Shown here: positions 1 through 64,000 of the stretch, one piece after another | Position numbering within the stretch: the stretch's first letter is position 1 | Layout: each line of letters opens with the position of its first letter | Assembly: GCA_021824635.1 (NCBI GenBank) | Contig: JAKAKD010000001.1 | Coordinates: 2,351-66,350 of the forward strand | Direction of reading: 5' to 3' | Source: Bacteroidota bacterium | Lineage (GTDB): Bacteria; Bacteroidota; Ignavibacteria; Ignavibacteriales; Melioribacteraceae | DNA length: 64,000 bases | Notes under the pieces: model-generated | Databases searched by the model: none | What the model was told of the DNA's origin: nothing | Seen by the model: only the letters and a program-made list of their open reading frames with translations | Program-made: the position numbers and the translations under genes

Positions 1-1
1 C

Positions 2-334
2 AACCCGGATAAAGGAAAAAAACTTCCGTACATCTCTGAAATTACAAAAGGAGAAAAAGGAATATTTGTTGCCGCTTCGGATTATATCCAGCTGATGGAA
101 GATGGAATTGCCAAATGGCTGCCCGGTCCTCTTCATTCGCTTGGAACATTTGGATTTGGAAGAAGTGAAGGGCGAACATCTTTACGAGACTTCTTTGAAG
201 TAGATGCAAAACATATTGTCTATGCAACACTATATTCTTTGATGAATGACGGAAAGATAAAACTGGAAGTCGTTAAAAAAGCTCAGAAAGAATTAAATAT
301 AAATCCGGATAAAATGAACCCGGCTAAATCATAA
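2..334 (+). CDS. aceE: pyruvate dehydrogenase E1 component (AceE type), C-terminal fragment; 5' end outside the window
   Basis: Frame is open from the window edge to the stop at 332-334. The tail VAASDYIQL...SLGTFGFGRSEGRTSLRDFFEVDAKHIVYATL is colinear with the conserved AceE C-terminus (LGTDGFGRSD..LR..FEVD). The E2 gene follows 117 nt downstream. Confidence 0.85.
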   Translation, partial: NPDKGKKLPYISEITKGEKGIFVAASDYIQLMEDGIAKWLPGPLHSLGTFGFGRSEGRTSLRDFFEVDAKHIVYATLYSLMNDGKIKLEVVKKAQKELNINPDKMNPAKS

Positions 335-340
335 ACAATA

Positions 341-420
341 GAACGCTGATTCTTATAATGGTTATGATTTTTTAGAATGATATCATGATTAATCATAGGA
401 AGTTATAATGATCTGCGTTC
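341..420 (+). repeat. 80-nt imperfect inverted repeat (long hairpin) between the E1 and E2 genes
   Basis: GAACGCTGAT (341-350) pairs with ATCTGCGTTC (411-420). Inner arms are TTATAA/TTATAA and TATGATT/AATCATA. The apex holds the perfect palindromes ATGATATCAT and ATGATTAATCAT. Confidence 0.6.
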
Positions 421-451
421 CATTTCTATTATTAACAATATTGGGAAAAAA

Positions 452-2146
452 ATGATAGTAGATTTTAAATTACCACATCTTGGCGATGGCATTCATTCTG
501 CAGATATAATTAAAGTTAATGTTAAAGAGGGCGAAGAGATCAAACTCGATCAAATTGTTGTTGAGATCGAGACAGATAAAGCTACAGTTGAGGTACCCAG
601 TGATGTTGCGGGCGTAGTGAAAAAAGTTTATGTGAAAGAGGGAACGAAAGCAAATGTGGGTGAACCTTTGGTAGCGGTTGAAACAAATAGCGAGCAGCTA
701 GCGAAGGACAGCGATAAGCAAAAGGCGAGAAGCGAGAAGTTAGAAGGGGTAAATGAGAAGGAAGAAGAAAATTCAAAACCCCAAATTAAAAACCAGAAGC
801 CGGAAGATTTTACAACTGATAACCAACAACCAATAACCAATGACTTTCAGTTTAAGATTCCAAATCTTGGAGAAAATATTTCATCCGCGCATATCACAAA
901 AGCTCTTGTAAAAGTTGGCGACCATATTGAGCAAGATCAAATTGTTCTTGAAATTGAAACAGATAAAGCAACTGTAGAAGTACCTTCGGAAGTCGGCGGC
1001 ACAATAAAAGAAGTTAAAGTTAAAGACGGCGATAATGTTGCTGTTGGTTCCGTTGCTTTCGTAATTGAAACTACACAATCGAAAGAATCGGAGAGTAAAG
1101 CAACTAGCCCAAAGGAGAAAGTTCTTCAAGTAACTAATAGCCAACAACCAATTATCAAAAAAGAAGAGCCGTTTCAAAAAGTAGAACATTCACATGCACC
1201 GTCTGTTGTTACTTTGCCCCGTGATATTGTTCAAGTTGTTGTACCGGCGGCGCCATCAGTTAGAAAATTTGCCAGAGAGATAGGTGTAAACGTTCGTCTT
1301 ATTAAAGGAACAGGTGCTAACGGCAGGATTTCTATTGAAGATGTAAAAGCGTATGCAAAATCTTTGAATGAGCAAATTCAGTCGGGTGGATTAACTGCTG
1401 TAGCGCCAGGATTTGCGAAAGAACCGCTTCCTGATTTTCAGAAGTGGGGCGAAATTGAACGGCAGCCGATGAGTAATATCCGCCGTAAAACGGCAGAGCA
1501 TCTTTCATATGCATGGAATACAATTCCACACGTAACTCAATTTGACAAGGCGGATATTACCGAATTAGAAAAATTCAGAAAGGAAAATTCTAACAAAGTT
1601 GCGGAAGCCGGCGGCAAACTGACTGTTACTGCAATTCTGCTTAAAGTCATTTCATCTGCCATGAAAACTTTTCCTCAGTTCAATTCAAGCGTTGATATTG
1701 AAAAGAACGAAATTGTTTATAAAAAATTTGTGAACATAGGCGTAGCTGTAGATACAGATCGAGGATTGCTGGTTCCTGTAATTCGTAATGTAGACAAAAA
1801 GAATGTCATCGAACTAAGCGTCGAACTTGCAAGTCTTTCTAAAAAAGCGAGGGATAAAAAACTTTCGCTGGAAGAAATGCAGGGCGGATGTTTTACAATA
1901 AGTAATCTTGGCGGAATTGGCGGAACATACTTCTCGCCTATTATCAATTCTCCGGAAGTTGCAATACTTGGAGTTTCTAAATCATCTTTCGAACCGGTTT
2001 ATATAAATGGTAAATTTGAACCACGATTAATGATGCCGTTATCACTTTCCTACGATCATAGAATAATTGATGGTGCTGATGGAATTAGATTTTTAAGATG
2101 GGTTGTAGATGTACTTGAAAATCCTACATTGCTGATTTTGCACTAA
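452..2146 (+). CDS. aceF: dihydrolipoamide acetyltransferase (E2) of the pyruvate dehydrogenase complex
   Basis: Two lipoyl domains carry the [13 protein letters not shown] motif. A peripheral-subunit-binding domain ([14 protein letters not shown]) and a catalytic domain ending in [14 protein letters not shown] are present. Confidence 0.92.
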
Positions 2147-2217
2147 TATTTTTAGAAGTTTTTCTATTTGGTGAGTAAATTTTGTTTTTACTCTACTCAA
2201 ATCATAAAAATAATTTC

Positions 2218-4395
2218 TTAATTCCTCCACAAGTAAGACATCTTGAAAAAGAATCCTCTGTTTGCCTCATTAAAATTTTGGCTTTCAGTGTATCTATTCT
2301 CGTATTGATTCCACTCGTTCTTTAAATAAAGAGAGCCATAACCAATATGCATTACAGTCCCCGGCACATAAGTAAATGACACAAGAAAATCCGTTAGCAA
2401 TTGCTGTTTGTATTTGTTGTATTCAATAACACCGCGAAAGAAAAGATATTTATTATGCTGATAGGTTAGTCTTTCTCTAAAGATCGGATATTCGTAAATT
2501 AATTCTGAATTCGATTCTCTATAAAAATCGGAAAAGATAAAACTAGAATAAGATTCCACGTTCTCCGAAATTTGATAAATCATAATTGCATTAATTTGGT
2601 TGCTATAACCTTGAAATGGATCTTGTGAGTAATAAATAGCATTAGTTCTTTTATATCCCACTGAAAATGATATTACGTTAGAGACTAAGCCGCCTACAAT
2701 AAATTGCAATCCGCCGGTTCTAAATTTCTCGCCTCCAAAGATTTCTGTTGAGTATGAATACTTTACTCTTGCATTATATGAACCAAGAAAAAAGCCCGTT
2801 GCTGAAAAATAATTATATGTCTCCCATAACGAACTTGGTTTATCTTTTGTCTGTGCGGAGAATGCTTCTAAATCAATTCTCTGAATCTTTGATGACGCGG
2901 GATAAATTTTTGGTCTTATCAATCCAGTCAATCCAAATATTCCGGTACGTGTTATAAATCCGGTCTCAACATTAAAATCTTCCGAGATATCTTTAGCGCT
3001 GAAATCATAAGACAAATTTCTGGAATCATAATTGTAATTTAGTCCTAATGCGTGTCCGTATTTCTTATCGGGTCCGGTGACAAATTTTGAGCTTGAGTAC
3101 AAACCGTTCCATTCGATTGTACTTGCTTCAGTTAGTCTGATGTTTCCGTCAATTCCCAAAACATTGTTGTTACTGTTTTTCGTTTCTCTTCCGGTAAAAA
3201 TTCCACCGATATAACTGTCTCCCCAAAGTGCCTGTTTAAATCGAAGTATTGGAACATGCGCATAATCTCCATAAATAACTGATTCATCTTGCGGAAGTTC
3301 ATCCATAGCGTACATAGCAGCTATTGTACTTTTAGTGCCAATTTTACCAGAAAGTTTTATACCAGTTAACGGGTTGACAATTGTTCTTGTGTGAACTAGT
3401 GAAATTATCGGATCAACTACGGAAGATTGTGTTGCTGCCAGATTATAAATGTCATTTCCTTCAAGAAAGAAAGGTCTTTTCTCCGGATAGTATAATGCAT
3501 ATCTAAGATTAACATCAACTTGTCCTGCGTCTGCTTCAATTTGGCTGAAGTCCGGGTTATATGTACCATCAAGAATAAGATCTGAAGTAATTCCATATTT
3601 TGCGGTTAGACTGATTTCCCCTTTGTCTTCATATTTTACTAACTGATTTTGGTTTAGATTGTATTTCCGGCTGTAAGTAAAAGCCGGAAGAAGTTCGAAC
3701 AATGTTGTTTTTTTTAAGTCGTCATAAATTAAAGGACTCATCTGTGTAAGAAATGCCATTCCTTTTGCCGGATCCAATTCCGGAAAAGAATCATGTTCAG
3801 AAAATCTGCTTATGAAACGTTCAAAAAAAACAGACATCGTTACAGGATTTCCTCCAGCGTAACGAATGCTTTTTAGGGGAATGCTAATTTCAATGTTATA
3901 GCCGTCTGGAGTTAATTTGCCGGCACTGTACCAAACAAAATCCGCGCTAAAATCTTCTTGTCCGGCGGCAAATCGGCTGTCGGCTTGAATCCCGAGCGGA
4001 TTTATATAAAAAGCATAGAGTGACTGGTGATCATTGAATGAATCAAGATTAATACAAACCCAATCATCAGATATAATATTATCTCTACTCGAAACACTGG
4101 ATTTAATTTTTGCGGGTTCTCTATCGTAACAACGAAAAGCAAAGTAGAGGTTTTCACTATCATATGCTGCGTATGCAATAGTATGTTCGGTGCCATCTTT
4201 ACCAAAATCCGGCGCAAATGTTTTAAACTCCGAAACAGATAAAGCATTTTGCCAGATTAAATCATCAAGTTTACCATCAATGATTGGCGGCTTATCTGCC
4301 TTAGAGGGTCTTAACTGTTCTTGAGCTTCTAATGAATAAACAAATATTAGATGTAGAATGAAAAGAGTCCAATTGAGTACATGAAATTTTTTCAA
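2218..4395 (-). CDS. secreted/outer-membrane protein with an N-terminal CBM9/DOMON-like domain and a DUF5916-like beta-rich region
   Basis: Signal peptide, then PPIIDGKLDD..W..A motif and YFAFRCYD block typical of carbohydrate-binding family 9-like domains. A long beta-strand-rich C-terminus ends in an aromatic residue pattern. Antisense to the flanking PDH genes. Confidence 0.6.
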   Translation of the reverse strand: MKKFHVLNWTLFILHLIFVYSLEAQEQLRPSKADKPPIIDGKLDDLIWQNALSVSEFKTFAPDFGKDGTEHTIAYAAYDSENLYFAFRCYDREPAKIKSSVSSRDNIISDDWVCINLDSFNDHQSLYAFYINPLGIQADSRFAAGQEDFSADFVWYSAGKLTPDGYNIEISIPLKSIRYAGGNPVTMSVFFERFISRFSEHDSFPELDPAKGMAFLTQMSPLIYDDLKKTTLFELLPAFTYSRKYNLNQNQLVKYEDKGEISLTAKYGITSDLILDGTYNPDFSQIEADAGQVDVNLRYALYYPEKRPFFLEGNDIYNLAATQSSVVDPIISLVHTRTIVNPLTGIKLSGKIGTKSTIAAMYAMDELPQDESVIYGDYAHVPILRFKQALWGDSYIGGIFTGRETKNSNNNVLGIDGNIRLTEASTIEWNGLYSSSKFVTGPDKKYGHALGLNYNYDSRNLSYDFSAKDISEDFNVETGFITRTGIFGLTGLIRPKIYPASSKIQRIDLEAFSAQTKDKPSSLWETYNYFSATGFFLGSYNARVKYSYSTEIFGGEKFRTGGLQFIVGGLVSNVISFSVGYKRTNAIYYSQDPFQGYSNQINAIMIYQISENVESYSSFIFSDFYRESNSELIYEYPIFRERLTYQHNKYLFFRGVIEYNKYKQQLLTDFLVSFTYVPGTVMHIGYGSLYLKNEWNQYENRYTESQNFNEANRGFFFKMSYLWRN

Positions 4396-4596
4396 ATCGC
4401 CACACCACTTTTTATGATGGAAAGAATTTTTCTATCATGATCTTTTAATCTTGAAGTTAAATGTCTTAAATTATTTTGAAATACTCTAGTAAAAAGAACA
4501 AATATTTTAATATTCTTTCCAACAGAAGATTATTTGCCCCTTTTTACTATTTTTGCTAAGAAATATTATAATAAAGAAAGATACCGGTAGAAAATT

Positions 4597-6015
4597 ATGA
4601 CAATAAATACGCAATTAGCAGTCATTGGCGGCGGACCAGGTGGTTATGCTGCCGCTTTTCTTGCTGCCGATCTTGGCATGCAGGTTACATTGATTGATCT
4701 TGAAAAAAATCCCGGCGGTGTTTGTCTTTACAGAGGTTGTATTCCTTCAAAAGCACTTCTTCACATTGCCAAACTTATTAAAGAAGCCGAGGAAGCAAAA
4801 AAATGGGGTGTAGAATTCGGCGAACCCAAAATTGATCTCGATAAACTACGGGATTTTAAAAATGGTGTTGTTAATAAACTCACAGGAGGATTGGGTCAGC
4901 TTTCCAAACAACGTAAAGTAAATTTTATTCAAGGCAAAGCTACATTCATAAACTCTAATTCATTGTCGGTTAAGAAAGTTGATGGAACAACCGATGAAGT
5001 TCATTACGAAAAGGCAATTCTTGCAACCGGTTCAGTCCCGTCAAAAGTACCCGGACTTTCAATTGAATCACCGCTTGTAATGGATTCCACCTCGGCTCTT
5101 GAACTCAATGATGTACCGAAGAGATTACTAGTAATTGGCGGCGGATATATCGGACTGGAATTGAGTACCGTTTATGCAGCTCTTGGCAGCAAAGTTACAG
5201 TAGTTGAAATGTTGTCGGGATTATTGCCGGGTGCGGATCGTGATTTAGTAGCTGTGTTAGATAAACGTGTAAAATTAATGATGGAAAATGTTTTTACTGA
5301 TACAAAAGTTGTTGAGTTAAAAGAAACTTCAGAGGGAATTACTGTCCGTTTAGAAGGTGAAAAAGTTACTGAACCTCTTCAAACATTCGATAAAGTTTTA
5401 ATTTCAGTCGGACGTAGACCTGTTACAACGGGCTTTGGATTAGAGAATACAAAAGTTAAAATTGGCGAACGCGGATTTGTAACTGTTGATAAAACTTTGA
5501 AAACAGATGACCCAAACATTTACGCAATCGGTGATATTGTTGGTAATCCAATGCTTGCGCACAAAGCTGCGGCTGAAGGTAAAGTTGCAGTCGAATCTAT
5601 TCTGGGGCATAAAACTGCATTCGAACCGAATGCAATTCCTGCTGTTGTGTTTACAGACCCGGAACTCGCATGGACAGGTATAACGGAAATTGAAGCGCGC
5701 GAGAAAGGAATTAAAGTTGAAGTTGCCAAATTTCCGTGGGGTGCAAGCGGACGCGCTACAACACTAGATAGAAACGATGGAATGACAAAATTAATTATCG
5801 AACCCGGAACGGAAAGAATTCTTGGTGTTGGAATTGTCGGAGTTGGAGCCGGCGATATGATTGCCGAGGGAACATTAGCAATTGAAATGGGCGCGGTTGT
5901 AAAAGATCTGGAGCTAACTATTCATCCGCATCCTACATTGTCCGAAACTATGATGGCTGCTGCGGAAGTATTTTATGGGCACGCAACGGACATGTACCGT
6001 CCTAAAAGAAAATGA
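4597..6015 (+). CDS. lpdA: dihydrolipoyl dehydrogenase (E3)
   Basis: FAD site GGGPGGYAAA, redox-active disulfide CLYRGCIPSK, NAD site GGGYIGLE and C-terminal HPHPTLSE interface motif. Confidence 0.93.
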   Translation: MTINTQLAVIGGGPGGYAAAFLAADLGMQVTLIDLEKNPGGVCLYRGCIPSKALLHIAKLIKEAEEAKKWGVEFGEPKIDLDKLRDFKNGVVNKLTGGLGQLSKQRKVNFIQGKATFINSNSLSVKKVDGTTDEVHYEKAILATGSVPSKVPGLSIESPLVMDSTSALELNDVPKRLLVIGGGYIGLELSTVYAALGSKVTVVEMLSGLLPGADRDLVAVLDKRVKLMMENVFTDTKVVELKETSEGITVRLEGEKVTEPLQTFDKVLISVGRRPVTTGFGLENTKVKIGERGFVTVDKTLKTDDPNIYAIGDIVGNPMLAHKAAAEGKVAVESILGHKTAFEPNAIPAVVFTDPELAWTGITEIEAREKGIKVEVAKFPWGASGRATTLDRNDGMTKLIIEPGTERILGVGIVGVGAGDMIAEGTLAIEMGAVVKDLELTIHPHPTLSETMMAAAEVFYGHATDMYRPKRK

Positions 6016-6040
6016 CAAACAAAAATTTTGGTGTAAAATT

Positions 6041-7195
6041 TTGAAAATAAAAATCATACTCGCATTTTTTTTCTTACTTACCGTCCGCCTCGCAGCTCAA
6101 AATTATGATTGGGTGAAGCATGATTCTCTAGTTAAAGCCGGAATCAATCAGATTTACGGCATTGAATTCGACAAAGCCGAAAAAACTTTTGATGTAGTTA
6201 CTAAAGAATACTCAACTCATCCGTCAGGAAAATTTTTCAAGGCAATGATAACGTGGTGGCGCATTCTGCTTGATATTGAAAATGAAAGTTTGGACGAGAA
6301 ATTCTTTAATCAGCTTGATGAATTAATTGATATGTGTGACGGCATCCTGGATAAGAATGATAAAAATGTTGATGCAATGTTTTTTAAGGGTGGTGCACTT
6401 GGTTTTCGCGGACAATTGCGCGCAATACGAGAAAGTTGGTTTAAAGCCGCTCTCGATGGGAAAGACGGTTTGAATTTGGTTTTCAAATCATATGAGTTAA
6501 ATCCTAAAAATGTTGATGTGCAACTTGGTTTTGGAATTTATCATTATTACGCCGCTGTAATTCCCGCCCGTTATCCTGCTGTTAAACCCTTTATGGTATT
6601 TTTTCCTAAGGGAGATAGAGCAAAAGGGTTGAAAGAGCTTGAGAACGTTGCATGGAATGGAAGATACACCAGAATTGAAGCTCGAAATTTTTTAATGAAA
6701 CTAAATTTTCAGTTCGAAGACAAAATGGATGAAGCAAGAAAGTGGGCTAAAATTTTGCTCAACGATTTTCCGAACAATCCGTTCTTTCAAAAATATTACG
6801 GACTCACTTTCGTTAAAGACAATAATTATAATGAAGCCGCAAAAACGTTTCATGATATTTACAATAAATCCAAACGCGGTATGCCCGGTTATAACAAACA
6901 CTTTGAGCGTGAAGCTACATACTATATCGGTATGGATTTTAAGCTGAAAGATAAAGTGGATTCATCAGCTTTTTATTTTGAGAAATCTGAAAAACTTTCT
7001 CGTGAGTTGGATAAAGAAAAGGAATCCGGTTTTCTAATCAATTCAGTTTTTTATTTGGGAATGTTATATGATCAGATGGGAAAGCGGGACAAAGCAATTA
7101 CCTATTATAAAGAAACACTTCAGTTAAAAGACCGTAACGACTCTCATAAATTAGCAGAGCAGTATTTAAAAACACCCTTTAAAAAAAATAATTGA
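6041..7195 (+). CDS. TPR-repeat protein with signal peptide
   Basis: The ORF track starts at 5975, which overlaps lpdA by 41 nt. The in-frame TTG at 6041 gives a normal signal peptide (LKIKIILAFFFLLTVRLAAQ). The body is made of helical TPR-like repeats. Start is uncertain. Confidence 0.55.
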   Translation: MKIKIILAFFFLLTVRLAAQNYDWVKHDSLVKAGINQIYGIEFDKAEKTFDVVTKEYSTHPSGKFFKAMITWWRILLDIENESLDEKFFNQLDELIDMCDGILDKNDKNVDAMFFKGGALGFRGQLRAIRESWFKAALDGKDGLNLVFKSYELNPKNVDVQLGFGIYHYYAAVIPARYPAVKPFMVFFPKGDRAKGLKELENVAWNGRYTRIEARNFLMKLNFQFEDKMDEARKWAKILLNDFPNNPFFQKYYGLTFVKDNNYNEAAKTFHDIYNKSKRGMPGYNKHFEREATYYIGMDFKLKDKVDSSAFYFEKSEKLSRELDKEKESGFLINSVFYLGMLYDQMGKRDKAITYYKETLQLKDRNDSHKLAEQYLKTPFKKNN

Positions 7196-7202
7196 GAATG
7201 GC

Positions 7203-7269
7203 CAATTGAGAATTGCGAATTATTTATGTTGAATTAAATTTTCAATTATCAATTCGCAATTTTCAATTG
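7203..7269. terminator. bidirectional hairpin between convergent genes
   Basis: CAATTGAGAATTGCGAATT (7203-7221) pairs with AATTCGCAATTTTCAATTG (7251-7269), 19 bp with one G-U. It lies between the TPR gene (+) and the PorQ-like gene (-). Confidence 0.6.
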
Positions 7270-7272
7270 CTT

Positions 7273-8211
7273 CTACAAGCTTGTTGAAATTCCAAATCTG
7301 TGAAGTGATCCAATTGAACCAAGTGATGAAAAAGAATAATCAACATTGTATTTATTTACAACGAATCCTAAACCGACACTAAATCCAGACAGACCGGCAC
7401 TTGTAGAACCGAGCTTCATCTCTTTTCTTTTTTCGTTATCGTAGCCTATACGTAATTTTAAATTTTGTCCTACACGTAATTCTCCGCCAAGTGTAATCTG
7501 TTTGAATCGTTCAAAGAAATTATCTTGTCTTTCGTTGAGCCGGTTGAACGACCAGAAAAATGTAAACGGCAGCTTCTCCAGACTTTTTGAAAAACCGAGA
7601 CGAATATCAAGCGGTAAATCTTCTTTTGTGTTGAAGTAGTGTGAAAGTTGAGAACCAAGGTTAAGTACTGAAAAACCAAAGTTCCATCTTAATTCCGGAA
7701 TAGCATAATGTAAACCTAGATCTATAGCTGCTGCAGATGAAGAATAATTTTCAATAGAGGAGTAAATGATTTTTACATTTGCGCCGTAATAAAAATTTTT
7801 GTCAAGCTGATTTCCATATCCAACCAATAATGCAATATCGCCGGCGCCAAAATTGCCGAGTTTCATTCCATTTTCATCTGCCCTTGTAAAAGAGCCGTAA
7901 TTGATATATTGAATACCGGCTGCAAATCTGCCGATTCCTTCAAATTCTTTTGAGAAAGAAATGCTTGCAAAATTAATATCCATCAAATGTTTTAAAAATG
8001 AGAAAGAAACGGGCGTACCTGTTAATAAATTTATTCCCGCGGGATTATAAAATATTACATTCGGGTCATCACCGTTTGCAACATAACTACCCGCAACCGC
8101 TGCTGCGCGGGGACTTGTATCTAAACGGAGAAAATCAAATGAAGACTGTGCCGATAGAGCCGTTGATAATAATAGAACAAAAAGTATTGCATGAATGAAA
8201 TGTTTATGCAT
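7273..8211 (-). CDS. PorQ/PorV-family (T9SS-associated) outer-membrane beta-barrel protein
   Basis: Signal peptide ending ALSAQS. The N-terminal FLRLDTSPRAAAVAGSYVA motif resembles the PorQ/PorV signature. The remainder has alternating beta-strand character. Confidence 0.5.
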   Translation of the reverse strand: MHKHFIHAILFVLLLSTALSAQSSFDFLRLDTSPRAAAVAGSYVANGDDPNVIFYNPAGINLLTGTPVSFSFLKHLMDINFASISFSKEFEGIGRFAAGIQYINYGSFTRADENGMKLGNFGAGDIALLVGYGNQLDKNFYYGANVKIIYSSIENYSSSAAAIDLGLHYAIPELRWNFGFSVLNLGSQLSHYFNTKEDLPLDIRLGFSKSLEKLPFTFFWSFNRLNERQDNFFERFKQITLGGELRVGQNLKLRIGYDNEKRKEMKLGSTSAGLSGFSVGLGFVVNKYNVDYSFSSLGSIGSLHRFGISTSL

Positions 8212-8345
8212 AATTCTCTCAATTTGACGAGCGATTTTAAAGATTATTGACTATAAAGGCAAGGTAATACGAAACATCCTGAATAATGATTCTTTTCGGG
8301 AACACTAATGAATTTGTTATTGTTAGAAATATCGAACAAACCGAC

Positions 8346-8375
8346 CTTGACGGAAGGGTTCTTTCACCATAAATT
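8346..8375 (+). promoter_or_regulatory. candidate promoter of htpX (TTGACG-17-TAAATT; also reads CTTGAC-N13-CACCATAA)
   Basis: The -35 TTGACG is at 8347-8352, followed by a 17-nt spacer and the -10 TAAATT at 8370-8375. The predicted transcript start lies just upstream of AAGGAG (8390-8395) and the ATG at 8402. Confidence 0.4.
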
Positions 8376-8401
8376 TGTTTAGAAATATTAAGGAGTTTTA
8401 C

Positions 8402-9253
8402 ATGAACAGTTTTAAGACTGTCATTTTAATGACAGTGATGATGGTATTGTTTATTCTTGTTGGAAATCTTATCGGCGGCGAATCCGGTATGATGCTGGCA
8501 TTTGTAATTTCATTAGCAATGAATTTCGGCTCGTATTGGTTTTCAGATAAAATTGTTTTAAAAATGTATCGTGCTCAAGAAATTACACGTGAACAATATC
8601 CGCAGCTTTACGATTCAGTTGAAAATTTAGCAACCCAGGCAGGTCTGCCCGTTCCCAAAATTTATATAATGGATAATCCAACACCGAATGCTTTTGCAAC
8701 CGGACGCAATCCGGAACACAGCGCAGTTGCAGTTACTACCGGTATTATGAATCTTCTTAACAAAGAAGAACTTGAAGGTGTGATCGCTCACGAACTAACT
8801 CACGTGAAAAATAGAGATATTCTTGTTGGCACAATTGCGGCTACACTTGTAGGAACAATTACATTTATTGCGCGCATGGCTGGATGGGCGGCAATGTTTA
8901 GCGGCGGTAGGGATGAACGCGATAGAGGAAATGTGTTTTCAGATTTGGCTTTGATGATTATTGCGCCAATTGCCGCGTTACTAATCCAGATGGCAATCTC
9001 AAGATCTCGCGAATATATGGCTGATGAAGGAAGTGCGCAAATTTCAGGCAAACCATTGGCACTTGCTTCTGCGCTAAATAAATTGGAGCGTGGTAACGAA
9101 CTTATTCCCATGACTAACGCCGGCACTTCATCTGCGCACATGTTTATCGTTAATCCGTTGAGCGGAAAATCTTTGATGAAACTCTTTTCAACTCACCCGC
9201 CGATAGAAGATAGAATTAAACGGCTTCAAGAAATTGATGCCGGGAGAAGATAA
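8402..9253 (+). CDS. htpX: zinc metalloprotease HtpX (peptidase M48)
   Basis: HELTHV zinc motif, four TM segments and C-terminal STHPPIEDRI. The ATG at 8402 is preceded by AAGGAG at 6-nt spacing. The TTG at 8375 in the track falls inside the putative -10 box. Confidence 0.9.
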   Translation: MNSFKTVILMTVMMVLFILVGNLIGGESGMMLAFVISLAMNFGSYWFSDKIVLKMYRAQEITREQYPQLYDSVENLATQAGLPVPKIYIMDNPTPNAFATGRNPEHSAVAVTTGIMNLLNKEELEGVIAHELTHVKNRDILVGTIAATLVGTITFIARMAGWAAMFSGGRDERDRGNVFSDLALMIIAPIAALLIQMAISRSREYMADEGSAQISGKPLALASALNKLERGNELIPMTNAGTSSAHMFIVNPLSGKSLMKLFSTHPPIEDRIKRLQEIDAGRR

Positions 9254-9270
9254 AATTAAATTTGATTTAG

Positions 9271-9309
9271 ATTATATAATGCCGGACTTGATCCGGCATT
9301 ATATAATTT
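9271..9309 (+). terminator. intrinsic terminator after htpX
   Basis: 16-bp stem ATTATATAATGCCGGA / TCCGGCATTATATAAT with a 5-nt loop, followed by TTT. Confidence 0.75.
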
Positions 9310-9422
9310 GAAACTCATTTAGTGTGTAATGAGATTTCATGCCAAGTAAACAATTTTCTAATTGAAATTACTTTGACTAATATCTAATTTGAAATCAGCA
9401 CTCACAAAATTCAAGTGATTAA

Positions 9423-10022
9423 TTGAAAACAAAATTTTCCATCATTACCATTTTATTTTTCATCCCAATTTTACTGCTGAATGCGCAGACAGAAAGCAAT
9501 CTTGATGCGCTTTATAATTTGATTGAACGCTCGGTAATAAAAGCCGACTCACTTCTTGGCGGAAAACAAGCAATAAATTTATCAGTTACAACAGCGCAGC
9601 CGCTAGAGATTCTAAAACCAAAAGTATTTCAGTTATTCAGCGACCGTGGTTATCTGCTTAAAATACCGGAAAGTGAATCTGTTAATCCGGTTAATTATGT
9701 AATTACGTCCGCAACAGTTAATTATGATAATTCTTTCTCAGATGGATTCTTTGGCGGAGTTGGACTTGAAAGAAAAATTACTTTGAAAGGATCCATCGCA
9801 ATTTTGAAATCGGACCAGACTATCAAACCGGTTGAGTTTACGGAAAGTGTGACTGATACCGTTAAACTTGGTGATATTTCAACTATTGAAGATAAGTCAA
9901 TTCCATTCACCCAGGGGCAAATTCCTTCTGAGCCGTTGCTTTCAACTTTTTGGGAACCGATTATTGTTGTTGGAACTCTAATCGGTACAGTTATTTTGCT
10001 CTTTACAGTCAGAAGCAAATAA
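9423..10022 (+). CDS. hypothetical protein with signal peptide and C-terminal TM anchor
   Basis: N-terminal hydrophobic signal (ILFFIPILLLNAQ) and C-terminal TM (IIVVGTLIGTVILLF). No recognisable catalytic motif. Confidence 0.5.
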   Translation: MKTKFSIITILFFIPILLLNAQTESNLDALYNLIERSVIKADSLLGGKQAINLSVTTAQPLEILKPKVFQLFSDRGYLLKIPESESVNPVNYVITSATVNYDNSFSDGFFGGVGLERKITLKGSIAILKSDQTIKPVEFTESVTDTVKLGDISTIEDKSIPFTQGQIPSEPLLSTFWEPIIVVGTLIGTVILLFTVRSK

Positions 10023-10094
10023 CTGTAATTAGCTATTTTACGGCTACCCTATTTTGCTTATTTTTACAACGTCTTAAAAAGTGAGGAAACTGTT

Positions 10095-10850
10095 TTGCAC
10101 AATCGAAAAATAATTTTTTCTGTTTTGGTTAGTCTAATATTCATTTACGCATGTTCCAGCTCTGTTGATACGAGCAAGTTTAATGCAGAAGATTATTACA
10201 ATTACGCTTATAAATTATATACCGAAGAAGATTATGAAGAGGCAATCTCAAATTTTCAAAATTTCCTTCTTCAATATTCGGGTAGCGCATATAATGACGA
10301 TGCTCAATTTTACTTGGGAATGACTTATAACAAGAGGAAACAGTACCTTCTTGCCGCGTATGAATTCAGTAAACTAATAAAAAATATTCCTGCTAGCCCT
10401 TTTGTGCCCGAAGCTCAATATATGCTGGCGGAATCGTATTTTCAGCTTTCACCGCCATATCAGCTGGATCAAGCCTACACAAAAAAAGCAATTGAAGAAT
10501 TCCAAGCGTTTATTGATTTCTTTCCGGCAAATCCAAAAGTTGAAGAAGCAGAAAATAAAATAAAAGAACTCACAGAGAAGCTTGCAGAAAAAGATTATAT
10601 GAGTGGATTGATTTATCAAAAGATGGGATATGAAAGGGCGGCAATTAAATCTTATGCTATGGTCGCCGAAACATACCATGATACTAAATTTGCACCGCTT
10701 GCTCTTTACAATAAAATTTTGCTGGAAGTGAATAAAGAGATGAAGAGCGAGGCGCTTGCGGACGCCAATATATTCTTGAGCCGCTATCCGAATGATTCTA
10801 CTGCAAAAGAAATACAAACTATAGAATCAAAACTATCGGGCAGTAAATGA
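10095..10850 (+). CDS. bamD: outer membrane protein assembly factor BamD-like TPR lipoprotein
   Basis: Lipobox-like IFIYAC with Cys. TPR repeats show the typical BamD pattern (YY..A...Y...DY..A...F..F...YP.S.Y..DAQ..L). Length of about 250 aa fits. Confidence 0.7.
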   Translation: MHNRKIIFSVLVSLIFIYACSSSVDTSKFNAEDYYNYAYKLYTEEDYEEAISNFQNFLLQYSGSAYNDDAQFYLGMTYNKRKQYLLAAYEFSKLIKNIPASPFVPEAQYMLAESYFQLSPPYQLDQAYTKKAIEEFQAFIDFFPANPKVEEAENKIKELTEKLAEKDYMSGLIYQKMGYERAAIKSYAMVAETYHDTKFAPLALYNKILLEVNKEMKSEALADANIFLSRYPNDSTAKEIQTIESKLSGSK

Positions 10851-11317
10851 ACAATCAACGAAGAAAAAAGAAAGTCAGTGAATCAATTGTTACGATGACG
10901 GAACTTGTTCTGCCGCATTATACAAATCAGCTTGGCAACTTACTGGGCGGACAGCTGATGCATTGGATTGATATATGTGCAGCGCTCGCAGCGGCAAAAC
11001 ATTCTCAACGTGTTTGTGTTACTGCTTCGGTTGATAGAATTGATTTCCATCATCCCATAAAACTAGGCAATGTTGTAACTTTGATTGCGTCGGTAAACCG
11101 TGCGTTCAAAACTTCGATGGAAGTTGGTGTAACAGTCTTTGCCGAATCTCATATTGAGGGAACGCGCATTCTAACTAATACGGCATATTTAACTTTTGTA
11201 AGCGTAGGTGAAAACGGAAAACCGGTTGATACAAATGAAATTGTTCCGGAAACAGATGATGAGAAAAGAAGATTTGAAGAAGCGCTCCAGAGAAGAACAG
11301 ACCGTATCGGTAACTGA
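10847..11317 (+). CDS. acyl-CoA thioesterase (hotdog fold)
   Basis: The TELVLPHYTNQLGNLLGGQLMHWID.CAA block is typical of YciA/Acot-type hotdog thioesterases. The start overlaps the bamD stop (ATGA). Confidence 0.75.
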   Translation: MNNQRRKKKVSESIVTMTELVLPHYTNQLGNLLGGQLMHWIDICAALAAAKHSQRVCVTASVDRIDFHHPIKLGNVVTLIASVNRAFKTSMEVGVTVFAESHIEGTRILTNTAYLTFVSVGENGKPVDTNEIVPETDDEKRRFEEALQRRTDRIGN

Positions 11318-13412
11318 AAGAATCTTTTTTGTTTCAGTTTTTATTTCCTTCCTTTATTTGTCCAGTATTTCGGCTCAAATTCCAATTAATGGCTTTTGCA
11401 GATACAGTGAATTTTCGGTTAAACCGAATTACACAAAAATTTTTCCTATTGATTACAACTTTGATGGTTATAGAGATCTGCTGATTTATAATTCAACAAG
11501 TAATAAATATGCCACTCTCATTTCAGATTCGAAATCAAATTTTAATCCCGCTTCAGAAAAATTTTCTTCTTCTATCATAGAAGATATTCACACATTTAGC
11601 AGCGGAACAGCTGAAAAGAAATTTTTAATTGCTTCGCGCAAATCAAAGCAGGTTGCATTAGCAACATTTTCAAAAAATGGTATAATGTTCCTCTCAAACA
11701 GAGTTAAATTCCGAGGATTTCCTTCAAGTATTGATGTTAGCGATATTAACGGCGATGGAAAACCGGAAGGACTAGTTTGCGGAAGTACGCTCAATGGATT
11801 ATATCTTTTGGGTGAAAGAAATAAATCACTGAAAGAGACTAAAATTGTTGAAGGAAAAATTTTTTCTTCTGCCAGTTTTATTGATTTTGATTATGATTCA
11901 TTTGCGGATATTGCCGCCATTGACCAGCTCTCTAACTCTATCATTCTTTATTATAATGATAAATTCGGGAATTTTAGAGAATCGCGTTCAATAGGTTTAG
12001 ACGGAGATGTAAATGAATTTAAAACCGCCGACTTAAATTCTGACGGCTTCACCGACTTTGTTTTTGTTAAGGGAAATCAATTTGAAGTTCTACTCGGCGA
12101 TTCTGTCTCGTCATTTCAAAAAAAAATATTTATTAGTACGCCGGTTAGACCGGATAAATACTCAATATTAGATTTTAACGGCGATGGTTTTAATGATATT
12201 GCTTTTATAAATACCCAAACCGGCTCTCTCTATATTTCGTACGCACAAGGCACAAACAAATTTTATCCGCCGGTTTTATATATTAAAAAAAACGGATTGG
12301 TTGACCTTTCTGCTTACATAGACCGTACCGGCAAAAAATTAGCAGTGCTCGGTTCTGATGGAAAAGTTTACCTGATTAATACAGTTGGACTTAATGATTC
12401 ATCATTTTCAATAACCGCCGGAAGCAATCCCGCCGGCGGAAATACTTTCGATTTTCTGAATGATGGTTATAAAGGGTTCTGTTTTATTGATGAAGGTGAA
12501 CAATCTTTGAAATTGTTTATGAGCGAACGAAGAAATTTGTTTAGAACTTACTTCTCAATTCCCTTAACGGTAAATCATTCGAATATTCTAGTGGACGACT
12601 ACCATGCTAAAATAAAAACCTTTTACTGTTTTTCTAAAGGCGGACGTACTATTGAAATTATTAAAATGAACTTTGAAAATTATAATTATTCTAAACTTGC
12701 TCTTTATACCGATAAACCAATTGAGGATTTGAAACTAATCAGCGATCGGCTGAAAGATTGGCAGACACTTTTTATTCTTTGTAAAGACGATAAAGATCTT
12801 TTCTTGCAAAGTTTTGAAATAAGAGATTTCCGTAAAGCATCTTCTGCAATTTATTCTATTGGTTCAAACATAGATAAAGCATGGCTGTCTTTTGGCGTTT
12901 ATAGGGATATTTACTCTTTCTCTCTTAACAATAATAAAGTTCAGTTGATTAAAACTTTTTTCGACAAAAAAATTATTAAAAGAAAAACTTTACTAAGTTT
13001 TGATATCACTTCCAAAGATAAGCTGAGTTATAATCTGGTTTGCTTTGATGAGCCACTGTTTCGATTTAAACCGGCAGCGGCGTTGGTTACAGTAAACAAT
13101 AATTCAACACTTTACTACATAGTAAATGATCGTGTTACTAAATACACTTTGAAAAATCTCGCGTCACCAAATACAGTTTTTAGATATTCAGTCAATGAAA
13201 ATACCGATGAACCAATATTTTATTATAATGATTCGAGAAAAAATAAGCTGCATAGTGTAACTCTGCAAAATTCCAACAGCGCTCCGGTTGATAAGGAATT
13301 GATTGAATTCAATAAGAGCAATAATTATCTTGTTGCTAAATTATACGGAAGAAAGACATTTTTGATTTACTCAAACATTTTACAAAACACATTATCTTTC
13401 GAAAAACTTTGA
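11256..13412 (+). CDS. FG-GAP/VCBS-repeat (beta-propeller) protein with a large uncharacterised C-terminal half
   Basis: At least five D-x-[ND]-x-D-G-type blades are present (DYNFDGYRDLLI, DINGDGKPEGLV, DLNSDGFTDFVF, DFNGDGFNDIAF, DFDYDSFADIAA). Signal peptide FFVSVFISFLYLSSISAQ. Start is uncertain: GTG 11208 or ATG 11256, both overlapping the thioesterase gene. Confidence 0.65.
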   Translation: MMRKEDLKKRSREEQTVSVTERIFFVSVFISFLYLSSISAQIPINGFCRYSEFSVKPNYTKIFPIDYNFDGYRDLLIYNSTSNKYATLISDSKSNFNPASEKFSSSIIEDIHTFSSGTAEKKFLIASRKSKQVALATFSKNGIMFLSNRVKFRGFPSSIDVSDINGDGKPEGLVCGSTLNGLYLLGERNKSLKETKIVEGKIFSSASFIDFDYDSFADIAAIDQLSNSIILYYNDKFGNFRESRSIGLDGDVNEFKTADLNSDGFTDFVFVKGNQFEVLLGDSVSSFQKKIFISTPVRPDKYSILDFNGDGFNDIAFINTQTGSLYISYAQGTNKFYPPVLYIKKNGLVDLSAYIDRTGKKLAVLGSDGKVYLINTVGLNDSSFSITAGSNPAGGNTFDFLNDGYKGFCFIDEGEQSLKLFMSERRNLFRTYFSIPLTVNHSNILVDDYHAKIKTFYCFSKGGRTIEIIKMNFENYNYSKLALYTDKPIEDLKLISDRLKDWQTLFILCKDDKDLFLQSFEIRDFRKASSAIYSIGSNIDKAWLSFGVYRDIYSFSLNNNKVQLIKTFFDKKIIKRKTLLSFDITSKDKLSYNLVCFDEPLFRFKPAAALVTVNNNSTLYYIVNDRVTKYTLKNLASPNTVFRYSVNENTDEPIFYYNDSRKNKLHSVTLQNSNSAPVDKELIEFNKSNNYLVAKLYGRKTFLIYSNILQNTLSFEKL

Positions 13413-15049
13413 TGAAGAAACTTCCACTCCTTTTCTTTTTTGTCCCAATTCTCATTACATCCGCGCAGAATTTGGATTCTTTATATAATAGGTTTTTGCA
13501 AGTTAAAGGTGTGTCGCAAAATATCAATCAACAGAACATATCCACGCAAGAAGAACCAATTAAATGTTCTTTCGGAATTGTGAATCAGACAAAACTTAAT
13601 TACGAAAAATTTACTGCGTTGCAAAAAAAAACAATCAGTAAGTTTCTTGAAAGACCCGCCTCCGATACAAGTTTTGTAACACCAAATAATAAGTTTCGTG
13701 TCCATTATACTAAGACTGGTATTGACGCTCCAGGTTATGATCTGAACGAGTTGGCAAAAGCTGTTGATTCATCTTACAATTATGAAGTTAATATTCTTCA
13801 CTATCCGCCGCCGCCAAAAGATTCCGGCCAAGGAGGAGATGATCTTTACGATATTTATATTCAAAATCTCTCTAGTGATTACGGCTATACAGAATTTGAA
13901 AATCCAATTACAAGCACTACTTACACAAGTTTTATGGTAATAGACAATGATTTTTCGGGAGATAATTACCACACTCATGGTATAGACGGGGCGCGCGTTA
14001 CTGTTGCGCATGAGATGCATCATGGAATACAAATTGGAAATTACGTTTACCGCACAAGTGACAATTATTACTACGAGCTGACTTCTACTTCTATGGAGGA
14101 GTTTGTTTATAACGATATTAATGATTACTACTATTACATGGATTCATATTTCAGAAACCCGCAGCGTACATTTTCGGCTAATGACGGTTATAATCTTGCA
14201 ATATGGAATATATTTCTGCGCGATCGCTTCGGTGTAGATATCATAAAAAGAATTTGGGAGTTAATGAAAGTTGAAGTAGCATTAAAAGCATTTGATGATG
14301 CGGTTGTAGAAGCCGGTTCAACATTCAAAGCGGAATTTAACAACTTTGGTATATGGACATATTTTACTGATACGCGTGCCGTACCGAATAAATATTTTAA
14401 GGAGGCGGCAAACTATCATTACCTTATCAAACCGTTGATGGTTACCGACTTTACAAATACGACTTCTACTGTAAATGTAAACTCTGCAGCAGTGTCTAAT
14501 AATTTTTTGCAGTTCAACGATAAATCAAATCCGGCAAATAATGTGTTGGTTTCGTTGATAAGCAATTGTGATATATCCGGTGGTTTCAGTTCGCCAATCA
14601 CAAGCACATCTTTTGCTTATACACTTTCTTCTCTGCCAATTAGTGGCGGGCAAAAAATTACAAACGGATATTACTCCAAGCTTGAAAGTGTAAATGGTTT
14701 TCTTTTTTCACAATCGAATATTCTGAATGATATACCTGTTGATGACGGACAGATTTCGACTGAAGAGATTGATTACCCGTTCCCTCAGCCGTTTAAATAT
14801 TCTGCGAACACGCAATTATTTTTTCCTACTTCTAATAGCACTGATGGAAATGCGGAGCTTTATATTTATTCTGTTGATATGACTTTGGTTTATTCAATTA
14901 CTAAACGTATTCTTGTCTCCGATAAAATTGTAATTAGTTGGGATGCGCACGATGCCAAGGGGAATAAACTTGCCACCGGAGTTTATCTTTTTGTTACTAA
15001 ATCGGGCGACAAAATTAAAAAAGGGAAATTTGTAATTTATAATGATTGA
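13409..15049 (+). CDS. putative secreted zinc metalloprotease (HExxH) with T9SS C-terminal sorting domain
   Basis: Signal peptide, VAHEMHHGIQ zinc motif and a C-terminal ~80 aa resembling a T9SS CTD (..GVYLFVTKSGDKIKKGKFVIYND). The start overlaps the upstream stop (ATGA at 13409-13412). Confidence 0.6.
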   Translation: MMKKLPLLFFFVPILITSAQNLDSLYNRFLQVKGVSQNINQQNISTQEEPIKCSFGIVNQTKLNYEKFTALQKKTISKFLERPASDTSFVTPNNKFRVHYTKTGIDAPGYDLNELAKAVDSSYNYEVNILHYPPPPKDSGQGGDDLYDIYIQNLSSDYGYTEFENPITSTTYTSFMVIDNDFSGDNYHTHGIDGARVTVAHEMHHGIQIGNYVYRTSDNYYYELTSTSMEEFVYNDINDYYYYMDSYFRNPQRTFSANDGYNLAIWNIFLRDRFGVDIIKRIWELMKVEVALKAFDDAVVEAGSTFKAEFNNFGIWTYFTDTRAVPNKYFKEAANYHYLIKPLMVTDFTNTTSTVNVNSAAVSNNFLQFNDKSNPANNVLVSLISNCDISGGFSSPITSTSFAYTLSSLPISGGQKITNGYYSKLESVNGFLFSQSNILNDIPVDDGQISTEEIDYPFPQPFKYSANTQLFFPTSNSTDGNAELYIYSVDMTLVYSITKRILVSDKIVISWDAHDAKGNKLATGVYLFVTKSGDKIKKGKFVIYND

Positions 15050-15686
15050 TTATACCATAGAACTAAATAATCTAATCAAATTTTTTGGAAGACGATTAAT
15101 CTTTGACGGAATTAATTTTTCTTTTTCGTCACGGAATGTATATGGAATTTCCGGACCGAACGGCTCCGGGAAATCAACACTTGTTAAAATAATCGCAGAT
15201 TTAATTTCGCCAACCAGAGGAAAAGTAATTCATAAATACGGAGAAAAAAAAATTGAGCCGGAAGATCTTCACAATTATCTTGGCTTTGTTTCACCGTATC
15301 TTTTCCTTTATGATGAGTTCACGGCGGAAGAAAACTTGATTCATTCTGCTAATATTCGCGGAATTAAATTTAATAAGGAACGCTCAGAGCACCTTCTTCG
15401 AGAATTGAATCTTTTTGACAGAAGAAACGATTTAGTGCGCGGCTATTCATCGGGAATGAAACAGAGATTAAAATTTATTTTTGCACTTTTACATGAACCG
15501 CAATTAATAATTTTAGATGAACCCACGTCAAACCTGGACAACTCCGGCAAAGAGATTGTATATAAGATTATTAAAGAGGAGTCTAAAAAGAATTTAATTG
15601 TAATTGCATCAAACGAAGATTCAGATCTTCAATTATGTACGAAAGTTATCGAATTAGAAAAATTTAAGAAGCAGTCGAACAAATGA
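15042..15686 (+). CDS. ABC transporter ATP-binding protein (CcmA-like)
   Basis: Walker A GPNGSGKST, signature YSSGMKQRL and Walker B LIILDEPTSNLD. Its ~214 aa size is typical of CcmA-type exporters. It overlaps the protease gene by 8 nt. Confidence 0.8.
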   Translation: MIDYTIELNNLIKFFGRRLIFDGINFSFSSRNVYGISGPNGSGKSTLVKIIADLISPTRGKVIHKYGEKKIEPEDLHNYLGFVSPYLFLYDEFTAEENLIHSANIRGIKFNKERSEHLLRELNLFDRRNDLVRGYSSGMKQRLKFIFALLHEPQLIILDEPTSNLDNSGKEIVYKIIKEESKKNLIVIASNEDSDLQLCTKVIELEKFKKQSNK

Positions 15687-16342
15687 AAGCATTCGCACTA
15701 TACAAAAAAGATTGGCAGTCGGAACTGCGTACACGTTATGCAATTAATGCGCTTGCTATGTTTATTCTTGTTACCATCAGCGTCATTATGTTTTCCATTG
15801 GCAATGAAAAAATCACCGAATATTTAACAGGCGGTTTGTTGTGGGTGGTAATATTTTTTTCAGCAATGTCGGGTCTTTCCCGCGCGTTCGTTTCCGAAGA
15901 AGAGCGCGGAACAACAATGACACTTCATCTGCTCGCCTCTCCGTCAACAATATTTTCAGGCAAGCTTATCTTTAATCTCTTATTGGTCTTTCTGATGAAT
16001 TTTGTCATCACATTTCTATTCTCAATTCTTTTCACATCATTCATTGTAAAAAATGTAGCTCTCTTTGCAATAGCATTTCTGTTCGGAAATATAGGCATTG
16101 CAATTTCATCAACCATTATTGCCGCAATTATTTCCAAAGCAAGTTCCAAAGGAACACTTTACCCGGTTCTTTCATTTCCAATTCTCTTGCCTCTCATTTT
16201 AACATTGCTTGAATTGACAAAATTCTCAATGGATGGAAATTCCATTGGTGGGTCATTGGTCGAAATCTTTGTGCTTATCTGTTACGATGTTATAATGGGA
16301 ACGGCTTCTTATCTTTTATTCGATTTTATCTGGAAAGAATAA
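15683..16342 (+). CDS. ABC exporter permease, CcmB-like (heme exporter B family)
   Basis: 219 aa with six predicted TM segments. It is translationally coupled (ATGA) to the CcmA-like ATPase. Size and topology match CcmB. No ccmC-H genes are adjacent. Confidence 0.55.
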   Translation: MKAFALYKKDWQSELRTRYAINALAMFILVTISVIMFSIGNEKITEYLTGGLLWVVIFFSAMSGLSRAFVSEEERGTTMTLHLLASPSTIFSGKLIFNLLLVFLMNFVITFLFSILFTSFIVKNVALFAIAFLFGNIGIAISSTIIAAIISKASSKGTLYPVLSFPILLPLILTLLELTKFSMDGNSIGGSLVEIFVLICYDVIMGTASYLLFDFIWKE

Positions 16343-16371
16343 TTCGCTTTAAGAAAAAAGCGATGGCTGAT

Positions 16372-16947
16372 CTAGATACCTTTTAACCCAACGAGCAACC
16401 TGCTATCATTTTCTTTAAACATACTGAAGAAGATTGCGATCAATATCTCAAAGGCACTAGTAGCATAAAAGAATGTTACTCCGTTATTTGAATCAGTTGA
16501 TTGAGCAAGCATCTTTAAAATGATAGTAGTTTCATATAGAATTAAAAAAATATGAAATATATTTAATTTACCGCTATCTGCAATAAACTTGGTGGATTTC
16601 ACTACAAAGAAAAGGAAAATCATTATATGTAATAGAACAATTGTTATATGTTGAGTACTGACTGAAGAAAGAAGTGATAAGATTAAGAGTATGAAAGACG
16701 CCAGTAGAATTATTCTTACAAACGTTTTCTTATGAAAAAATCCATATAATGACAGTAATGTTAAAAAAGCAAAAATATTATATCCCTTGTAAAGTCCTAA
16801 TATTTTTGCATAATAAAATATTAATGATATTGGATCTGAAGCAGCAAGGGCTAGAAAATACCAAAACAATTCTGTTCTATATTGTTTTACAGCTGAAAAA
16901 ATCCAGAAAAACATGGAGAGAAATACAATTGTATATGAAATTATCAT
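16372..16947 (-). CDS. uncharacterised 6-TM membrane protein, paralog B
   Basis: 191 aa and about six hydrophobic helices. It shares SMFFWIF.AVKQY.TELFWYF, SGK.NIFH and AFEILIAIFF blocks with the adjacent gene. Confidence 0.7.
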   Translation of the reverse strand: MIISYTIVFLSMFFWIFSAVKQYRTELFWYFLALAASDPISLIFYYAKILGLYKGYNIFAFLTLLSLYGFFHKKTFVRIILLASFILLILSLLSSVSTQHITIVLLHIMIFLFFVVKSTKFIADSGKLNIFHIFLILYETTIILKMLAQSTDSNNGVTFFYATSAFEILIAIFFSMFKENDSRLLVGLKGI

Positions 16948-16955
16948 CGGTATTC

Positions 16956-17537
16956 TCAGGCGCTGCGTAAATCTATAAACAGTTTTTCATTCTCTTCTTT
17001 GTATAAAGTAAAGAATATAGCAATCAAAATCTCGAATGCATTGGTTGCTATATAATAACTGTAACCAGGATTAAACGATATTAGCATCGTAGAAGTTTTT
17101 AAAACAATTGAAATTTCTTCTAACAATAGAATTAGATGAAAAATATTCACTTTACCGCTGTTCGCCGTGAAGGCAAAAGTTTTTTTAATGAAGAAGTATG
17201 TAATAATTACATGGATTAATATCATTACACTATATGTGATAGTTCTATTAGTAAAAAATGAAAATAGCACTAATGATAAAACCGATGAAGTCAAAATTTT
17301 AATAGACTTTTTATTCTTTAGAGACCATAAAACAGAAAGCATGAGTAAAAAACTAAAAAAAGTTTGAGCCCTTGGACTATTAGAGACATTGTGAATCTGA
17401 GTACTTATAATAAGCGTTAATGGGTCTGTGAAAGCAAAAATAAAAAAATACCAAAACAATTCTGTTTTATATTGTTTTACTGCCGGGAAAATCCAGAAAA
17501 ACATTGAAATACTTGTAATTACAAAAAGAGTTTTCAT
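16956..17537 (-). CDS. uncharacterised 6-TM membrane protein, paralog A
   Basis: 193 aa tandem paralog of 16372-16947, 8 nt upstream of it and 11 nt downstream of the LuxR-type regulator gene. Confidence 0.7.
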   Translation of the reverse strand: MKTLFVITSISMFFWIFPAVKQYKTELFWYFFIFAFTDPLTLIISTQIHNVSNSPRAQTFFSFLLMLSVLWSLKNKKSIKILTSSVLSLVLFSFFTNRTITYSVMILIHVIITYFFIKKTFAFTANSGKVNIFHLILLLEEISIVLKTSTMLISFNPGYSYYIATNAFEILIAIFFTLYKEENEKLFIDLRSA

Positions 17538-17548
17538 AAATGGTTTAC

Positions 17549-18229
17549 TTATTCTTCAAATAATTTATTAATCATAGAATAACGAACTGCATACGAGATC
17601 AATTCGGGCAGAGACTTAATTCCCAACCGCTGCATTATGCGTGAGCGGTAGTAGTCAATTGCTTTTTTACTGACTTTATATTGATCAGCAATTTCCTGGC
17701 TTGTCATTCCTTTGCTTATATATTCTAAAATATTTTTGTCTTTCATGTTGAGTTGGTTAAAACTTTCCAGATCGGTAGAGACAAGCATGCGGTATTTCTT
17801 TTCTAACTCAATTAATTTCTCTTCGTTAAGAGTCTTACCAAAATAACGTTTACCGGAGTAGACACTCTTAATCGCATGAATTAGTTCTCCCTTCATTGTG
17901 TTTTTGCTCAGCAATCCCTTTGCGCCGCTTTTTAAAGCGTAAAAAACATATTCGTCGCTATCGTACATTGAAAGCATGAGTGCTTTGACATCTTCATAGG
18001 TTCTCTTAATTGTTTTAACAGCTTCAATTCCATTGATTCCGGGCATAGAAATATCAACCAGAATCAGATCGGGATTGATCTCCGAATATTTTTCAATCAA
18101 ATCTTCGCCGCTCTCAACTTCAGAGACAATTAAAATTTCTTCAACATCTTCCAGAAGCGAAATAATTCCGCTGCGGAAGAGTTTATGATCATCCGCAATT
18201 ATTATGCGGATTGGTTTTGATTCTGCCAT
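17549..18229 (-). CDS. two-component response regulator, NarL/LuxR family
   Basis: REC domain (IIIADDH..., DLILVDISMPG) plus a C-terminal LuxR-type HTH (LEYISKGMTSQEIADQYKVSKKAIDYYRSRIMQRLG). Confidence 0.9.
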   Translation of the reverse strand: MAESKPIRIIIADDHKLFRSGIISLLEDVEEILIVSEVESGEDLIEKYSEINPDLILVDISMPGINGIEAVKTIKRTYEDVKALMLSMYDSDEYVFYALKSGAKGLLSKNTMKGELIHAIKSVYSGKRYFGKTLNEEKLIELEKKYRMLVSTDLESFNQLNMKDKNILEYISKGMTSQEIADQYKVSKKAIDYYRSRIMQRLGIKSLPELISYAVRYSMINKLFEE

Positions 18230-19398
18230 ACCAAATTTTTCCCTAGGGGAATTTCAACTACAATCATTGTTCCCGTTTCTGCAGAAGAATCTATTTTTAG
18301 TTGTCCTTTGTAGGATTCAACCCGTTCTCGCATGTTAATTAAACCCAGACCATTTAAAGTCGGTTTATTTCTTGAGCTAACTTTTAGAATATCAAATCCT
18401 TTGCCGTTATCGGAGATAATCAATCTTAAAAGTTGCATTGATATAACCAATTGTATACTAAAATATGTTGCTTCCGAGTATTTCAAAATATTTGAAATAG
18501 CTTCTTGGACTATTCTATATATGTAAATCTCTAATTTACTTTCTAAACGATTTTCTCCACCGATTACATTTACTTCTGCCGTTAAGCCAGTTTCAGTAGC
18601 AACTTTATCTACTAAGTATTTCAATGCAAAACCAAGTCCCATCTCTTCCAGCATTTTTGGTTTTAAATCATAAGAGATGTTCTTCAATTCATGAATAGTG
18701 TCTTCTAATGTATCTACAAGACTTTGATAGTTCTTTCTTTGTGCGGGGTTAGTTTCGGTATCGCTCAACCTAAGTAATTTGATCCTTAGCATGGATAAAC
18801 TCTGCCCAATCCCATCATGTAAACCTCTTGCAACTCTTTGTCTCTCTTGCTCTATTAAATCTTGAAGATGATCTGATAAATCGCGCAATTTATTTTGCGA
18901 CTCAATTAATTTTTCTTGATACGTTTTGATTTCTGTGATATCGTGAAAATAGATATGTGCAATATCTAAACTTGGCTCGCTTCTATAAAGGACTGAGAAA
19001 AATCTATTATCAATTTTATGGGTTAAAAGTTTGCTATAATTTTCTTTTAAATCATTGACGGGGGAGAAATTAATAAACGGGAGAACGTCATTAATCTTTT
19101 TCCCCTTCAGATTAGGAGTTGATAAAATTTGTTGAGCCGCATTATTGTTCTCTATAATTGTCCCCGTAGAATCAATTCTAATTAATGGATCAGGATCCAA
19201 TTGCGCAAATAATGCCATTACTTTTGACGATTTGAGTTCTATATTCTCTTTTTCTTTTTTGTATTTAGAAATGGACGGGTTAATCAGATTTTTATTTATA
19301 AAATATATCAAACTGAATAACCCCACTACAAGGAAAATAGAAAGGTAAATCGGGTTCGCGGGGTCAAATAAAGATTTGATTAGATCGTCAAGACTCAT
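18202..19398 (-). CDS. sensor histidine kinase (1 TM, PAS-like, HisKA_3, HATPase_c)
   Basis: N-terminal TM, HisKA_3 H-box RVARGLHDGIGQSL and ATPase N/G boxes (EAISNILKYS, DNGKGF, GLGLINMRERV). It overlaps the regulator gene by 28 nt. Confidence 0.88.
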   Translation of the reverse strand: MSLDDLIKSLFDPANPIYLSIFLVVGLFSLIYFINKNLINPSISKYKKEKENIELKSSKVMALFAQLDPDPLIRIDSTGTIIENNNAAQQILSTPNLKGKKINDVLPFINFSPVNDLKENYSKLLTHKIDNRFFSVLYRSEPSLDIAHIYFHDITEIKTYQEKLIESQNKLRDLSDHLQDLIEQERQRVARGLHDGIGQSLSMLRIKLLRLSDTETNPAQRKNYQSLVDTLEDTIHELKNISYDLKPKMLEEMGLGFALKYLVDKVATETGLTAEVNVIGGENRLESKLEIYIYRIVQEAISNILKYSEATYFSIQLVISMQLLRLIISDNGKGFDILKVSSRNKPTLNGLGLINMRERVESYKGQLKIDSSAETGTMIVVEIPLGKNLVWQNQNQSA

Positions 19399-19732
19399 AT
19401 AAAACTATAATAAAAATTGAGAGAAATTCCACCCGCAAAGGAAATGTTGAAGATTTCCCTATAAAAAACGATTAATCGAACTATGTTCCTTTAATCGAAT
19501 AATTTCTCATCAAATATAAATTATTCTTACTAAAATTATACGGTAATTCTTATAATTAAAGGAAATTTCTCTAAACGAATAGATTTCAACGATAGTTTAG
19601 TTGGTTTCTTAGTTTCCTATTATGTAAATTTGCTTTCGAGAGCAGATAGCAGGATATACCAAATAAGTTCCATAATGTATATTTGCACTCCAAGTTAAGT
19701 TGCTTTGTTGAAAAATCATTTTAAGGTTTTTA

Positions 19733-20518
19733 GTGATTTATTGGAATGTAAACCCCGACATTTTTTCAATAGGCCCCATTACTATACGATGGTACGGTCT
19801 ATTTTTTGCCATGTCTTTCTTGGTTGGTTACCAAATAATGCTTGTTATTTTCAATAAAGAAAAGAAAAGCGAGCAGGATTTAAATGATTTGGTCTGGGTA
19901 ATGATTCTTGGAACTGTTCTTGGCGCACGTATTGGTCACTGTCTCTTTTACAATCCTTCATATTATCTTAGACACCCGGAAGAAATTCTTCAAATTTGGA
20001 AAGGCGGATTAGCAAGTCATGGTGCTGCTATTGGAATTATGATAGCAATTTACTTTTATGTTAGAAAAAGAAAAGACATGACTTACTTATGGATATTTGA
20101 CCGCATAGTTATTACGGTTGCGCTTGCGGGATTTTTTATCCGTATGGGGAACCTTTTTAATTCCGAAATTATCGGTAAACCAACAAATTCTTCGTGGGGT
20201 TTTGTATTTACGTCTGTAGATATGATACCTCGTCATCCGGCTCAACTTTATGAATCGATTGCATATCTTTTCATCTTTTTCTTCCTGTTTTGGTTTTATT
20301 TTAAGAAAGAAGGGAAATTTAAACAGGGATTAATCTTTGGATTATTTCTTGTTCTGGTTTTTTCATTTAGATTTTTTGTAGAGTTTTTTAAAGAAAACCA
20401 ATCATCATTCGAAGCCGGAATGTTTCTTAATATGGGCCAGCTGCTTAGTATTCCCCTAGTTCTTTTAGGAATTTATCTTCTCTTCCGAAAAGAAAAAAAA
20501 GTAATTAGAATTCAATAA
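19733..20518 (+). CDS. lgt: prolipoprotein diacylglyceryl transferase
   Basis: N-terminal GPITIRWYGLFFAMSFLVGY, WKGGLASHGAAIG and the HPAQLYES motif characteristic of Lgt. Confidence 0.9.
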   Translation: MIYWNVNPDIFSIGPITIRWYGLFFAMSFLVGYQIMLVIFNKEKKSEQDLNDLVWVMILGTVLGARIGHCLFYNPSYYLRHPEEILQIWKGGLASHGAAIGIMIAIYFYVRKRKDMTYLWIFDRIVITVALAGFFIRMGNLFNSEIIGKPTNSSWGFVFTSVDMIPRHPAQLYESIAYLFIFFFLFWFYFKKEGKFKQGLIFGLFLVLVFSFRFFVEFFKENQSSFEAGMFLNMGQLLSIPLVLLGIYLLFRKEKKVIRIQ

Positions 20519-20535
20519 CTCGTTGAAAGATTGAT

Positions 20536-21690
20536 ATGAACTATAAATTATCCCTTACACGGATTGCTCTTTTTTTTACGCTTCCTACCTTTATTTTATT
20601 TACAGCATCAACACAGAAAAATAACTATGATTCATCCACAGATACACTCCGCTTTTCAGGTGAAAGTCATCTCCGCAATATCCGTCAATTAACCTTCGGC
20701 GGTAATAATGCAGAAGCATACTGGAGTTTCGACGACAAACAATTATCGTTTCAAAGCGATTGGAAAGGAATAAATAGTCAGCCATGCGATCAAATTTTCA
20801 AATTGAATATTGACGGCTCACCGCTGGAAAATGGAAAACGTTATATGCTCCTTTCAACGGGCAAAGGGAGAACCACTTGCAGCTACTTTCTAAAAGATGG
20901 AAGAATTATCTATGCATCCACTCATGCTGCAGATGATAAATGTCCCGAATCAAAAATGTTTGCTGGCGGAAGATACGTTTGGCCAATTTACAAGACTTAT
21001 GATATTTACGTCGCGGATAAGGACGGCTCTAATCCAAAAGTATTAATTGGTGGTGATGGTTATGATGCAGAGGCAACTGTATCCCCTGATGGAAAATATA
21101 TTATTTTTACCTCAACACGGTCTGGCGATTTAGAATTGTGGCGTTATGAAATTGAGACTAAAAAATTTTTACAGCTTACAAATACGCTTGGTTACGATGG
21201 CGGCGCTTTCTTTTCTAGAGATTCGAAACATATAGTCTGGCGTGCAAGTCGTCCGCAAGGTGAAGAGGCAGAAGTTTACAAAAAACTTCTTGCCGAAGGT
21301 TATGTTGAGCCGAAAGAATTAAATGTTTTTATGGCAGATATAGATGGGAAAAATGTTAAACAGGTAACAAAACTTCCGGGAGCGAATTGGGCTCCGTTCT
21401 TTCATCCTGACGGAAAAAGAATATTGTTCTGTTCAAATCACCATTCAATTGATAAAGGCGGAAGAATTTTTGATGTGTTTATGATAAATATTGATGGAAC
21501 GGGACTAGAGAAAATTACAAACTCAGAAACATTTGATGCATTCCCAATGTTTTCTTACGATGGTAAAAAAATAGTTTTCTGTTCAAATAGACAATCTGAT
21601 AGAAAACCGACACACGATACAAACATATTTATTGCTGATTGGATTGAAAAACCTGGAGAAGTAGATCTGAATTTTAAATCACTCAAGTAA
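20536..21690 (+). CDS. TolB-like PD40 beta-propeller protein
   Basis: Signal peptide and repeated PD40 blades (SPDGKYIIFTSTRSG, SRDSKHIVWRA, HPDGKRILFCSN, SYDGKKIVFCSNR). Confidence 0.7.
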   Translation: MNYKLSLTRIALFFTLPTFILFTASTQKNNYDSSTDTLRFSGESHLRNIRQLTFGGNNAEAYWSFDDKQLSFQSDWKGINSQPCDQIFKLNIDGSPLENGKRYMLLSTGKGRTTCSYFLKDGRIIYASTHAADDKCPESKMFAGGRYVWPIYKTYDIYVADKDGSNPKVLIGGDGYDAEATVSPDGKYIIFTSTRSGDLELWRYEIETKKFLQLTNTLGYDGGAFFSRDSKHIVWRASRPQGEEAEVYKKLLAEGYVEPKELNVFMADIDGKNVKQVTKLPGANWAPFFHPDGKRILFCSNHHSIDKGGRIFDVFMINIDGTGLEKITNSETFDAFPMFSYDGKKIVFCSNRQSDRKPTHDTNIFIADWIEKPGEVDLNFKSLK

Positions 21691-21719
21691 ATTATCTGGA
21701 CATTAGCGGTAATACGACT

Positions 21720-22145
21720 ATGACCGAAAAAGAATTTGCACAAAGCTGGGTTGACATTATCAAAAAGGAATTGAAATCATTTCCGGATGATTTTCTTAAA
21801 GAAACTGAATGTGAAGTTATTTCTTTACCAGGAAAACTTTTATTTCTTCCTCCTCCATTTTTTAATAATTATCAAATTACAGATGAAACCGGTGAAACCT
21901 ATATTTCAACCGACGATCATTTTAAGGCAAAGTACATTCTATACGGCAACAGAACAAAACCAGCCAACTTGAAATTACCGCTAAGAGATCTGCATATTTA
22001 TGAGACTGTCCGTGACTATGAAAAACATCTAGATGCATTTTTGAAGGATATGGAAAAAGATTTCAAGCAAACATTTCCCAATTCAAAAGGATTCAAGCGT
22101 ATTTCGCTTCAAGTTTTCAATTCACTAAATCTTACGCGTTTATAA
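21720..22145 (+). CDS. hypothetical protein
   Basis: 141-aa ORF with no recognisable motif. Its stop abuts the start of the following methyltransferase gene. Confidence 0.4.
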   Translation: MTEKEFAQSWVDIIKKELKSFPDDFLKETECEVISLPGKLLFLPPPFFNNYQITDETGETYISTDDHFKAKYILYGNRTKPANLKLPLRDLHIYETVRDYEKHLDAFLKDMEKDFKQTFPNSKGFKRISLQVFNSLNLTRL

Positions 22146-22146
22146 C

Positions 22147-23577
22147 TTGATTGAACTCAGCAGTAACATTAGTAATTACATCCTAGAGCATTTTGGCGAA
22201 AGCTATCTTGAACGCTACATCGAATACCACAGCAGTGACTATAAACCATATCTAAGAATTTCTCCTTTCGCCGATAAAGAGAAGTTGATTGTACAATTGA
22301 ATAGATATGGTATTATCCTAGAACCGATAGCAAACCTTCCAAGCGCATACCGTATTATTTCCGGCAGTGATGTTGTCAGCAAGACACTCGAGTTTATTCT
22401 TGGCAAGTATTATATACAGAGTTTATCATCAATGATACCCGCACTGGTGTTGAATCCAGAAGAGAATGAAGCCGTTTTAGATTTATGCGCGGCTCCCGGT
22501 TCAAAAACAACTCAGCTTGCAGAGCTTATGAATAACAAAGGAACTCTTATTGCCAATGAAATTTCTACGGAGCGCTTAAAGAGTTTAGTCTTCAATGTTG
22601 ATAAAATGAGCCTGGTGAATGTTGGAATTCTTCACGGCAAAGGGGAACTTTTAAGTAGGCAATTTGAAAATCGTTTCGATAAAATTTTAGTAGATGCGCC
22701 GTGCAGTGCTTTGGGAATTACTCAAAAGAAAGGTGAAGTAAGCAATTGGTGGGATGTTCGCAAAGCTGAAGCTATGTCAGATCAACAATTACGTCTGCTT
22801 ATTTCTGCTATAAAAATGTGCAAAGTTGGCGGAGAAATTGTTTATTCAACTTGCACATTAACACTTGAAGAAAATGAATTCGTCATCAATAAAGTTTTGA
22901 ATAAATATCCTGTTGAGTTAGCTGAAATAGAACTTCCGGTTAGCAGCCGGCAGGGATTTACGAATTATGGAACCGAAGTTCTTAATGCCGATCTGAAAAA
23001 ATCTCACCGCATTTTGCCATGGGAAATAAACAGTGAAGGTTTCTTTGTCGCAAAGCTGATTAAGACAGATAATGCGGAGCCGGTAGAGCGGTCTGGTCGT
23101 CAAGAAAGAAAATTTGAACTGATAAAATCTTCTAGCGGGAAAATTAAAAAATATATTGACGGGCTTTCGGAATATTATGGAATTCAGAGAGATATATTTG
23201 ATTCTTACAAATTTTTAATCAAGAATAACGATATTCATTTTGTGAATACGAATTGGAATAGCGAATATCTTGAATCGTTCAACCGGATAGGTACCCGCCT
23301 TGGCACAATTGATAAACGAGAAAATTTACAGCTCAACCCGCTTGCCGCACAAGTATTGAGTTTCGCAATTACAAAAAATATTGCTGAGCTTGAAAGCGTA
23401 GCAGAGCTTGATATTTACTTCAAAGGCGGAATAATCAAAAAATATTTTGAAATTGGCGGGCAACGGGTTGTAAAGTTTGGCGATTATTTTCTCGGAACAG
23501 CAGTCGCTTCAAAAGAAGGATTGAAAAGTCAGTTTCCGAGAGCATTCAGAACGCAAGAAATTATTTTGCCACATTAA
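22147..23577 (+). CDS. RsmB/RsmF-family rRNA cytosine-C5 methyltransferase
   Basis: SAM-binding CAAPGSKTTQ, DKILVDAPCSALG (motif IV Cys) and YSTCTL (motif VI Cys). The C-terminal extension resembles RsmF. Confidence 0.85.
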   Translation: MIELSSNISNYILEHFGESYLERYIEYHSSDYKPYLRISPFADKEKLIVQLNRYGIILEPIANLPSAYRIISGSDVVSKTLEFILGKYYIQSLSSMIPALVLNPEENEAVLDLCAAPGSKTTQLAELMNNKGTLIANEISTERLKSLVFNVDKMSLVNVGILHGKGELLSRQFENRFDKILVDAPCSALGITQKKGEVSNWWDVRKAEAMSDQQLRLLISAIKMCKVGGEIVYSTCTLTLEENEFVINKVLNKYPVELAEIELPVSSRQGFTNYGTEVLNADLKKSHRILPWEINSEGFFVAKLIKTDNAEPVERSGRQERKFELIKSSSGKIKKYIDGLSEYYGIQRDIFDSYKFLIKNNDIHFVNTNWNSEYLESFNRIGTRLGTIDKRENLQLNPLAAQVLSFAITKNIAELESVAELDIYFKGGIIKKYFEIGGQRVVKFGDYFLGTAVASKEGLKSQFPRAFRTQEIILPH

Positions 23578-23623
23578 AAGAGGGTGTCTCACAAGTAATT
23601 ATATAATAAAATAATCTGCGAAA

Positions 23624-23654
23624 ACTTGCCTACCTGAAGGCAAGTCAATTTTTT
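23624..23654 (+). terminator. intrinsic terminator after the methyltransferase gene
   Basis: ACTTGCCT / AGGCAAGT 8-bp stem followed by CAATTTTTT. Confidence 0.6.
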
Positions 23655-23721
23655 CTGTGTCATCTGCAGGCTATTCTATAACAAAATATTACTTTTGAGG
23701 CACCCTCCAAAATCAATTTAA

Positions 23722-25146
23722 TTACACATCAAAGTACTGCTCAAATTCAAACGGCGTAGGGCGCAATGCCGCCGGTTTGATTTCTTTTTCAGTTTTATAT
23801 TTTATCCAAGTGTTAATTACATCTTCAGTAAATACATCGCCTTTCAATAAGAACTCATGATCTGCAGCCAATGCTTTAAGCGCATGTCCAAGTGATTCCG
23901 GTGTGGAAGGAACATCTTTTAATTCTTCGGGAGACATGTCGTAAATATCTTTATCCAACGGTTCACCCGGATCAATTCTGTTTTGGATTCCGTCAAGGCC
24001 AGCCATTAATATAGCGGAGAAAGCAAGATAAGGATTTGCAGCTGGATCTGGACAACGGAATTCAACGCGTTTTGCCTTTGGGGAATTTCCAAAAGGAATA
24101 CGAATGGAAGCGCTTCTGTTGTTAGAAGAATATGCCAGGTTAACAGGCGCTTCATATCCTGGAACTAGACGTTTGTAAGAATTTGTTGTTGGATTTGTAA
24201 TTGCAAGTAAAGCGGGTGCATGGCGCAAAAGTCCGCCAATAAAATAAAGTGCCATCTCACTTAATCCCGCATACCCACCTCCTGCAAAAAGAGGTTTTCC
24301 TTTCAGCCATAAACTTGTATGAACGTGCATACCGCTTCCGTTATCTCCAAAGATTGGTTTTGGCATATATGTAACAGTTTTACCATTTTGTTTTGCGGTA
24401 TTCTTGACTACATATTTGAACATAAGTAATTGATCTGCGGCAGTTAGTAATGGTTTGAACTTCATATCTATTTCGCATTGACCACCGCTTGCTACTTCGT
24501 GATGTTGTGCTTCAACTTCAATTCCCAAATTTTCCAAATTCAAAACCATGTCATTACGAAGATCCATCAACTGATCTGTTGGAGGAACGGGGAAGTACCC
24601 TTCTTTGAATCTTGGTTTGTATCCTAAGTTTGGATTTTCTTCTCGGCCGCTATTCCATTTACCTTCAACTGAATCAACGGAATAGAACGAAAAGTTTGGA
24701 CCCGAATCGAAACGAACATCATCAAATACAAAAAACTCAGCTTCAGGTCCAAAGTAAGCTGTATCAGCAAATCCGGTAGATTTTAAGTAAGCGTCTGCTT
24801 TTTGAGCAATGTTTCTAGGACAGCGAGAGTATTTTTCTTTTGTAGCCGGTTCAAACACATCACAGATAAGTGAAATGGTTGGTGCTTTTATAAATGGATC
24901 TAAAAACATTGTACTTGCATCCGGAATGATAAGCATATCGCTTTCATTTATTGCTTTCCAACCGCGGATTGATGATCCATCGAACCCAAAGCCGTCTTCA
25001 AATGAATCTTGGCTAAATTGGCTTACTGGTACAGTGAAATGCTGCCACTGTCCGGGAAAATCCATGAACTTGAAATCAATGAACTGAATTTTATTTGCTT
25101 TAATAAAAGCAAGAACATTTTGCTCTGAAGAAGATGCCTTTGCCAT
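23722..25146 (-). CDS. glnA: glutamine synthetase, type I
   Basis: 474 aa with [36 protein letters not shown] and an N-terminal beta-grasp ([15 protein letters not shown]). Confidence 0.95.
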
Positions 25147-25610
25147 TATAACTCCTTTTTAGATTGTAAATGTAAACTCGTTGTTTCTTTTAGAGACGAT
25201 AAAACAAAACTTGTTATTGTTCTTGTAACTCCCTGCCAAGATTGAATTTTACTTAAAAGTGTTTCTAAATCTTTTGTTTCTTTTACAACTATTTTTAGAA
25301 TATGAGAACCTTCTCCAAGAATTGAATGACATTCTAAAATTTCCGGTGTCTTTTTCACATGCTCTGAAAATTTTTCATAACTTTTTGAAGAGTCCATAAT
25401 TACAGAAACAAATGCCATAATATCATAGCCAAACACATGACGGTTTAATTTGGTATAATAGCCTTCAATCACGCCGTGTTCTTCTAATTTTCTTAGACGT
25501 TCGCTTAAAGAGGGAATTGATAAACCTACTGCTTCTGCAAGCTCATTTCGTTTTGTCCTTCCGTTCTCCTGTAGCTTTTTTAATATTGTGATATCTAAGT
25601 CGTCCAGCAT
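25146..25610 (-). CDS. Lrp/AsnC-family transcriptional regulator
   Basis: N-terminal HTH ([44 protein letters not shown]) and a C-terminal RAM/ACT-like domain. Its stop overlaps the glnA ATG by 1 nt (TAATG). Confidence 0.88.
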
Positions 25611-25857
25611 ATATATACTTATTTAATTAGGAAATAGCTAAATTTTGACTGAAAAAATAAGGCGGAATTTTTCAAAAAGCAAATTATATTCTATATCAAA
25701 TTGTTCCTAATTCATATTGGTATTTTATCTGTATATATAACTTCTAAAGAGCAGCCAGTTTAACTGTTGAAACATGCTTCTTTGAGCTTAATTTGAATAG
25801 CCCTTCCTAAATGTTTATCTTTGCCACTAAATTTAGATGTGGAGTGAAATTAAGTTT

Positions 25858-27624
25858 ATGAAGTTTAATAAAAGAACACACACTTGTGGAGAGTTAAGAG
25901 AAACAAACATTGGTCAAAATGTTGTTTTAAATGGTTGGGTTGCAATACGCCGTGATCTTGGCGGAGTAATTTTTATTGAGATGCGTGACCGTCATGGAAT
26001 AACTCAAGTTGTGTTTGAACCAAACTATAATTTAGAATCGCATGAGCAAGGGAAAAAATTACGAAGCGAGTATGTAATTTCTATAGAAGGTAAAGTTAGA
26101 AAACGCCCTGAAGGAACCGAGAACCTTTCGTTACCTACCGGACAAATAGACGTTATGGTAGATAAACTGATTATTCTTAATCAAGCAGAAACTCCGCCAT
26201 TCCCAATAGAAGACGGAATTGATGCACATGAAGATCTGCGTCTAAAATATCGTTATCTGGATCTTCGTCGAAATGAAATGCAAAAAAATCTTTTGCTTCG
26301 GCACCAGATGTATCAAATCACAAGGAAATACTTCGATGCGAATGGCTTTGTTGAAGTTGAAACTCCGATTTTAATGAAAAGTACCCCCGAAGGCGCGCGC
26401 GATTTTTTAGTCCCGAGCCGCATGCATAAAGGGAAATTTTATGCTCTACCGCAATCACCGCAGACTTACAAACAAATTTTAATGGTTGCCGGTATTGACA
26501 GATATTTTCAAATTGTAAAATGTTTCCGTGATGAAGATTTACGTGCCGACCGACAATACGAGTTTACACAGATAGACGTAGAAATGTCTTTTGTTGATGT
26601 TGAAGATATATTTGAAATAGTTGAAGGATTGATGAAAAACTTTTTCAAAGAAATTCTTAACCTAGAAATTGTTTCTCCAATTCCTCGTTTAAGTTTTAGT
26701 GAAGCTATGGAAAAATATGGAAGTGATAAACCAGACCTCCGCTTTGCGCTTGAAATGGTTACGCTAAATGAAGTTTTTGCAAAATCTGAATTCAGAGTTT
26801 TCAAAGAATCTGTGGCAAACAACGGAATTATAACAGCATTACTTGCAAAAGGATGTGGAGATTATACTAGAAATCAATTGGATGTTCTTACCGACTTTGT
26901 AAAAAAACTTGGTGCGGGCGGCTTAATCTGGATGCGTGTGAAAGAAAATGAACTTGAAGCGCCAATAGCAAAATTCTTATCTAGTGAAGAAAAAGAAAAT
27001 TTAATTAAGAAAATGAATGCTGAACCAGGAGATCTTTTATTTATTCTAACTGGTCCTAAACTTAAGACCCTTTCTTTAATGGGTTCATTACGTTTGGAAA
27101 TGGCTAAGCGAATGAATTTGATATTGCCCGGTGCAAAGCCATCTTTACTTTGGGTTACGGATTTCCCATTATTCGAGTGGGATGAAGAAACAAAACGGCT
27201 ATATGCAATGCACCATCCCTTTACTTCGCCTAGGGTAGAAGATATTCCTCTAATGGAAACAGATCCGTCAAATGTTAAAGCGCGTGCATATGATTTGGTA
27301 ATGAATGGAAATGAAATTGCGGGTGGAAGTATTCGAATTCACGATTCTGTTTTACAGTCAAAGATGTTTAAAACATTGGGAATTAGTGATGAAGAAGCCC
27401 AGGAGAAGTTTGGATTTTTGATGGGCGCATTCAAATATGGCGCTCCTCCTCATGGAGGTATAGCATTCGGTTTTGACCGGTTAGCTATGCTCTTTGCCGG
27501 AAGGGCTTCAATTAGAGATGTGATTGCATTCCCCAAAACTTCAAGCGGTATATCTTTGATGGATGAATCACCTTCTACAGTTGATGATTCACAATTAACA
27601 GAGCTACATATTAGAATCAAATAG
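25858..27624 (+). CDS. aspS: aspartate--tRNA ligase
   Basis: OB-fold N-terminus (CGELR...V.L.GWV...RD.GG.IF), motif 2 FRDEDLRADRQ.EFTQ and motif 3 GGIAFGFDRL. The track start at 25837 is also possible. Confidence 0.93.
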   Translation: MKFNKRTHTCGELRETNIGQNVVLNGWVAIRRDLGGVIFIEMRDRHGITQVVFEPNYNLESHEQGKKLRSEYVISIEGKVRKRPEGTENLSLPTGQIDVMVDKLIILNQAETPPFPIEDGIDAHEDLRLKYRYLDLRRNEMQKNLLLRHQMYQITRKYFDANGFVEVETPILMKSTPEGARDFLVPSRMHKGKFYALPQSPQTYKQILMVAGIDRYFQIVKCFRDEDLRADRQYEFTQIDVEMSFVDVEDIFEIVEGLMKNFFKEILNLEIVSPIPRLSFSEAMEKYGSDKPDLRFALEMVTLNEVFAKSEFRVFKESVANNGIITALLAKGCGDYTRNQLDVLTDFVKKLGAGGLIWMRVKENELEAPIAKFLSSEEKENLIKKMNAEPGDLLFILTGPKLKTLSLMGSLRLEMAKRMNLILPGAKPSLLWVTDFPLFEWDEETKRLYAMHHPFTSPRVEDIPLMETDPSNVKARAYDLVMNGNEIAGGSIRIHDSVLQSKMFKTLGISDEEAQEKFGFLMGAFKYGAPPHGGIAFGFDRLAMLFAGRASIRDVIAFPKTSSGISLMDESPSTVDDSQLTELHIRIK

Positions 27625-27778
27625 AATTACTTTAGAGAATTATATCCTCCCGAATTTACAGGTAAGTTCTACCCAAGAGATATTCCTATCCAAGTTAAGG
27701 AAAATTTTCCTTTGCATTAATCCTTTTGTTTTTTATATTATTTTCGAAGAAAATATGAAAATTCTGGTACTCCAAAAT

Positions 27779-27794
27779 TGGTCTGAATATTGAC
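27779..27794 (+). promoter_or_regulatory. weak candidate sigma54-type element upstream of pilin-like gene A
   Basis: TGGTCTGAATATTGAC has GG and TTG at the -24/-12 spacing, but the -12 reads GA instead of GC. It lies about 79 nt upstream of GTG 27873. Confidence 0.25.
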
Positions 27795-27872
27795 TCAACT
27801 GGAGCGTAATCGTAATTCTAAAATAGAATTTAACGGAAAAAATTACCAGCTATAGTTTTCTTGGAGATGTTT

Positions 27873-28265
27873 GTGGGTCAGCAACAGTTATTATTACTTG
27901 CACTTGGTGTTATTGTTATTGGTATTGCAATTGTTGTTGCCATCGGCGTATTTAATGCGAGCGCAATGGAATCTAACCGGGAAGCAGTAATTGCAGACTT
28001 AACAAACATTGCTTTAACGGCACAACAATATTATAGGAAAGCAGCAATTTTAACTGGCGGTTCTAATTCATTCACCGGTTGGATAATTCCACCTGGTTTG
28101 TTACAGACATTAAATATGAGTACTGCGGTAACTGCCACAATAGCCGCTCAATCGGTAACTTTAGTTGGTCTTGGTACGGAAATAGGCAAAAATGGTTCTT
28201 CTGTAGTTGGAGTAACAATGGTTGTTGGACCGAATGCGATTATTTCAACAACTGTAAATAATTAA
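27873..28265 (+). CDS. atypical type IV pilin-like protein A (N-terminus MGQQQLLLL)
   Basis: GTG 27873 is preceded by GGAGA at 5-6 nt spacing and gives the same N-terminus as paralog B. A ~25-aa hydrophobic helix is followed by an amphipathic segment (REAVIADLTNIALTAQQYYRK) and a Thr/Val-rich beta region. The track start at 27861 adds MEMF. Confidence 0.65.
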   Translation: MGQQQLLLLALGVIVIGIAIVVAIGVFNASAMESNREAVIADLTNIALTAQQYYRKAAILTGGSNSFTGWIIPPGLLQTLNMSTAVTATIAAQSVTLVGLGTEIGKNGSSVVGVTMVVGPNAIISTTVNN

Positions 28266-28323
28266 GATTTGTTTTAATTATATCACTTTCAAATGTGTAC
28301 TAAGAATATTTTAGAATAATTTA

Positions 28324-28339
28324 TGGCACAGTTAATGAT
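28324..28339 (+). promoter_or_regulatory. weak candidate sigma54-type element upstream of pilin-like gene B
   Basis: TGGCACAGTTAATGAT has a perfect -24 TGGCAC, but the -12 reads TGA rather than TGC. It lies about 99 nt upstream of ATG 28438. Confidence 0.3.
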
Positions 28340-28437
28340 TTATAAAATAAAGGGAAATATCTTTACACAAATTTATATAATTAATACGGGTTCTATTTTC
28401 TTTTAACTAATCAACAACAATAAAAGGAGTTACAAAA

Positions 28438-28827
28438 ATGGGTCAACAACAATTATTACTTATCGTTCTCGGCGTTATCATTGTCGGTATCGCTGTTGTA
28501 GTTGGTATCAATGTTTTTACCGCAAGTGCGGCTTCATCCAACCGTGATGCAGTTATTGCTGATTTAACAACAATTGGTTCCATGGCACAAGGATATTACA
28601 GAAAACCAACAGCGCTTGGTGGCGGAAATAATACATTTACCGGTTGGGTAGTACCGGCACAATTAGCACAAACATCAAACATGAGTGCAGCTGTTACACC
28701 AACTGTTGCAGCACAATCGGTAACTCTTGTTGGTGTTGGCACAGAAACAGGCAATGACGGTTCTACCAAGGTTAAGGCTACTATGACGGTAACACCTACT
28801 GCTATGACAACAGTAGTAGATAATTAA
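28438..28827 (+). CDS. atypical type IV pilin-like protein B (N-terminus MGQQQLLLI)
   Basis: The ATG is preceded by AAGGAG at 8-nt spacing. An in-frame TAA 30 nt upstream excludes a longer leader. About 60% identical by eye to paralog A. No Cys residues. Confidence 0.75.
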   Translation: MGQQQLLLIVLGVIIVGIAVVVGINVFTASAASSNRDAVIADLTTIGSMAQGYYRKPTALGGGNNTFTGWVVPAQLAQTSNMSAAVTPTVAAQSVTLVGVGTETGNDGSTKVKATMTVTPTAMTTVVDN

Positions 28828-28855
28828 TTTTTAATTGGAATTTTCTTAAATTGAA

Positions 28856-28886
28856 AGCCGGTAGAACATAGTCTATCGGCTTTTTC
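28856..28886 (+). terminator. intrinsic terminator/attenuator between pilin-like gene B and the PilC-like gene
   Basis: AGCCGGTAGA / TCTATCGGCT 10-bp stem followed by TTTTTC. Confidence 0.7.
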
Positions 28887-28907
28887 ATTTAATAAAGAAA
28901 TATCACA

Positions 28908-30251
28908 ATGATTGAAACTAGATTTACTGCGCAAAAGCCAAACGGTCAAAGTATTAGTGGAAGTTTTAGTGAACCTTCATTTGGTGAAGCTAAGAAAAAG
29001 ATTCAAAAATTTGCCGAAAAAAATCAGCTCAAAATTCAAAAAATTGAGAAGAAAGTCGGCTACGTTTATAAAATTAAACGCGGTAAAGAAAAACCGATCA
29101 CAGGCGAACAGAGAGCTTTCAATAAAGATGAGGTTGTAAATGCTCTTCGTAAACTTGGCTACGAAGTAATCTCGGTCAATAGAAAATATTTAGAATTTAA
29201 TTTCAAACCACCACAGCAAGATATCGTTTCGTTTGTAAAAATAAGCGCGGAACTGTTAGAGCAAAAACTACCTTACAGTGAAATTCTAACTTTACTTATC
29301 AATGATACCTCGAACAAATCTCTCAAAGAAGCTCTAAAGCAGATTAACAATGAACTGAAAAAAGGCGCTGATAGTGAAACCACTTTTTTGCGTTATCAAT
29401 CTGTGTTTGGAAAGTTCACCGCATATATGCTTGGTTTAGCATCGAAGAGCGGTAATATGTCGGAAATTTACAAAGCAACCGCAAAGTTTTTAGAAAGACA
29501 GCAAGAGTTTAAAAAGAATTTGCGAAGCGCGCTTATTACTCCAATGGTAACTCTGTTTGTGCTTTTTCTTGCGGTACTATTTTATGTGGGATATATTTTT
29601 CCGGCAACAGCAAAGCTGTTTGTAAAGTTTGATATACCTTTGCCGCCAATGACGGCAGCTACCTTGAAGATCAGTAATTTTCTAATGGCGAATGGTTTAT
29701 TAGTAACGATTGTTTGCTTAGCCCCGCCGATTGCGATTTGGCAATTTAGTAAAACAAAAAAAGGGAGATTATTTTTTGATCGCTATATGCTCAAGATACC
29801 TGTTATGGGTTCCCTAATTCATAAAACATGTATTGAAGTTTTTTGCCGCGTATTTTATACTTTATATAGCGGTTCAGCCGAAAGCATAGAACCCATTCGA
29901 ATTGCAGCCGAAGCTACCGGAAATGTATATTTTGAACAGCAGATAAAAAACATTGCAATTCCTTTAATGATTAAAAAAGGTGTTGGAATAACGGAATCAT
30001 TTGAAGCTAGCGGAGTATTTACCGAAACTGCATTATCAAGATTTCACTCCGGCGAAGAAACCGGAACAATTAAAAATACCGCTTTTCAGCTGGCAAATTA
30101 TTATGAAAGTGAAACAGTATTCAGATTAAAAAACGTTATTGAACTTATTCAAGTTGGAATAGCAATGGTTATTATGATAGTGATGATTGGACTTACTCTA
30201 ATATCGGCTGAAACAGCAACCATTAATCCAAAATCACCATCAATGAAATAA
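28908..30251 (+). CDS. pilC: type IV filament platform protein (PilC/GspF family)
   Basis: Two T2SSF-type repeats separated by TM segments, with a third TM at the C-terminus. The N-terminal cytoplasmic region is of the GspF type (F.A....G....G). Confidence 0.8.
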   Translation: MIETRFTAQKPNGQSISGSFSEPSFGEAKKKIQKFAEKNQLKIQKIEKKVGYVYKIKRGKEKPITGEQRAFNKDEVVNALRKLGYEVISVNRKYLEFNFKPPQQDIVSFVKISAELLEQKLPYSEILTLLINDTSNKSLKEALKQINNELKKGADSETTFLRYQSVFGKFTAYMLGLASKSGNMSEIYKATAKFLERQQEFKKNLRSALITPMVTLFVLFLAVLFYVGYIFPATAKLFVKFDIPLPPMTAATLKISNFLMANGLLVTIVCLAPPIAIWQFSKTKKGRLFFDRYMLKIPVMGSLIHKTCIEVFCRVFYTLYSGSAESIEPIRIAAEATGNVYFEQQIKNIAIPLMIKKGVGITESFEASGVFTETALSRFHSGEETGTIKNTAFQLANYYESETVFRLKNVIELIQVGIAMVIMIVMIGLTLISAETATINPKSPSMK

Positions 30252-30274
30252 ATAATATTAAGGAAGAATTAACA

Positions 30275-32062
30275 ATGATTGATGCTCAGCTTGAAATGAC
30301 CGATAAGATTGGTTACTTGCTCTTAAAGAAAGGAATAATTGATCACAAAATTTTAGAAGAATCTCTTAAAATTAAAGATGCCGATCAGACAAAGTTGAAA
30401 AGAAATCTTGCACAGATTTTAGTTGATGAGTTTAAATTTGACCACGATATTATTTTTAGAGAAGTTGCAGTACTCTACGCGTTCAAAGAATTAAATGTCC
30501 GTCCGGAAGAACTTTCCGATGAACGTATTGCAGAAATAAAAAACTTGATGACCCGTCAAGGCGACGATGTAAAAAAAATGCTTCTTACTCACCGGGTAAT
30601 TCCATTCAGATACGACGATAAAATTAAAGATAAGTTAATTCTTGCGGCAGTTGATCCCACAGACAGAAATCTTGCTAAAGTTGCTTATACCTTAAACGTA
30701 AAAAAATACGAAATAAATTATCTTCGAAAAAAAGATTACGATAAACTAGTTGCAATTCTTGCACCGACTGAAAATGAATATCTAAAAATGATTCAAGAAG
30801 CTGGTGAAGAGATTCAAGTAGTTCAAGATGAAGCTTCGGTTAATGAAGAAGAACTTGATGCAGAAATTAATAAGAGCGCACTTGTAAACCTTATTGAAGC
30901 AGCGTTGGTCGAGGGAACCCGTAAAGGTGTCAGCGATATTCATTTAATTCCCAAGTCCGGAAATAAAACAGAAATTCATTTCCGTCTTGATGGAAAATTA
31001 ATGCTTTGGCATACACAAGAAGGAACTTTACCGGAAGCTGTTATGGCAGTTGTAAAAGATAGATCAAAAGGGCTCGATCGTTTTGAACGTGAAAAAGCTC
31101 AAGACGGCTTTATTCAGCGTGAAATAGATGGACACATAATTCGTTACAGAGTTTCTGTTTTACCTATGGTGGGAACTGAATTAAAAAATAAATTTGAAAG
31201 CGTTGTAATAAGAATTCTAGACGATAGAAAAGTAATACGCGATCTAGGCAAACTTGGCCTTACCGGTTATGCGCATACTGCTTTTGCTAAAGCAATTAAT
31301 CAACCGCAGGGAATGATTATTCTAACAGGTCCAACCGGAAGCGGAAAATCAACCACTCTTGTTGCCGCTTTATATCAAGTTATCACGCCGGAAAAAAATG
31401 TTCTTACAGTAGAAGATCCAGTAGAATATGTTATTGAAGGCGCTCGGCAGTTAAAGATTGGCTACAAAATGAATTTTGAACAAGCAATCAGATCAATTCT
31501 ACGTCACGATCCGGACATTGTTCTGGTTGGTGAAATGCGTGATAAAGAAACAGCAGAGACAGCTATAAAGCTTGCAAACACAGGTCACTTAACTTTCTCA
31601 ACACTTCACACCAACGATGCACCAAGTGCCGTTGCGCGTTTGTTCAAAATGGGTGTAGAACCATTTTTGATTGCTTATGCAATTAATATTATTGTTGCTC
31701 AACGTCTCATAAGAAAACTTTGTGAGAACTGTAAGAAAAAAGTTACAAACCTAGAAGAACATATTCTTCCTTCCGGTCTAGACATTAAAGAATGGACCGG
31801 CGCCGAAATTTATGAAGCTGTTGGATGCGATAGATGTAATCACACAGGATATAAAGGCAGAATGGCAATTCATGAAGCACTCTATTTCACAAAAGAAATC
31901 AGAAGAGCAATTGTTCAATCTGGAGAAGATGTTGATGAGGAAGCAATTCGTACACAGGCAAGACTGGATGGAACTATGAGTTTGAGAGATTCCGGCTTTG
32001 AAAAAGTTAAACTTGGATTAACCTCAATCCAGGAAGTTATTGGCGCAACGATGGAAGACTAA
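30275..32062 (+). CDS. pilB: type IV filament assembly ATPase (PilB/GspE family)
   Basis: Walker A GPTGSGKST, Walker B DPDIVLVGEMRD, His box TGHLTFSTLHTNDA and a tetracysteine CENC...CDRC. The N-terminal T2SSE_N-like domain carries a degenerate MshEN-type motif. Confidence 0.9.
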   Translation: MIDAQLEMTDKIGYLLLKKGIIDHKILEESLKIKDADQTKLKRNLAQILVDEFKFDHDIIFREVAVLYAFKELNVRPEELSDERIAEIKNLMTRQGDDVKKMLLTHRVIPFRYDDKIKDKLILAAVDPTDRNLAKVAYTLNVKKYEINYLRKKDYDKLVAILAPTENEYLKMIQEAGEEIQVVQDEASVNEEELDAEINKSALVNLIEAALVEGTRKGVSDIHLIPKSGNKTEIHFRLDGKLMLWHTQEGTLPEAVMAVVKDRSKGLDRFEREKAQDGFIQREIDGHIIRYRVSVLPMVGTELKNKFESVVIRILDDRKVIRDLGKLGLTGYAHTAFAKAINQPQGMIILTGPTGSGKSTTLVAALYQVITPEKNVLTVEDPVEYVIEGARQLKIGYKMNFEQAIRSILRHDPDIVLVGEMRDKETAETAIKLANTGHLTFSTLHTNDAPSAVARLFKMGVEPFLIAYAINIIVAQRLIRKLCENCKKKVTNLEEHILPSGLDIKEWTGAEIYEAVGCDRCNHTGYKGRMAIHEALYFTKEIRRAIVQSGEDVDEEAIRTQARLDGTMSLRDSGFEKVKLGLTSIQEVIGATMED

Positions 32063-32132
32063 TTTTACAATGCTTATTATATTTAAATAAAGTATTTTAT
32101 ACTATGCTTTTCACCAATTAAGACGGTTACTC

Positions 32133-33359
32133 TTGATGATTGCAGATGCAAAACAAGTCCTCACGGCATTTACCACAAAAATTCCTACAACTATCTTAGG
32201 TCCGGAAAGAGTTCGATATATTATCGAGCATATTAACGAACTTCAAGTTGAACAAAAAATGCTTCTGCTTAATTTAATGAATGATATTTTGGGGATGATG
32301 ATTGAACGTCAGGCATCGGACATTGAAATCGGAGGATTCGGCGCTCAAAATTTTGTATGGATGAGAATATTTGGAAAAAAAGAACGCGTAAAAGATCTTC
32401 CTCAGTTTTCCGAAGATGAAGCATCAACACTAATAATTTCTTTGTTGAACAAGACCCAATGCGAGATGCTTTTATCGGAAAGGAATTTGGATTTTAGTTA
32501 TTCTTTCAAGTATGATAAAGTTCAAGCTGTAGTTCGTTTTCGTGCAGATGCTTATTTTGATCTTGATAGTGTGGCTTTAAATATGCGTTATATACAAGCC
32601 AGAATTCGTCCAATTGAATCTCTCGAATTTCACCCATTCGCAATTAAAATGATGAGCCACAATTACATAAAGTTTGGGCTATCATTAATAACTGGAATTA
32701 CCGGTTCTGGTAAATCCGCCACACTTGATGCAATTATTGATTATCACAACGATTCCGATCCTTGTCATATTGTAGTTATTGCTTCGCCTGTGGAGTTTGT
32801 CCACAAATCACGCGCGTCAATTATCAAGCATAGAGAAGTTGGAAGAGACGTAACGTCATTCAAAGATGGAGTAATTCAATCATTACGCCAGGATCCGGAC
32901 ATAATAGTAATTGGAGAAATGCGCGATCCGGAGACTATTCTATCGGCGCTGGAAGTTACAGATACCGGACACAAAGTCTTTTCAACACTTCACACATCAT
33001 CTGCCACCGAGTCCATTGATAGAATAGTTGCAGAAATACATCCAACTGAACAAGAACGTGTTAGGAATAGGCTGGCAGATGTCTTAATTTCGGTAGTTTC
33101 TCAGAAGCTTATACCTAGTTTAGACGGCAAACGTGTTCTTGCAAAAGAGGTTCTAATTGTTACTCCTTCTGTTAAAGCGGCAATTAAGAATAACAATACA
33201 AGTGAAATTTACATGATGATTAATCAAGGTGCTCCGCAAGGCATGATTACGATGGAACAAGATTTGCTACGTTTATATGCGGAAAGGAAGATTTCTAAAG
33301 AAAATGCTGTCTCTTATGCCAATAATAAAACAAGAATTTTACAATTGATGAAAGGGTAA
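32133..33359 (+). CDS. PilT/PilU-like hexameric ATPase (putative retraction motor) with N-terminal extension
   Basis: Walker A GITGSGKSAT, Walker B DPDIIVIGEMRD and His box TGHKVFSTLHTSSA. No tetracysteine. 408 aa versus about 345 for canonical PilT. Confidence 0.75.
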   Translation: MMIADAKQVLTAFTTKIPTTILGPERVRYIIEHINELQVEQKMLLLNLMNDILGMMIERQASDIEIGGFGAQNFVWMRIFGKKERVKDLPQFSEDEASTLIISLLNKTQCEMLLSERNLDFSYSFKYDKVQAVVRFRADAYFDLDSVALNMRYIQARIRPIESLEFHPFAIKMMSHNYIKFGLSLITGITGSGKSATLDAIIDYHNDSDPCHIVVIASPVEFVHKSRASIIKHREVGRDVTSFKDGVIQSLRQDPDIIVIGEMRDPETILSALEVTDTGHKVFSTLHTSSATESIDRIVAEIHPTEQERVRNRLADVLISVVSQKLIPSLDGKRVLAKEVLIVTPSVKAAIKNNNTSEIYMMINQGAPQGMITMEQDLLRLYAERKISKENAVSYANNKTRILQLMKG

Positions 33360-33360
33360 G

Positions 33361-34917
33361 TTGAAACAGGTTGTATGTCTATATAATGAAGGAACCGATG
33401 CAAAAGTTGCTGTTTTATCCAAAGATAATAACGGCGTCAAAGTTCACCGTGTATCGTCTTTAACGGTATCGCGTTCAATCATATCTTCTTCTAAAAAAGA
33501 AGTAATGGTTGAACTAGAAAATAATGTGATGGATACCGATTTGTCTTTCGATAACCTGGAATCAGTAAGTACTGTAGATTCTCAATCGCGCGAAAGAGCA
33601 GATGTTGAGTTGCTTGACGAAGCTTTACATGATTTGAAATTGCGTAATATGCTCTTCATTCCTGTAGTAACCGAACCGATAGTAAACTACCATTCATACG
33701 ATGGACCGCGCAGTATAAATAAGAAAAAATTAATTCAGTCGGTAATTAACGATCTTCAAGCAACCAAAGGAATTTCAGTAACTGAGGACTTGGTTGATGT
33801 TACCGAAATGAATGAAAAATCAATGCTTGGAGTTTTTCTTGAAGGAGATATGCCCAGTGTTGATTTGATAGGTCAACTTGCTAATTATAATAAAAGGCGT
33901 TACCTAAAAATTCCAACAATAAAAACCGCTGAACTTTCTCTTGCTTATTATGTCTCAAAATCAACAAAATTTTTCCCCGAGGATAACTCGCTTATTGTTT
34001 ACATTGGAAAAGAATACAGCAAACTAATTTTTCTTGAAGGACAAAAATTAAAACATATCGGTTCGCCTTTAGACATCGGTACAAAGAATCTTCATACATA
34101 CGATGTTTATTTTTCTAAGATTCTACTCGAAATGGAAAACGGCGGTATTCCGAAACTCGATAATATTATTCTTTGCGGCGAAGACCGATCAGAAAATTTA
34201 ATTCTTTCCTTCTATGGAACATTTCCGGAAGCGAATGTATCGGAACTAAAATTTGAGAATTTCGATTCAACAGGACTTAACGAAGAAGATCAGAAAAATC
34301 TTGCTCTATACGCAGTTCCAATTTCGGCCGGTATCGAATATTTTGATGAATTAGATAAGACACATGTTGGTGTAAATTTTCTTCCAAAATATATTCAAGA
34401 GAATCAAAAGTTTTTACAATTCGGATGGCATAGCTACGCATTAATGCCATTCTTATTCGGCGCGGCATTCTTCTTTACTTTCAAAACACTTTCCAATTTT
34501 AGAAATATAAAAGAATTGGATTTTGAAATTGAACGGCTTAATCAGCGACAAATACAAAATCAAGCACTTGTTCAACAAATTACTCCGCTCGAAACTCGAA
34601 TAAATAGTTTTGATGCAACACAGAAAATTATTGATGATGCCAGCGAAGGCGCGGGGTTGTGGAATAAGTCTCTTGGCAAGATTTCTGATTTTGCTGAAAC
34701 GAGAAGAAATTTCTGGGTTAGCAAAATCGAACCGATTTCTAAAGACGAAATTAAACTTACCGGATATTCATTATCCCGAAGTGTTCTGACTGAATTTGCC
34801 GGCATTAATAAAGCATCGCTTCTAAAAAATATCAATTTTGAACCGCTAAGAGAGAAGAGCGCTTTCTCATATACACTTAATTTAAGATTACAAAACGATA
34901 CTACGAAGACTAAATGA
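33361..34917 (+). CDS. PilM-PilN-like fusion protein (actin-like cytoplasmic domain, TM, coiled coil)
   Basis: A ~350-aa cytoplasmic N-terminal domain is followed by a single TM (YALMPFLFGAAFFFTF) and a coiled-coil/periplasmic segment (EIERLNQRQIQNQALVQQI). Position and architecture match the PilM plus PilN roles. Sequence motifs are weak. Confidence 0.5.
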   Translation: MKQVVCLYNEGTDAKVAVLSKDNNGVKVHRVSSLTVSRSIISSSKKEVMVELENNVMDTDLSFDNLESVSTVDSQSRERADVELLDEALHDLKLRNMLFIPVVTEPIVNYHSYDGPRSINKKKLIQSVINDLQATKGISVTEDLVDVTEMNEKSMLGVFLEGDMPSVDLIGQLANYNKRRYLKIPTIKTAELSLAYYVSKSTKFFPEDNSLIVYIGKEYSKLIFLEGQKLKHIGSPLDIGTKNLHTYDVYFSKILLEMENGGIPKLDNIILCGEDRSENLILSFYGTFPEANVSELKFENFDSTGLNEEDQKNLALYAVPISAGIEYFDELDKTHVGVNFLPKYIQENQKFLQFGWHSYALMPFLFGAAFFFTFKTLSNFRNIKELDFEIERLNQRQIQNQALVQQITPLETRINSFDATQKIIDDASEGAGLWNKSLGKISDFAETRRNFWVSKIEPISKDEIKLTGYSLSRSVLTEFAGINKASLLKNINFEPLREKSAFSYTLNLRLQNDTTKTK

Positions 34918-35801
34918 GCAGCAAAGTTAAAAATACAATCATCATTCTGGTAATCTTTATTATGATCGGGCTCAGTAGCGTTGCGTATAACTTTGTTTAT
35001 CAAAAAGCGAAAATAAGCGAGAAGCAGAAAAAAATTAAAGACCTAAAACTTTATCAGCTTGATACCGAATCATTGAATATGCAGCTTGCTTTATTAACAA
35101 AACGTGTTGCAGAACTGGATTCTGTTTTAGCAAACAGAAAGTACAACATTCCATTCAACGTGTCTCAAGCTTCTTTCTTCGATTTTGTAAATCAAGTCAG
35201 CTATGGTTTCTCGTCACATTCATATGTCAATATTGAGTTCAATGAAACAGAGACCGGAACGAATTTTAATATTTTTCACTACACATTAAACGGCATTGCA
35301 GAATTCAACGATCTGATAAAATTAATTTATGCTATTGAAGAGAGTAAGCAGTTAAAGAAAATCGAATCACTTGAATTGTCTAACAACGTTCAAGTTGATG
35401 CCGATGGCACTCCTCATTATTTGGTCAATTATAAATTTAAGGCCAAAATTTATTTCTCCTCGGATAATAGATTTTTTGTAAAGGATTTGAAAGAGAATTC
35501 TATTATTCCTAATCCGGCATACGATTTCTTCTATCCGTTAATCCGAAATGAAATACCGCCTAACAAAGATAAATTGCTGGATGTTCAATCCGCCCAGTTG
35601 TTAGCATTAATACCAGACGGAGCGTTCCTGGTTGATGCTAGCGGAAATACTTATCTATTGTGGGAAGGTGATCAGGTTTATCTGGGATATCTTACTAACA
35701 TAAATTACCAGAATACCGAAGTGAATTTTGTTCTGAATAAAGGCGGCATCATTGAGAATGTTACTTTGAAACTAGTAAAAGAAAAAAAACTGAGTAAATA
35801 A
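34914..35801 (+). CDS. PilO-like bitopic alignment-complex protein
   Basis: N-terminal TM (IIILVIFIMIGLSSVAY), a coiled coil (KISEKQKKIKDLK...LALLTKRVAELD) and a periplasmic domain. It overlaps the upstream gene by 4 nt. Confidence 0.45.
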   Translation: MSSKVKNTIIILVIFIMIGLSSVAYNFVYQKAKISEKQKKIKDLKLYQLDTESLNMQLALLTKRVAELDSVLANRKYNIPFNVSQASFFDFVNQVSYGFSSHSYVNIEFNETETGTNFNIFHYTLNGIAEFNDLIKLIYAIEESKQLKKIESLELSNNVQVDADGTPHYLVNYKFKAKIYFSSDNRFFVKDLKENSIIPNPAYDFFYPLIRNEIPPNKDKLLDVQSAQLLALIPDGAFLVDASGNTYLLWEGDQVYLGYLTNINYQNTEVNFVLNKGGIIENVTLKLVKEKKLSK

Positions 35802-35802
35802 A

Positions 35803-37056
35803 ATGAAAAAGCTAATTACAATTTTAATCCTATTCGTGTTAACGTTTACTGTTAACGCGCAGATTGATTTACAAGATAAATTAAAGGGTGCCGTAAACCC
35901 GGATGAACTGGTTTCACTTTCCGAAACAATTACATTTGATCAAGCTATTCAAGTGCTGAGTAAGGTAAGTGAAAAAATCACCGGCAAAAAAATTATCTCC
36001 ACTGTTAATCTTACAACTCCCATTGGAGTAGAAATTGACAAATGGCCATATAAAAAAGCACTCTTCGTTATTGTCCAATATAACAATCTAATAGTTGATG
36101 AAACCGAATCCACTGTAATTATTAAAAGAAAAGATGAATCCAAAACTAAATTAGCAAAAGAAACTTACGCTCCCATAGATGAACGAGAAGTTAAAATTTC
36201 TGCTGTGCTCTTCGAAGCGAATATTGATGATCTTCGTGAAAGAGGAATTAACTGGGAATTTCTGCTGTCCCAATCTGGTCTTTCAATCGGAACTAAAATA
36301 ATTACACTGCAAGAACAACAGCAGCAACAAGCATCCTCGGCGACAAGTACAACAATAATTCAAAAACCACCAACGTATGAAATTAATAACAGTACAAATT
36401 TTACAACGGGTAAATGGGATGGAACAGCTACCGGGTTATTCAGATTTTTAGAAACAAATAACTTAGGAGAAATTATTGCTCGTCCTATAATCACAGCAAG
36501 AGATGGTGTTGAAGGCAAAACACAAATTGGCAATGACTTTTCAATAAAAGAAAGAGATTTTGCAGGTAACCTTATAGATAAATTTTATCCGACCGGAACT
36601 ATCATTACCGCCACGCCGCACATCTTCAATGAACAGGGAATAACTTACGTTCTTCTTAAATTAAATATTGAACGAAGCAGTGTAGTTGCAAGAGACGCTC
36701 TTAGTACGAATGTAAGCAAAAATGTTGTAACCACAGACGTTCTTCTTCTAGACGGAGAAGAAACTGCTATCGGCGGCTTGTTTGAAAATCAAGAAATTTC
36801 AGTCCGCAGAGGAATTCCATTTCTAAAAGATCTTCCTTGGTGGGTATTCGGTATTCGCTATTTAACCGGCTACGATTCTCAAGAGACAGTCAGAAAAGAA
36901 GTTATTATGCTAATCAAAGCGGAATTGCTGCCGTCACTTAAAGACAGAATCGAAAAAATTAAAGAAGATTCCGCGTTGCGTGATATACGTCAGGAGAATT
37001 TTGATAAGATGGAGAAATACAAAAAGCAGTTTGAGAAAAAAGAAGACCCAAAATAA
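35803..37056 (+). CDS. short secretin (type II/III secretion system secretin family, PilQ-like)
   Basis: Signal peptide and a C-terminal secretin domain (ETAIGGLFENQEISVRRGIPFLKDLPWWVFGIRYLTG...VIMLIKAELL). It is only 417 aa and carries a QEQQQQQASSATS linker. Confidence 0.8.
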   Translation: MKKLITILILFVLTFTVNAQIDLQDKLKGAVNPDELVSLSETITFDQAIQVLSKVSEKITGKKIISTVNLTTPIGVEIDKWPYKKALFVIVQYNNLIVDETESTVIIKRKDESKTKLAKETYAPIDEREVKISAVLFEANIDDLRERGINWEFLLSQSGLSIGTKIITLQEQQQQQASSATSTTIIQKPPTYEINNSTNFTTGKWDGTATGLFRFLETNNLGEIIARPIITARDGVEGKTQIGNDFSIKERDFAGNLIDKFYPTGTIITATPHIFNEQGITYVLLKLNIERSSVVARDALSTNVSKNVVTTDVLLLDGEETAIGGLFENQEISVRRGIPFLKDLPWWVFGIRYLTGYDSQETVRKEVIMLIKAELLPSLKDRIEKIKEDSALRDIRQENFDKMEKYKKQFEKKEDPK

Positions 37057-37210
37057 TTTATAAAAGAGGCGGCAGAAAAATATTCGAATAACATCAGACC
37101 GACTAATAAATTGCTTTCCATCTTCGATTGATACCAAGGTCTCAACGTATCATTGAAAATTACTTTTCCTTCCGCTTTCTTAATTTGTAATTCTGGAGGT
37201 CCCTCGGGAT

Positions 37211-40200
37211 ATGAAACTTAATTACCGTTTAATATTGATAACTCTTTTAATCGTTCTATTCATCTCGGTTATTTCAACTTTCATATTCTATTCGCTAGCC
37301 GGCAGACTATTAATGCAGCAGCAATCCAAGAATATTCTTAACTCTGCAAACGACTTTGCTTTTGTTTTTCAAAATGAACTTAGCAAAGTAGAAGAAGATT
37401 TTAAGAAAATTGCGCCGCGTATAAACAAATTCGACCAGATAAATTTAGATTCTACCGCAATAGATTTTTGTTTTACACTCGTAAACGACTCACTTATTAA
37501 TACGCACGAGTTCAAGATTAAAACCAAATCATATCTGAATATACGATCATCATCGTTCCGCCAGTTCTTCTCGGATAATCCAAATGTTGTTCTAAGATAT
37601 GCACAATTCCCAAGCGGTAGAACAGTTTATTACGGCAATCAAATATCATCGGATTTTCTAAACCGCATTTCGCAAAAAATTCGGGCGGAAGTTGCGCTTG
37701 TAATAAATGATTCCCCGGTTGAAATTTCCAATCCAGATAAAAATCAGATTCACCTTCTGGCGGTTATAAATGCCGTACGCGAATTAAAATTTAAAAACAG
37801 CTTCGATCTTTACACTAACGAATATGAAAACGCAGATTTTTATGCCGCGCTCTTTTTGCCAAAATCTTTTCTTACGCCCGGCGCTAAATTAAATTTTATT
37901 GTCTTCAATGTTTTTAAGGAAGGCGTAGAATTTCGCGACACTTTACGGATTGTAATGGTTATTATTGTAATTGCCGGAAGCGCAATTACATTTCTTATAG
38001 TTTTAGGATTCACCATCAAATTGAGAAAACAAATTTCACTACTTAGTGAAGCTGCCGAGATAACAGGAAAAGGAAATCTAGACCACAGGGTAAAAATAAT
38101 TACGAAAGATGAAGTCGGCAGACTAGGCGAGACTTTTAATAAAATGCTCGATGAACTTGTGCTGAATAAGAAGAATGAAAAAGAATATTCGGAATTTATT
38201 ACTCTCATCAATCAAAATCCGACAATGAAAGAAATATCGGATGCGGCACTAGCAAAAATTATCAAATCCACGGGCTTAACTTTTGGTGTGTTGTATATTG
38301 TCGAAAATAAAGCGCTTAGGTTAATTTCATCTTTTGGCGTTAGTCAAAATATTGTTGAGATGACACAAAATGCCGATCTATACAGTAATGCCATTGATAA
38401 AAAAGAGAAAGTTGAATTTCATTTTCACGATAACTTCCCCGAAATAAAAACCGGCATAGCTACAATCAAAATAAAATATTTAACCATTTATCCGATTGTT
38501 TATAATAAGGAAACAATTGCAGTGCTTGAACTTGCTTCGGAATCGGCTCCTCGTGAAGAAGTTCTGAATTACATATCTATTATTCATGACCAGCTTGCCG
38601 TTGGAATTACTAATGCAAAATCGTTTGAACAGCTCGAAAATTTTGTAAACGAATTGAAAAAACTAAACGAAGAATATCAGAAACAAAATCAGCATATAAT
38701 TGAGCAGAACAGTCAGTTAAAAGAACTTCACAGAGAATTGAAAGAGAAAGCGGGCGAATTAGAAAAACAAAGAGCCAAGGCGGTTGAACTGACTAGAGTG
38801 AAGTCGGATTTTCTTGCAAGTATGTCGCATGAACTCCGCACACCGCTGATATCAATTCTTGGCTTAACAGAATTGCTGATTAAAGATACGCTCGTTACAT
38901 CAAGAACAAAGGACCGCCTAAATATCGTTCACCGCAACGGCGAAAAACTTCTTGGGCTTATTAATAATATTCTCGAGTTCTCAAAATTTGAATCGGGCAA
39001 GATTGAAATTAAAAAAGAAAGCTTCTTGCTAAGCGATCTTCTCAAAGAATTAAATCCAAATATCAAACATCTAACATCAGAGAAGAACCTTAAATATATT
39101 TTGGAAATTGAAAACAACTCAAATGCATTAATAAATTCCGATAAGGGCAAATTGGAACAAATACTTCTCAATTTACTTGTCAATGCAGTTAAGTTTACGG
39201 AAAATGGTTCGATTAAATTATCAGTAAATATTTTGAGCGGGAAAGATATTGAGTTTATTGTTACAGACACCGGAATAGGAATTACCGAAGAACAACAAGA
39301 AGTAATATTTGGCGAGTTCCGTCAAGTTGACAGCAGCACTGCAAGAAAATATGGCGGCGCGGGATTGGGACTGGCTATTTGTAAAAAGTATATTGAATTA
39401 TTAGGTGGCGTTCTACAACTAAAAAGTGAAATCGGGAATGGGTCGAGTTTTTATTTCACATTATCAGATTCTGTGCTCGATGTTTTTGATAATCCTGATC
39501 ATAAATTTTTAACCCTTTCGGAAGATCTTAATGACGACGAAGATGCAGAATTAATATTAATCATTAATGCCAATACGGATTCTCTAAGACTTATCGGCGA
39601 TTACCTCGCATCGTATAACTATAGAATTATAACTACAGCCAGCAGCACAGACGGAATCCGCTTAGCGAAAGAAAAACTCCCGGCAGCAATTGTTCTGGAT
39701 CCTCTAATTCACGATCAAAATGTTTGGAATATCATTCTTGAACTAAAAAACAATTTAACAACGCGGAATATTCCGATCATTATTACAATGATTATTGAGG
39801 AAGAGAAAGTAGGTTGGGAGCCGGAAATTTTTGATTTTATCTCTTCCCAAGTTGAGCGTGATGATTTTGAGAATCTGATTAAAGAAGTTGAGTTACATTT
39901 TGATAATCAAATTCGGAAAATTGTAATTCTAGAGAAAGATGATACCGGTTATAAAAAACTTGTAAATATTTTCGGTGAGAAGTATGAATTCCTATTGTTG
40001 AATTCAGTAGACGCGGTTAAACAAAAGATTAAAGAAGAGAATCCGCAGCTGATTTTAATTGATATGGAATCGTTCAATATAGAAGCTCTGCAGGTAAGTT
40101 TTGATTTGTCCCGGCAAAGATTCACTAAAAATATTCCAATCGTTTTTAAACTTCCTGGTGAGTTTGATGACAAACTAAGTAAAGCGCTCAATTCAAAATT

Positions 40201-40753
40201 GAGAGAAATAACATTGAAAATAAAAGCTCACCCTTTGGATGTTCTGAAAATATTGCGTGACCGCTTAAAAATTGACGATGATACAACAAACAAAAAAATT
40301 AATTTAATTGAAGAACCGTTCCAGAAGAATGATCCGGAGCAGTACAGCAAGAGTATTGAATACAACGCGAAAACCAAACCGACTATTCTTATTGTTGATG
40401 ATGATAATGATGCGCTTTTTACCATCGGAGAATTTGTAAAAGAATTAAACTGCGATACAATTTTTGCCCACAATGGAATGGAGTGTTTGTTAACACTTAA
40501 CCATGTTCAGCCGGATCTAATATTTCTTGATATAATGATGCCGCAGATGGACGGTTTTGAAACTATCAAGCGGATCCGCGGTGATGAGAAATTCGCCAAA
40601 ATTCCGGTTATTGCTTTAACTGCATATGCAATGCTTGATAATAAAAATATTATTGAAAAAAATGGTTTTAATGATCTGGTGACAAAACCGATTAATTCTA
40701 AAATCCTTGCCGCCAAGATGAGTAAATTCCTTTTATCTAAAGTTGATAAATAA
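37211..40753 (+). CDS. large hybrid sensor histidine kinase (2 TM periplasmic sensor, HAMP, GAF-like, HisKA, HATPase_c, two degenerate REC-like domains, one canonical REC)
   Basis: HAMP (ITGKGNLDHRV...DEVGRLGETFNKM), H-box SHELRTPL, G-box DTGIGI...GGAGLGLAICK and C-terminal REC (ILIVDDDND...DLIFLDIMMPQMDG...K). The two central receiver-like modules lack the acidic pocket. Confidence 0.85.
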   Translation: MKLNYRLILITLLIVLFISVISTFIFYSLAGRLLMQQQSKNILNSANDFAFVFQNELSKVEEDFKKIAPRINKFDQINLDSTAIDFCFTLVNDSLINTHEFKIKTKSYLNIRSSSFRQFFSDNPNVVLRYAQFPSGRTVYYGNQISSDFLNRISQKIRAEVALVINDSPVEISNPDKNQIHLLAVINAVRELKFKNSFDLYTNEYENADFYAALFLPKSFLTPGAKLNFIVFNVFKEGVEFRDTLRIVMVIIVIAGSAITFLIVLGFTIKLRKQISLLSEAAEITGKGNLDHRVKIITKDEVGRLGETFNKMLDELVLNKKNEKEYSEFITLINQNPTMKEISDAALAKIIKSTGLTFGVLYIVENKALRLISSFGVSQNIVEMTQNADLYSNAIDKKEKVEFHFHDNFPEIKTGIATIKIKYLTIYPIVYNKETIAVLELASESAPREEVLNYISIIHDQLAVGITNAKSFEQLENFVNELKKLNEEYQKQNQHIIEQNSQLKELHRELKEKAGELEKQRAKAVELTRVKSDFLASMSHELRTPLISILGLTELLIKDTLVTSRTKDRLNIVHRNGEKLLGLINNILEFSKFESGKIEIKKESFLLSDLLKELNPNIKHLTSEKNLKYILEIENNSNALINSDKGKLEQILLNLLVNAVKFTENGSIKLSVNILSGKDIEFIVTDTGIGITEEQQEVIFGEFRQVDSSTARKYGGAGLGLAICKKYIELLGGVLQLKSEIGNGSSFYFTLSDSVLDVFDNPDHKFLTLSEDLNDDEDAELILIINANTDSLRLIGDYLASYNYRIITTASSTDGIRLAKEKLPAAIVLDPLIHDQNVWNIILELKNNLTTRNIPIIITMIIEEEKVGWEPEIFDFISSQVERDDFENLIKEVELHFDNQIRKIVILEKDDTGYKKLVNIFGEKYEFLLLNSVDAVKQKIKEENPQLILIDMESFNIEALQVSFDLSRQRFTKNIPIVFKLPGEFDDKLSKALNSKLREITLKIKAHPLDVLKILRDRLKIDDDTTNKKINLIEEPFQKNDPEQYSKSIEYNAKTKPTILIVDDDNDALFTIGEFVKELNCDTIFAHNGMECLLTLNHVQPDLIFLDIMMPQMDGFETIKRIRGDEKFAKIPVIALTAYAMLDNKNIIEKNGFNDLVTKPINSKILAAKMSKFLLSKVDK

Positions 40754-40756
40754 AAA

Positions 40757-41437
40757 ATGAAAAAAATATTAATAATAGATGATTACCCGGATAATGTTTT
40801 TCTTCTTCAAGACAGACTTGAAAAGGAAGGATTTGAAGTGATAAAGGCATATCACGGTGAAACTGGAATCCAAAAAGCGATTGAAGAAAAACCTGATCTG
40901 ATCCTTTTAGATATCATGATGCCCGATATTTCAGGTTTTGAGGTTTGCAAAATATTGACAGCAAATCAAGAGACAAAGTTAATTCCGATAATTCTTCTTA
41001 CCGCGTTGACCGAAGCCGATAGTCTTAAACAGGGTTTGTCGGCAGGCGCATTCGATTATATTAAAAAACCTTTTAACAGAACAGAACTTATTGCAAGAAT
41101 TAATTCCGCTCTGCGTTTTAGTGAAACAAATAAGATACTTCTTGAAGTAGAAAAGATAAAGACCTACGCCGCAACTGTTGTTACCGCTAATCACGAAATA
41201 AAACAGCCGCTCACTTTAATTAATTTATCTACAGCGGCAATCCGCCGGGAAATATCCAAACCGGACTTCTCCAATGAAGTTATATTGAAGCGAGTTGAAT
41301 TTATTGAAAACGCCGCAAAAGATATTATCAACGTGTTGGATAAACTCGGTTCGATTAAAAAACCTGTAATTACTCCTTACGTAAATGATCTCAACATAAT
41401 AGATTTAAAAGCTGTGGAAGGAAAGTTACCCAATTAA
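40757..41437 (+). CDS. response-regulator receiver fused to a HisKA-like (DHp) domain, without an ATPase domain
   Basis: Canonical REC (ILIIDDYPDN, DLILLDIMMPDISG, KP) followed by an H-box-like TANHEIKQPLTLINL. The ORF ends about 75 aa later with no N/G boxes. Confidence 0.75.
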   Translation: MKKILIIDDYPDNVFLLQDRLEKEGFEVIKAYHGETGIQKAIEEKPDLILLDIMMPDISGFEVCKILTANQETKLIPIILLTALTEADSLKQGLSAGAFDYIKKPFNRTELIARINSALRFSETNKILLEVEKIKTYAATVVTANHEIKQPLTLINLSTAAIRREISKPDFSNEVILKRVEFIENAAKDIINVLDKLGSIKKPVITPYVNDLNIIDLKAVEGKLPN

Positions 41438-42457
41438 TTCGCGTACCAGCGAAAGTAACTCTTCAAAGTTGTATGGCTTGTTTATAATTTTATTCACATT
41501 AACTTTATCAATCTTGCCGCTATCTGTAGGCGAACCCGAAGCGAGAATAATTGGAATATTGTAATTCGCAGATGAAATTTCTTGAATGCATTCAAGTCCG
41601 TCCATTTCTGGCATTTTTCTGTCAATAATCAATAAGTCGGGCATTCTAACTTTTAACGTTTCCAAAACTTCAATTCCGTTAGAAGAAGTAAGAACAGTGT
41701 AATTATATGATTGGAGAAGTTCCGCAAGAAGTTCTCTCAGTATATCTTCATCTTCAGCAATCAATATTGTTTTCCCGCTGTCGTTAGAGTGCTGTGTTGC
41801 CGTGTGTGCAGCTTCTAGAGTGAGTATAAACTCAGTGCCTTTCTCAGGTTCACTTACAACAGCAATTGTTCCGCCGTAATTCTCAATAATCTTTTTTACA
41901 ATTGATAAACCGATCCCGGACGCGGTCTTTTTAGCTTTTGTGGAAAAATCTTCATCAAAAACAAACGGAAGAATCTCTTTATCAATTCCTTTCCCGCTGT
42001 CTTTAATTCGAAGTTCAACTCTCGTCCCGTCATCTATATTTGATGTGGTAAAAGAAATAACTCCCGTTGTATCAATTGATTCGATAGAATTTGTCAGCAA
42101 ATTGAGAATAACCCGGTAGTAGTCAGAATATTTTCCGAGTACAAGTTTTAGATCCGGTTCGAGAGTCAGCTTAAAATCAATTTTTCCTTTTTGCTGAATC
42201 AAAAATGAACGGACAATATCGCTTGTAACTGAATTTAAATTTATTCTTCTAAGATTATTGTTTTTGGATTTATCGCCAAAATTATCGCCTATCATTTCTG
42301 ACGCAAGGTAAGTTCCGGCTTCTATACTGTTGAGGATTGGTAGAATATCTGATGAACTTGAGACTTTTCTTTTTAGAAGATCGATACTATTTAGAATGCG
42401 TGTGAAAATATTATTTAAATCGTGTGCAAGATGTTTTGTGGATGAATCGGTGCTCAT
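41426..42457 (-). CDS. soluble hybrid histidine kinase (HisKA, HATPase_c, REC) without a sensor domain
   Basis: H-box LAHDLNNIFTRIL at the extreme N-terminus, G-boxes DSGKGI and ASGIGLSIVKKIIENYGG, and C-terminal REC (ILIAEDEDIL, DLLIIDRKMPEMDG). No TM. Confidence 0.85.
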   Translation of the reverse strand: MSTDSSTKHLAHDLNNIFTRILNSIDLLKRKVSSSSDILPILNSIEAGTYLASEMIGDNFGDKSKNNNLRRINLNSVTSDIVRSFLIQQKGKIDFKLTLEPDLKLVLGKYSDYYRVILNLLTNSIESIDTTGVISFTTSNIDDGTRVELRIKDSGKGIDKEILPFVFDEDFSTKAKKTASGIGLSIVKKIIENYGGTIAVVSEPEKGTEFILTLEAAHTATQHSNDSGKTILIAEDEDILRELLAELLQSYNYTVLTSSNGIEVLETLKVRMPDLLIIDRKMPEMDGLECIQEISSANYNIPIILASGSPTDSGKIDKVNVNKIINKPYNFEELLSLVRELIG

Positions 42458-42458
42458 T

Positions 42459-43802
42459 CTATTTTAAATTATACTTTAGAATTTTAGAATAGAGAGTCTT
42501 TTGGCTTATATCGAGAGCTCGTGCGGTGTTTTCGCGGTTCCAGTCATTTTGATCGAGCGCTAATTTAATGTGAATCCGTTCAACCTCTTCCATAGATTTG
42601 ATTGTGCCGTCATCTTTGGTGAAGTTTGAAAAATCGAAATCGGTTGAGGGGATATTTAAATCTTTCGGCAAAATGGTTTCAGCTTCAGAAAAAATTATTG
42701 CGCGTTCAATCATGTGTTCAAGTTCTCTAACATTGCCGGGAAAGTTATACCGCTGCAATTCAGTTTTCGCTTCCGCAGAAAGTTTTTTAACGGCTCTAAC
42801 CGGAGATTTCTTCTGTAAAAAATATTCTGAAAGCAAAAGCACATCGCCATTGCGTTCACGCAGCGGGGGAATTGTTAATGTAATTACATTCAATCGGAAC
42901 AGTAGATCGCGGCGGAAATTTTTTCTCTCAGCTTCTTCCATCAGATTTTTATTTGTAGCGCCAATGACTCTAACGGATGATGTAAGATTTGTAACTCCGC
43001 CAACTCTTCTGAACTCTCCATTCTCAAGAAATCGTAACAGCTTCGGTTGAAGAGCCAAACTCAGTTCGCCGATCTCATCAAGAAATAAAGAACCTCCATT
43101 GGCAATTTCAACCAGACCTTGCTTTGAATTTTTCGCATCTGTGAAAGCGCCTTTTTCATATCCAAAAAGCTCACTTTCAATTAATTGATCTGGAAGCGAC
43201 GCACAATTAATTGCAACAAAAGGCTTATCTGCACGGTTAGAATTTTTATGAATAAATTCAGCGAATAATTCTTTACCGGTTCCGGTTTCTCCTTCAAGCA
43301 AAATATTCGATTCCGATTTAGCGGCACGTTCCGCTAATTTCAAAATGCTTTTAATCTTTTCGCTCTCGCCGATAATTGTATTTGGAGGAGTCTGGCTGAT
43401 TTTCGAGGTCAGAATTTTATTTTTTATTAGAAGATCTTTGTAGCCAAGTGCACGCTCTATTGTAACGCAAAGTTGACCAAATTCATATGGCTTTGTAATA
43501 AAATCATAAGCGCCTTGTTTGATACAATCTATTGCCGTGCGGATGTCAGACTTTGCGGTAAGAACAATTACTTGTAAAGATGGATAGTTGTCTTTTACGT
43601 GGGCTAAAACCTTTTCGCCGTGAACTTCTCGCATTTCTAGATCGAGGAGTAGAACATCATAATACCTTTTTTTCAAATTTTCGATGGCATCTTTGCCGTC
43701 ATAAACAACATCAACAGAATACCCTTCATTTACCAGTTCTTCTTTGAGGAGGTAACAGAGGGTTTCATCGTCATCTGCTATAAGTATTCTAGAATCTTTC
43801 AT
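42459..43802 (-). CDS. sigma54-dependent response regulator (NtrC/PilR family)
   Basis: REC ([17 protein letters not shown]), AAA+ Walker [15 protein letters not shown]-type loop EKGAFTDA and C-terminal Fis-type HTH ([18 protein letters not shown]). Confidence 0.92.
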
Positions 43803-43933
43803 TTACGGTTAATTTTACGTGCCAATAATATATAAAAAAAGAGCGAGAAAAATAATTTTTGAAATCATTTATAACTGCCTTTGGAAATTAGGCGTTATAG
43901 AATTATATTTACGCCCGCAAATTTTATTGATGG

Positions 43934-44005
43934 GGGCGCGTAGCTCAGTGGTAGAGCAACACCCTTTTAAGGTGAAGGTCGGTGGTTCGAGCCCACCCGT
44001 GCTCA
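43934..44005 (+). tRNA. tRNA-Lys (anticodon UUU)
   Basis: Hand-folded cloverleaf. Acceptor GGGCGCG/CGTGCTC, D arm GCTC-AGTGGTA-GAGC, anticodon loop CTTTTAA, T arm GGTGG-TTCGAGC-CCACC, discriminator A. CCA is not encoded. Confidence 0.9.
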
Positions 44006-44006
44006 C

Positions 44007-44039
44007 AAAAAACCCAATATGAATAATATTGGGTTTTTC
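44007..44039. terminator. bidirectional intrinsic terminator (tRNA-Lys on + strand, yebC on - strand)
   Basis: The hairpin AAAAACCCAATAT-GAATA-ATATTGGGTTTTT is flanked by A and T runs. Confidence 0.8.
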
Positions 44040-44070
44040 ATTTTTAAAGAAAATCAAACAGACAGGGTCT

Positions 44071-44781
44071 TTACTGCATATTATGATATACCGATTGAAC
44101 ATCATCATCTTCTTCAAGAGCTTCAATTAATTCTTGCACTTCCTTTTTTTGTTCTTCTGATAATTCTTTGTAATTAACCGGAAGATATTGAAGCTCGGTT
44201 GCTTTGATCTCTATATTTCTTTCTTCAAGCGCTTTCTGCATCGAACCATATTCCTGAAACGGCGCATAGATATAAATGAACTCATCATCATTGGAAAAAT
44301 CATCTAGTCCGGAGTCAATTAATTCCAGCTCTAAATTATCCAAATCGGTTCCGGCGGATTTTACGGCTTTGAATAATCCTTTTCTTTCAAACATGAAAGC
44401 AATAGAACCGGTAGTGCCTAACGAACCTTCGTGTTTCTTAAAGATATGACGGACGTTCGCGACAGTCCTTGTCGGATTGTCGGTTGCGCATTCAACTATG
44501 ACGCCAATTCCGTGCGGAGCGTATCCTTCATAAATAATTTCCACATATCCGGATGTGTCTTTTGAAGAAGCTCTTTTAATTGCGGCTTCAACTTTATCTT
44601 TTGGCATGTTAACGCTTTTGGCGTTCTGGATTGCAATCCTAAGTTTAGAATTTGATTTTTGATCTGGTCCGCCTGCTTTTACAGCAATTTCAATCTCTTT
44701 TCTAACTCTGTTGAAAGCTTTTGACATTCTTGCGTAACGCGCAAACATAACATGCTTTCTTGTCTCAAAAATTCTTCCCAT
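44071..44781 (-). CDS. yebC: YebC/PmpR-family DNA-binding protein
   Basis: 236 aa. The N-terminus MGRIFETRKHVMFARYARMSKAF matches the Bacteroidota-style YebC variant. Conserved AIQNAKSVNMPKD..EAAIKRA and YEGYAPHGIGVIVE blocks are present. Confidence 0.88.
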   Translation of the reverse strand: MGRIFETRKHVMFARYARMSKAFNRVRKEIEIAVKAGGPDQKSNSKLRIAIQNAKSVNMPKDKVEAAIKRASSKDTSGYVEIIYEGYAPHGIGVIVECATDNPTRTVANVRHIFKKHEGSLGTTGSIAFMFERKGLFKAVKSAGTDLDNLELELIDSGLDDFSNDDEFIYIYAPFQEYGSMQKALEERNIEIKATELQYLPVNYKELSEEQKKEVQELIEALEEDDDVQSVYHNMQ

Positions 44782-44925
44782 TTTTTACTCAGCCTTGGTT
44801 AAATAATTTTTTTTTGATGGACAAATTTACAAATTCATTTTCAATTTTTTGGGGTGAAAATAGCTAAGCACTCTAGTAAAAATTACTTTTTGGGGTACAA
44901 AATCATAAAAATTATAATTCTCTCA

Positions 44926-44954
44926 TTGACAAAACCGGATTTCTGTTATACATT
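44926..44954 (+). promoter_or_regulatory. candidate sigma70-type promoter for the trp leader (TTGACA-17-TACATT)
   Basis: TTGACA at 44926-44931, a 17-nt spacer and TACATT at 44949-44954. An alternative TTGGGG-17-TATAAT lies at 44890-44918. Confidence 0.45.
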
Positions 44955-44964
44955 TGCAACCAAG

Positions 44965-45033
44965 ATGACAAACGAAAAGAAGATAGCAAATAAAAATTGG
45001 TGGTGGTGGAGAAATATTTCTCTGCTATCCTAA
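44965..45033 (+). CDS. Trp-rich leader peptide MTNEKKIANKNWWWWRNISLLS
   Basis: A 22-codon ORF (too short for the ORF track) has four consecutive TGG codons at 44998-45009. It is followed by alternative hairpins and lies 120 nt upstream of trpB2. Confidence 0.75.
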   Translation: MTNEKKIANKNWWWWRNISLLS

Positions 45034-45056
45034 TGCTTTAAATAGATTTTAACAAC

Positions 45057-45127
45057 AAGCCGTGGATGGTAGAACCGTTCACGGCTTTTTTGTATCCAGC
45101 CGTGAACTTCCATTCAGCGGCTTTTTT
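45057..45127 (+). terminator. tandem intrinsic terminators of the trp attenuator (T1 45057-45091, T2 45098-45127)
   Basis: T1 is a 13-bp stem AAGCCGTGGATGG/CCGTTCACGGCTT followed by six T. T2 is AGCCGTGAA/TTCAGCGGCT (one bulge) followed by TTTTTTATTTT. The 3' arm of T1 can alternatively pair with the 5' arm of T2 (45078-45086 with 45098-45106). Confidence 0.75.
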
Positions 45128-45152
45128 ATTTTATACATAATAGGAGGTTCAC

Positions 45153-46499
45153 ATGTCAAGCAACAAAATAGTTTTTCTCGATCAGTCTCAAATGCCAACT
45201 CACTACTATAATATTCTTGCGGATTTACCCAAACCGATGGATCCGCCGTTACATCCCGGTACAAAGCAGCCAATAGGTCCGCAAGACTTATCTGCAATTT
45301 TTCCAATGGAGTTGATCAAACAAGAAGTCTCACAAGAAAGATTCATAGAAATTCCGGATGAAGTACGAGATCTTTATAAATTGAGTCGCCCAACTCCGCT
45401 AATCCGCGCAAGCAATCTTGAAAAAGCTTTGGGCACACCGGCAAAAATTTATTTTAAGTATGAAGGCGCAAATCCAACCGGAAGTCATAAAACCAATACA
45501 TCGTATGCGCAGGCATATTACAACAAGCAGGCCGGAATTAAAAAGCTTGTAACGGAAACCGGAGCTGGACAGTGGGGCAGTGCGCTTGCTATGGCTTGCA
45601 AGCATTTCGATCTGGAGTGTGAGGTGTTTATGGTGAAGGTGAGCTACAATCAGAAACCGTACCGTAAGACTTTTATGAAATTGTTCGGCGCTGAAGTCCA
45701 TGCTAGTCCATCAATATATACCAACGCGGGAAGAAATATTCTAAACAACGATCCCGATTCTCCAGGTTCACTTGGAATTGCAATCAGCGAGGCAATTGAA
45801 GTTGCAGTACAGCGTGAAGATACAAATTACAGTTTAGGAAGTGTGCTCAATCATGTACTGCTTCATCAAACAATCATTGGAGAGGAAGCACGTATTCAGA
45901 TGGAAATGGCCGGCGCTTATCCTGATATTGTAATTGGATGTCTTGGCGGCGGAAGTAATTTTGCGGGAATTGCATTCCCATTTTTACGAGATAAACTTAC
46001 CGGCGTAAAGAAAGATTTAAAAGTAATTGCTGTTGAACCGGCATCGTGTCCTACTCTTACAGAAGGGAAGTATGAATATGATTTTGGAGATGAAGCGGGA
46101 ATGACTCCTTTAATGAAAATGTACACACTCGGTCATGATTTCATACCGCCAAAGATTCACGCAGGCGGTTTGCGCTATCATGGCGCTGCACCGTCAGTTT
46201 CATTGCTTTATAACACCGGTGCAATCAGCGCAAGCGCTTACGAGCAATTAGATGTATTCCAAGCCGCGCAGTTCTTCGCTCAAACCGAGGGAATTATTCC
46301 TGCGCCGGAAAGTTCTCATGCAATCAAAGAGACGATTGTGCAGGCTCTACGGTGCAATGAAACAGGAGAGGCAAAGACAATTTTATTTAATCTTTCCGGC
46401 AACGGATTTTTGGATTTAGGTTCTTATGAAATGTTTTTAGAAAATCAGCTTGAGAATTACTCCGGCGAAACAAAATATGCGGATATTGCAGTTGGTTGA
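45153..46499 (+). CDS. trpB: TrpB2-type tryptophan synthase beta-subunit-like PLP enzyme
   Basis: PLP-lysine block [13 protein letters not shown] and glycine loop [11 protein letters not shown]. The 448-aa length with an N-terminal extension is typical of TrpB2. AGGAGG lies 5 nt upstream of the ATG. Confidence 0.88.
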
Positions 46500-46509
46500 T
46501 TTCACTTAA

Positions 46510-46537
46510 GCAGAGACGGAAGATATTCCGTCTCTGC
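46510..46537 (+). terminator. stem-loop after trpB2
   Basis: Perfect 12-bp stem GCAGAGACGGAA-GATA-TTCCGTCTCTGC. The downstream T-run is weak. Confidence 0.55.
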
Positions 46538-46596
46538 AATATTTGCATAACCAGTTATGCTTCATTAACTTTTCATGAAAAAAAATATACAAAAGA

Positions 46597-47250
46597 ATGA
46601 ATTCGGTTCTGCAAATATTTCTAAGTAGCCTTCTGCTTAGTTTGGTTCACGCTTCAATACCAAGCCATTGGTTGCCCTTAATTGCTATTGGAAAAGCGGA
46701 GAAGTGGACAGACAAGGAAACAGTAACTGTAACTGCAATTACAGGAGCGTCTCACACAATAAGTACTGTAATTATAGGAATCATAGTCGGGCTTGTCGGC
46801 TATAAACTATCCGAGTCATATCATTATATTACTCATATTGTAGCACCGATAATTTTAATTCTTCTTGGGTTAATTTATTTATTCTTGGAATACCGACACA
46901 GTTTAATAAGAACCGCGCATCAACATCACCACATACATGTTGATGAAATAATAGAAAAACGGAAGAGTAAGAGATCAATTGTATTTACTCTGAGTGTAGC
47001 AATGTTCTTCTCGCCATGTTTGGAAATAGAAGTATATTATTTCACGGCAAGCCGATTGGGCTGGCTGGGAATTGGAATTGTTTCGATCGTTTATTTTTTT
47101 GTTACTGTTCTCGGAATGATGTTTCTGGTTCACTTTGCATCAAAGGGAGTTCGTAAACTCAACTGGCATTTTCTGGAACATCATGATAAACTGATAAGCG
47201 GAATTGTGCTTATACTTGTTGGCTTGCTTGCTTTTTTTGTGGAATATTAA
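46597..47250 (+). CDS. membrane protein with a His-rich loop; possible divalent-metal (Ni/Co-type) transporter
   Basis: Six hydrophobic segments and a central loop RHSLIRTAHQHHHIHVDE. An N-terminal HASIPSHW motif is present. Family assignment is tentative. Confidence 0.4.
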   Translation: MNSVLQIFLSSLLLSLVHASIPSHWLPLIAIGKAEKWTDKETVTVTAITGASHTISTVIIGIIVGLVGYKLSESYHYITHIVAPIILILLGLIYLFLEYRHSLIRTAHQHHHIHVDEIIEKRKSKRSIVFTLSVAMFFSPCLEIEVYYFTASRLGWLGIGIVSIVYFFVTVLGMMFLVHFASKGVRKLNWHFLEHHDKLISGIVLILVGLLAFFVEY

Positions 47251-47327
47251 ATACGAAATACCTCAAAACAAAGTGAAGAATCAGAAATCAATTATTAATG
47301 ACTCTTCACTTCGTTGAGTTCAAAAAC

Positions 47328-49517
47328 TTAGTTTACTCCAACTTCTTTTAGTAATTTATCCGCACCGCCAATTTTATCCATTACCCATAAAACGTAACGG
47401 ATATCAACGCCAATTGAGCGGCTGTATGATTCATTCCATGCAAAGTCGTTTATTGTTGCTTCAAATGCACGGTCAAAGTTAACGCCTATCAAATTTCCAT
47501 AAGCATCAAGAACCGGACTACCGGAATTTCCGCCGGTAGTATCCATATTGTAAAGCATTGCAACCGGAAGTTTACCCGTCTTCTTACTCACATATTTTCC
47601 GAAATCTTTTTTAGCATAGGCAGCGCGGAGTTTATCCGGAATTACAAAATCCTCATCACCGGTTGCGCCTTTTTCAATTACGCCGTCAATGGAAGTAAAC
47701 GGCTCCATATAAACTGCATCAGCCGGATTGTAACCCTTAATATACCCGTATGTAAGCCGCAGGGTACTGTTTGCATCGGGAATAAAGTTAGTTTTTTTCC
47801 ATTCAATTTTAACATCAACAAGATCGCCATAAAGTTTATTCAGCTTTCCTTCGTTTTTCTGGCTCTCCTTATCACTGGCTTGAGTCTGCATTCTTATTTT
47901 TTTTGCAAAGATAAAGAGCGGGTCTTGCATTGCAGCAATCTCTTTCGGCGATTTCTTTAAGAGTGAATCAAAAAAATCTTTATCTCGGATTTTGGAACTT
48001 GAAATGTAATTCGCAACAAAATCTTGAAAAGTTTCTTCAGGATGAATTCCATTACCTTCTAATATTTCATCAACAGCTACTATGCGCGAGGATTCCTTAA
48101 ATCCGTTTGCATCCATTAACATTTTAACTAACATTGTTTCTTCAAAGTCGGGGTTGTAATTCTGTTTTACAGATTCCATTCTGCTTAGAGTCTGCTTAAT
48201 ATTTTTTTCTTGATATGCCGGGTTTCTCTCTGCGTCCGGTTTTTGCATCTCTTCAGTATAGCCAAGAATAAAGTTTGCTAATGAAAGAGTTGTTGAGAAA
48301 GAATTAATCTGTCTTAACCACAAGTCCGCTTGAGCATTTTGATTGACCTTATCAAACACATAATGAATCTCTTCCATCAAATTTCCGTATTTGGTTTTTA
48401 ACTGCGGATTGGAATTGATAAAATGCTGAAGTTGTCTTTCTTCTTCTTGTTTCTGTGCAATGAGATTTATCTTTTTCAGTCCTTTAATCTTTCCTTGATA
48501 ATTTTTCATCGTGTTCGCTAATCCTTTTATCCTGCTGGCAAATGCAAGTGTAAGTTCTTTACTGCCGGCGCTGATTTCCTGCATTGTCTCAATAGCATAC
48601 TGATACAGATTGGAAATGTATGGGAGTAAATAATCCTGCTGATACTTCATATACTGAGATGGACGGTGACGGAAAGTTCTTCCGGGATAGCCGAGTTGAA
48701 AAACAAAATCTCCCGCCTCAACTCCATTCGGATTGATTTTTAAAAACTTTTTCGGCTTAAATGGAACGTTCTCTTTAGAATAGATCGCTGCCTTGCCATC
48801 CGGCGCAACATAAGCGCGCATGATTGAAAAATCACCCGTGTGGCGCGGCCAGATCCAGTTATCCGTTTCACCACCAAAGTTGCCAATTGATTGAGGTGGC
48901 GCAAACACGAGCCTTACATCACGTATTACACGGTACTTAAACAAAACATAAGTCTTACCTGCAAACATTTCGGAGACATCGGCTACGATAGATTCTTTTT
49001 CGTTGGAAGCCGCATCGGATAGTTCTTTAATCTTTTGTGCGATCATTTTTGTGCGTTCAACGGGATCGGTAATGTTTTTAATAGCATCAAGGATTACATC
49101 GGAAACATCTTGATATGATTCGGTAATTTTACATGTATAACCTTGCGAAGGTATCTCTTCTGCTTGAGTTTTTGCATAGAAGCCATTCTCAAGATAATTT
49201 TTTTCTACTGTGCTTGCGCGTGTAATTGCGCCGAAAGCACAATGATGATTTGTAATAATTAATCCATTTTCAGAAATGAATGATCCGGTGCATCCGCTCA
49301 ATTGTACTAATGCATCAACGAGACTTACTCCGTTCGGGTTGTAAACTTCTTTCGTGTCAATTTTTAATCCTGCTTTTTGCAAATCAACTTTATCAATTTC
49401 GCTCAATGGATACATTCCTTCTTCAGGGGAAGCCGGAATCATTCCCAAAAGAAATGTAAGTGAAAAGGTAATTGTAAATAGTTTTAAAAATTTAGATAGC
49501 CGATTACTGCTTAGCAT
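47328..49517 (-). CDS. S46-family dipeptidyl-peptidase (DPP7/DPP11-like)
   Basis: Signal peptide, catalytic His in IITNHHCAF and catalytic Ser in TTGGNSGSPV. The 729-aa size is typical of S46. Confidence 0.85.
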   Translation of the reverse strand: MLSSNRLSKFLKLFTITFSLTFLLGMIPASPEEGMYPLSEIDKVDLQKAGLKIDTKEVYNPNGVSLVDALVQLSGCTGSFISENGLIITNHHCAFGAITRASTVEKNYLENGFYAKTQAEEIPSQGYTCKITESYQDVSDVILDAIKNITDPVERTKMIAQKIKELSDAASNEKESIVADVSEMFAGKTYVLFKYRVIRDVRLVFAPPQSIGNFGGETDNWIWPRHTGDFSIMRAYVAPDGKAAIYSKENVPFKPKKFLKINPNGVEAGDFVFQLGYPGRTFRHRPSQYMKYQQDYLLPYISNLYQYAIETMQEISAGSKELTLAFASRIKGLANTMKNYQGKIKGLKKINLIAQKQEEERQLQHFINSNPQLKTKYGNLMEEIHYVFDKVNQNAQADLWLRQINSFSTTLSLANFILGYTEEMQKPDAERNPAYQEKNIKQTLSRMESVKQNYNPDFEETMLVKMLMDANGFKESSRIVAVDEILEGNGIHPEETFQDFVANYISSSKIRDKDFFDSLLKKSPKEIAAMQDPLFIFAKKIRMQTQASDKESQKNEGKLNKLYGDLVDVKIEWKKTNFIPDANSTLRLTYGYIKGYNPADAVYMEPFTSIDGVIEKGATGDEDFVIPDKLRAAYAKKDFGKYVSKKTGKLPVAMLYNMDTTGGNSGSPVLDAYGNLIGVNFDRAFEATINDFAWNESYSRSIGVDIRYVLWVMDKIGGADKLLKEVGVN

Positions 49518-49682
49518 AAATTCTCCTAGATAGGTTGATTCAAAAATAATATTATGTGGAAGAAAAACGAAATCAATGAAAAATATATTGTCTTCCTTTA
49601 AATGAAGGAACTTTTTCTAAATTAAAGCTGATTTAACGATTCGAAAAAAAACAGAAGAAATTACAATTCGGAATTAAGATCA

Positions 49683-50150
49683 CTATTTAAAATAATATCT
49701 CCCGCCAATAGCGAAATCCAAATGCAAGGATGTTTCCGGAAATAAATTAAAGACCGGGGCTAGTTCTATAAATGTATCAACCGGTAATGATTCAGGTATC
49801 CACATTATTCCAATAACTCCGCGTGCGCCTAAAGTGTTTCCATCTTTATTTCCGAAATGAATTCGTGCGCCGAATCCGTAATAAACCGGAAAATTATATG
49901 GAGACTTTATTTTATCGGGAAGATTAAAAAGAAAATCTCCGTGTAAAGAAAATATTTTGTTTGGATGAGCAAATGAGTATGCCAAACCAAAATCAATAGC
50001 GTGTCCGCTGCCAAGTAAATATTTTCCGCTTAAACCCGTCGGTTCCCCCAGCATAATCCCTAATCCAAATTTTCTTTCTTGAGAATAATGTTTTACTGAT
50101 GTTATTGAAACAATTAAAAAAACCGCAAGAAAGAACTTACCGATTCTCAC
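49683..50150 (-). CDS. small outer-membrane beta-barrel protein (hypothetical)
   Basis: Signal peptide, Gly/aromatic alternating strands and a C-terminal ...GGRYYFK. Confidence 0.45.
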   Translation of the reverse strand: MRIGKFFLAVFLIVSITSVKHYSQERKFGLGIMLGEPTGLSGKYLLGSGHAIDFGLAYSFAHPNKIFSLHGDFLFNLPDKIKSPYNFPVYYGFGARIHFGNKDGNTLGARGVIGIMWIPESLPVDTFIELAPVFNLFPETSLHLDFAIGGRYYFK

Positions 50151-50300
50151 TGAATACCTCAGATTATTTTGTATGCCTAAATACGCAAATCAGATTAAAA
50201 ATTAAAGTCAAAATTGCCGTCTTTCAAAAGCAGTTTCTTCCAATATTATTATCGAATATTATTAAATTTGATTTACCAGATCAGTCCAAAAGAGGATTAA

Positions 50301-51827
50301 ATGAAGGAAATTTCCAACAGCGCGAACATTAATAATCTAATTCAAGAATATTCTCATTCTTTTGTAGATGGCAATAAAGAAACAGCAATAATCTTAGCCG
50401 CTGGACACGGTAAGCGGATAAAGTCTCAAACTTCTAAAATGCTTCATAAAATTTGGGAAATTCCAACCGTAGAACGCGTTTGCTTGGCTTGCCAGAAAGG
50501 TTTGGATGATGCTAATATTATAATTGTTGTGGGAATTAAGGCCGAGGAAGTTGTTAAAACTGTCGGCAAGAAAAAATTAGTTTCTTACGCTTATCAGGAA
50601 ACGCAGAATGGTACCGGACATGCGGTTCAAATCGCATTAGAAAATATTACTAATAAAAATTATGAGGGCACGATCTACATATTTCCGGGAGATATGGGAT
50701 TAATTGATGCCCAGACAATTAATTTCTTCAAAAATGAATTCGAAAAATCTAATGCCGATATGATGGTGCTGACTGGAATTTATGACGGACCTGTTGAAGA
50801 TAATTATTACGGAAGAATCTTGCGTGTACCGGATAAGGACTTAAAAGGAGTTGATAAGAAAGATGCCGGAAAGGTAATTGAAATTCTTGAGTACAAAGAG
50901 ATACTTAATATTGATGAGAATAAAAAATACAGCGCTGAATACCACAATAAAAATTATAAGTTCACACGTAACGCTTTAATGGAAAACCGCGAGTTCAATT
51001 CGGGTGTTTACGCTTTCAAATTTAAGCCGTTGGCAGAACTAATTAAGAAAATCGGAAGCGACAATGTTCAGAACGAAGTTTATCTCACCGATCTGATTTC
51101 TTTGTTTAACAAAAACAGCTATTCGGTAGAAGCCGTTAGCCTGCCTGCCGGTAGGCAAGGTCAGCAAAATCAGTATGTGCTTATGGGATTCAATAATAAA
51201 TCTGTGCTGAAAGAGATGGATACCATTGCCCGTAAACTTGTATATGAAAAAGTGAAAGACATTGTAATGATTGATGATCCGGATGATTTTTTCATAGAAG
51301 AAAATGTTGTAGAAGATATTTTAGAAAAGGATAAACTTTGTCTTCCGCTCGAAATCCATCTTGGCAAAGGCGTTTTTATCGGTAAGGGAGTTAAACTCAA
51401 TTATAATCTTTCCATTGGAAAAAATACTTTTCTTGAAGGTGACATTCAGTTTGGTAAAATGATAACCGTAGGAGAGAATGCACACATTTCATGTTTTTAT
51501 GGACAGAAAATTAATATTGGCGATGATGTTGAAATTTTTGACGGCAGTATTATCAAAGGGAATGTTAACATTGGTGCAGAGACAAAGATAGAGAGCGGAG
51601 TTCGTGTAACCGGAAGCGATCTCAATCCATGTATAATCGGTTCACATGTTACGGTTAAGGGAATCACATACATTTTCGGATCTAAAATTGATGATAATAT
51701 CTATATTGAACATTCGGTTCTTATAAGAAAAGAAATAGTTAAACCAACTGGAGTAAAAGCGGATATTTACCAGGTAAAATTCTATTTACCAGAAGCCGAA
51801 GGGACTGACGCAGTGAAGGATTTATAA
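50301..51827 (+). CDS. sugar-phosphate nucleotidyltransferase fused to a left-handed beta-helix domain (GlmU-like, atypical)
   Basis: N-terminal ILAAGHGKRIKSQTSKMLHKI (GlmU-type LAAGxGxRM...K.LH) and C-terminal hexapeptide repeats. At 508 aa it has an enlarged inter-domain region compared with the ~456 aa of canonical GlmU. Confidence 0.6.
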   Translation: MKEISNSANINNLIQEYSHSFVDGNKETAIILAAGHGKRIKSQTSKMLHKIWEIPTVERVCLACQKGLDDANIIIVVGIKAEEVVKTVGKKKLVSYAYQETQNGTGHAVQIALENITNKNYEGTIYIFPGDMGLIDAQTINFFKNEFEKSNADMMVLTGIYDGPVEDNYYGRILRVPDKDLKGVDKKDAGKVIEILEYKEILNIDENKKYSAEYHNKNYKFTRNALMENREFNSGVYAFKFKPLAELIKKIGSDNVQNEVYLTDLISLFNKNSYSVEAVSLPAGRQGQQNQYVLMGFNNKSVLKEMDTIARKLVYEKVKDIVMIDDPDDFFIEENVVEDILEKDKLCLPLEIHLGKGVFIGKGVKLNYNLSIGKNTFLEGDIQFGKMITVGENAHISCFYGQKINIGDDVEIFDGSIIKGNVNIGAETKIESGVRVTGSDLNPCIIGSHVTVKGITYIFGSKIDDNIYIEHSVLIRKEIVKPTGVKADIYQVKFYLPEAEGTDAVKDL

Positions 51828-51882
51828 AAAAGAAAAAGGCAATCCGCTAAATTGAATTGCCCTCAAATTCTGATCACTAAAA

Positions 51883-52146
51883 TTACTTAACGGCAGTTAA
51901 TTTATTTACGTGCTTTGTAAGAGCGGATTTTCTTCTGGCAACAGTATTTTTATGCATTCTTCCTTTTGAAACCGTCTTATCAAGGAATGCAACTGTTTCC
52001 GTTAACAATGCTTGAGCTTTAACCGGATCTTTTTCTTCCACTACTTTTTTAGTAAGTGTTTTAACTTTAGATAGAGCTGTTTTATTTCTTTCGGCTCTTT
52101 TTTTGGTAGACCGTACTCTCTTTTTTGCTGATTTGTGCTGCGCCAT
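51883..52146 (-). CDS. rpsT: 30S ribosomal protein S20
   Basis: 87 aa and highly basic. MAQHKSAKKRVRSTKKRAERNK is a typical S20 N-terminus. Confidence 0.93.
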   Translation of the reverse strand: MAQHKSAKKRVRSTKKRAERNKTALSKVKTLTKKVVEEKDPVKAQALLTETVAFLDKTVSKGRMHKNTVARRKSALTKHVNKLTAVK

Positions 52147-52290
52147 TAATAAAACCTTATTTTGTTAAAAAACGTGCGTAAATATAGCATACGAGGGATT
52201 ACAAATCAAACTGAAGTGTGATATTAACTTTATTCTCAAATTGGTTGTTGTTATCTTTGCGCCACTTTTTGAAAGGCTTTATTCCAATTT

Positions 52291-52950
52291 ATGATAAAGA
52301 TTAACGAGATATATTACTCAATTCAAGGCGAAAGCTCCAAATCGGGCCTTCCCACGGTCTTTGTAAGGCTGACCTATTGCAATCTTAGATGCTCATACTG
52401 CGATTCTGAATACGCGTTTAATGACGGCACAGAGATGACTATTGATGCTATCGTAGATGAAGTGAAAAAATATAATTGCAATTTAGTCGAAATTACAGGC
52501 GGGGAGCCGTTATTTCAAAATGAAGCCCTTGATTTGATGAAACATTTATGTGATGCCGGATTTGAAGTTATGCTGGAAACCAGTGGAAGTCTTCCAATCA
52601 AAGAGATTGATAAGCGCGTAATGATAATAATGGATTTGAAATGCCCGTCGAGCAATATGATGAAAAAAAATCTTTACGAAAATTTAGATTTTATAAAACC
52701 GACCGATGAAATTAAATTTGTCGTCGGAAACCGTGATGATTATGAATGGTGTAAAGAAATTATTGGTAAATTCAACTTACTGGAAAAATGTAATATTTTA
52801 TTCTCGGTTGTTTTTGGCAGGCTGGAACCGGTAAAACTTGTTGAATGGATCTTGCAAGATAAAACATGGTTATCCGTTACTCCGGGAAAAATTAGATATC
52901 AGTTGCAGATACATAAATATATTTGGGAACCAACAGCAAAAGGCGTTTAA
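52291..52950 (+). CDS. queE: 7-carboxy-7-deazaguanine synthase (radical SAM)
   Basis: IYYSIQGES N-terminal motif, radical-SAM cluster CNLRCSYCDS and EITGGEPL. Confidence 0.88.
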   Translation: MIKINEIYYSIQGESSKSGLPTVFVRLTYCNLRCSYCDSEYAFNDGTEMTIDAIVDEVKKYNCNLVEITGGEPLFQNEALDLMKHLCDAGFEVMLETSGSLPIKEIDKRVMIIMDLKCPSSNMMKKNLYENLDFIKPTDEIKFVVGNRDDYEWCKEIIGKFNLLEKCNILFSVVFGRLEPVKLVEWILQDKTWLSVTPGKIRYQLQIHKYIWEPTAKGV

Positions 52951-53363
52951 TGAAAATTGCAAAAGAATTTCATTGGGAAATGGGGCACCGTCTTCCTTTT
53001 CATTTAGGCAAATGTAAAAACTTGCACGGGCATTCTTACAAATGTATGGTTGAATTAAGCGGAGACCCGGATTCTAATGGAATGGTTGTGGATTATTTCG
53101 ATGTGAAAAAAGTAATTGGACCTATCATAGAAAAACTTGATCATTCATTTATGGTTTCTAAGAATGACAAAGAAGTAATTGAAGCTCTCCAAAAATTGAA
53201 CTCTCAAATGGTTATTGTTGATTTCGAAACCACAGCGGAAAATATTTGTCTCTATCTTTTGGAACAGATAAAATCGGCTAATCTTCCCGAGAATATTCAT
53301 TCAATAAAAGTGCGTGTTTTTGAAACCGAGAATAGTTATGCGGAAGAGAAAACAAGAATATAA
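52950..53363 (+). CDS. queD: 6-carboxy-5,6,7,8-tetrahydropterin synthase
   Basis: The FHWEMGHRLP and CKNLHGHSY motifs of the PTPS/QueD fold are present. ATG 52950 overlaps the queE stop (TAATG). The track start at 52923 is probably too long. Confidence 0.85.
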   Translation: MKIAKEFHWEMGHRLPFHLGKCKNLHGHSYKCMVELSGDPDSNGMVVDYFDVKKVIGPIIEKLDHSFMVSKNDKEVIEALQKLNSQMVIVDFETTAENICLYLLEQIKSANLPENIHSIKVRVFETENSYAEEKTRI

Positions 53364-53541
53364 CTTAGATTACAGCAAATCAAAACCAAATCGGTTTGCA
53401 AAAACAGAAAAACAAGTTATTGTTCAAATTGATGATGACGTAGCAAAAGTATTTTCGTCATCGGAAGAAGTTAACAATGCGCTTCGGGCGTTAATTCGTA
53501 TTTATCCGCCAAAAAGAAAAAAGTCCAAAATCAACTCTTAA
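53338..53541 (+). CDS. small basic protein with an antitoxin-like (BrnA/CopG-type) layout; no adjacent toxin gene
   Basis: The 67-aa version MRKRKQEYNLDYSKSKPNRFAK...VQIDDDVAKVFSSSEEVNNALRALI resembles the Y-D-F/Y-S-K-x-K-x-N-x-(F/Y)-A ... LD.DV...F....VN.ALR pattern of small type II antitoxins. It overlaps the queD 3' end and the cobB 3' end. Confidence 0.3.
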   Translation: MRKRKQEYNLDYSKSKPNRFAKTEKQVIVQIDDDVAKVFSSSEEVNNALRALIRIYPPKRKKSKINS

Positions 53542-54271
53542 AATTTTTTACTTCTTCCAAAATAGTCGGTAAAATATCTCCCGACTTTCCCAAAATTGAA
53601 TAATCAGCAAAGCGCGACATCTCTGTGGGCTCCAAATTAATTTCAACAATGTAGGAACCTGCCTGCTTTGCTGTTATTGGTATATAAGCTGCGGGATAAA
53701 CAACCGCGGATGTTCCAACTACAAAACAGATATCGCTCCATTCTGCGGCTTTTTCACCTTCGCTGAATTCGTCCTGCGGAAGCATTTCTCCAAACCATAC
53801 TACATCCGGACGAACCAGTCCGCCGCATTTAGAACATTTTGGTGCCGAATTGGATAATTCAATTTCGAGTGAATTGTAAAATGTGTGACAGTTGATGCAG
53901 AAATTTCTTTCAATGTTACCATGAAGTTCAAAAATATTTTTAGAGCCGGCGCGGCGGTGGAGGTTATCAATATTTTGCGTAACAACAGATACATCAAAAA
54001 AATTTTCAAACTCGGCAATGGCAATATGCCCTGTATTTGGCTGGGCTTTGTTTACAATATCTCTTCTGTGCTGATACCATTGCCAAACTAAATCCGGGTT
54101 ACGCATAAAAGCAGCAAAGTTTGTAAGTTCTTCCGGCTTCATTTTATTCCAGATTCCATCTTTGCCTCGAAAGATTGGAATTCCACTCTCCGCAGAGATT
54201 CCGGCGCCGGTAAAGAAAACAATTCTTTTTGCTGAACGAAGCTTATCAATAAATTCTGGTTTGAATTGCAT
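53531..54271 (-). CDS. cobB: NAD-dependent protein deacylase (sirtuin, CobB type)
   Basis: GAGISAESGIPIFRG, QNIDNLH, catalytic ELHG and Zn ribbon CINC...CSKCGG. The Met at 54271 (MQFKPEFIDKL) gives the canonical length. The track start at 54358 adds 29 aa. Confidence 0.85.
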   Translation of the reverse strand: MQFKPEFIDKLRSAKRIVFFTGAGISAESGIPIFRGKDGIWNKMKPEELTNFAAFMRNPDLVWQWYQHRRDIVNKAQPNTGHIAIAEFENFFDVSVVTQNIDNLHRRAGSKNIFELHGNIERNFCINCHTFYNSLEIELSNSAPKCSKCGGLVRPDVVWFGEMLPQDEFSEGEKAAEWSDICFVVGTSAVVYPAAYIPITAKQAGSYIVEINLEPTEMSRFADYSILGKSGDILPTILEEVKNFKS

Positions 54272-54378
54272 AAGAGTATTATTTGTTTTGAATCTTAGGA
54301 ATAGTTGCGAAGATTTTGGAATTAGATTCTTCGCCCTCCGCACAAGGCGGAGGACCAAGAATGATACTGAAAAATTAT

Positions 54379-55164
54379 TTATTCGTCCTTTATATCATTT
54401 AAAAGTTTTTTTGCTTCGGCTAATCTTTTCTCATCATCTTGATGTTGAAACTGGCATGTAAGAGCTCTGTTCAACATTTCACGCGCGGTTTTATAATCAT
54501 CCTCACGGATAAGAGAGAGTGCGTAATCAACATAGAACATCATATAGCCCGGATAAATCTCAATTGCTTTTTTGTATTCCTTTAAGGCTACTTCATTATC
54601 TGCCCAACCTAATCCAAGAACAGAACGTGCCGGTTTCCATTTTTCACTTGTCTTTGCATGAGTTCTTGCTAGAACGTAATGAGCAACACCTTGAACAAAA
54701 TTTCCGCCGTTACCAAGTTGAATAGCTTTTTCCACATCTGCTCTAACACTATTTACAACACCTGCAACGGAAAATATACCTTTAAACAAAGCTATCTTTC
54801 CATTAGCAATAGCACGGCGTAAAAGTCCTGCTGCTTGATCGGGTTTTAGTTTAACCGATCTATCGGCGTAATCAAGCGCTTTTTGAAAGACGGCAAGTTG
54901 AGCAGCTTCCTGATCGCTTGTGCTTGCTGGCATACGGTCTGCAATATCAACATAGGTGCGAGATAAATGCCAGAGTACATCATAATTATTCGGTTCTAAT
55001 TTCTCGGCTTTCTTAAAAGCATCAAGAGCTTTTTCGTTATTAAATTCTTTATAATATTTCTCCCCTTCATCCATCAGAGCATTGAGTGATTGTGCATTTA
55101 TTCTCCAAAAAGATGTTAAAATAAAGATGACAATTAAAATGAAAGATCTGTTTGTTCTTTCCAT
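54379..55164 (-). CDS. TPR-repeat protein with signal peptide
   Basis: Signal peptide (FILIVIFILTSFWRINAQ) and several TPR-like helical pairs. Confidence 0.55.
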   Translation of the reverse strand: MERTNRSFILIVIFILTSFWRINAQSLNALMDEGEKYYKEFNNEKALDAFKKAEKLEPNNYDVLWHLSRTYVDIADRMPASTSDQEAAQLAVFQKALDYADRSVKLKPDQAAGLLRRAIANGKIALFKGIFSVAGVVNSVRADVEKAIQLGNGGNFVQGVAHYVLARTHAKTSEKWKPARSVLGLGWADNEVALKEYKKAIEIYPGYMMFYVDYALSLIREDDYKTAREMLNRALTCQFQHQDDEKRLAEAKKLLNDIKDE

Positions 55165-55201
55165 AATGCATTCCTTAATTAGTTGGATGATTGATTTACT
55201 T

Positions 55202-56173
55202 TTATTCTTCTTTGTCTAAATTATTTTCCGGAATGAATAAAGAAGTCTCTGCAAGAGGAAGAAATCTTGTCCACCTGCCTCCTTTATTCTTATCTGCCTC
55301 GATTGCGTACTTGTACGCATTAGTCTTGGCGCTAAGTTCATCTGCTTGATAAAGTGCAATTGCCTCCAAAGTTTTCGGTTCAACAGGAGATGCAAATTCT
55401 AACTTGCCTTGATGACTTAGAACCAGATGAATCAAATGAGTTTTTAATTCTTCAGGAAAGTTTGGTATTGATGAAGCGGTTTTTTCAACTGTAAGTGCGC
55501 CAATCATTATGTGTCCGATTAACTTTCCTTTATCAGAATAATCAAAAACAGAATCGTATGTAAGTTCTTCTGTTTTGCCAAAATCATGTAAAAGTGTGCC
55601 GGAAATTAATAGATCATGATTTAGATCGGAGTGGATTGAGCACATCAGCTTGCAGATGCGAACTATCTCAAGAGTGTGTTCCAGCAAGCCATGAATATAA
55701 GCATGATGCCATCCTTTACCGGCGGGAGTGCGGGAATATTTATCAAGATTATCTCCGGAGAGAATTATTCTTAATAATTTATTCAGATGTTGGTTTTTAA
55801 CTGAATCAATGACTTGATTCAGTTCATCCATCATCTCATTGATTGGGCGACGCGATCTTGGTAAAAAATCTTCCGGTATTACATTGTCACTTTCCTGTGC
55901 CGGTCGGATTTTGTCAATCTTAATTTGAGGTGCGCCGTTAAAATCTTCTATCTGTCCTGCGACTTTAACAACAGTACCTTCTTTTAATTTTTTCGCATAC
56001 TCTTCAGCGTTATCCCAAACTTTAGATGGAAGGGCAGTTGATTTATCCCGCAATTCCAGATTGAGAAAAAGTTTTCCGTTTTTGGATGTTTTAACTTCGC
56101 ATTTGCTGACGATAAGAAAAATTAGGAGCTCGTCACCGGTAGAATATTCATTAAGTGCTTTTTGATCTAACAT
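55202..56173 (-). CDS. OB-fold plus HD-domain 3'-5' exoribonuclease (YhaM-like)
   Basis: N-terminal OB-fold (..FLNLELRDKS..KVWD) and an HD domain (HHAYIHGLLEHTLE, LLHDFGK, HLVLSHQG). Confidence 0.7.
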   Translation of the reverse strand: MLDQKALNEYSTGDELLIFLIVSKCEVKTSKNGKLFLNLELRDKSTALPSKVWDNAEEYAKKLKEGTVVKVAGQIEDFNGAPQIKIDKIRPAQESDNVIPEDFLPRSRRPINEMMDELNQVIDSVKNQHLNKLLRIILSGDNLDKYSRTPAGKGWHHAYIHGLLEHTLEIVRICKLMCSIHSDLNHDLLISGTLLHDFGKTEELTYDSVFDYSDKGKLIGHIMIGALTVEKTASSIPNFPEELKTHLIHLVLSHQGKLEFASPVEPKTLEAIALYQADELSAKTNAYKYAIEADKNKGGRWTRFLPLAETSLFIPENNLDKEE

Positions 56174-56237
56174 ATGAAAGGTGTGTCCTTAGTTCAATTT
56201 CAATTTACTAAAAAATATCTGGAAGGAGAAAACTACT

Positions 56238-56753
56238 TTAAAGAAATTTGAGTACACTTTCTTCAGTAATCCGGACCATAACAGAACACCGCAGTAGTTC
56301 AACCGAGACTGAAAGCCATTTATCTTTTTGTGTACTTTTTACAACGCCAATTATATCTTTGAATGGGCCATCAACTATTTTTACTTTTGTGCCGACTTCA
56401 ATTTTATTGGAAACAAATACTTCCGGAGAATCAATCAGCATTTTTTTTAGATTATCAATTTGCCAATCGGGAACGACCGACGGCTTGCCGTCAAAAAAAA
56501 CGGTTTTCACAATTGCTTTTTGAGAAACAGCCAGCATTCTGTCTTTTTCATTAACATGAACAAAAATATAGCCGCGAAATAAAGGTTCGGTAATTTTTTT
56601 CTTCCGGTCGCTCCATTTTTTTGTTACTGTAAAAGTAGGAAGGTAATACTCAATTGAAACACTTTCCAACTGAATTGCCGCTTTGAATTCTTGACGTGGT
56701 TTTGTATAAAGCGCGAGCCAATGTTTTAACGCAATATTATCCGCAGCAGCCAT
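56238..56753 (-). CDS. UpxY/RfaH-like NusG-paralog transcription antiterminator
   Basis: NGN domain (WLALYTKPRQEFKA...EYYLP...EPLFRGYIFV) and a KOW motif (GTKVKIVDGPFKDIIGVV). 171 aa. Confidence 0.7.
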   Translation of the reverse strand: MAAADNIALKHWLALYTKPRQEFKAAIQLESVSIEYYLPTFTVTKKWSDRKKKITEPLFRGYIFVHVNEKDRMLAVSQKAIVKTVFFDGKPSVVPDWQIDNLKKMLIDSPEVFVSNKIEVGTKVKIVDGPFKDIIGVVKSTQKDKWLSVSVELLRCSVMVRITEESVLKFL

Positions 56754-56792
56754 TTTAACCTGTTTTTTCAGAATGGAATAATTGTGATTATT

Positions 56793-58283
56793 TTAGAAAA
56801 GACATTCTCTAATTTGGCTTACCAGTAAATCATGCTCTACCGGTTTAGAAATTATTTTGTCAACGCCAAGACGTAAATATTTTTTTGAAATTTCATCGTT
56901 TAGTTTTGCTGAGACAACGATTATAGGGACTGTCCTGTTCGCTTCTTTTTTTTGGATAGCTTCAACTAATTGAATGCCGTTCATAAGCGGCATATCGTGG
57001 TCGGTAATAATTATTGTCGGAAGTAAATCTCTGTACATTCCAATTGCTTCGTAACCGTTAGCAGCAAATTTAACTTCAAAATTAGGGAGAGCCTGTTCAA
57101 TAATTTTTTTGTAGAGTGTTCTAACACTCTCTTCGTCTTCAACTAATAGAATAACGTTCTTAGCTTCGGGAACAGTACAGTGAAACTCGCTACCTTCGCC
57201 AACCTGAGAATAGAACCAAACTTGCCCGCCGTGTTTTTCAATAATTTCTTTTACTAATGTTAGTCCAAGTCCGCTTCCTTTTTCGCCATTGGTTCCAACA
57301 AGAGAAAATTTTTGATCAATCTTGAAAAGTTTTGTCTGATTCTCTTCGGAAATTCCAAGTCCTTCATCGCGTACAACAATTTCAATCATTCCTTCTTTAA
57401 ATCTGCTTGCGGAAAGATGAACTTCTTTTCCTTCCGGAGTAAATTTAATAGCATTTGTAGCTAAATTAACAATGGCTTGGCTTATCAAACGTTCGTCTGC
57501 ATTTATATGAAGATCGGAAGGGATTTCAATTTTAACATCAATATTTTTTCTAACAGCATCTCCGGTAAGCGGAGTAACTGCGTTTGAAACAACTGTCCTA
57601 ACATTTAATCGCACCGGTTCAACTTTTATTCTGCCGGTTTGTAATCGGGACCAGTCCAGAAGACAATTAATCAGGTTGAGCTGCGATTTTGATGCGTCAT
57701 AAATGTATCGGATATATTCATTACGCTCATCTTCCGAAACGTCTTGTTCGTTGAGAAGAATTTCTGAAAAGCCGAGAAGAGTAGTAAAAGGTGCGCGCAG
57801 ATCGTGTGAAACAATAGAAATAAATTTATCTTTCGATACATTCAGTTCTTTAAGAGAGTCGCACGATTTCTGAAGTTCGGTTTCGTTCTTCTTAATTTCT
57901 GAAATATCTAAGACTGTACTTTTTCTCTGAATAATATCTCTGCCGTTTTGCTCACGGATCACACTCAAAAATTCCTTTACCCAAACCGGTTTGCCTGATT
58001 TTGAATTAATTCTGTAAGTGAGTTCAAGCGAATCTTTATTGGGTTCGTTTTCAAATTCTATGAGACTATTTTTAACTGCGCTTAAATCTTCTTCAAAAAT
58101 AATTGAGTAGTGATTTTCCGGCAGACTATTTATTTCGGCGGGGGTATAACCGGTAATTTTTTCAACGGAATCTGATACAAAATTTTCTGTAGAACCGTTA
58201 TAATATTTCATCGAAAAGAAAATATTACTAAACCGGCTGTTGAATTCTTTTAAGACATCAAAATTAATTTTATCTTTCTCCAT
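56793..58283 (-). CDS. hybrid sensor histidine kinase (PAS, HisKA, HATPase_c, REC)
   Basis: H-box SHDLRAPFTTLLGF, N-box NLATNAIKFT, G-box DEGLGI...GSGLGLTLVKEI and C-terminal REC (ILLVEDEES, IIITDHDMPLMNG). Confidence 0.88.
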   Translation of the reverse strand: MEKDKINFDVLKEFNSRFSNIFFSMKYYNGSTENFVSDSVEKITGYTPAEINSLPENHYSIIFEEDLSAVKNSLIEFENEPNKDSLELTYRINSKSGKPVWVKEFLSVIREQNGRDIIQRKSTVLDISEIKKNETELQKSCDSLKELNVSKDKFISIVSHDLRAPFTTLLGFSEILLNEQDVSEDERNEYIRYIYDASKSQLNLINCLLDWSRLQTGRIKVEPVRLNVRTVVSNAVTPLTGDAVRKNIDVKIEIPSDLHINADERLISQAIVNLATNAIKFTPEGKEVHLSASRFKEGMIEIVVRDEGLGISEENQTKLFKIDQKFSLVGTNGEKGSGLGLTLVKEIIEKHGGQVWFYSQVGEGSEFHCTVPEAKNVILLVEDEESVRTLYKKIIEQALPNFEVKFAANGYEAIGMYRDLLPTIIITDHDMPLMNGIQLVEAIQKKEANRTVPIIVVSAKLNDEISKKYLRLGVDKIISKPVEHDLLVSQIRECLF

Positions 58284-58415
58284 ACCATTCGATATTAGAT
58301 GAAAACTAAATCAAATATAATAAAATAATTTTTAATACAGCACACGAGACTATTTAAGTGTGAACGAGAAACTTATTTAACCATTACAGTGTTACGCTGA
58401 TATTGAAAAAAATAA

Positions 58416-60704
58416 ATGGAAGATATGAAATACCTACACCTCTTAATTTTTATGATGTTACTCGGAATAAATTTATCTGCGCAAAATCTGAAAGGAACAA
58501 TCACCGGAAAAGTTGTAGATGAAGTAACAAACGAACCTATTCCCGGGGTTAATATTGTGATAGTCGGTTCTCAAAAAGGAGCGGCGGCTGACCTCAATGG
58601 AGAATTTATAATTTCAAATTTGGATGCCGGAATTTATCAAGTACGTGTTTCTGCTCTCGGTTATAGTACAATAATTAAATCAGACGTAATTGTGAATAAC
58701 GCTAAACCAACGAGTCTTCTGCTTAAAATGGTAAGCACATTGATTGAATTGGAAGGAGTTACTGTCCGTTCCGGTTATTTTGAAATGGATCCAAGTGAAA
58801 TTGGGAGTGTAGCAAACTTGAGTTACGAAGAGATAAGAAGGGCGCCGGGAGGATTTGAGGATGTCGTGCGCGCACTCTCGGTTTTGCCGGGTGTTGCTCA
58901 GGCGAGTGCCGGAAGAAACGATCTAGTTGTGCGCGGCGGAGCGCCATCGGAAAATCTTTATCTTGTAGATGGATTTATTGTGCCGAATATAAATCACTTT
59001 GGAAGCCAGGGAGCCACCGGAGGACCTCTTAGTTTTATAAATTTAGATTTTGTGCGTGAGACCAGCTTTTCAAGCGGAGGATTTTCTTCTAAATATGGAG
59101 ATAAACTCTCATCGGTTTTAACAATTGATTTGAGAGAGGGAAGAAAAGACCGTCTCGGAGGCAAAGCAATTATCTCTGCTTCTCAGTTTGGATTGAATCT
59201 GGAAGGACCAATTGGTCAAAAAGGAAATTTTATTTTTTCTGCGAGACGAAGTTATCTCGATTTTATTTTTAACGCTGCCGGATTCAATTTTGTGCCTGAG
59301 TATTATGATGCTTTAACTAAGTTCAGTTATGACCTTGACGCCAAAAACCGTTTCTCGTATCTGTTCATTGGTGCGTTTGATAAAGTGAAATTTAACAATA
59401 AAGATTCGGAAGACTTGTATGAGAATTCAAGGATTCTCGGATCAAATCAAAATTCATATATAACGGGATTATCATACCGTCACCTATTCGAAAAAGGATT
59501 TTTCAACATTACTCTAAGCAGAAATTTTACTGACTTCTATTCGTCGCAGCGTGATACTCTTCTTAATCCGATCTTTCTTAATAAATCACGGGAAGGTGAG
59601 AACGAATTGAAAGGAGATATCATTTACAAACTCTCGACAAATTCCGAATTGAATCTCGGGCTTTCCGCCAAGCTTGTTAAATTTTCAGCTGATATTAAAC
59701 TTCCAAGTTTCATAACAACGTTTGGGGAAAAACTGAATATAACTTCTCTCAATTCAGCAAAAAACTTTACGAAGTTTGGAATCTACACTCAGTATTCGAA
59801 TACAATGTTTAAACGGCTAAGAATAAGTTTAGGCGCAAGAGGAGATTACTTCAGCGGAATTAATGTAACTTTTTATTTCAGTCCCAGATTCTCAACTGCA
59901 TTCATGCTAAATGAAATATCTTCCATAAATTTCAGTGCGGGAATTTATCATCAGAGTCCTTCATACATCTGGCTGATAGCAGATGAATCGAACAGAAACT
60001 TAAACGCTGTGCGTGTTAACCAGTTTGTGCTGGGATATGAAAGAAGATTGAGAGAGGATCTCCGTATGAAAGTGGAAGTTTTTTTAAAAAATTATGAAAA
60101 TTATCCGGCGAGTGTTTTACGTCCATACCTTGTATTAGCCAATACCGGCGCGGGTTACGGAGGCGGTGATGAAAACTTTGCATCTTTTGGTCTTGAACCG
60201 CTGGTGAGCGCCGGAATTGGAGATGTTCACGGAATCGAATTTTCTCTTCAAAAAAAATCTTCCGATACACCTAATTATGGAATACTGAGCGTTACATGGA
60301 GTGAATCTACTTTTACCGGACTTGACGGAGTTAAACGTGCCGGCAGTTATAGCCAGAATTGGATTGTGAATTTAACCGGCGGTTATATTTTTAATAAAAA
60401 TTGGGAAGCGTCTTTCAAATTTAGATTTGCAACGGGTAATCCTTATACGCCATTCAATAATGATGGTACTCAGAGCGTGGCAAACTATAATAGTTCCAGA
60501 TTCAAACCTGTTCACTCTTTAGATTTGCGGGTTGACCGGCGCTGGGATTTTGACAACTGGGCATTGATAACATATCTCGATATTCAAAATATCTACAACA
60601 ACAAGAACACAAATACTATACGATGGGATTACCGTAAAGGAAAAATTGATGATCAATCATCAATCGGTCTATTGCCGTCTATTGGTGTTAGTCTGGAATT
60701 TTAA
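58416..60704 (+). CDS. TonB-dependent receptor with N-terminal carboxypeptidase-regulatory-like domain
   Basis: Signal peptide, CarboxypepD_reg block (GTITGKVVDEVTNEPIPGVNIVIVG...G.F.I.NL..G.Y...VS..GY), a plug domain and a long beta-barrel ending in the aromatic terminal ...SLEF. Confidence 0.8.
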   Translation: MEDMKYLHLLIFMMLLGINLSAQNLKGTITGKVVDEVTNEPIPGVNIVIVGSQKGAAADLNGEFIISNLDAGIYQVRVSALGYSTIIKSDVIVNNAKPTSLLLKMVSTLIELEGVTVRSGYFEMDPSEIGSVANLSYEEIRRAPGGFEDVVRALSVLPGVAQASAGRNDLVVRGGAPSENLYLVDGFIVPNINHFGSQGATGGPLSFINLDFVRETSFSSGGFSSKYGDKLSSVLTIDLREGRKDRLGGKAIISASQFGLNLEGPIGQKGNFIFSARRSYLDFIFNAAGFNFVPEYYDALTKFSYDLDAKNRFSYLFIGAFDKVKFNNKDSEDLYENSRILGSNQNSYITGLSYRHLFEKGFFNITLSRNFTDFYSSQRDTLLNPIFLNKSREGENELKGDIIYKLSTNSELNLGLSAKLVKFSADIKLPSFITTFGEKLNITSLNSAKNFTKFGIYTQYSNTMFKRLRISLGARGDYFSGINVTFYFSPRFSTAFMLNEISSINFSAGIYHQSPSYIWLIADESNRNLNAVRVNQFVLGYERRLREDLRMKVEVFLKNYENYPASVLRPYLVLANTGAGYGGGDENFASFGLEPLVSAGIGDVHGIEFSLQKKSSDTPNYGILSVTWSESTFTGLDGVKRAGSYSQNWIVNLTGGYIFNKNWEASFKFRFATGNPYTPFNNDGTQSVANYNSSRFKPVHSLDLRVDRRWDFDNWALITYLDIQNIYNNKNTNTIRWDYRKGKIDDQSSIGLLPSIGVSLEF

Positions 60705-62074
60705 TTCTCATCTTCCTTGGTTATTCTTGTAGGTATGCCAAGCTCTTCCATTTTTCTGTAAAGAGAGGAAAGACCAATATCCAATGCTTTGGCGGCTTCT
60801 TCCTTGTTGTAATTATATTTTTTAATTGTTTTTAGTATATGTTCTTTTTCAAAATCTTTAATTGCATCTTTCAACTGATCGGGAAAACTTTCTTGAATAT
60901 CTTTACCGCGAAAATGTTCTGCAAGGTTATCAACCGTTATATAATCTTTTGAAGCAAAGATCATTGCGCGCTCAATAACATTTTCTAACTCGCGTACGCC
61001 GCCGCGCCAATTGTGCGATAAAAGTATTTTCATCGTTTCGTTATCAACGCCAATGATTTTTTTCCCCATCTCTTTAGAAAATTTATCTATGAAGTAATTA
61101 ATAAGTAGCGGAATATCTTCAGAGCGCTCGTTTAATGTCGGAAGTTTTATTTCAATTACATTGAGTCTGTAATAAAGGTCTTCACGGAATTCATTAGTCT
61201 TGGTTTTTTCGTAAAGGTCCTGATTGGATGCGGCGATAATTCTTACATCTGTGCTAACGGCTTTAACGCCGCCAACAGGAATAAACTCCCGGTCTTCAAT
61301 TGCTCTTAAAAGTTTTACTTGAAGATTAAGCGGAAGCTCTCCGATTTCATCCAGAAAAAGTGTTCCGCCATCGGCTACTTTAAACAATCCGATTTTATCA
61401 TCGGACGCGCCGGTGAACGATCCTTTTTTGTGTCCGAACAGTTCGCTCTCTATTAAATTTTCTGAAATAGCGCCGCAGTTAATCGGAAGAAAAATTTTGT
61501 CTTTTCGCAGACTGTTGTAGTGAATAGCTTTTGCAACAAGTTCTTTACCCGTTCCGCTTTTTCCAAAGATCAAGACATTGCTGTTAGTCGGCGCAACTTG
61601 AGAAATGATGTTGAAAACTTTTTTCATTGGAGCGCTTTTGCCGATTAGATTAGTATATCCTGAATCGGAGGAAATTCTTTGGCGCAGTGATTTGTTTTCT
61701 GCCGCAAGCTTCTTATACTCGATCAATCTTTTTACTCTAATAATTACATCTTCGAACTCAACCGGTTTAATCAAATAATCGAATGCGCCGTTGCGAAGCG
61801 CATCAATTGCTGTTTTTACCGATGCGTAAGCAGTCATGATAATAAAAAATGTTTCCGGTGAAATTTTTGTTGCAGATTCTAGAAGCTGCATACCGTCAAG
61901 TTTTGGCATTTTTATATCGGAGATAACTACGTCGTAATCACTTTCCCGGATTTTTTGAAGCGCTTCTTCGCCGTCGCCTGCCGCGTCGGTTGTAAATCCT
62001 TCTTCCGCCAAAACCATTTTAAGAGAATCCCGAATTGATTTTTCGTCATCAACTATCAAAATTTTTGCTGACAT
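60701..62074 (-). CDS. sigma54-dependent response regulator (NtrC family)
   Basis: REC (ILIVDDEKS, DVVISDIKMPKLDG), Walker A GKSGTGKE, GSFTGA loop and C-terminal HTH (AAKALDIGLSSLYRKM). Confidence 0.92.
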   Translation of the reverse strand: MSAKILIVDDEKSIRDSLKMVLAEEGFTTDAAGDGEEALQKIRESDYDVVISDIKMPKLDGMQLLESATKISPETFFIIMTAYASVKTAIDALRNGAFDYLIKPVEFEDVIIRVKRLIEYKKLAAENKSLRQRISSDSGYTNLIGKSAPMKKVFNIISQVAPTNSNVLIFGKSGTGKELVAKAIHYNSLRKDKIFLPINCGAISENLIESELFGHKKGSFTGASDDKIGLFKVADGGTLFLDEIGELPLNLQVKLLRAIEDREFIPVGGVKAVSTDVRIIAASNQDLYEKTKTNEFREDLYYRLNVIEIKLPTLNERSEDIPLLINYFIDKFSKEMGKKIIGVDNETMKILLSHNWRGGVRELENVIERAMIFASKDYITVDNLAEHFRGKDIQESFPDQLKDAIKDFEKEHILKTIKKYNYNKEEAAKALDIGLSSLYRKMEELGIPTRITKEDEN

Positions 62075-62084
62075 TATTACTCCG

Positions 62085-63584
62085 TCAATTATTTTCTATT
62101 GGAAGAGTGATTGTGAACATGCTTCCTTCTTTCAATTTACTTTTTACTTTTATCTCGCCGTTGAATCTTTTGATGATTCCATAACTGACTGATAACCCGA
62201 GACCGGTTCCTTTTCCCACTTCTTTTGTGGTGAAGAACGGATCAAAAATCTGTGCCAAGGTTGCTTCATCCATTCCGCAGCCGTCATCATTTATTTCTAT
62301 GTAAACATTTTTATTGTCATAATCCGATTTTAAAATAATTGTTCCATTACCTTCTATTGCATCAAGAGCGTTGATGAGTATGTTAATGAATACCTGAAGA
62401 AGCTGGTCTGATGCAACACGGACAGACGGTAAAGCGTTCTTTAAATCTGTTTCAAAATTTACTTTGCGGATTCGTTTATCATACTTAACAATTCCAAGCG
62501 CTGTTTTCAAAACATCGGTAACGTCCTGAACAGCGGTCTCGTAACTTGGCGGACGAGAGAAATCCACAAGCTCACGAACAATTTTTGTTATTCGGTCAAT
62601 GTTCTCTTTGATATTAACTAGTTGTTCGCTGATAAATTGGTCTTGACTTCTGCGCTGCAAAATTTGAACAAGTGAAGAAATTGAAGTTAGCGGATTGCCG
62701 ATTTCATGCGCCACGCCTGCGGCTAGCTGACCAATCACAGCAAGTTTTTCGGACTGATCAATCTGTGCCTGTAAGCGCTTAAACTCCGTATAGTCCTTAA
62801 AAATAATAGACCTGCCTTTATATTCTCCGTTGCTGCTGTGTAATTGAGAAACACTAAGCCGAACCGTTATTATTTCACCGTTCTTTCTTCTGCGCTCCGA
62901 TTCAATGATGCTTGTATAACCGATTTTTTTAGCATCTTCTTTAATTCTTTCCAGTTCTTTAACATATTTTTCACCGTCAGGAAAGAGAAGAGAAGAAGGT
63001 TTACCAAGAACTTCATCTTCTGTATAACCGAAAATTTTCTCGGCGCCTTTATTCCATGTAATAAATTTTTCGTTTTGATCAACCATCATAATTGCTTGAT
63101 CTGAAGAGTGGAGAATATTTTTTAAATATTGCTGATTCAATTCGAGTTTGGAAGCAAGACGGTCTCTGTTCAATTCCAATTCTTTCAGTTTTGTATCTTG
63201 ATAAAGAATAGAATAACGGGCATAAATTTGTTCAATTAATTCGTCAAAGAATCCAAGAAGAATAACCGGATCTGTATTTCCCATTGAATCATTTTCAACA
63301 AAATTAAAAACGGCAAACCTGCCTTGACTGAAAAACTGGCTTACTTCGAGCAAATTTAAATTTGCTTCTGAAAACAGTGTGTAGGTATCCACAAGATATT
63401 GGTCGGCGGATTTGTAATCACCGGTTTCAAGCACTTCAATAAAAGTGTTTATACTGCTTTCGGCAAAGGTGTTAAGTTGCTGTGCGGAAAGTTTGCCATC
63501 GCAAATAAGCAATAGTTTTTCTTTCCAGCTCGCAGTGATTGTATCAAAATATTTTTTTAGAAGTTCGAGTAATAATTTTTTCAT
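62085..63584 (-). CDS. cytoplasmic sensor histidine kinase (PAS, HisKA, HATPase_c), NtrB/AtoS-like
   Basis: PAS ([21 protein letters not shown]), H-box [12 protein letters not shown]-box [10 protein letters not shown] and G-boxes DDGCGM and [10 protein letters not shown]. It lies 10 nt upstream of the sigma54 activator gene. Confidence 0.88.
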
Positions 63585-63768
63585 TAAGGTATTTAAAATG
63601 GAATGAAATATATCCTTAATTAAGTGTTTCGAAAAATAAAGAAAGCGGGTCTAGAATGAAAGGTGATTAAATCAGTCGGTTAATCTTTCAATATAATGGA
63701 ACCGGCAATTTTCCCCTTATGTATAAGAAACAGTTTCATTATCTTTGAACAAACAGAGAGAGACAGAT

Positions 63769-64000
63769 ATGAAAAAAATTATTATTGCTTTTTGGGCAGT
63801 AGCTTCCTTCTCTTCAATTTCATTCGCATCGGAGGAAGTTGTTGTAAAACCATCCCTCTCCAATGTGAAAGTCTTTTTGAGAGGCGCGCAGTTGAATTAT
63901 TCTGCAAAGGCTAAGATCACGACGGGAATGAATGATGTTGTCTTAACCGGATTGGCTTCGGACGTTGATAGAAACAGTGTGAACGTTTCGGCAAAAGGAG
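63769..64000 (+). CDS. secreted protein, N-terminal fragment (DUF4139/MuiA-like); 3' end outside the window
   Basis: ATG 63769 opens a frame that runs to the window edge: MKKIIIAFWAVASFSSISFASEEVVVKPSLSNVKVFLRGAQLNYSAKAKI... The signal peptide and V.VF..GA.. pattern resemble DUF4139 proteins. It is absent from the ORF track because no stop lies in the window. Confidence 0.5.
   Translation, partial: MKKIIIAFWAVASFSSISFASEEVVVKPSLSNVKVFLRGAQLNYSAKAKITTGMNDVVLTGLASDVDRNSVNVSAKG

Follow-up and report, generated by a model that had tools for sequence, protein, structure and literature searches.

A putative retractile type IV pilus machine with leaderless pilin-like subunits in Melioribacteraceae and other Bacteroidota sensu lato

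Described type IV filament systems and the cassette

To our knowledge, all type IV pilins described so far carry a cleavable leader. The MSH system (MshI-Q), a single locus without a prepilin peptidase, like the cassette analysed here, has an MshI-type PilM/PilN-like fusion and a short MshL secretin, in which it would also resemble the cassette; we know of no MSH locus that contains PilT. The pilins of MSH are prepilins of the canonical kind and rely for processing on the PilD of another system (PMC6668835). T4aP genes are usually scattered, with pilD often a loner shared among systems, and the Bacteroidetes ‘T2SS’ clusters with T4aP (PMC6668835). The latter, as described for C. hutchinsonii and Flavobacterium (CHU_3191-3202), has among its products the Peptidase_A24 CHU_3197, a PF08334 pseudopilin and minor pseudopilins whose N-termini are canonical (PMC5553014).

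The locus studied here lies within a 64-kb stretch of a Melioribacteraceae (Ignavibacteria) genome, hereafter the window. With moderate confidence, we read it as encoding a T4aP-type pilus machine that is retractile, uses leaderless pilins and is shared among Melioribacteraceae and other Bacteroidota sensu lato. Its key feature, which does not appear in the first-pass annotation of this DNA, is that the subunits lack any leader; they form a family of leaderless type IV pilin-like proteins not described before. The parts of the machine itself are ordinary and T4aP-like; what diverges is the family of pilins and perhaps also the absence of processing.

Like the T4aP of Pseudomonas, Myxococcus and Thermus, the cassette encodes PilB, PilT, PilC, a PilM-like actin fold, PilN/PilO-like bitopic proteins and a PilQ-like secretin, and it shares with them a pilin gene followed by its own terminator and a subunit of lollipop architecture. 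Unlike in T4aP, however, the subunits have no leader, N_methyl motif or Cys and carry Gln in place of Glu5, PilM and PilN form one polypeptide with no PilP identified, the secretin lacks AMIN or multiple N domains, and all genes sit in one operon-like cluster, in which neither pilD nor a minor pilin operon is seen. With the T2SS (GspD-M, GspO) it has in common its ATPase scores, a compact single locus, a fused actin/TM/periplasmic protein resembling GspL in topology and, next to it, a bitopic protein resembling GspM, but it contains PilT and lacks GspO and matches to the GspC and GspG-K families. The C. hutchinsonii ‘T2SS’ is similar in its FCB lineage, divergent pilins, polysaccharide-degrading hosts and PilM/N/O-like platform genes without annotation; the cassette is its opposite with respect to the peptidase, the PF08334 protein and the canonical minor pseudopilins, and has a PilT, which is absent from the text of PMC5553014. 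In contrast to MSH, the secretin of the cassette reaches no more than 42 bits with the MshL model, whose cut-off is 250. Finally, Akkermansia Amuc_1098-1102 is likewise a divergent T4P-like cluster outside Proteobacteria, and NCBIfam gives weak matches of the 518-aa protein to Amuc_1101 (E 4e-4) and of the secretin to Amuc_1098 (E 1e-5), but the scores are 19 bits against a cut-off of 650 and 24 against 750, respectively, and the likeness covers no subunits.

Gene content and conservation of the cluster

All eight co-directional genes listed by the first-pass annotation are present as ORFs on the + strand (Table 1), and its junctions of 23, 70, 1, -4 and 1 nt gave the same figures on re-measurement. 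The order aspS - pilin(s) - PilC - PilB - PilT - PilMN - 295 aa - secretin - hybrid kinase recurs in related genomes, in 80/80 of the species genomes fetched; the cluster is therefore no chance arrangement. Contig ends account for most of the genes missing from some of these loci. PilT is kept in 79 of the 80 and the 295-aa protein in every one, the kinase is matched in 74, and of the 62 loci whose upstream sequence is long enough, 59 have pilin genes immediately before PilC.

Table 1 Features of the cassette and its downstream neighbour (window positions)
Feature	Position	Strand	Basis or remark
Leaderless pilin-like subunit A, 130 aa, GTG start	27873..28265	+	CDS start set by family analogy
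Leaderless pilin-like subunit B, 129 aa, ATG start, strong AAGGAG	28438..28827	+	AF2 fold, family conservation
Intrinsic terminator or attenuator hairpin	28853..28889	+	Stem 28853-28884 plus U-run, 3' of pilin B
PilC/GspF-type inner-membrane platform, 447 aa	28908..30251	+	PF00482 T2SSF, two stretches, E 2.4e-29
PilB/GspE-type extension ATPase, 595 aa	30275..32062	+	PF00437, E 1.1e-102
PilT retraction ATPase, 408 aa	32133..33359	+	TIGR01420; gene callers begin at ATG 32136
PilM-PilN fusion, 518 aa	33361..34917	+	Cytoplasmic actin-like domain, membrane helix, coiled coil, periplasmic ferredoxin-like domain
Bitopic PilO-position protein, 295 aa, extra conserved C-terminal domain of unknown fold	34914..35801	+	Position, topology, weak matches
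Short secretin, 417 aa, Sec signal peptide	35803..37056	+	PF00263, E 4e-21
Hybrid histidine kinase (1180 aa) and response regulator (226 aa)	37211..41437	+	HAMP, HisKA, HATPase_c, Response_reg domains

Among the motor and platform proteins, PilC scores about 140 bits against each of the NCBIfam HofC, PilC and GspF models, all under cut-off, and its sole match in the PDB is M. xanthus PilC (E 2e-25). The PilB ORF, which carries the CxxC...CxxC zinc motif as CENC...CDRC, reaches 404 bits against TIGR02538 PilB and 383 bits against GspE, and among PDB chains 288 bits against EpsE, 287 against M. xanthus PilB, 283 against Thermus PilF and 108 against BfpD; its scores against BfpD, Tad and archaeal ATPases are thus far lower than those against PilB and GspE, which are equal. 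PilT exceeds the 319.1 cut-off of TIGR01420 PilT/PilU with 326 bits, and matches Aquifex PilT (228 bits) and P. aeruginosa PilT (206 bits) in the PDB. Together, the PilT score over cut-off and the equal PilB/GspE scores place the machine, as judged by sequence, in the T4aP/T2SS clade. The earlier view of the locus as a divergent sub-class outside the described families therefore holds for the non-canonical subunits, but not for the motor and platform, which fall within known clades.

The 518-aa protein had been read as a PilM-PilN-type fusion, and both its predicted fold and Foldseek agree. The AF2 model (pLDDT 73) comprises an actin-like domain (1-331), a long helix (343-404), a second helix (419-447) and an alpha/beta domain (451-509), and the leading Foldseek matches are P. 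aeruginosa PilM (5eoy, E 8e-14) and Thermus PilM-PilN (2ych). By sequence, the protein has no match in Pfam or the PDB; its residues 331-492 are the part that weakly matches the NCBIfam Amuc_1101 PilM-like family, and its 902 homologs all lack a name. The following 295-aa protein (TM at 9-27), whose gene overlaps that of the fusion by 4 nt and ends 1 nt short of the secretin gene, may be PilO, as its position, topology and weak matches suggest. Family members weakly match Pfam DivIC (11/27) or PilN (5/27, best E 0.01), hhalign aligns the protein to the TM and coiled coil of PilMN (E 7e-4, probability 27%), and a PDB search returned no match. A PilP equivalent was sought and none was demonstrated. 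The secretin has a signal-like N-terminus, and its profile matches P. aeruginosa PilQ (2.4e-16), M. xanthus PilQ (3.3e-16) and GspD (2.5e-15) in the PDB. These matches span only residues ~97-375, in line with the reported lack of a long multi-N-domain secretin, and the poly-Gln stretch noted previously lies at residues 172-176 (nt 36316-36330).

Leaderless pilin-like subunits

Pilin A begins V(M)-G-Q-Q-Q-L-L-L, has GGAG 7-10 nt upstream of its start and a single hydrophobic segment (residues 6-24), is 64% identical to pilin B, and matches no Pfam or NCBIfam model. Its start had been placed at 27779, which is excluded by an in-frame stop 13 codons upstream of the GTG at 27873. The same situation is found throughout the family: across 125 genes from ~60 species the upstream in-frame stop lies a median of 4 codons away (minimum 0), and in 122 of them there is no alternative start between this stop and the start codon, so that any leader is ruled out in these genes. 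SD-like motifs accompany 102 of the 125.

Pilin B has 4811 homologs; the family forms 2073 clusters at 50% identity, and has neither a Pfam or NCBIfam model nor a paper devoted to it in the literature searched. The N-terminus MGQQQLLL is invariant in 25 relatives and is found in 89 of the best 150 representatives, almost all of them aligned from residue 1; over ~100 clusters the first eight residues are ~93% conserved, while overall identity is just 35-70%. Of 107 members, 103 have Q and 3 have E at position 5, and Gly2 is present in 103 (~96%). Subunits A and B lack Glu5, a class III signal peptide and any match to N_methyl; the N-terminus is also devoid of positive charges that could orient its insertion into the membrane, and A29 and S30, within an A-S-A motif at residues 29-31, are nearly invariant.

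Both subunit genes are confidently predicted to encode the pilin “lollipop” fold. The AF2 model of pilin B (pLDDT 93.2) consists of one continuous helix spanning residues 2-55 (54 residues, pLDDT >90) and a 4-stranded sheet. Its best Foldseek matches in the PDB are type IV pilins, at non-significant levels (6bbk E 0.25, TM 0.45), and the best PDB profile match, via the alpha1 helix, is a weak one to a Geobacter PilA-N helix (E 0.14). JGI automatic annotation labels family members PilE, PulG or FimT. Pilin B is probably the major subunit because of its ATG start, strong Shine-Dalgarno sequence and own terminator, and pilin A, given its GTG start, is probably less abundant. The hairpin reported after pilin B is indeed stable (RNA fold dG -20.1 kcal/mol, z -7.06, 0/200 shuffles as stable); a consensus scan did not list it.

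Prepilin peptidase, alternative readings and proposed function

As the first-pass annotation had stated, the window contains no Peptidase_A24 in any ORF of at least 120 aa (Pfam) and, in six frames, no G-[F/M/L..]-[T/S]-L-x-E class III motif of GFTLIE-type pilins. Furthermore, a phmmer comparison of its six-frame translation with Pfam-validated PilD gave no match, and no A24 peptidase or GFTLIE-type minor pilin is encoded closer than ~10 kb to the cassette in 80+ genomes of relatives. Around related cassettes, 1.65 Mb of sequence contains neither such a peptidase nor any GFTLIE-type pilin. Candidate leaderless minor pilins do occur inside the cassette of a related high-GC Bacteroidota locus (L093), so minor pilins may exist elsewhere in this genome.

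It is possible, if on balance unlikely, that the system is instead a canonical T4aP with pilD, and perhaps more pilins, elsewhere, whose prepilins have an ‘MG’ leader cut by A24 after Gly2; Gln3, possibly cyclised to pyroglutamate, would then be the first residue of the mature subunit. Gly at -1 is a hallmark of prepilin peptidase sites, a rule that the conserved Gly2 fits. The usual scattering of T4aP genes around a shared pilD suits this reading, as do the canonical Geobacter-like pilins of some other Ignavibacteria (PMC7399161). However, the sole published genome analysis of a relative, an annotation-based paper of 2013 on the complete M. roseus genome, found no pilA and no pilD, and phmmer found no PilD in 1.65 Mb around 90+ cassettes (the window and 92 cassette loci). 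Moreover, we know of no described prepilin with a 2-residue uncharged leader, and the literature search also found none. Cutting after Gly2 would place Leu at position 5, whereas the uncut subunit has the conserved Q/E exactly there.

We consider improbable a type II secretion-like machine, in which a short periplasmic pseudopilus would drive glycoside hydrolases or other folded proteins out via the secretin, a mechanism put forward for the Cytophaga/Flavobacterium ‘T2SS’. The equal GspE and PilB scores, the GspL topology of the fusion and the short secretin are consistent with it, as are the polysaccharide-degrading hosts, given that the Cytophaga system is required for cellulose use (PMC5553014), and the mention of a ‘type II secretion pathway’ in the M. 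roseus paper. Yet the operon holds a bona fide PilT, which T2SS typically lack (PMC6668835), Foldseek puts PilM structures on top, the GspC, GspM and GspG families have no match in the cassette (Pfam, NCBIfam), and the cassette matches the Cytophaga system in none of its A24 peptidase, PF08334 GspG, minor pseudopilins and want of PilT in the paper's text.

Very improbable is the idea that the small proteins are Sec-exported periplasmic or surface proteins with a cleavable signal peptide, the true pilins lying elsewhere or the machine being defunct: A29 and S30 would supply the small -3/-1 residues of the signal peptidase I rule, and long multi-domain proteins (P0243, P0252, P0267, P0297) contain the globular domain (profile positions ~31-130) too, behind ordinary signal or lipoprotein-like N-termini, but such conservation of the first eight residues is unlike signal peptides, a positively charged n-region is missing, the 22-residue hydrophobic stretch has the length of a membrane anchor or pilin alpha1, the predicted helix is continuous from residue 2 to 55, and the linkage of the subunit genes to PilC, PilB and PilT is tight and consistent.

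In the retractile pilus machine that we favour, PilB docked on PilC would polymerise subunits out of the inner membrane and PilT would depolymerise them, with the fused PilM-PilN and the 295-aa PilO-position protein forming an envelope-spanning alignment complex and the filament leaving through the short PilQ-like secretin. The primary translation product already has the start of a mature pilin: M1-G2-Q3-Q4-Q5-L6-L7-L8 is followed by a hydrophobic helix of 22 residues. Since there is no leader to remove, we propose that no A24 prepilin peptidase is needed to make the subunits competent for assembly, and that they lose at most the initiator Met. Such peptidase independence is plausible, if unproven; if true, a pilus machine may run without a processing enzyme thought universal to such machines. 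The literature searched held no report of pili in these organisms; as their relatives are cellulolytic, adhesion or twitching on insoluble polysaccharide is the likely role, and DNA uptake would also be possible. The hybrid kinase and response regulator may be linked to pilus regulation, and kinase/regulator domains lie directly downstream of the cassette in loci L002, L009 and L010.

Layout of the cassette and identity of its machine parts

The eight co-directional ORFs described in the first-pass annotation are present, with the tight junctions it gave for them (23, 70, 1, -4 and 1 nt), although pilin A starts at a GTG at 27873 and not, as had been proposed, at 27779 (see table). When the encoded proteins were compared with family models and solved structures, the machine parts proved ordinary. 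PilB matches PF00437/T2SSE in Pfam (E 1e-102) and scores 404 bits against the NCBIfam model TIGR02538, under the equivalog cut-off of 675, and 383 bits against the GspE model (cut-off 630). Among solved structures it scores 288 bits with V. cholerae EpsE, 287 with M. xanthus PilB, 283 with Thermus PilF and 282 with Geobacter PilB, versus only 108 bits with the T4b ATPase BfpD; its MshEN match reaches only E 0.048. PilC carries PF00482 (T2SSF) in two stretches (E 2.4e-29 in Pfam), matches the M. xanthus PilC structure (E 2e-25) and scores 139 bits against the NCBIfam GspF model (cut-off 424). PilT lies over the cut-off of TIGR01420 (326 against 319.1 bits) and matches PilT chains in the PDB, those of Aquifex and Pseudomonas included, with 188-228 bits. 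The scores of these three proteins against solved structures place the motors, as far as sequence comparison goes, in the T4aP/T2SS branch.

The 518-aa protein gave no match in Pfam or in sequence and profile searches of the PDB, and no significant one in NCBIfam; every one of its 902 homologs is annotated as 'hypothetical'. In its AlphaFold model (pLDDT 73), an actin-like domain (residues 1-331) is followed by a long helix (343-404) that holds a hydrophobic segment, then by a second helix and a small alpha/beta domain (451-509). Foldseek ranks P. aeruginosa and Thermus PilM first (E about 1e-13), which confirms the protein as a predicted PilM-PilN fusion (PilMN), its PilM identity coming from the modelled fold only.

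The 295-aa protein is bitopic, with transmembrane residues 9-27, and is translationally coupled on both sides. Sequence and profile searches of the PDB returned no match, while its family shows a weak DivIC-type coiled coil in 11 of 27 members, a weak PilN match in 5 of the 27 (best E 0.01) and a similarity to the transmembrane segment and coiled coil of the PilMN family (hhalign E 7e-4, probability 27%). We call it PilO-like by position, topology and weak matches only. The conserved C-terminal ~90 residues resemble a PilP domain by eye, a resemblance that no test supported: neither protein nor family matches PilP in Pfam, hhalign against P. aeruginosa PilP and a three-sequence PilP profile gives a probability of about 0.2%, and in Smith-Waterman comparison with PilP the window protein scores z no higher than 2.4, and three relatives score about 0.

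The 417-aa secretin has a Sec-type signal, a PF00263 match in Pfam and the poly-Gln stretch that had been noted earlier, which is a QQQQQ insert at residues 172-176. A profile of its family aligns with PilQ and GspD across residues ~97-375 (E about 1e-16), and the secretin domain plus one N domain match PilQ (E 2e-16). Whereas PilQ of T4aP has AMIN, N0 and N1 domains and about 700 aa, this shorter protein has no AMIN domain and scores 71 bits against TIGR02515 (cut-off 284) and 42 bits against the MshL model (cut-off 250). The type-strain genome of M. roseus, P3M-2 (CP003557), has a split secretin gene; the split traces to a 1-nt difference in a homopolymer (GGGC-A7 / GGGG-A6) relative to a near-identical metagenome copy with an intact gene, and reflects a sequencing error or else a true frameshift of the laboratory strain.

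Seen as a whole, the machine works like a T4aP: both motors, PilB and PilT, are encoded, as are proteins of the PilM/N/O type and a secretin of the PilQ type, and at the level of sequence and predicted fold this identity is established. The cassette has the PilB/GspE ATPase and PilC/GspF platform of the type IV filament superfamily (TFF) and the PilT retraction ATPase of T4aP. It differs from T4aP in having no visible peptidase, minor pilin operon, separate PilP or long secretin. Of the PilM-PilN-PilO-PilP alignment subcomplex of T4aP, it has a PilM fold and a PilN-like tail joined in one protein, with the 295-aa protein as putative PilO. Against the T2SS, PilT is present and no GspC, GspL, GspM, GspG-K or GspO family match occurs in the cassette; of the MSH pilus, it has neither MshE with MshEN, nor the MshL secretin, nor canonical MshA-D prepilins. 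The Bacteroidetes 'T2SS' of Cytophaga carries an A24 peptidase within its cluster, along with a PF08334 pseudopilin and minor pseudopilins (PMC5553014), and an assignment to that system is rejected, as none of its defining gene content was found.

Coordinates and sizes of features in the window and in related loci (L and P numbers are our own handles for loci and pilin-family relatives)
Feature	Sequence	Position	Strand	Size
Aspartyl-tRNA synthetase gene (aspS)	window	25837-27624
Pilin A	window	27873-28265	+
TGGCAC motif	window	28324-28338
Pilin B	window	28438-28827	+
Regulator block	window	37211-43802
Hybrid histidine kinase, first after the secretin	window, in block			1180 aa
Response regulator	window, in block			226 aa
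Kinase/receiver	window, in block		opposite	343 aa
NtrC-type sigma-54 activator	window	42459-43802	-
Split secretin gene	L010, M. roseus P3M-2	17279-18576
Three extra ORFs between PilB and PilT	L093, uncultured Bacteroidota	14306-16159
Orphan pilin paralog P0361 locus	L007 (also in L008)	10001-12119

Predicted fold and leaderless N-terminus of the pilin-like subunits

No model in Pfam or NCBIfam matches pilin A or B, not even the one for prepilin N-terminal methylation (N_methyl, TIGR02532), and tools keyed to N_methyl or to class III signals would miss them. The alignment-based AlphaFold model of pilin B (pLDDT 93.2) has a continuous helix, residues 2-55, packed on a four-stranded sheet, a predicted type IV pilin (lollipop) architecture with the hydrophobic alpha1 present. 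Its best Foldseek matches are P. aeruginosa 1244 PilA, the P1 pilin, and Acinetobacter and Shewanella pilins, none of them significant (E at least 0.25), and in the PDB profile search Geobacter PilA ranks best, through its alpha1 helix (E 0.14). The small proteins are pilin-like by modelled fold and by context, not by detectable homology. Pilin B has an ATG start, an AAGGAG and a strong terminator hairpin, the last missed by a consensus terminator scan and confirmed by direct folding, which is the pattern expected of a major subunit. An exact copy of it is annotated in a Melioribacteraceae MAG, with homologs in Melioribacter roseus P3M-2 (MROS_0599) and Rosettibacter, which assigns the window to an Ignavibacteria genome; several public assemblies contain identical or near-identical copies of the pilus locus. 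Clustered at 50% identity, the pilin family forms 2073 clusters, of which 1277 reach E at most 1e-10, and cysteine is absent from 76 of 107 members, pilin B included.

The M-G-Q-Q-Q-L-L-L N-terminus is invariant in 25 relatives and is shared by 89 of the 150 best representative clusters, with alignment from residue 1 in almost every case. In a start-site survey of 125 pilin genes, taken from about 60 species genomes as well as the window, 122 had no ATG, GTG or TTG in the stretch that separates the start codon from the next in-frame stop upstream, so that no leader peptide is possible. This stop lies a median of 4 codons from the start, and is sometimes directly adjacent to it, and 102 of the 125 genes have a Shine-Dalgarno-like motif ahead of the start. 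As judged from these gene starts, the subunits are leaderless. The class III signal peptide (a short charged leader, Gly-1 and usually Glu5), which is the defining subunit feature of the superfamily, is missing from them. Conservation is about 93% over the first eight residues versus about 39% over the C-terminal third, and at position 5, with the initiator Met as residue 1, 103 of 107 members have Gln and 3 have Glu. With Gln or Glu at this position the untrimmed protein could overlay the mature canonical pilin, and we infer that the two can be aligned residue for residue (F1-T-L-I-E5-L-...), Gln standing for Glu5.

Some long proteins also contain the globular domain of the pilin (positions ~31-130 of the profile), sometimes in up to five tandem copies (P0243, 581 aa; P0252, 795 aa; P0267, P0291, P0297, P0304 and P0309). 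Ordinary signal or lipoprotein-like N-termini replace the MGQQQ helix in these proteins, and the domain therefore has an existence outside pilins.

Prepilin peptidase processing and proposed filament assembly

The reported lack of an A24 prepilin peptidase in the window was borne out when all ORFs of at least 120 aa were annotated, none being Peptidase_A24. A P. aeruginosa PilD sequence, validated in Pfam (A24_N_bact 113 bits, Peptidase_A24 98 bits), found nothing at E up to 10 in six-frame translations of the window and 92 related loci (1.65 Mb). Likewise, G-F-T-L-I-E-type class III N-termini, which the first reading had not seen in the window, were not found by regular expression there or in the 92 loci (1.65 Mb), and no canonical FimU-PilVWXE-type minor pilin set occurs in the window or in the flanks of the 92 loci. 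Prepilin peptidase is reported absent in the M. roseus genome paper, the one statement that speaks for genome-wide absence of A24; the same paper evidently missed the leaderless pilins that adjoin pilC in CP003557, encoded by MROS_0599 and the gene beside it.

In the reading that we favour, a retractile T4aP-type machine would polymerise leaderless pilins without prepilin peptidase processing. Its main rival is that a distant pilD cleaves a two-residue 'MG' leader after Gly2, a residue that is conserved and lies at the proposed cleavage site; against this stand the empty PilD search of 1.65 Mb and the M. roseus report. A bolder reading, to which we give slightly less than an even chance, is that a whole TFF lineage has dispensed with prepilin peptidase, its pilins, and probably its minor pilins, being translated leaderless. 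The initiator Met would occupy the site of the mature Phe1 and the neutral Gln5 that of Glu5, and inside the filament a formylated or otherwise uncharged N-terminus may pair with this uncharged residue. That the subunits form filaments, that these retract, that no peptidase is needed and that the system serves adhesion or twitching is what we infer.

In reviews, prepilin peptidase and the class III signal peptide count as universal, defining traits of type IV filaments (PMC4471445, PMC6668835), and the TFF survey of Denise et al. lists the peptidase among the core components, the sole exception noted being that MSH uses one borrowed from other systems (PMC6668835). Neither Melioribacter nor Ignavibacterium occurs in the supplements of that survey, pili are not mentioned in the I. 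album genome paper, and in the literature searched we found neither a description of a leaderless pilin family nor anything on Melioribacteraceae pili. If peptidase-free assembly is true, the four-part 'universal core' of the TFF (pilin, peptidase, ATPase and platform) would not be universal, and pilin extraction and assembly would not mechanistically require leader cleavage. In hundreds of species, a large natural family of leaderless, predicted pilin-fold proteins is linked to a complete PilB/PilT/PilC/secretin machine. This family offers a direct natural test of the roles of leader cleavage, N-methylation and Glu5, and explains the 'incomplete' label given to Ignavibacteria pilus genes in genome papers. 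Because its hosts include cultured strains (M. roseus, Rosettibacter and Stygiobacter electus), the prediction is bench-testable.

Conservation, genomic setting and adjacent regulators

A PilMN profile identified relatives in 362 species-level genomes, the best 80 of which are all Melioribacteraceae or Ignavibacteria, with Rosettibacter primus, Stygiobacter electus and Melioribacter spp. as isolates among them. The order PilC-PilB-PilT-PilMN-295 aa-secretin is kept in 80 of these 80 genomes; two (sometimes three) pilin genes lie directly upstream in 59 of the 62 loci with enough upstream sequence, and aspS upstream and the hybrid histidine kinase downstream are often conserved too across the 80 loci. 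Three loci (L028, L081 and L087) keep the PilC-to-secretin cassette and a full upstream flank with no adjoining pilin gene, so that their subunits must be encoded elsewhere. The same cassette, with two MGxQQLL pilins, is found on a 58% GC contig of an uncultured Bacteroidota (L093), where two additional genes, for a REC-domain protein and another PilB-like ATPase, lie upstream. Of the three extra ORFs between its PilB and PilT, two (216 and 401 aa) begin with M-G ahead of a hydrophobic helix, which makes them candidates for leaderless minor pilins. That peptidase-free assembly is widespread in Ignavibacteria and extends to this high-GC Bacteroidota group is a tentative reading, for which our doubt somewhat exceeds our confidence.

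GC content is flat across the window, at about 36%, and nothing in this composition marks the pilus locus as foreign. The aspS gene lies directly upstream of the pilin genes, as it does in 45 of 80 related loci, a conserved synteny with no obvious functional link.

On its other side the cassette is followed by a dense block of regulators (see table), whose hybrid kinase stays beside the secretin in M. roseus (L010) and other genomes (L002, L009). We considered a sigma-54 promoter ahead of pilin B (TGGCAC at 28324) with the NtrC-type activator of this block as its partner; this is a weak lead only. The full sigma-54 pattern has 44 matches in the window versus 35.5 expected, which is not above chance, and many apparent matches in other loci fall inside the upstream pilin coding sequence; TGGCA[CT] occurs in 15 of 121 intergenic regions, where about 6.5 would be expected, and the -12 elements are poor. 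In several species the putative major pilin is preceded, at a distance of 60-115 nt, by a TGGCAC motif; these cases comprise the window and the intergenic regions before the second pilin in L065, L071, L075, L077-L079 and L082. Finally, some genomes have orphan pilin paralogs at other sites: in an Ignavibacteriales genome a divergent one (P0361, beginning MGSQQILL) is encoded away from any pilus machinery, just ahead of the genes for an ECF-type sigma factor and a FecR/zf-HC2 anti-sigma protein.

Follow-up and report, generated by a model that had tools for sequence, protein, structure and literature searches.

Can a type IV pilin be made without a leader peptide? This question is raised by genes A and B, two tandem genes in the window (the whole stretch of DNA analysed, 64,000 nucleotides from a Melioribacteraceae genome), whose products were described in the original prediction as pilin-like subunits in which nothing but the initiator Met precedes the Gly. 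Four parts are common to all type IV filament systems, namely a pilin, a prepilin peptidase, an ATPase, and a platform protein, and pilins carry, when synthesised, a class III signal peptide whose cleavage is obligatory (PMC4471445). Known leader peptides are 6-26 residues long, and Gly-1 is the sole residue on which prepilin peptidases insist (PMC4471445).

The positions of both genes and of the features around them are given in Table 1. The products of gene A (MGQQQLLLLALG...) and gene B (MGQQQLLLIVLGVIIVGIAVVVGINVF...), of 130 and 129 aa, are 64% identical over their full length, close to the 60% that had been estimated by eye. As predicted, neither protein contains Cys (zero in A and zero in B), and the hydrophobic helix lacks acidic residues, the first of which are E33 in A and D37 in B. 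The strong AAGGAG site and the in-frame TAA upstream of gene B were verified by their coordinates. Inspection of the sequence between this TAA and the ATG revealed no ATG, GTG, or TTG; the start of gene B is fixed because the in-frame stop lies 10 codons upstream. The GGAGA site before the GTG of gene A, giving MGQQQLLLL, was also verified. Two further in-frame starts, which had gone unmentioned, follow the upstream stop of gene A, namely ATG at 27867 (MFVGQQQ) and TTG at 27861 (MEMFVGQQQ); therefore, the start of gene A was set by comparison with the family and not by its own sequence. Gene B is the more conserved member of the pair. Its product consists of the MGQQQ cap (residues 1-5), a hydrophobic helix (6-27), an amphipathic helix extending to residue 55, a GGG-N-x-F-x-G-W loop, and a four-stranded sheet. 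The L6-F27 segment is hydrophobic and uncharged (Kyte-Doolittle maximum 3.3), and it is helical in the AlphaFold2 model.

Table 1. Features of the pilin-like genes and the adjoining cluster (positions in the window).
Feature	Coordinates	Strand	Evidence or remark
Gene A ribosome-binding site, GGAGA	27863..27867	+	5 nt 5' of GTG 27873, read from sequence
Gene A, leaderless pilin-like subunit (candidate), 130 aa	27873..28265	+	GTG start, MGQQQLLLL...
TGGCAC-N5-ATGA motif between A and B	28324..28338	+	sigma-54 -24/-12-like, -12 element off-consensus
In-frame TAA closing the gene B frame	28408..28410	+	10 codons 5' of ATG
Gene B ribosome-binding site, AAGGAG	28424..28429	+	8 nt spacer to ATG
Gene B, leaderless pilin-like subunit (candidate), 129 aa	28438..28827	+	ATG start at 28438
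13-bp hairpin and U-tract directly 3' of gene B	28853..28890	+	-22.3 kcal/mol, z = -5.2
PilC/GspF-type platform protein, 447 aa	28908..30251	+	Pfam T2SSF 2.4e-29
PilB-type assembly ATPase, 595 aa	30275..32062	+	Pfam T2SSE 1.1e-102
PilT-type retraction ATPase, 408 aa	32133..33359	+	TIGR01420 pilT_fam 326 bits, cut-off 319.1
518-aa protein (p518), apparent PilM-PilN-like fusion	33361..34917	+	Amuc_1101 PilM-like family E = 4e-4, weak
295-aa bitopic protein (p295), N-terminal TM helix	34914..35801	+	PilO-like by position
Secretin, 417 aa, signal peptide	35803..37056	+	Pfam Secretin 4e-21
Hybrid histidine kinase (37211-40753) and response regulator (40757-41437)	37211..41437	+	last in cluster

The MGQQQ N-terminus was searched for in other genomes, as had been proposed. 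Homologues gave 4811 matches among 90%-identity clusters and 2066 among 50%-identity clusters, indicating a large family with its centre in Ignavibacteria. Among the matches listed, an MG start, as MGQQQ, was present in 120/120 close homologues, and MGQQQ also opened nearly all of 150 representatives of 50%-clusters. Gly2 was found in all 113 MG-starting representatives; Ala, Glu, or Ser occurred only as single cases among the 150. The predicted lack of Phe+1 and Glu+5 also extended to the family, since position 5 from the Met was Q in 108 of 113 representatives (E in 3, D in 1, and K in 1). The rare Glu5 variants were orphan genes, and a homologue search started from one of them, P0180, yielded 5 proteins in all, none of which connected the family to canonical pilins. 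As for names, many members are called 'Tfp pilus assembly protein PilE' by the JGI pipeline, which is the source's label and not a test, and every named NCBI record among the matches listed is a hypothetical protein.

Start codons were surveyed in 79 related loci and the window, which together hold 145 family genes (147 pattern matches, two of them spurious). The residue before Gly was the start codon in 145/145 genes (ATG in 115, TTG in 16, and GTG in 14), as expected from the leaderless N-terminus claimed for A and B. An upstream in-frame stop was located at a median distance of 4 codons from the Met, 140 of the 147 pattern matches had no alternative in-frame start after that stop, and an SD-like motif was present in 121 of the 147. 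A longer precursor with an upstream start was ruled out by the nearby stops and the lack of alternative starts. A hydrophilic leader ending in Gly-1, which comprises 6-26 aa in known bacteria, was absent from all 145 genes. A and B are real genes, and their common start is no chance effect.

Conservation within the family decreased from the N- to the C-terminus (0.95 for the MGQQQ cap, 0.74 for the hydrophobic helix, 0.51 for the amphipathic helix, and 0.39 for the sheet), a gradient that pilins usually show and that would be unusual for a simple membrane anchor. Mean column identity was 74% in 25 aligned close homologues, including those from Melioribacter, Rosettibacter, and uncultured Ignavibacteria. 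Across loci, second-position tandem copies were 61% alike and first-position copies 51%, compared with 47% for first versus second copies, a modest signal that the tandem copies may form two ancient orthogroups.

The original prediction had associated genes A and B with an ATPase/secretin cassette. They are the first genes of a pilC-pilB-pilT...secretin operon, an arrangement that proved to be conserved across Ignavibacteria. When linkage within 1.5 kb was strictly required, 51 of 65 loci had one to three tandem copies directly upstream of pilC-pilB-pilT...; linkage rose to approximately 54-56 of the 65 (about 85%) once a more distant pilC or a direct p518 link was counted. Of the 55 loci in which the downstream sequence extended for 9 kb or more, 42 contained all six machinery genes, and histidine kinase and response regulator genes followed the secretin gene on its 3' side in many related loci. 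In M. roseus, tandem copies lie directly upstream of pilC-pilB-pilT-p518-p295-secretin, although a frameshift splits the secretin gene (pilQ) in the published genome of this organism. About 10-15% of the family genes were orphans located away from any pil cluster.

In the window, the PilB-type ATPase, the PilC platform protein, the PilT ATPase, and the secretin are all encoded in one locus, the combination that marks a type IVa system. The NCBIfam HofC, PilC, and GspF models matched the platform protein, all under their cut-offs; the best model for the assembly ATPase was type IV-A PilB (404 bits, under cut-off), and the PilQ and GspD models matched the secretin, both under cut-offs. No Pfam match was obtained for p518. 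The N-terminal half of this protein is soluble, a single hydrophobic segment lies at about residues 355-375, and a further domain is present at the C-terminus. Its weak PilM-like match, sequence inspection, and conserved synteny suggest a PilM-PilN-like fusion. The p295 protein matched no Pfam or NCBIfam family and, judged by its position, appears to be PilO-like.

Prepilin peptidases and canonical prepilins were looked for in the same regions. Pfam yielded no Peptidase_A24 match among about 50 ORFs of the window, and a phmmer search with E. coli GspO was negative across the window and 1.27 Mb of related loci. Canonical class III N-termini, G[FM..][ST]L.E, gave 0 matches in the window plus these 1.27 Mb and 4 in the E. 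coli gsp control. Neither PilD nor minor pilins were found in the window or, for 79 related loci, in the 10 kb flanking the pilin-like genes on each side, and a motif scan of the window and related loci revealed no other pilin candidate. The M. roseus genome paper lists pilT, pilQ, pilB, and pilC as found and reports pilA and pilD as not found (PMC3534657). A canonical PilA was reported in one Ignavibacteriales MAG (PMC7399161), and the lineage is therefore not uniformly free of class III prepilins. No description of the MGQQQ family was found in the literature on leaderless or peptidase-independent pilins, and the supplements of Denise et al. 2019 contain no Melioribacter or Ignavibacterium entry.

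A structure prediction for the monomer had been proposed as a check on the pilin-like architecture. AlphaFold2 produced a 53-residue helix (3-55) followed by four consecutive strands, with a pLDDT of 88.8; the head modelled separately reached 92.2. The predicted order of helix and strands is that of pilins and differs from the ferredoxin-like fold of PilN/PilO/GspM, but no profile or Foldseek match was significant. Pfam returned no pilin family, N_methyl included, even at E <= 1, and no NCBIfam/TIGR pilin model matched at E <= 0.01. An hhalign comparison with the E. coli class III pilin profile (PpdD/GspG-J/PpdA-C) gave a probability of 0.35%, and the PDB profile search returned, among pilins, only Geobacter PilA-N (E = 0.37 and 1.6). 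Foldseek searches of the PDB with the full-length and head-only models yielded no match better than E = 0.3; the pilins 8v7p, 8tob, 4d40, 5vaw, and 6bbk recurred among the top 15 weak, non-significant matches, and the best pilin TM was 0.46-0.48 for 6bbk, with a non-significant E. Weak matches to the F17 lectin domain (Pfam/PDB, E = 0.005 and 0.17) and to MacB_PCD were taken as noise.

Three registers relative to canonical pilins are possible. The one adopted in the original prediction, with Gly at -1 and Gln at +1 (offset 2), belongs to these three and is not singled out. If Met1 is +1, where Met is allowed, Gln5 falls on Glu5 and stands in its place; the rare Glu5 variants agree with this register but are orphans. 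The non-significant Geobacter PilA-N alignment gives an offset of 3.

The head domain also occurs outside the family. Head-domain paralogues follow Sec, lipoprotein, or multi-TM N-termini, and the head is therefore extracytoplasmic. Its other carriers include five-tandem-repeat proteins, lipoproteins, and zinc-ribbon membrane proteins, as well as P0194, a plain-anchor paralogue with a long basic N-tail instead of the MGQQQ cap.

Two candidate regulatory elements flank gene B. The TGGCAC-N5-ATGA motif resembles a sigma-54 promoter and is regarded as a putative sigma-54-like element. In nine further loci, the same motif, of the form TGGCAC[GA]GGAAATGA, was located 144-186 nt 5' of the pilin-like gene that comes second, and the canonical TGGCA[CT]-N5-TTGC was present in loci L040, L057, L063, and L071. 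The hairpin behind gene B, which a simple consensus terminator scan missed, folded better than all shuffles (0/200 folded as well) and is a probable intrinsic terminator or attenuator before pilC. With its strong SD and strong predicted terminator, gene B is like many major pilin genes.

A and B share much with bacterial type IVa pilins (PilA/PilE): a length of ~130 aa, a Gly just before the helix, a conserved N-terminus and variable C-terminus, a ~22-residue hydrophobic helix that continues into an amphipathic helix on a four-stranded antiparallel sheet (predicted here), and tandem genes heading a pilB/pilC/pilT/secretin cluster. In contrast to type IVa pilins, they have no hydrophilic leader, only the initiator Met being placed before Gly; no Phe/Met-Thr-Leu-Ile-Glu motif, Gln occupying the place of Glu5; no N_methyl (PF07963) or TIGR pilin match; no Cys, hence no disulphide-bonded C-terminal loop; and no linked prepilin peptidase or minor pilins. 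Archaeal EppA substrates have Gln at +1, so that Gln follows Gly as in A and B, and archaeal leaders are short. However, archaeal precursors carry a basic leader and need an A24 peptidase (PibD, FlaK, or EppA), whereas A and B show the Gly-Gln junction without a basic leader, and no A24-type peptidase is encoded close to them. The Ignavibacteria machine, which includes PilT and a secretin, also differs from archaeal systems in belonging to the bacterial T4aP type. Glu5 is often missing in archaeal type IV pilins and archaellins, as it is here (PMC4471445).

Mannose-sensitive haemagglutinin (MSH) pilins have normal class III leaders, with the peptidase borrowed from another system in the genome, whereas in A and B the substrate itself has nothing to cleave. 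PilN, PilO, and GspM are likewise encoded in pilus operons; each is a small bitopic protein of the inner membrane whose alpha/beta domain lies in the periplasm, and each combines an N-tail in the cytoplasm with a coiled coil and a ferredoxin-like fold. In contrast, A and B have no N-tail, their predicted structure is one long helix followed by four consecutive strands, and their operon already contains a PilM/N-like and a PilO-like gene of its own. The Bacteroidetes 'T2SS' (Cytophaga hutchinsonii CHU_3191-3202) comes from the same superphylum, also belongs to polysaccharide degraders, is of T4aP ancestry, and is a similarly divergent machine whose PilM/N/O-like parts are hard to recognise. The Cytophaga cluster includes a canonical major pseudopilin, minor pseudopilins, and the Peptidase_A24 protein CHU_3197 (PMC5553014), whereas the Ignavibacteria cluster has none of these pseudopilins or a peptidase of this type but does have PilT.

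On this evidence, A and B are probably filament subunits, either major pilins or a major pilin and a variant, of the adjoining type IVa-like machine, and they are best read as natively leaderless proteins that would be translated already at mature length, without a hydrophilic basic leader. In the proposed mechanism, SRP/Sec would insert the helix N-in/C-out and leave the head of ~100 residues in the periplasm. PilC/PilB could then lift the subunit out of the membrane without a prepilin peptidase cut, because its cytoplasmic side carries nothing charged. The N-terminal helices would pack as the filament core, where the polar uncharged Gln3-5 may replace the canonical salt bridge between Glu5 and the N-terminal amine; PilT would retract the fibre, and the secretin would serve as the outer-membrane passage. 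We infer the topology, the polymerisation, and the peptidase independence, as well as the state of the N-terminus, where formyl-Met may be kept, Met may be kept, or Met may be removed to expose Gly1. The full proposal, a retractile type IV pilus assembled from subunits born mature, with no leader, no prepilin peptidase, no Glu5 salt bridge, a neutral or small N-terminus (formyl-Met or Gly), and a Gln triplet supplying polar contacts in the core, is put forward tentatively, at a little under an even chance. Several observations count against this reading: no significant sequence or fold link to known pilins was obtained, 74% mean column identity is unusual for a surface-exposed pilin, no minor pilins were recognised, several carriers of the head domain cannot be pilins, and a canonical PilA was reported in one Ignavibacteriales MAG (PMC7399161). 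Moreover, no basic residue precedes the helix, and the positive-inside rule therefore does not enforce the N-in topology.

Gly2 is near-invariant, which is stricter than Met excision alone requires and would fit pilins that are still processed by an A24-type or unrelated peptidase encoded elsewhere, with a cut after Gly2 that removes Met-Gly. The Gln+1 generated in this way could form pyroglutamate by cyclisation, so that the N-terminus would be uncharged and Glu5 unneeded; pyroglutamate was reportedly observed in a Methanococcus pilin study. Such processing would also agree with the demand of prepilin peptidases for Gly-1 (PMC4471445), and the canonical PilA of the Ignavibacteriales MAG implies a peptidase in some members of the lineage. 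We nevertheless consider it quite unlikely: a two-residue leader without a basic residue is below the known range of 6-26 (PMC4471445), neither the window nor the 1.27 Mb of related loci yielded an A24 peptidase, and the authors of the complete M. roseus genome did not find pilD (PMC3534657).

A and B might instead form only a short periplasmic pseudopilus, with the machine working as a type II-like piston that would secrete, for instance, the glycoside hydrolases of these polysaccharide degraders. A highly conserved head domain suits a subunit hidden from the outside, a T4aP-derived secretion system in the related phylum Bacteroidetes is required for cellulose use (PMC6668835, PMC5553014), and the M. 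roseus authors tied the pil genes to cellulose adherence and secretion (PMC3534657). However, a PilT-family retraction ATPase, scoring over the family cut-off, belongs to the conserved operon, and no GspC, GspL, or GspM model matched. To our knowledge, classical T2SSs have no PilT. The Bacteroidetes cluster has canonical pseudopilins and an A24 peptidase (PMC5553014), and the Ignavibacteria cluster has neither. Overall, a secretion piston appears unlikely. Ordinary bitopic inner-membrane proteins that never enter a filament (accessory or alignment proteins, or periplasmic binding modules), with the real pilins elsewhere or absent, would explain the lack of a significant pilin match by sequence or fold, the reuse of the head as a module in lipoproteins, repeat proteins, and zinc-ribbon membrane proteins, and the 10-15% or so of family genes that are orphans off pil clusters. 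A passive anchor leaves unexplained why the five-residue cap and TM helix are the most conserved parts, and P0194, the clear plain-anchor paralogue, has a long basic N-tail instead. The pilA position, the tandem copies, the strong SD and terminator, and the predicted helix with four consecutive strands, unlike PilN/PilO/GspM, also argue against this explanation, as does the lack of another pilin candidate in the window and related loci and of any found in M. roseus (PMC3534657). We therefore regard it as very unlikely.

The MGQQQ family, represented in M. roseus by MROS_0599 and its upstream neighbour, is very probably the missing pilA of this organism and would explain an annotation gap, the absence of pilA from the pil list of the genome paper (PMC3534657). 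Pilin finders based on the class III motif will miss the family in hundreds of genomes. Because M. roseus and Ignavibacterium album are cultured, the prediction of leaderless filament subunits is directly testable. If it is true, the prepilin peptidase, held to be universal in the type IV filament superfamily, would be shown to be dispensable, and the real purpose of the leader would be revealed. The leaderless lineage would be a natural experiment on whether the leader serves topology, timing, or protection against premature assembly, and it would bear on whether Glu5 is needed only for a charged N-terminal amine and on how the platform protein recognises its substrate.

We re-read the open reading frames of the tandem pilin-like genes, gene A and gene B, from the window, and the SD sites, the MGQQQ starts, the upstream TAA of gene B and the lack of cysteine in both proteins were all as the original prediction had described. 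The gene B start codon follows AAGGAG by 8 nt, and an in-frame TAA at 28408 closes the frame with no start codon in between; therefore, the product must begin MGQQQLLLIVLG. In gene A, GGAGA ends 5 nt before the GTG that yields MGQQQLLLLALG; this GTG had been recognized, but two in-frame alternatives had been overlooked, an ATG at 27867 (two codons upstream, giving MFVGQQQ) and a TTG at 27861 (four codons upstream). Among these three candidates, which lie within 12 nt (27861-27875), GTG alone gives the family N-terminus, so the start of gene A rests on family comparison, and automatic gene callers may produce a false three- or five-residue extension. The two proteins, estimated by eye at about 60% identity, are 64% identical, and neither has an acidic residue ahead of position 33.

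The MGQQQLL N-terminus was also looked for in other genomes. The family had 4811 matches among 90%-identity clusters and 2066 among 50%-identity clusters (1242 with E <= 1e-10), and an identical protein is recorded from a MAG of the Melioribacteraceae (Ignavibacteria), to which the organism of the window also belongs. MGQQQ(L/I)LL opens all 120 listed close homologues and nearly every one of the 150 listed representatives. A one-genome-per-species scan detected at least 460 stretches encoding family members; the best 79 of these loci were nearly all labeled Ignavibacteria or Bacteroidota, with Calditrichaeota, Rhodothermaceae, Chitinophagales, and Deltaproteobacteria labels on single MAGs each. 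The codon before Gly was a start codon in 145/145 family genes (ATG 115, TTG 16, GTG 14), and the nearest upstream in-frame stop lay at a median of 4 codons, indicating that the absence of a leader is a family property rather than an annotation artefact. Among 147 pattern matches, two of them spurious, 140 had no alternative start after the upstream stop and 121 had an SD-like motif. Rare members (P0180 at L086:10001-10390, P0271, and P0272) have the N-terminus MGTKELLF, in which the fifth residue from Met is Glu; these are orphan genes beside crcB and arginine-biosynthesis genes and outside any pil cluster.

Downstream of gene B come first a 13-bp hairpin with a U-tract (-22.3 kcal/mol, z = -5.2), an arrangement often seen behind major pilin genes, and then the machinery genes listed in the table, of which the fourth is read as a PilM-PilN-like fusion. 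MGQQQ genes did co-occur with an ATPase/secretin cassette, the check that had been called for: pilC lay within 1.5 kb downstream of the family gene in 51/65 related loci (about 54-56 if a more distant pilC or a direct link to a PilM/N-like gene is counted), and all six machinery genes were present in 42 of the 55 loci whose sequence extends 9 kb or more downstream. The machinery is preceded by two tandem copies of the small gene in 46 loci, one in 28, and three in 8. The gene order of the complete Melioribacter roseus genome matches that of the window.

Features of the window in and around the pilus cluster (window coordinates)
Feature	Coordinates	Strand	Description
aspS	25837-27624		aspartyl-tRNA synthetase, directly upstream of gene A
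Gene A	27873-28265	+	130 aa, GTG start
Intergenic motif	28324-28338		TGGCAC-N5-ATGA, between genes A and B
Gene B	28438-28827	+	129 aa, ATG start
Downstream gene 1			PilC/GspF platform protein
Downstream gene 2			PilB-type ATPase
Downstream gene 3			PilT-family ATPase, score above family cut-off
Downstream gene 4			518 aa, weak PilM-like match, one internal hydrophobic segment
Downstream gene 5			295-aa bitopic protein, PilO-like by position
Downstream gene 6			secretin
Downstream genes 7-8			hybrid histidine kinase, then response regulator
Two sigma-54-dependent response-regulator activators and three more histidine/hybrid kinases	42459-43802, 60701-62074, 41426-42457, 56793-58283, 62085-63584	all -	
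Envelope/surface protein	2218-4395	-	DUF5916
Envelope/surface protein	11208-13412	+	FG-GAP repeat protein
Envelope/surface protein	13409-15049	+	546 aa, no family match
Envelope/surface protein	58416-60704	+	CarboxypepD_reg/Plug TonB-dependent receptor

The intergenic motif recurs at the equivalent site in L001, L002, L004, L007, L012, L019, L053, L066, and L073 and looks like a sigma-54 promoter whose -12 element departs from the consensus; in L040, L057, L063, and L071, family genes are preceded by canonical TGGCA[CT]-N5-TTGC. One activator-kinase pair is encoded in the reverse orientation immediately past the pilus cluster, and the activators and kinases of the window may exert PilR/PilS-like control over the pilin genes. 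No link was seen between the large envelope/surface proteins and the pilus cluster.

AlphaFold2, run with a 25-sequence alignment, gave the monomer model that had been called for: a helix at residues 3-55, a loop in which the motif GGG-N-x-F-x-G-W-x-x-P is conserved, and four beta-strands in succession (pLDDT 88.8 at full length, 92.2 for the C-terminal head alone). Conservation, measured as the mean frequency of the commonest residue per segment in 102 representatives, dropped steadily from the MGQQQ cap (0.95) through the hydrophobic helix (0.74), amphipathic helix (0.51), and loop (0.50) to the sheet (0.39), as would be expected if the N-terminal helix were an assembly interface; a passive membrane anchor would not give this pattern. 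The head (approximately ANRDA to the C-terminus) also occurs five times in tandem behind a Sec signal peptide (P0123), behind lipoprotein signals (P0235 and P0175), after zinc-ribbon or multi-TM N-termini (P0143, P0190, and P0221), and behind a long basic signal-anchor (P0194). These settings show that the head functions outside the cytoplasm, which supports an N-in/C-out topology, and that it is a reusable module, perhaps a binding one, not exclusive to pilins.

Curated pilin models did not match the family, and its profile aligned with that of eight E. coli class III pilins/pseudopilins at a probability of 0.35%. The PDB sequence profile search returned Geobacter PilA-N alone (E = 0.37 and 1.6). 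Foldseek searches of the PDB with full-length and head models gave no match better than E = 0.3; type IV pilins 8v7p, 8tob, 4d40, 5vaw, and 6bbk recurred in the top 15, all weakly, 6bbk with a TM of 0.46-0.48 over about 115 columns. Several features that define class III pilins were absent, namely a leader, Glu5, and the N_methyl motif. These results do not place the proteins among the class III pilins, and our claim that these proteins work like pilins draws on context, architecture, and conservation pattern. The structural and genomic parts of the predicted pilin-like character (helix plus sheet, synteny) are supported, whereas profile and Foldseek searches gave no significant match; the biochemical parts we infer. 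Our literature search found no description of the family.

Peptidase_A24 matched none of the approximately 50 window ORFs, and a search with E. coli GspO gave no homologue across the window plus 1.27 Mb of related loci. In the same DNA, a motif scan able to recover four E. coli pseudopilins detected no canonical class III N-terminus. The M. roseus genome paper lists pilT, pilQ, pilB, and pilC but reports neither pilA nor pilD (PMC3534657); the leaderless family very probably explains the missing pilA. However, a PilFind-positive, Geobacter-like PilA is reported from an Ignavibacteriales MAG (PMC7399161), so the whole lineage cannot be called free of class III prepilins or their peptidase. For comparison, the cluster of the T4aP-derived "T2SS" of Bacteroidetes encodes an A24 peptidase as well as a canonical pseudopilin (PMC5553014), and MSH loci, which have no peptidase of their own and borrow that of another system, encode pilins with normal leaders (PMC6668835).

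The most fitting classification of the system is a type IVa-like machine whose subunits natively lack a leader. These would be made at mature length and inserted by SRP/Sec with the head outside; with no charged cytoplasmic leader to hold them back, PilC/PilB could extract and polymerise them without cleavage, PilT would retract the fibre, and the secretin would form the outer-membrane exit. Met excision acts well on Met-Gly N-termini. Deformylation is blocked when SRP occupies the signal sequence of a nascent chain (PMC5454389), which makes retention of the formyl-Met conceivable, and such an uncharged N-terminus would make Glu5 unnecessary. Three registers against canonical pilins are possible: Met1 as +1, which places Gln5 on Glu5 (Glu/Asp there in 4/113 representatives); an offset of 3, taken from the weak Geobacter PilA-N alignment; and the originally proposed Gly2 as -1, which stands as one of the three.

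Among the alternatives, a periplasmic pseudopilus for secretion rather than a surface pilus is the least improbable, though unlikely: the head is highly conserved and Bacteroidetes offer a precedent, but PilT is conserved in the cluster. Next, and also unlikely, comes removal of Met-Gly by an unlinked peptidase that cuts behind Gly2; this reading is kept alive by the near-invariance of Gly2, which is stricter than Met excision requires. Least probable is a bitopic protein outside any filament. The failed homology tests to pilins and the modular head would suit it, whereas the conserved N-terminal cap, operon position, tandem copies, and lack of another pilin candidate in the window and 1.27 Mb of related loci argue against it.

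As in the window, aspS directly precedes the pilin-like genes in many related loci (aspS-pilin-pilin-pilC...), making it a handy synteny anchor for locating the cluster in Ignavibacteria. In the published genome of the type strain, M. roseus P3M-2 (CP003557; L002:17333-18576), the cluster's secretin gene is broken into two ORFs, of 74 and 338 aa, that do not share a frame, whereas a near-identical metagenome copy (L001:17331-18575) encodes an intact 414-aa protein. This split reflects a frameshift or an error in sequencing, and a genuine frameshift could mean that the laboratory strain lacks pili. The leaderless-pilus reading is directly testable in cultured M. roseus or Ignavibacterium.

Follow-up and report, generated by a model that had tools for sequence, protein, structure and literature searches.

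The trpB2 gene and its genomic context

The physiological role of stand-alone TrpB2 has long been uncertain, with indole salvage, O-phosphoserine-dependent tryptophan synthesis and others among the proposals (PMC1854888, PMC11917138). The window, i.e. the whole stretch of 64,000 nucleotides analysed here, contains one such gene, and the question raised by the locus is whether the region upstream of trpB2 makes its expression dependent on tryptophan. The preliminary description of this DNA had proposed a Trp attenuator with a WWWW leader peptide. We consider it probable, judging from the sequence and its relatives, that the region is indeed a ribosome-mediated (leader-peptide) Trp attenuator which controls a monocistronic trpB2 and is extended by a relay consisting of a second terminator (T2) and an anti-Shine-Dalgarno (anti-SD) pairing. 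We found no usable account of tryptophan biosynthesis in Ignavibacterium or Melioribacter in the literature. The promoter, the leader elements, trpB2 and the hairpin behind it are all located on the + strand.

The regulated gene (45153-46499) encodes a TrpB-like PLP enzyme of 448 aa. The product scores 735 bits against the TrpB-like PLP enzyme model NF009057 (cutoff 366) and 671 bits against TIGR01415, compared to 169 bits against the canonical trpB model TIGR00263, which is below the respective cutoff of 392. The protein is therefore assigned to TrpB2, its score being above the curated cut-off and higher than that for canonical TrpB. The closest homologues are found in Ignavibacteriales and Melioribacter, and the host is a Melioribacter-like member of the Ignavibacteriales. 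Of the 48 window ORFs with 150 aa or more, 44 were scanned, and none of these represents another trp gene. The attenuator region is located between trpB2 and a divergent yebC gene, and its terminators therefore cannot serve an upstream gene. A 10-bp hairpin (GCAGAGACGG..CCGTCTCTGC, 46510-46537), read from the sequence 11 nt past the trpB2 stop codon, probably marks the end of the monocistronic unit. The genes 3' of trpB2 vary among relatives and are often convergent.

The leader ORF and its predicted promoter

The leader ORF (44965-45033) consists of 22 codons, starting with an ATG at 44965 and ending with a TAA stop codon at 45031-45033; its product, read directly from the sequence, is MTNEKKIANKNWWWWRNISLLS. 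Four consecutive TGG codons occupy positions 44998-45009, as had been described. The string TGGTGGTGGTGG occurs only once in the 64 kb, both strands considered, and in none of 100 dinucleotide-preserving shuffles. Related genomes contain homologous uORFs with the pattern ..NNWWW(W)R..SL[LP]S* at 24 loci, where as a rule 10-11 codons precede the first Trp codon, and a uORF with 3-4 UGG codons is retained in all 34 sequences analysed. The locus thus has a short upstream ORF rich in codons for the amino acid of the regulated gene, as is characteristic of the attenuator class.

The leader ORF has no Shine-Dalgarno sequence. A consensus scan recovers the promoter named in the preliminary description, TTGACA-17-TACATT (44926-44954), comprising a -35 box TTGACA (44926-44931), a 17-nt spacer, and a -10 box TACATT that is extended to TACATTTG (44949-44956). 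Nearly all relatives retain a TTG-type -35 element and a TAnnTT(TG) box. That almost no 5' UTR precedes the leader ATG had already been remarked upon; this is a conserved feature, with the start codon just 4-8 nt past the -10 box among relatives, and poses no problem for the model. Since the predicted promoter is this close to the ATG, translation of the leader is probably leaderless or almost so, the transcription start site being placed solely by consensus promoter prediction.

Core helices of the leader RNA

The leader RNA downstream of the promoter can be divided into six elements, four of which build the core of the device. Element 1 (44996-45013) comprises the four UGG codons and their flanks and forms the 5' strand of hairpin 1:2, as seen in the RNAfold MFE structure, the RNAalifold consensus, and the pairing in 34 sequences. 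Element 2 (45018-45034) comprises the final codons of the leader together with its stop codon; pairing analysis and nascent folds identify it as the 3' strand of 1:2, and its positions 45021-45030 as the 5' strand of the antiterminator 2:3. Element 3 (45057-45073), defined by pairing and covariation, contains the 5' arm of terminator T1 (45057-45070) as well as the 3' strand of the antiterminator (45064-45073). Element 4 (45074-45091), defined by T1 pairing, energy and a terminator scan, consists of the T1 3' arm (45074-45087) and a U-run (45086-45091), and is complementary to element 5 further downstream.

The folding energies of the alternative structures were computed, and all four pairings of the preliminary description exist. 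The antiterminator 2:3 (45021-45030 with 45064-45073) has 10 bp and -12.7 kcal/mol. T1 (3:4, 45057-45070 with 45074-45087) has 14 bp and -21.7 kcal/mol, is followed by six U, and is also found by the terminator scan; an intrinsic terminator is hence located between uORF and gene. Both structures use 45064-45070 and are mutually exclusive. The scheme of the preliminary description lacked the hairpin 1:2 between the Trp codons and the 3' end of the leader (-18.2 kcal/mol), which is needed for the classical 1:2 / 2:3 / 3:4 arrangement: the regulatory codons pair with element 2, and an untranslated leader is predicted to terminate as well. The fold of the region 44960-45155 (-56.2 kcal/mol) is considerably more stable than that of shuffled sequences (-37.7 +/- 4.1 kcal/mol; z = -4.5).

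Conservation of the helices was evaluated using an alignment of 34 sequences with slid-helix controls. Helix 1:2 is 86% paired (46-61% in slid controls), and both bases have changed in 6 of its pairs. Pairing in the antiterminator amounts to 90% (29-53% in slid controls), and alignment columns 41/95 covary between C-G (n = 13), U-A (n = 12) and U-G (n = 8). T1 is 95% paired, likewise with covariation. RNAalifold independently recovers 1:2 and T1. Mini-ORF, antiterminator and T1 are therefore retained ahead of orthologous trpB2 genes and show compensatory changes, and the proposal passes the conservation test that the preliminary description had set for itself. The core of the proposal, i.e. 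the elements of 1:2, 2:3 and 3:4 with their conservation and covariation, is computationally well supported.

The effect of a ribosome was considered by folding the nascent RNA. With no ribosome present, 1:2 forms. A 30-nt footprint makes the antiterminator the MFE structure irrespective of which of the four Trp codons it occupies, and a footprint placed at the leader stop codon covers element 2. Equilibrium folding of the full leader with a masked ribosome shows that T1, as soon as element 4 is available, is thermodynamically favoured despite the stalled ribosome. An argument for the switch from equilibrium thermodynamics alone was rejected for this reason, and we therefore rely on nascent-transcript folds; for the same reason, equilibrium masked-ribosome folding of four distant leaders (L027, L050, L055, L075) provides no argument for the switch. 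Given the preference for T1 at equilibrium, antitermination would have to be kinetic, as it is in the E. coli attenuator.

A predicted second terminator and possible pairing with the ribosome-binding site

Downstream of T1, element 5 (AGCCGUGAACUUCC, 45098-45111) can pair with three different partners, as judged from energies and duplex z-scores: element 4, element 6, or the ribosome-binding site (RBS) of trpB2. The pairing 4:5 (45077-45086 with 45098-45107) corresponds to the capture of the 45098-45106 region by the T1 3' arm that had been described, and has 10 bp and -15.9 kcal/mol. Element 6 (45113-45132) consists of the T2 3' arm (45113-45122) and the U-run TTTTTTATTTT (45122-45132). The resulting terminator T2 (5:6, 45098-45106 with 45113-45122) is present in the window as 9 bp with one bulge, and is modest at -9.8 kcal/mol. 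The RBS (45143-45155) consists of the Shine-Dalgarno sequence GGAGG (45143-45147), the spacer TTCAC (45148-45152) and the ATG (45153-45155). The anti-SD part of element 5 can pair with it (5:RBS, 45102-45111 with 45143-45152, -13.5 kcal/mol), and this pairing is present in the RNAfold MFE structure. Since element 5 is complementary to the Shine-Dalgarno/start region of trpB2, the device likely includes a lock on translation.

The comparative data allow us to assess these pairings separately. The 4:5 duplex has z-scores of -3 to -7 against shuffles in about 30 of 34 sequences, and the 5:RBS duplex has z <= -2 in about 19 of 34. In the Melioribacter-like subset, 4:5 is 93% and 5:RBS 83% paired. 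Within the Melioribacter-like clade of 17 sequences, the stability of 4:5 equals or exceeds that of 5:RBS in 16. The T2 hairpin with U-run is found in only 20 of 34 relatives (and is hence not universal), which vary in having T2, the anti-SD pairing, both, or neither. Of the earlier proposal of two terminators in series, the relay by capture of the T2 5' arm is thus consistent with the comparative data, while T2 itself is not a general feature.

A plain classical attenuator would be the simplest competing explanation: only 1:2, 2:3 and 3:4 matter, T2 is a back-up or duplicated terminator, and the complementarities of element 5 are a by-product of shared stem sequence. The T2 stems do repeat the T1 stem sequence (GCCGUG/CACGGC), as duplication would yield, and some of the 4:5 and 5:RBS complementarity could derive from common descent or from a duplicated terminator stem. 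Compensatory changes in 4:5 and 5:RBS were sought in the alignment and none were found, only conservation and wobble changes. Two loci (L006, L007) have neither T2 nor anti-SD, and the relay is therefore dispensable. However, five loci in which T2 is missing (L003, L004, L008, L019, L184) retain element 5 and a complementary RBS; in loci without the T2 3' arm, element 5 still pairs with element 4 at -13 to -20 kcal/mol, and the RBS contains the matching GGTTCAC. The spacer TTCAC between SD and ATG is conserved, whereas the adjacent spacer is free to vary, and GAGGTTCAC is conserved in the clade that retains GTGAACC. In two further loci (L014, L017) the SD sequestration is retained with differing anti-SD sequences, each matched to its own differing RBS, and in L018 and L022 G-C pairs have changed to A-U in the T1 and T2 arms jointly. 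With these observations we regard the plain attenuator as unlikely, and prefer an attenuator whose terminator is linked to T2 and the RBS through element 5.

Distribution and family searches

The same element is found upstream of TrpB2 in 24 of the 26 related genome loci with usable upstream sequence. A scan of metagenomes with the query TGGTGGTGG-N35-65-CCGTGGATRGT matched at least 120 stretches. Among the matches listed, at least 11 contigs have a terminator after the match, all 11 of them preceding TrpB2, and no copy of the attenuator was found before any other gene. A twelfth stretch (L131) represents the same contig as L012, the filter having passed over its GGCTTGTTT tail; the remaining stretches were treated as chance matches. 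A covariance model of the family (R1) finds no second copy in the window and no match in the TrpB2 loci of other phyla, i.e. in this search the family is restricted to trpB2 of Ignavibacteriota. A 20-bit R1 match at 28806-28886 was rejected as a second copy, as it is just a terminator. In Calditrichota, KSB1 and Weeksellaceae, trpB2 is likewise preceded by WWW uORFs followed by terminators, with unrelated sequence.

Known RNA families do not account for the region. At gathering score, Rfam models identify only tRNA-Lys in the window and only tRNAs in 12 TrpB2 loci (including Bacteroidota loci), with no Trp_leader (RF00513) in the former and no Bacteroid-trp (RF01692) in the latter. A permissive scan of 44000-46000 (E <= 10) yields no match to T-box, Trp_leader, Bacteroid-trp or riboswitch families; sub-threshold matches to COG2827, snoRNA and miRNA families were regarded as chance. 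The best match in 44000-46000 is the trpB motif RF04312 with 31.2 bits (E = 0.07), far below its gathering score of 59. This sub-threshold match, the two-hairpin layout shared with the trpB motif, whose P1 right shoulder acts as an anti-terminator (PMC11109978), and the pairing of the UGG run with element 2 would suit an RNA-only or protein-binding attenuator (riboswitch-like, a distant RF04312 relative, or TRAP-like) with a structural UGG run that is not decoded, a reading that is highly improbable given the lack of any run of at least 5 TRAP-type (G/U)AG triplets 2-3 nt apart in 44926-45155 and of the families searched for in 44000-46000, a reading frame conserved in 34 sequences despite variable N-terminal residues, with its start about 10-11 codons before the UGG run and right after the promoter box and its in-frame stop in or adjoining element 2, and the recurrence of WWW uORFs before trpB2 in other phyla.

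Proposed mechanism and implications

We propose the following sequence of events for the leader-peptide attenuator with relay. Transcription would start at the leader AUG or a few bases before it, and the 22 codons of the leader would be read by a ribosome. Shortage of charged tRNA-Trp would make this ribosome stall on the four UGG codons of element 1, leaving element 2 free to pair with element 3, and the antiterminator would block T1. When tryptophan is plentiful, the ribosome would proceed to the stop codon and cover element 2, T1 would form and transcription would end. If no ribosome is present, 1:2 would form and T1 would do so as well. In the read-through state, the free T1 3' arm (element 4) is predicted to capture element 5, and the 4:5 pairing would prevent both T2 (5:6) and the pairing of element 5 with the Shine-Dalgarno/start region of trpB2. 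For polymerases that escape T1 in the off state, element 5 would instead be free, resulting either in termination at T2 or in sequestration of the ribosome-binding site. The net effect would be a tight shut-off in the presence of tryptophan, and induction by starvation of an enzyme that converts indole plus (phospho)serine into tryptophan. Ribosome stalling, kinetics, the function of the T2/anti-SD relay, leaderless initiation and the response to tryptophan are all predictions from sequence.

A more far-reaching version of this proposal is tentative, and we put its chances slightly below even. According to it, a single stalled ribosome would flip a chain of six strands (1:2 / 3:4 / 5:6 or 5:SD versus 2:3 / 4:5) and thereby set two serial terminators as well as access to the RBS. 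As the SD is hidden in the equilibrium fold of the full-length mRNA, translation of the finished transcript would itself still respond to tryptophan. The second lock would have been exchanged repeatedly within Ignavibacteriota (terminator, anti-SD, both, or neither), and the leader would be translated in leaderless fashion. The device would then provide the first regulatory evidence, in a free-living bacterial phylum, of stand-alone TrpB2 as a tryptophan-starvation enzyme, e.g. for indole salvage.

If correct, the attenuator conserved among Ignavibacteriota and the unrelated WWW leaders of three further lineages would argue that TrpB2 is wanted specifically when tryptophan is short, an argument on the role of TrpB2 that is based on regulation and independent of enzymology. 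Leader-peptide attenuation would be extended to Ignavibacteriota, by a family of about 35 sequences that is undetected by Rfam models and can be modelled (R1). The relay would represent a compact design for lowering basal expression, in which the 3' arm of a terminator doubles as anti-anti-SD and anti-T2 strand. The natural variants, having only T2, only the anti-SD, both, or neither, constitute a ready comparative experiment.

Comparison with known systems

The closest analogue is the trp attenuator of E. coli (trpL; RF00513), whose 1:2 / 2:3 / 3:4 scheme is established (summarised in PMC4007540 and PMC1183508). Both systems share a short uORF with consecutive Trp codons, mutually exclusive helices 1:2, 2:3 and 3:4, and a 3:4 intrinsic terminator that is more stable than the antiterminator; in both, the leader stop is positioned such that a terminating ribosome would mask element 2, and the proposed logic is identical. 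There is no homology in sequence or structure, as judged by the lack of an Rfam match at E <= 10. The leader described here has four Trp codons instead of two, and its target is one stand-alone trpB2 instead of the trpEDCBA operon. Unlike in E. coli, a Shine-Dalgarno sequence is missing and the leader is probably leaderless, and T1 is followed by elements 5 and 6 and the anti-SD pairing. The core mechanism is textbook knowledge, and the finding therefore refines existing knowledge and overturns nothing.

With respect to its predicted 5' end, the leader resembles uORFs of Deinococcus deserti (PMC4007540) and the polycysteine uORFs of mycobacteria (bioRxiv 10.1101/834739), whose start codons coincide with the transcript's 5' end or are 1-2 bases away from it, and which have no Shine-Dalgarno sequence. 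The starts of those transcripts were mapped experimentally, whereas the start considered here is predicted from a promoter box that is conserved 4-8 nt ahead of the AUG. Within the same superphylum (FCB group), the Bacteroid-trp motif (RF01692) is a candidate Trp leader-peptide attenuator. PMC2864571 lists it among the cis-regulatory RNAs of Bacteroidetes. The motif is undetected in the window at E <= 10 in 44000-46000, and the present family is restricted to trpB2 of Ignavibacteriota.

The trpB motif RF04312 (Narunsky et al. 2024, PMC11109978) consists of two hairpins; the second one is a terminator, and an anti-terminator can be provided by the right shoulder of P1. It occurs in Firmicutes and Fusobacteria, mostly upstream of ABC transporters and sometimes upstream of trpB, and has been put forward as a candidate riboswitch; its description reports no uORF with Trp codons, and the authors did not exclude classical attenuation (PMC11109978). 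The layout is similar to that of the present element, but with a score below the gathering threshold the likeness is one of layout only.

The combination of transcriptional and translational control also has precedents. In B. subtilis trpE, a single sensing event by TRAP sets both a terminator and an SD-sequestering hairpin, and in translational attenuation of the erm/cat type, a ribosome stalled on the leader frees the downstream SD. In the present proposal, sensing relies on a ribosome that stalls for want of Trp-tRNA instead of on a Trp-binding protein or an antibiotic, and, unlike in either of these systems, the SD lock would be relayed via the 3' arm of the terminator itself.

Genomic context of trpB2

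The gene at 45153-46499 (+) encodes a TrpB2-type enzyme (NF009057, 735 bits versus a cutoff of 366), and the canonical trpB model scores its product far under its own cutoff. The best TrpB2 homologues reach 91% (Ignavibacteriales MAG) and 88% (Melioribacter MAG); the nearest ones derive from Ignavibacteriales, Melioribacter and Stygiobacter (G+C approximately 36%). Upstream lies the divergently transcribed yebC (44071-44781, -), hence hairpins between the promoter and trpB2 cannot be the terminators of another gene. Beyond yebC, tRNA-Lys(UUU) (43934-44006) is directly followed by a 13-bp A/U-rich hairpin (44008-44038), terminator-like in the scan and back to back with the yebC 3' end. A 10-bp hairpin (46510-46537) follows the trpB2 stop codon. 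Further downstream, gene content varies among relatives and is often convergent, and trpB2 is therefore a stand-alone unit. As the preliminary description had noted, the window holds no other trp gene among the 44 scanned of 48 ORFs of at least 150 aa.

The gene downstream of trpB2 (46597-47250) encodes a membrane protein of 217 aa that matches DsbD_2 weakly and contains a His-rich loop (HQHHHIH). It is found in the same position in locus L001 and in no other relatives, and we regard it as a probable metal or thiol-related transporter with no link to trpB2. Elsewhere, the window contains dense signalling genes (37211-43802 and 56793-63584), among them a 1180-aa hybrid histidine kinase, several response regulators, two sigma-54 activators and PAS kinases, as well as a type II/IV secretion or pilus cluster (approximately 28900-37000).

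A probable four-strand attenuator upstream of trpB2

The leader ORF, read from the sequence, comprises 22 codons (MTNEKKIANKNWWWWRNISLLS; ATG at 44965, TAA at 45031-45033, +), including the four TGG codons (44998-45009, +) described previously. Across both strands of the 64 kb, the 12-mer TGGTGGTGGTGG is found a single time, and none of 100 dinucleotide-preserving shuffles contains it. The four pairings named in the preliminary description are all present with sensible energies: the antiterminator 2:3 (45021-45030 with 45064-45073, 10 bp, -12.7 kcal/mol, or -16.3 with a small inner hairpin), terminator T1 or 3:4 (45057-45070 with 45074-45087, 14 bp, -21.7 kcal/mol, followed by T6), which a consensus scan also recovers, the pairing 4:5 (45077-45086 with 45098-45107, 10 bp, -15.9 kcal/mol), and terminator T2 or 5:6 (45098-45106 with 45113-45122, 9 bp with one bulge, -9.8 kcal/mol, followed by TTTTTTATTTT). 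To these we add a hairpin 1:2 between the Trp codons and the leader 3' end (45002-45013 with 45018-45029, extended by 44996-45000 with 45030-45034, -18.2 kcal/mol), which is the missing piece of a classical four-strand attenuator. The whole leader folds at -56.2 kcal/mol, versus -37.7 +/- 4.1 for shuffles (z = -4.5).

Helix support was counted on a 34-sequence alignment (A1) as the percentage of paired cells relative to slid controls. The values are 86% for 1:2 (controls 46-61%), with 6 pairs changed on both sides; 90% for 2:3 (controls 29-53%), where one position is C-G in 13 sequences, U-A in 12 and U-G in 8, with one mismatch; and 95% for 3:4 (controls 29-58%), with 3 pairs changed on both sides. 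Independently, the RNAalifold consensus consists of 1:2 and T1. Folding of the nascent transcript yields 1:2 if no ribosome is present, and the antiterminator as minimum free energy structure with a 30-nt footprint at each of the four Trp codons in turn; element 2 is covered when the footprint sits at the stop codon. The covarying helices, together with nascent folds that behave as the model requires, support the reading as a Trp attenuator. Since T1 is thermodynamically favoured in all cases folded once element 4 is transcribed, we infer that antitermination would have to be kinetic. The same holds for the trp attenuator of E. coli.

The promoter TTGACA-17-TACATT (44926-44954, +), proposed previously, is found by a consensus scan. 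It had been said to leave almost no 5' UTR, and this arrangement is common: nearly all relatives have a TTG-type -35 and a TAnnTT(TG) box 4-8 nt before the leader start codon. This interval is too short for a Shine-Dalgarno (SD) sequence, whereas trpB2 has a strong GGAGG, and the start codon usually precedes the first Trp codon by 10-11 codons despite variable residues. Together these features point to a leaderless or nearly leaderless leader peptide, with a predicted transcription start. Experimental precedents for leaderless leader peptides exist in Deinococcus deserti (PMC4007540) and mycobacteria (bioRxiv 10.1101/834739). In one Ignavibacteria MAG (L010:3760-3840), the leader ORF begins approximately 10 nt past what resembles a tRNA gene 3' end (..GGTTCGATCCCACC..) with no promoter box in between, and read-through from the tRNA may therefore drive transcription of the attenuator.

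Distribution among relatives

Upstream regions were examined for 80 genome loci encoding TrpB2 relatives. Conservation upstream of orthologous genes, on which the preliminary description was to stand or fall, is evident: of the 26 closest loci whose upstream sequence was usable, 24 harbor a homologous mini-ORF, ..N(N/K)NWWW(W)R..SL(L/P)S*, followed by a nearly invariant T1 (AAGCCGTGGATGGTAGAACCGTTCACGGCTTTTTT). The mini-ORF is absent in the other two, L016 and the Chloroflexota-labelled L025. In L016 (3670-4000), an Ignavibacteria MAG whose TrpB2 shows 73% identity, the 330 nt upstream contain neither a Trp-codon leader nor an attenuator, and the preceding gene's terminator is all that lies there; judged from this locus, part of the phylum has lost or replaced the element. 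The pattern TGGTGGTGG-N35-65-CCGTGGATRGT matched at least 120 metagenome stretches. Among the matches listed, 11 have the terminator, and TrpB2 follows in all 11; the other listed stretches were taken as chance matches without individual inspection.

A covariance model built from the alignment (R1) scores the window at 109 bits and finds no second copy in it. R1 also scores the minus strand of the T1/T2 region (45053-45131) at 33.5 bits because the T1 and T2 stems are near-palindromic and mutually similar; this is a property of the repeat, not a second element.

WWW mini-ORFs with terminators also precede trpB2 in Calditrichota (L027:~3690-3830, L055:~3840-3940), KSB1 (L050:~470-600) and Weeksellaceae (L075:~3830-3930). 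R1 detects none of these leaders, which are unrelated in nucleotide sequence to the Ignavibacteriota family. The recurrence of Trp-codon leaders before trpB2 is therefore not a single inherited accident, and it suggests repeated invention or very fast turnover of such leaders.

A putative second lock

Element 5 (AGCCGUGAACUUCC, 45098-45111, +) is complementary to three partners: element 4 (-15.9 kcal/mol), element 6 (-9.8 kcal/mol) and, in a pairing absent from the preliminary description, the trpB2 ribosome-binding site. In this pairing (5:RBS), GUGAACUUCC pairs with GGAGGUUCAC (45143-45152) directly before the ATG (-13.5 kcal/mol), and it is part of the unconstrained minimum free energy structure of the leader. 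Complementarity of element 4 to the region 3' of T1 (z of -3 to -7 against shuffles) is found in approximately 30 of the 34 sequences, and significant anti-SD pairing (-12 kcal/mol or below, z about -2 to -4) in approximately 19. As for the second terminator in series, the T2 hairpin and 4:5 stand in the window, but T2 (hairpin, then U-run) occurs in only 20 of the 34.

Reading duplex z-scores and T2 occurrence together, we assigned four classes. Class A combines T2 and anti-SD (the window, L001, L002, L010, L126, L187, L195); class B has anti-SD only (L003, L004, L008, L019, L184, L094, L098, L011, L012, L014); class C has neither (L006, L007); and class D has T2 only, with a non-complementary RBS (L015, L018, L020-L028, L141, L148, L182). 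Outside the classes are L017 (T2 and a different anti-SD), L005 (neither clearly), L009 (both weak) and L183 (a duplicate of L004). Class B retains both element 5 and GGTTCAC at the RBS, and in these predicted structures element 5 is not explicable as a terminator arm. In L014 and L017, different RBS sequences are predicted to be sequestered by different anti-SD segments.

These pairings would constitute a relay. If 2:3 forms, the free element 4 would capture element 5, blocking T2 and leaving the SD open; if 3:4 forms, polymerases escaping T1 would leave element 5 free, so that T2 forms or the SD closes. At equilibrium, the full leader folds with the SD hidden (1:2, 3:4 and 5:SD, -53.4 kcal/mol), versus only -28.6 kcal/mol for the on-state chain (2:3 and 4:5); finished mRNAs may thus also need continued stalling to be translatable. 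For 16 of the 17 members of the Melioribacter-like clade, 4:5 equals or exceeds 5:RBS in stability. In L018 and L022, the arms of T1 and T2 switched jointly from G-C to A-U. In the alignment-based counts, 4:5 is 93% and 5:RBS 83% paired. The covariation sought previously is present in 1:2, 2:3 and 3:4 but not in 4:5. Because 4:5 and 5:RBS are both conserved without compensatory changes, the relay is coherent and plausible, not proven.

Comparison with known systems

Rfam Trp_leader and Bacteroid-trp give no match at E <= 10, no TRAP-type repeats or T-box were found, and the window leader belongs to no curated RNA family. The best Rfam match is the trpB motif RF04312 (31 bits versus a threshold of 59), which resembles the leader in layout. 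This motif stems from Firmicutes and Fusobacteria and is a riboswitch candidate, although classical attenuation was not excluded by its authors (PMC11109978). Our literature search found no paper on a Trp-codon leader before a TrpB2-type gene, nor on trp regulation in Ignavibacteria. For Corynebacterium diphtheriae, an attenuator is reported before an operon called trpB2A (PMC1262725), a name that in this case appears to denote a second trpB copy adjoining trpA.

According to work cited in PMC11917138, TrpB2 enzymes have high indole affinity and use O-phospho-L-serine; the function of operon-external trpB2 is debated (PMC1854888). The attenuator provides regulatory evidence on what TrpB2 is for, and the Ignavibacteriota leaders form a natural series of attenuator variants. 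The leader most likely shares its mechanism with the E. coli trp attenuator: its core is the textbook mechanism in a new lineage and on an unusual target, and leaves the general understanding of attenuation unchanged. Plausibly new relative to the textbook case are the proposed T2/anti-SD relay, which would run through the 3' arm of T1 itself, and the probably leaderless uORF.
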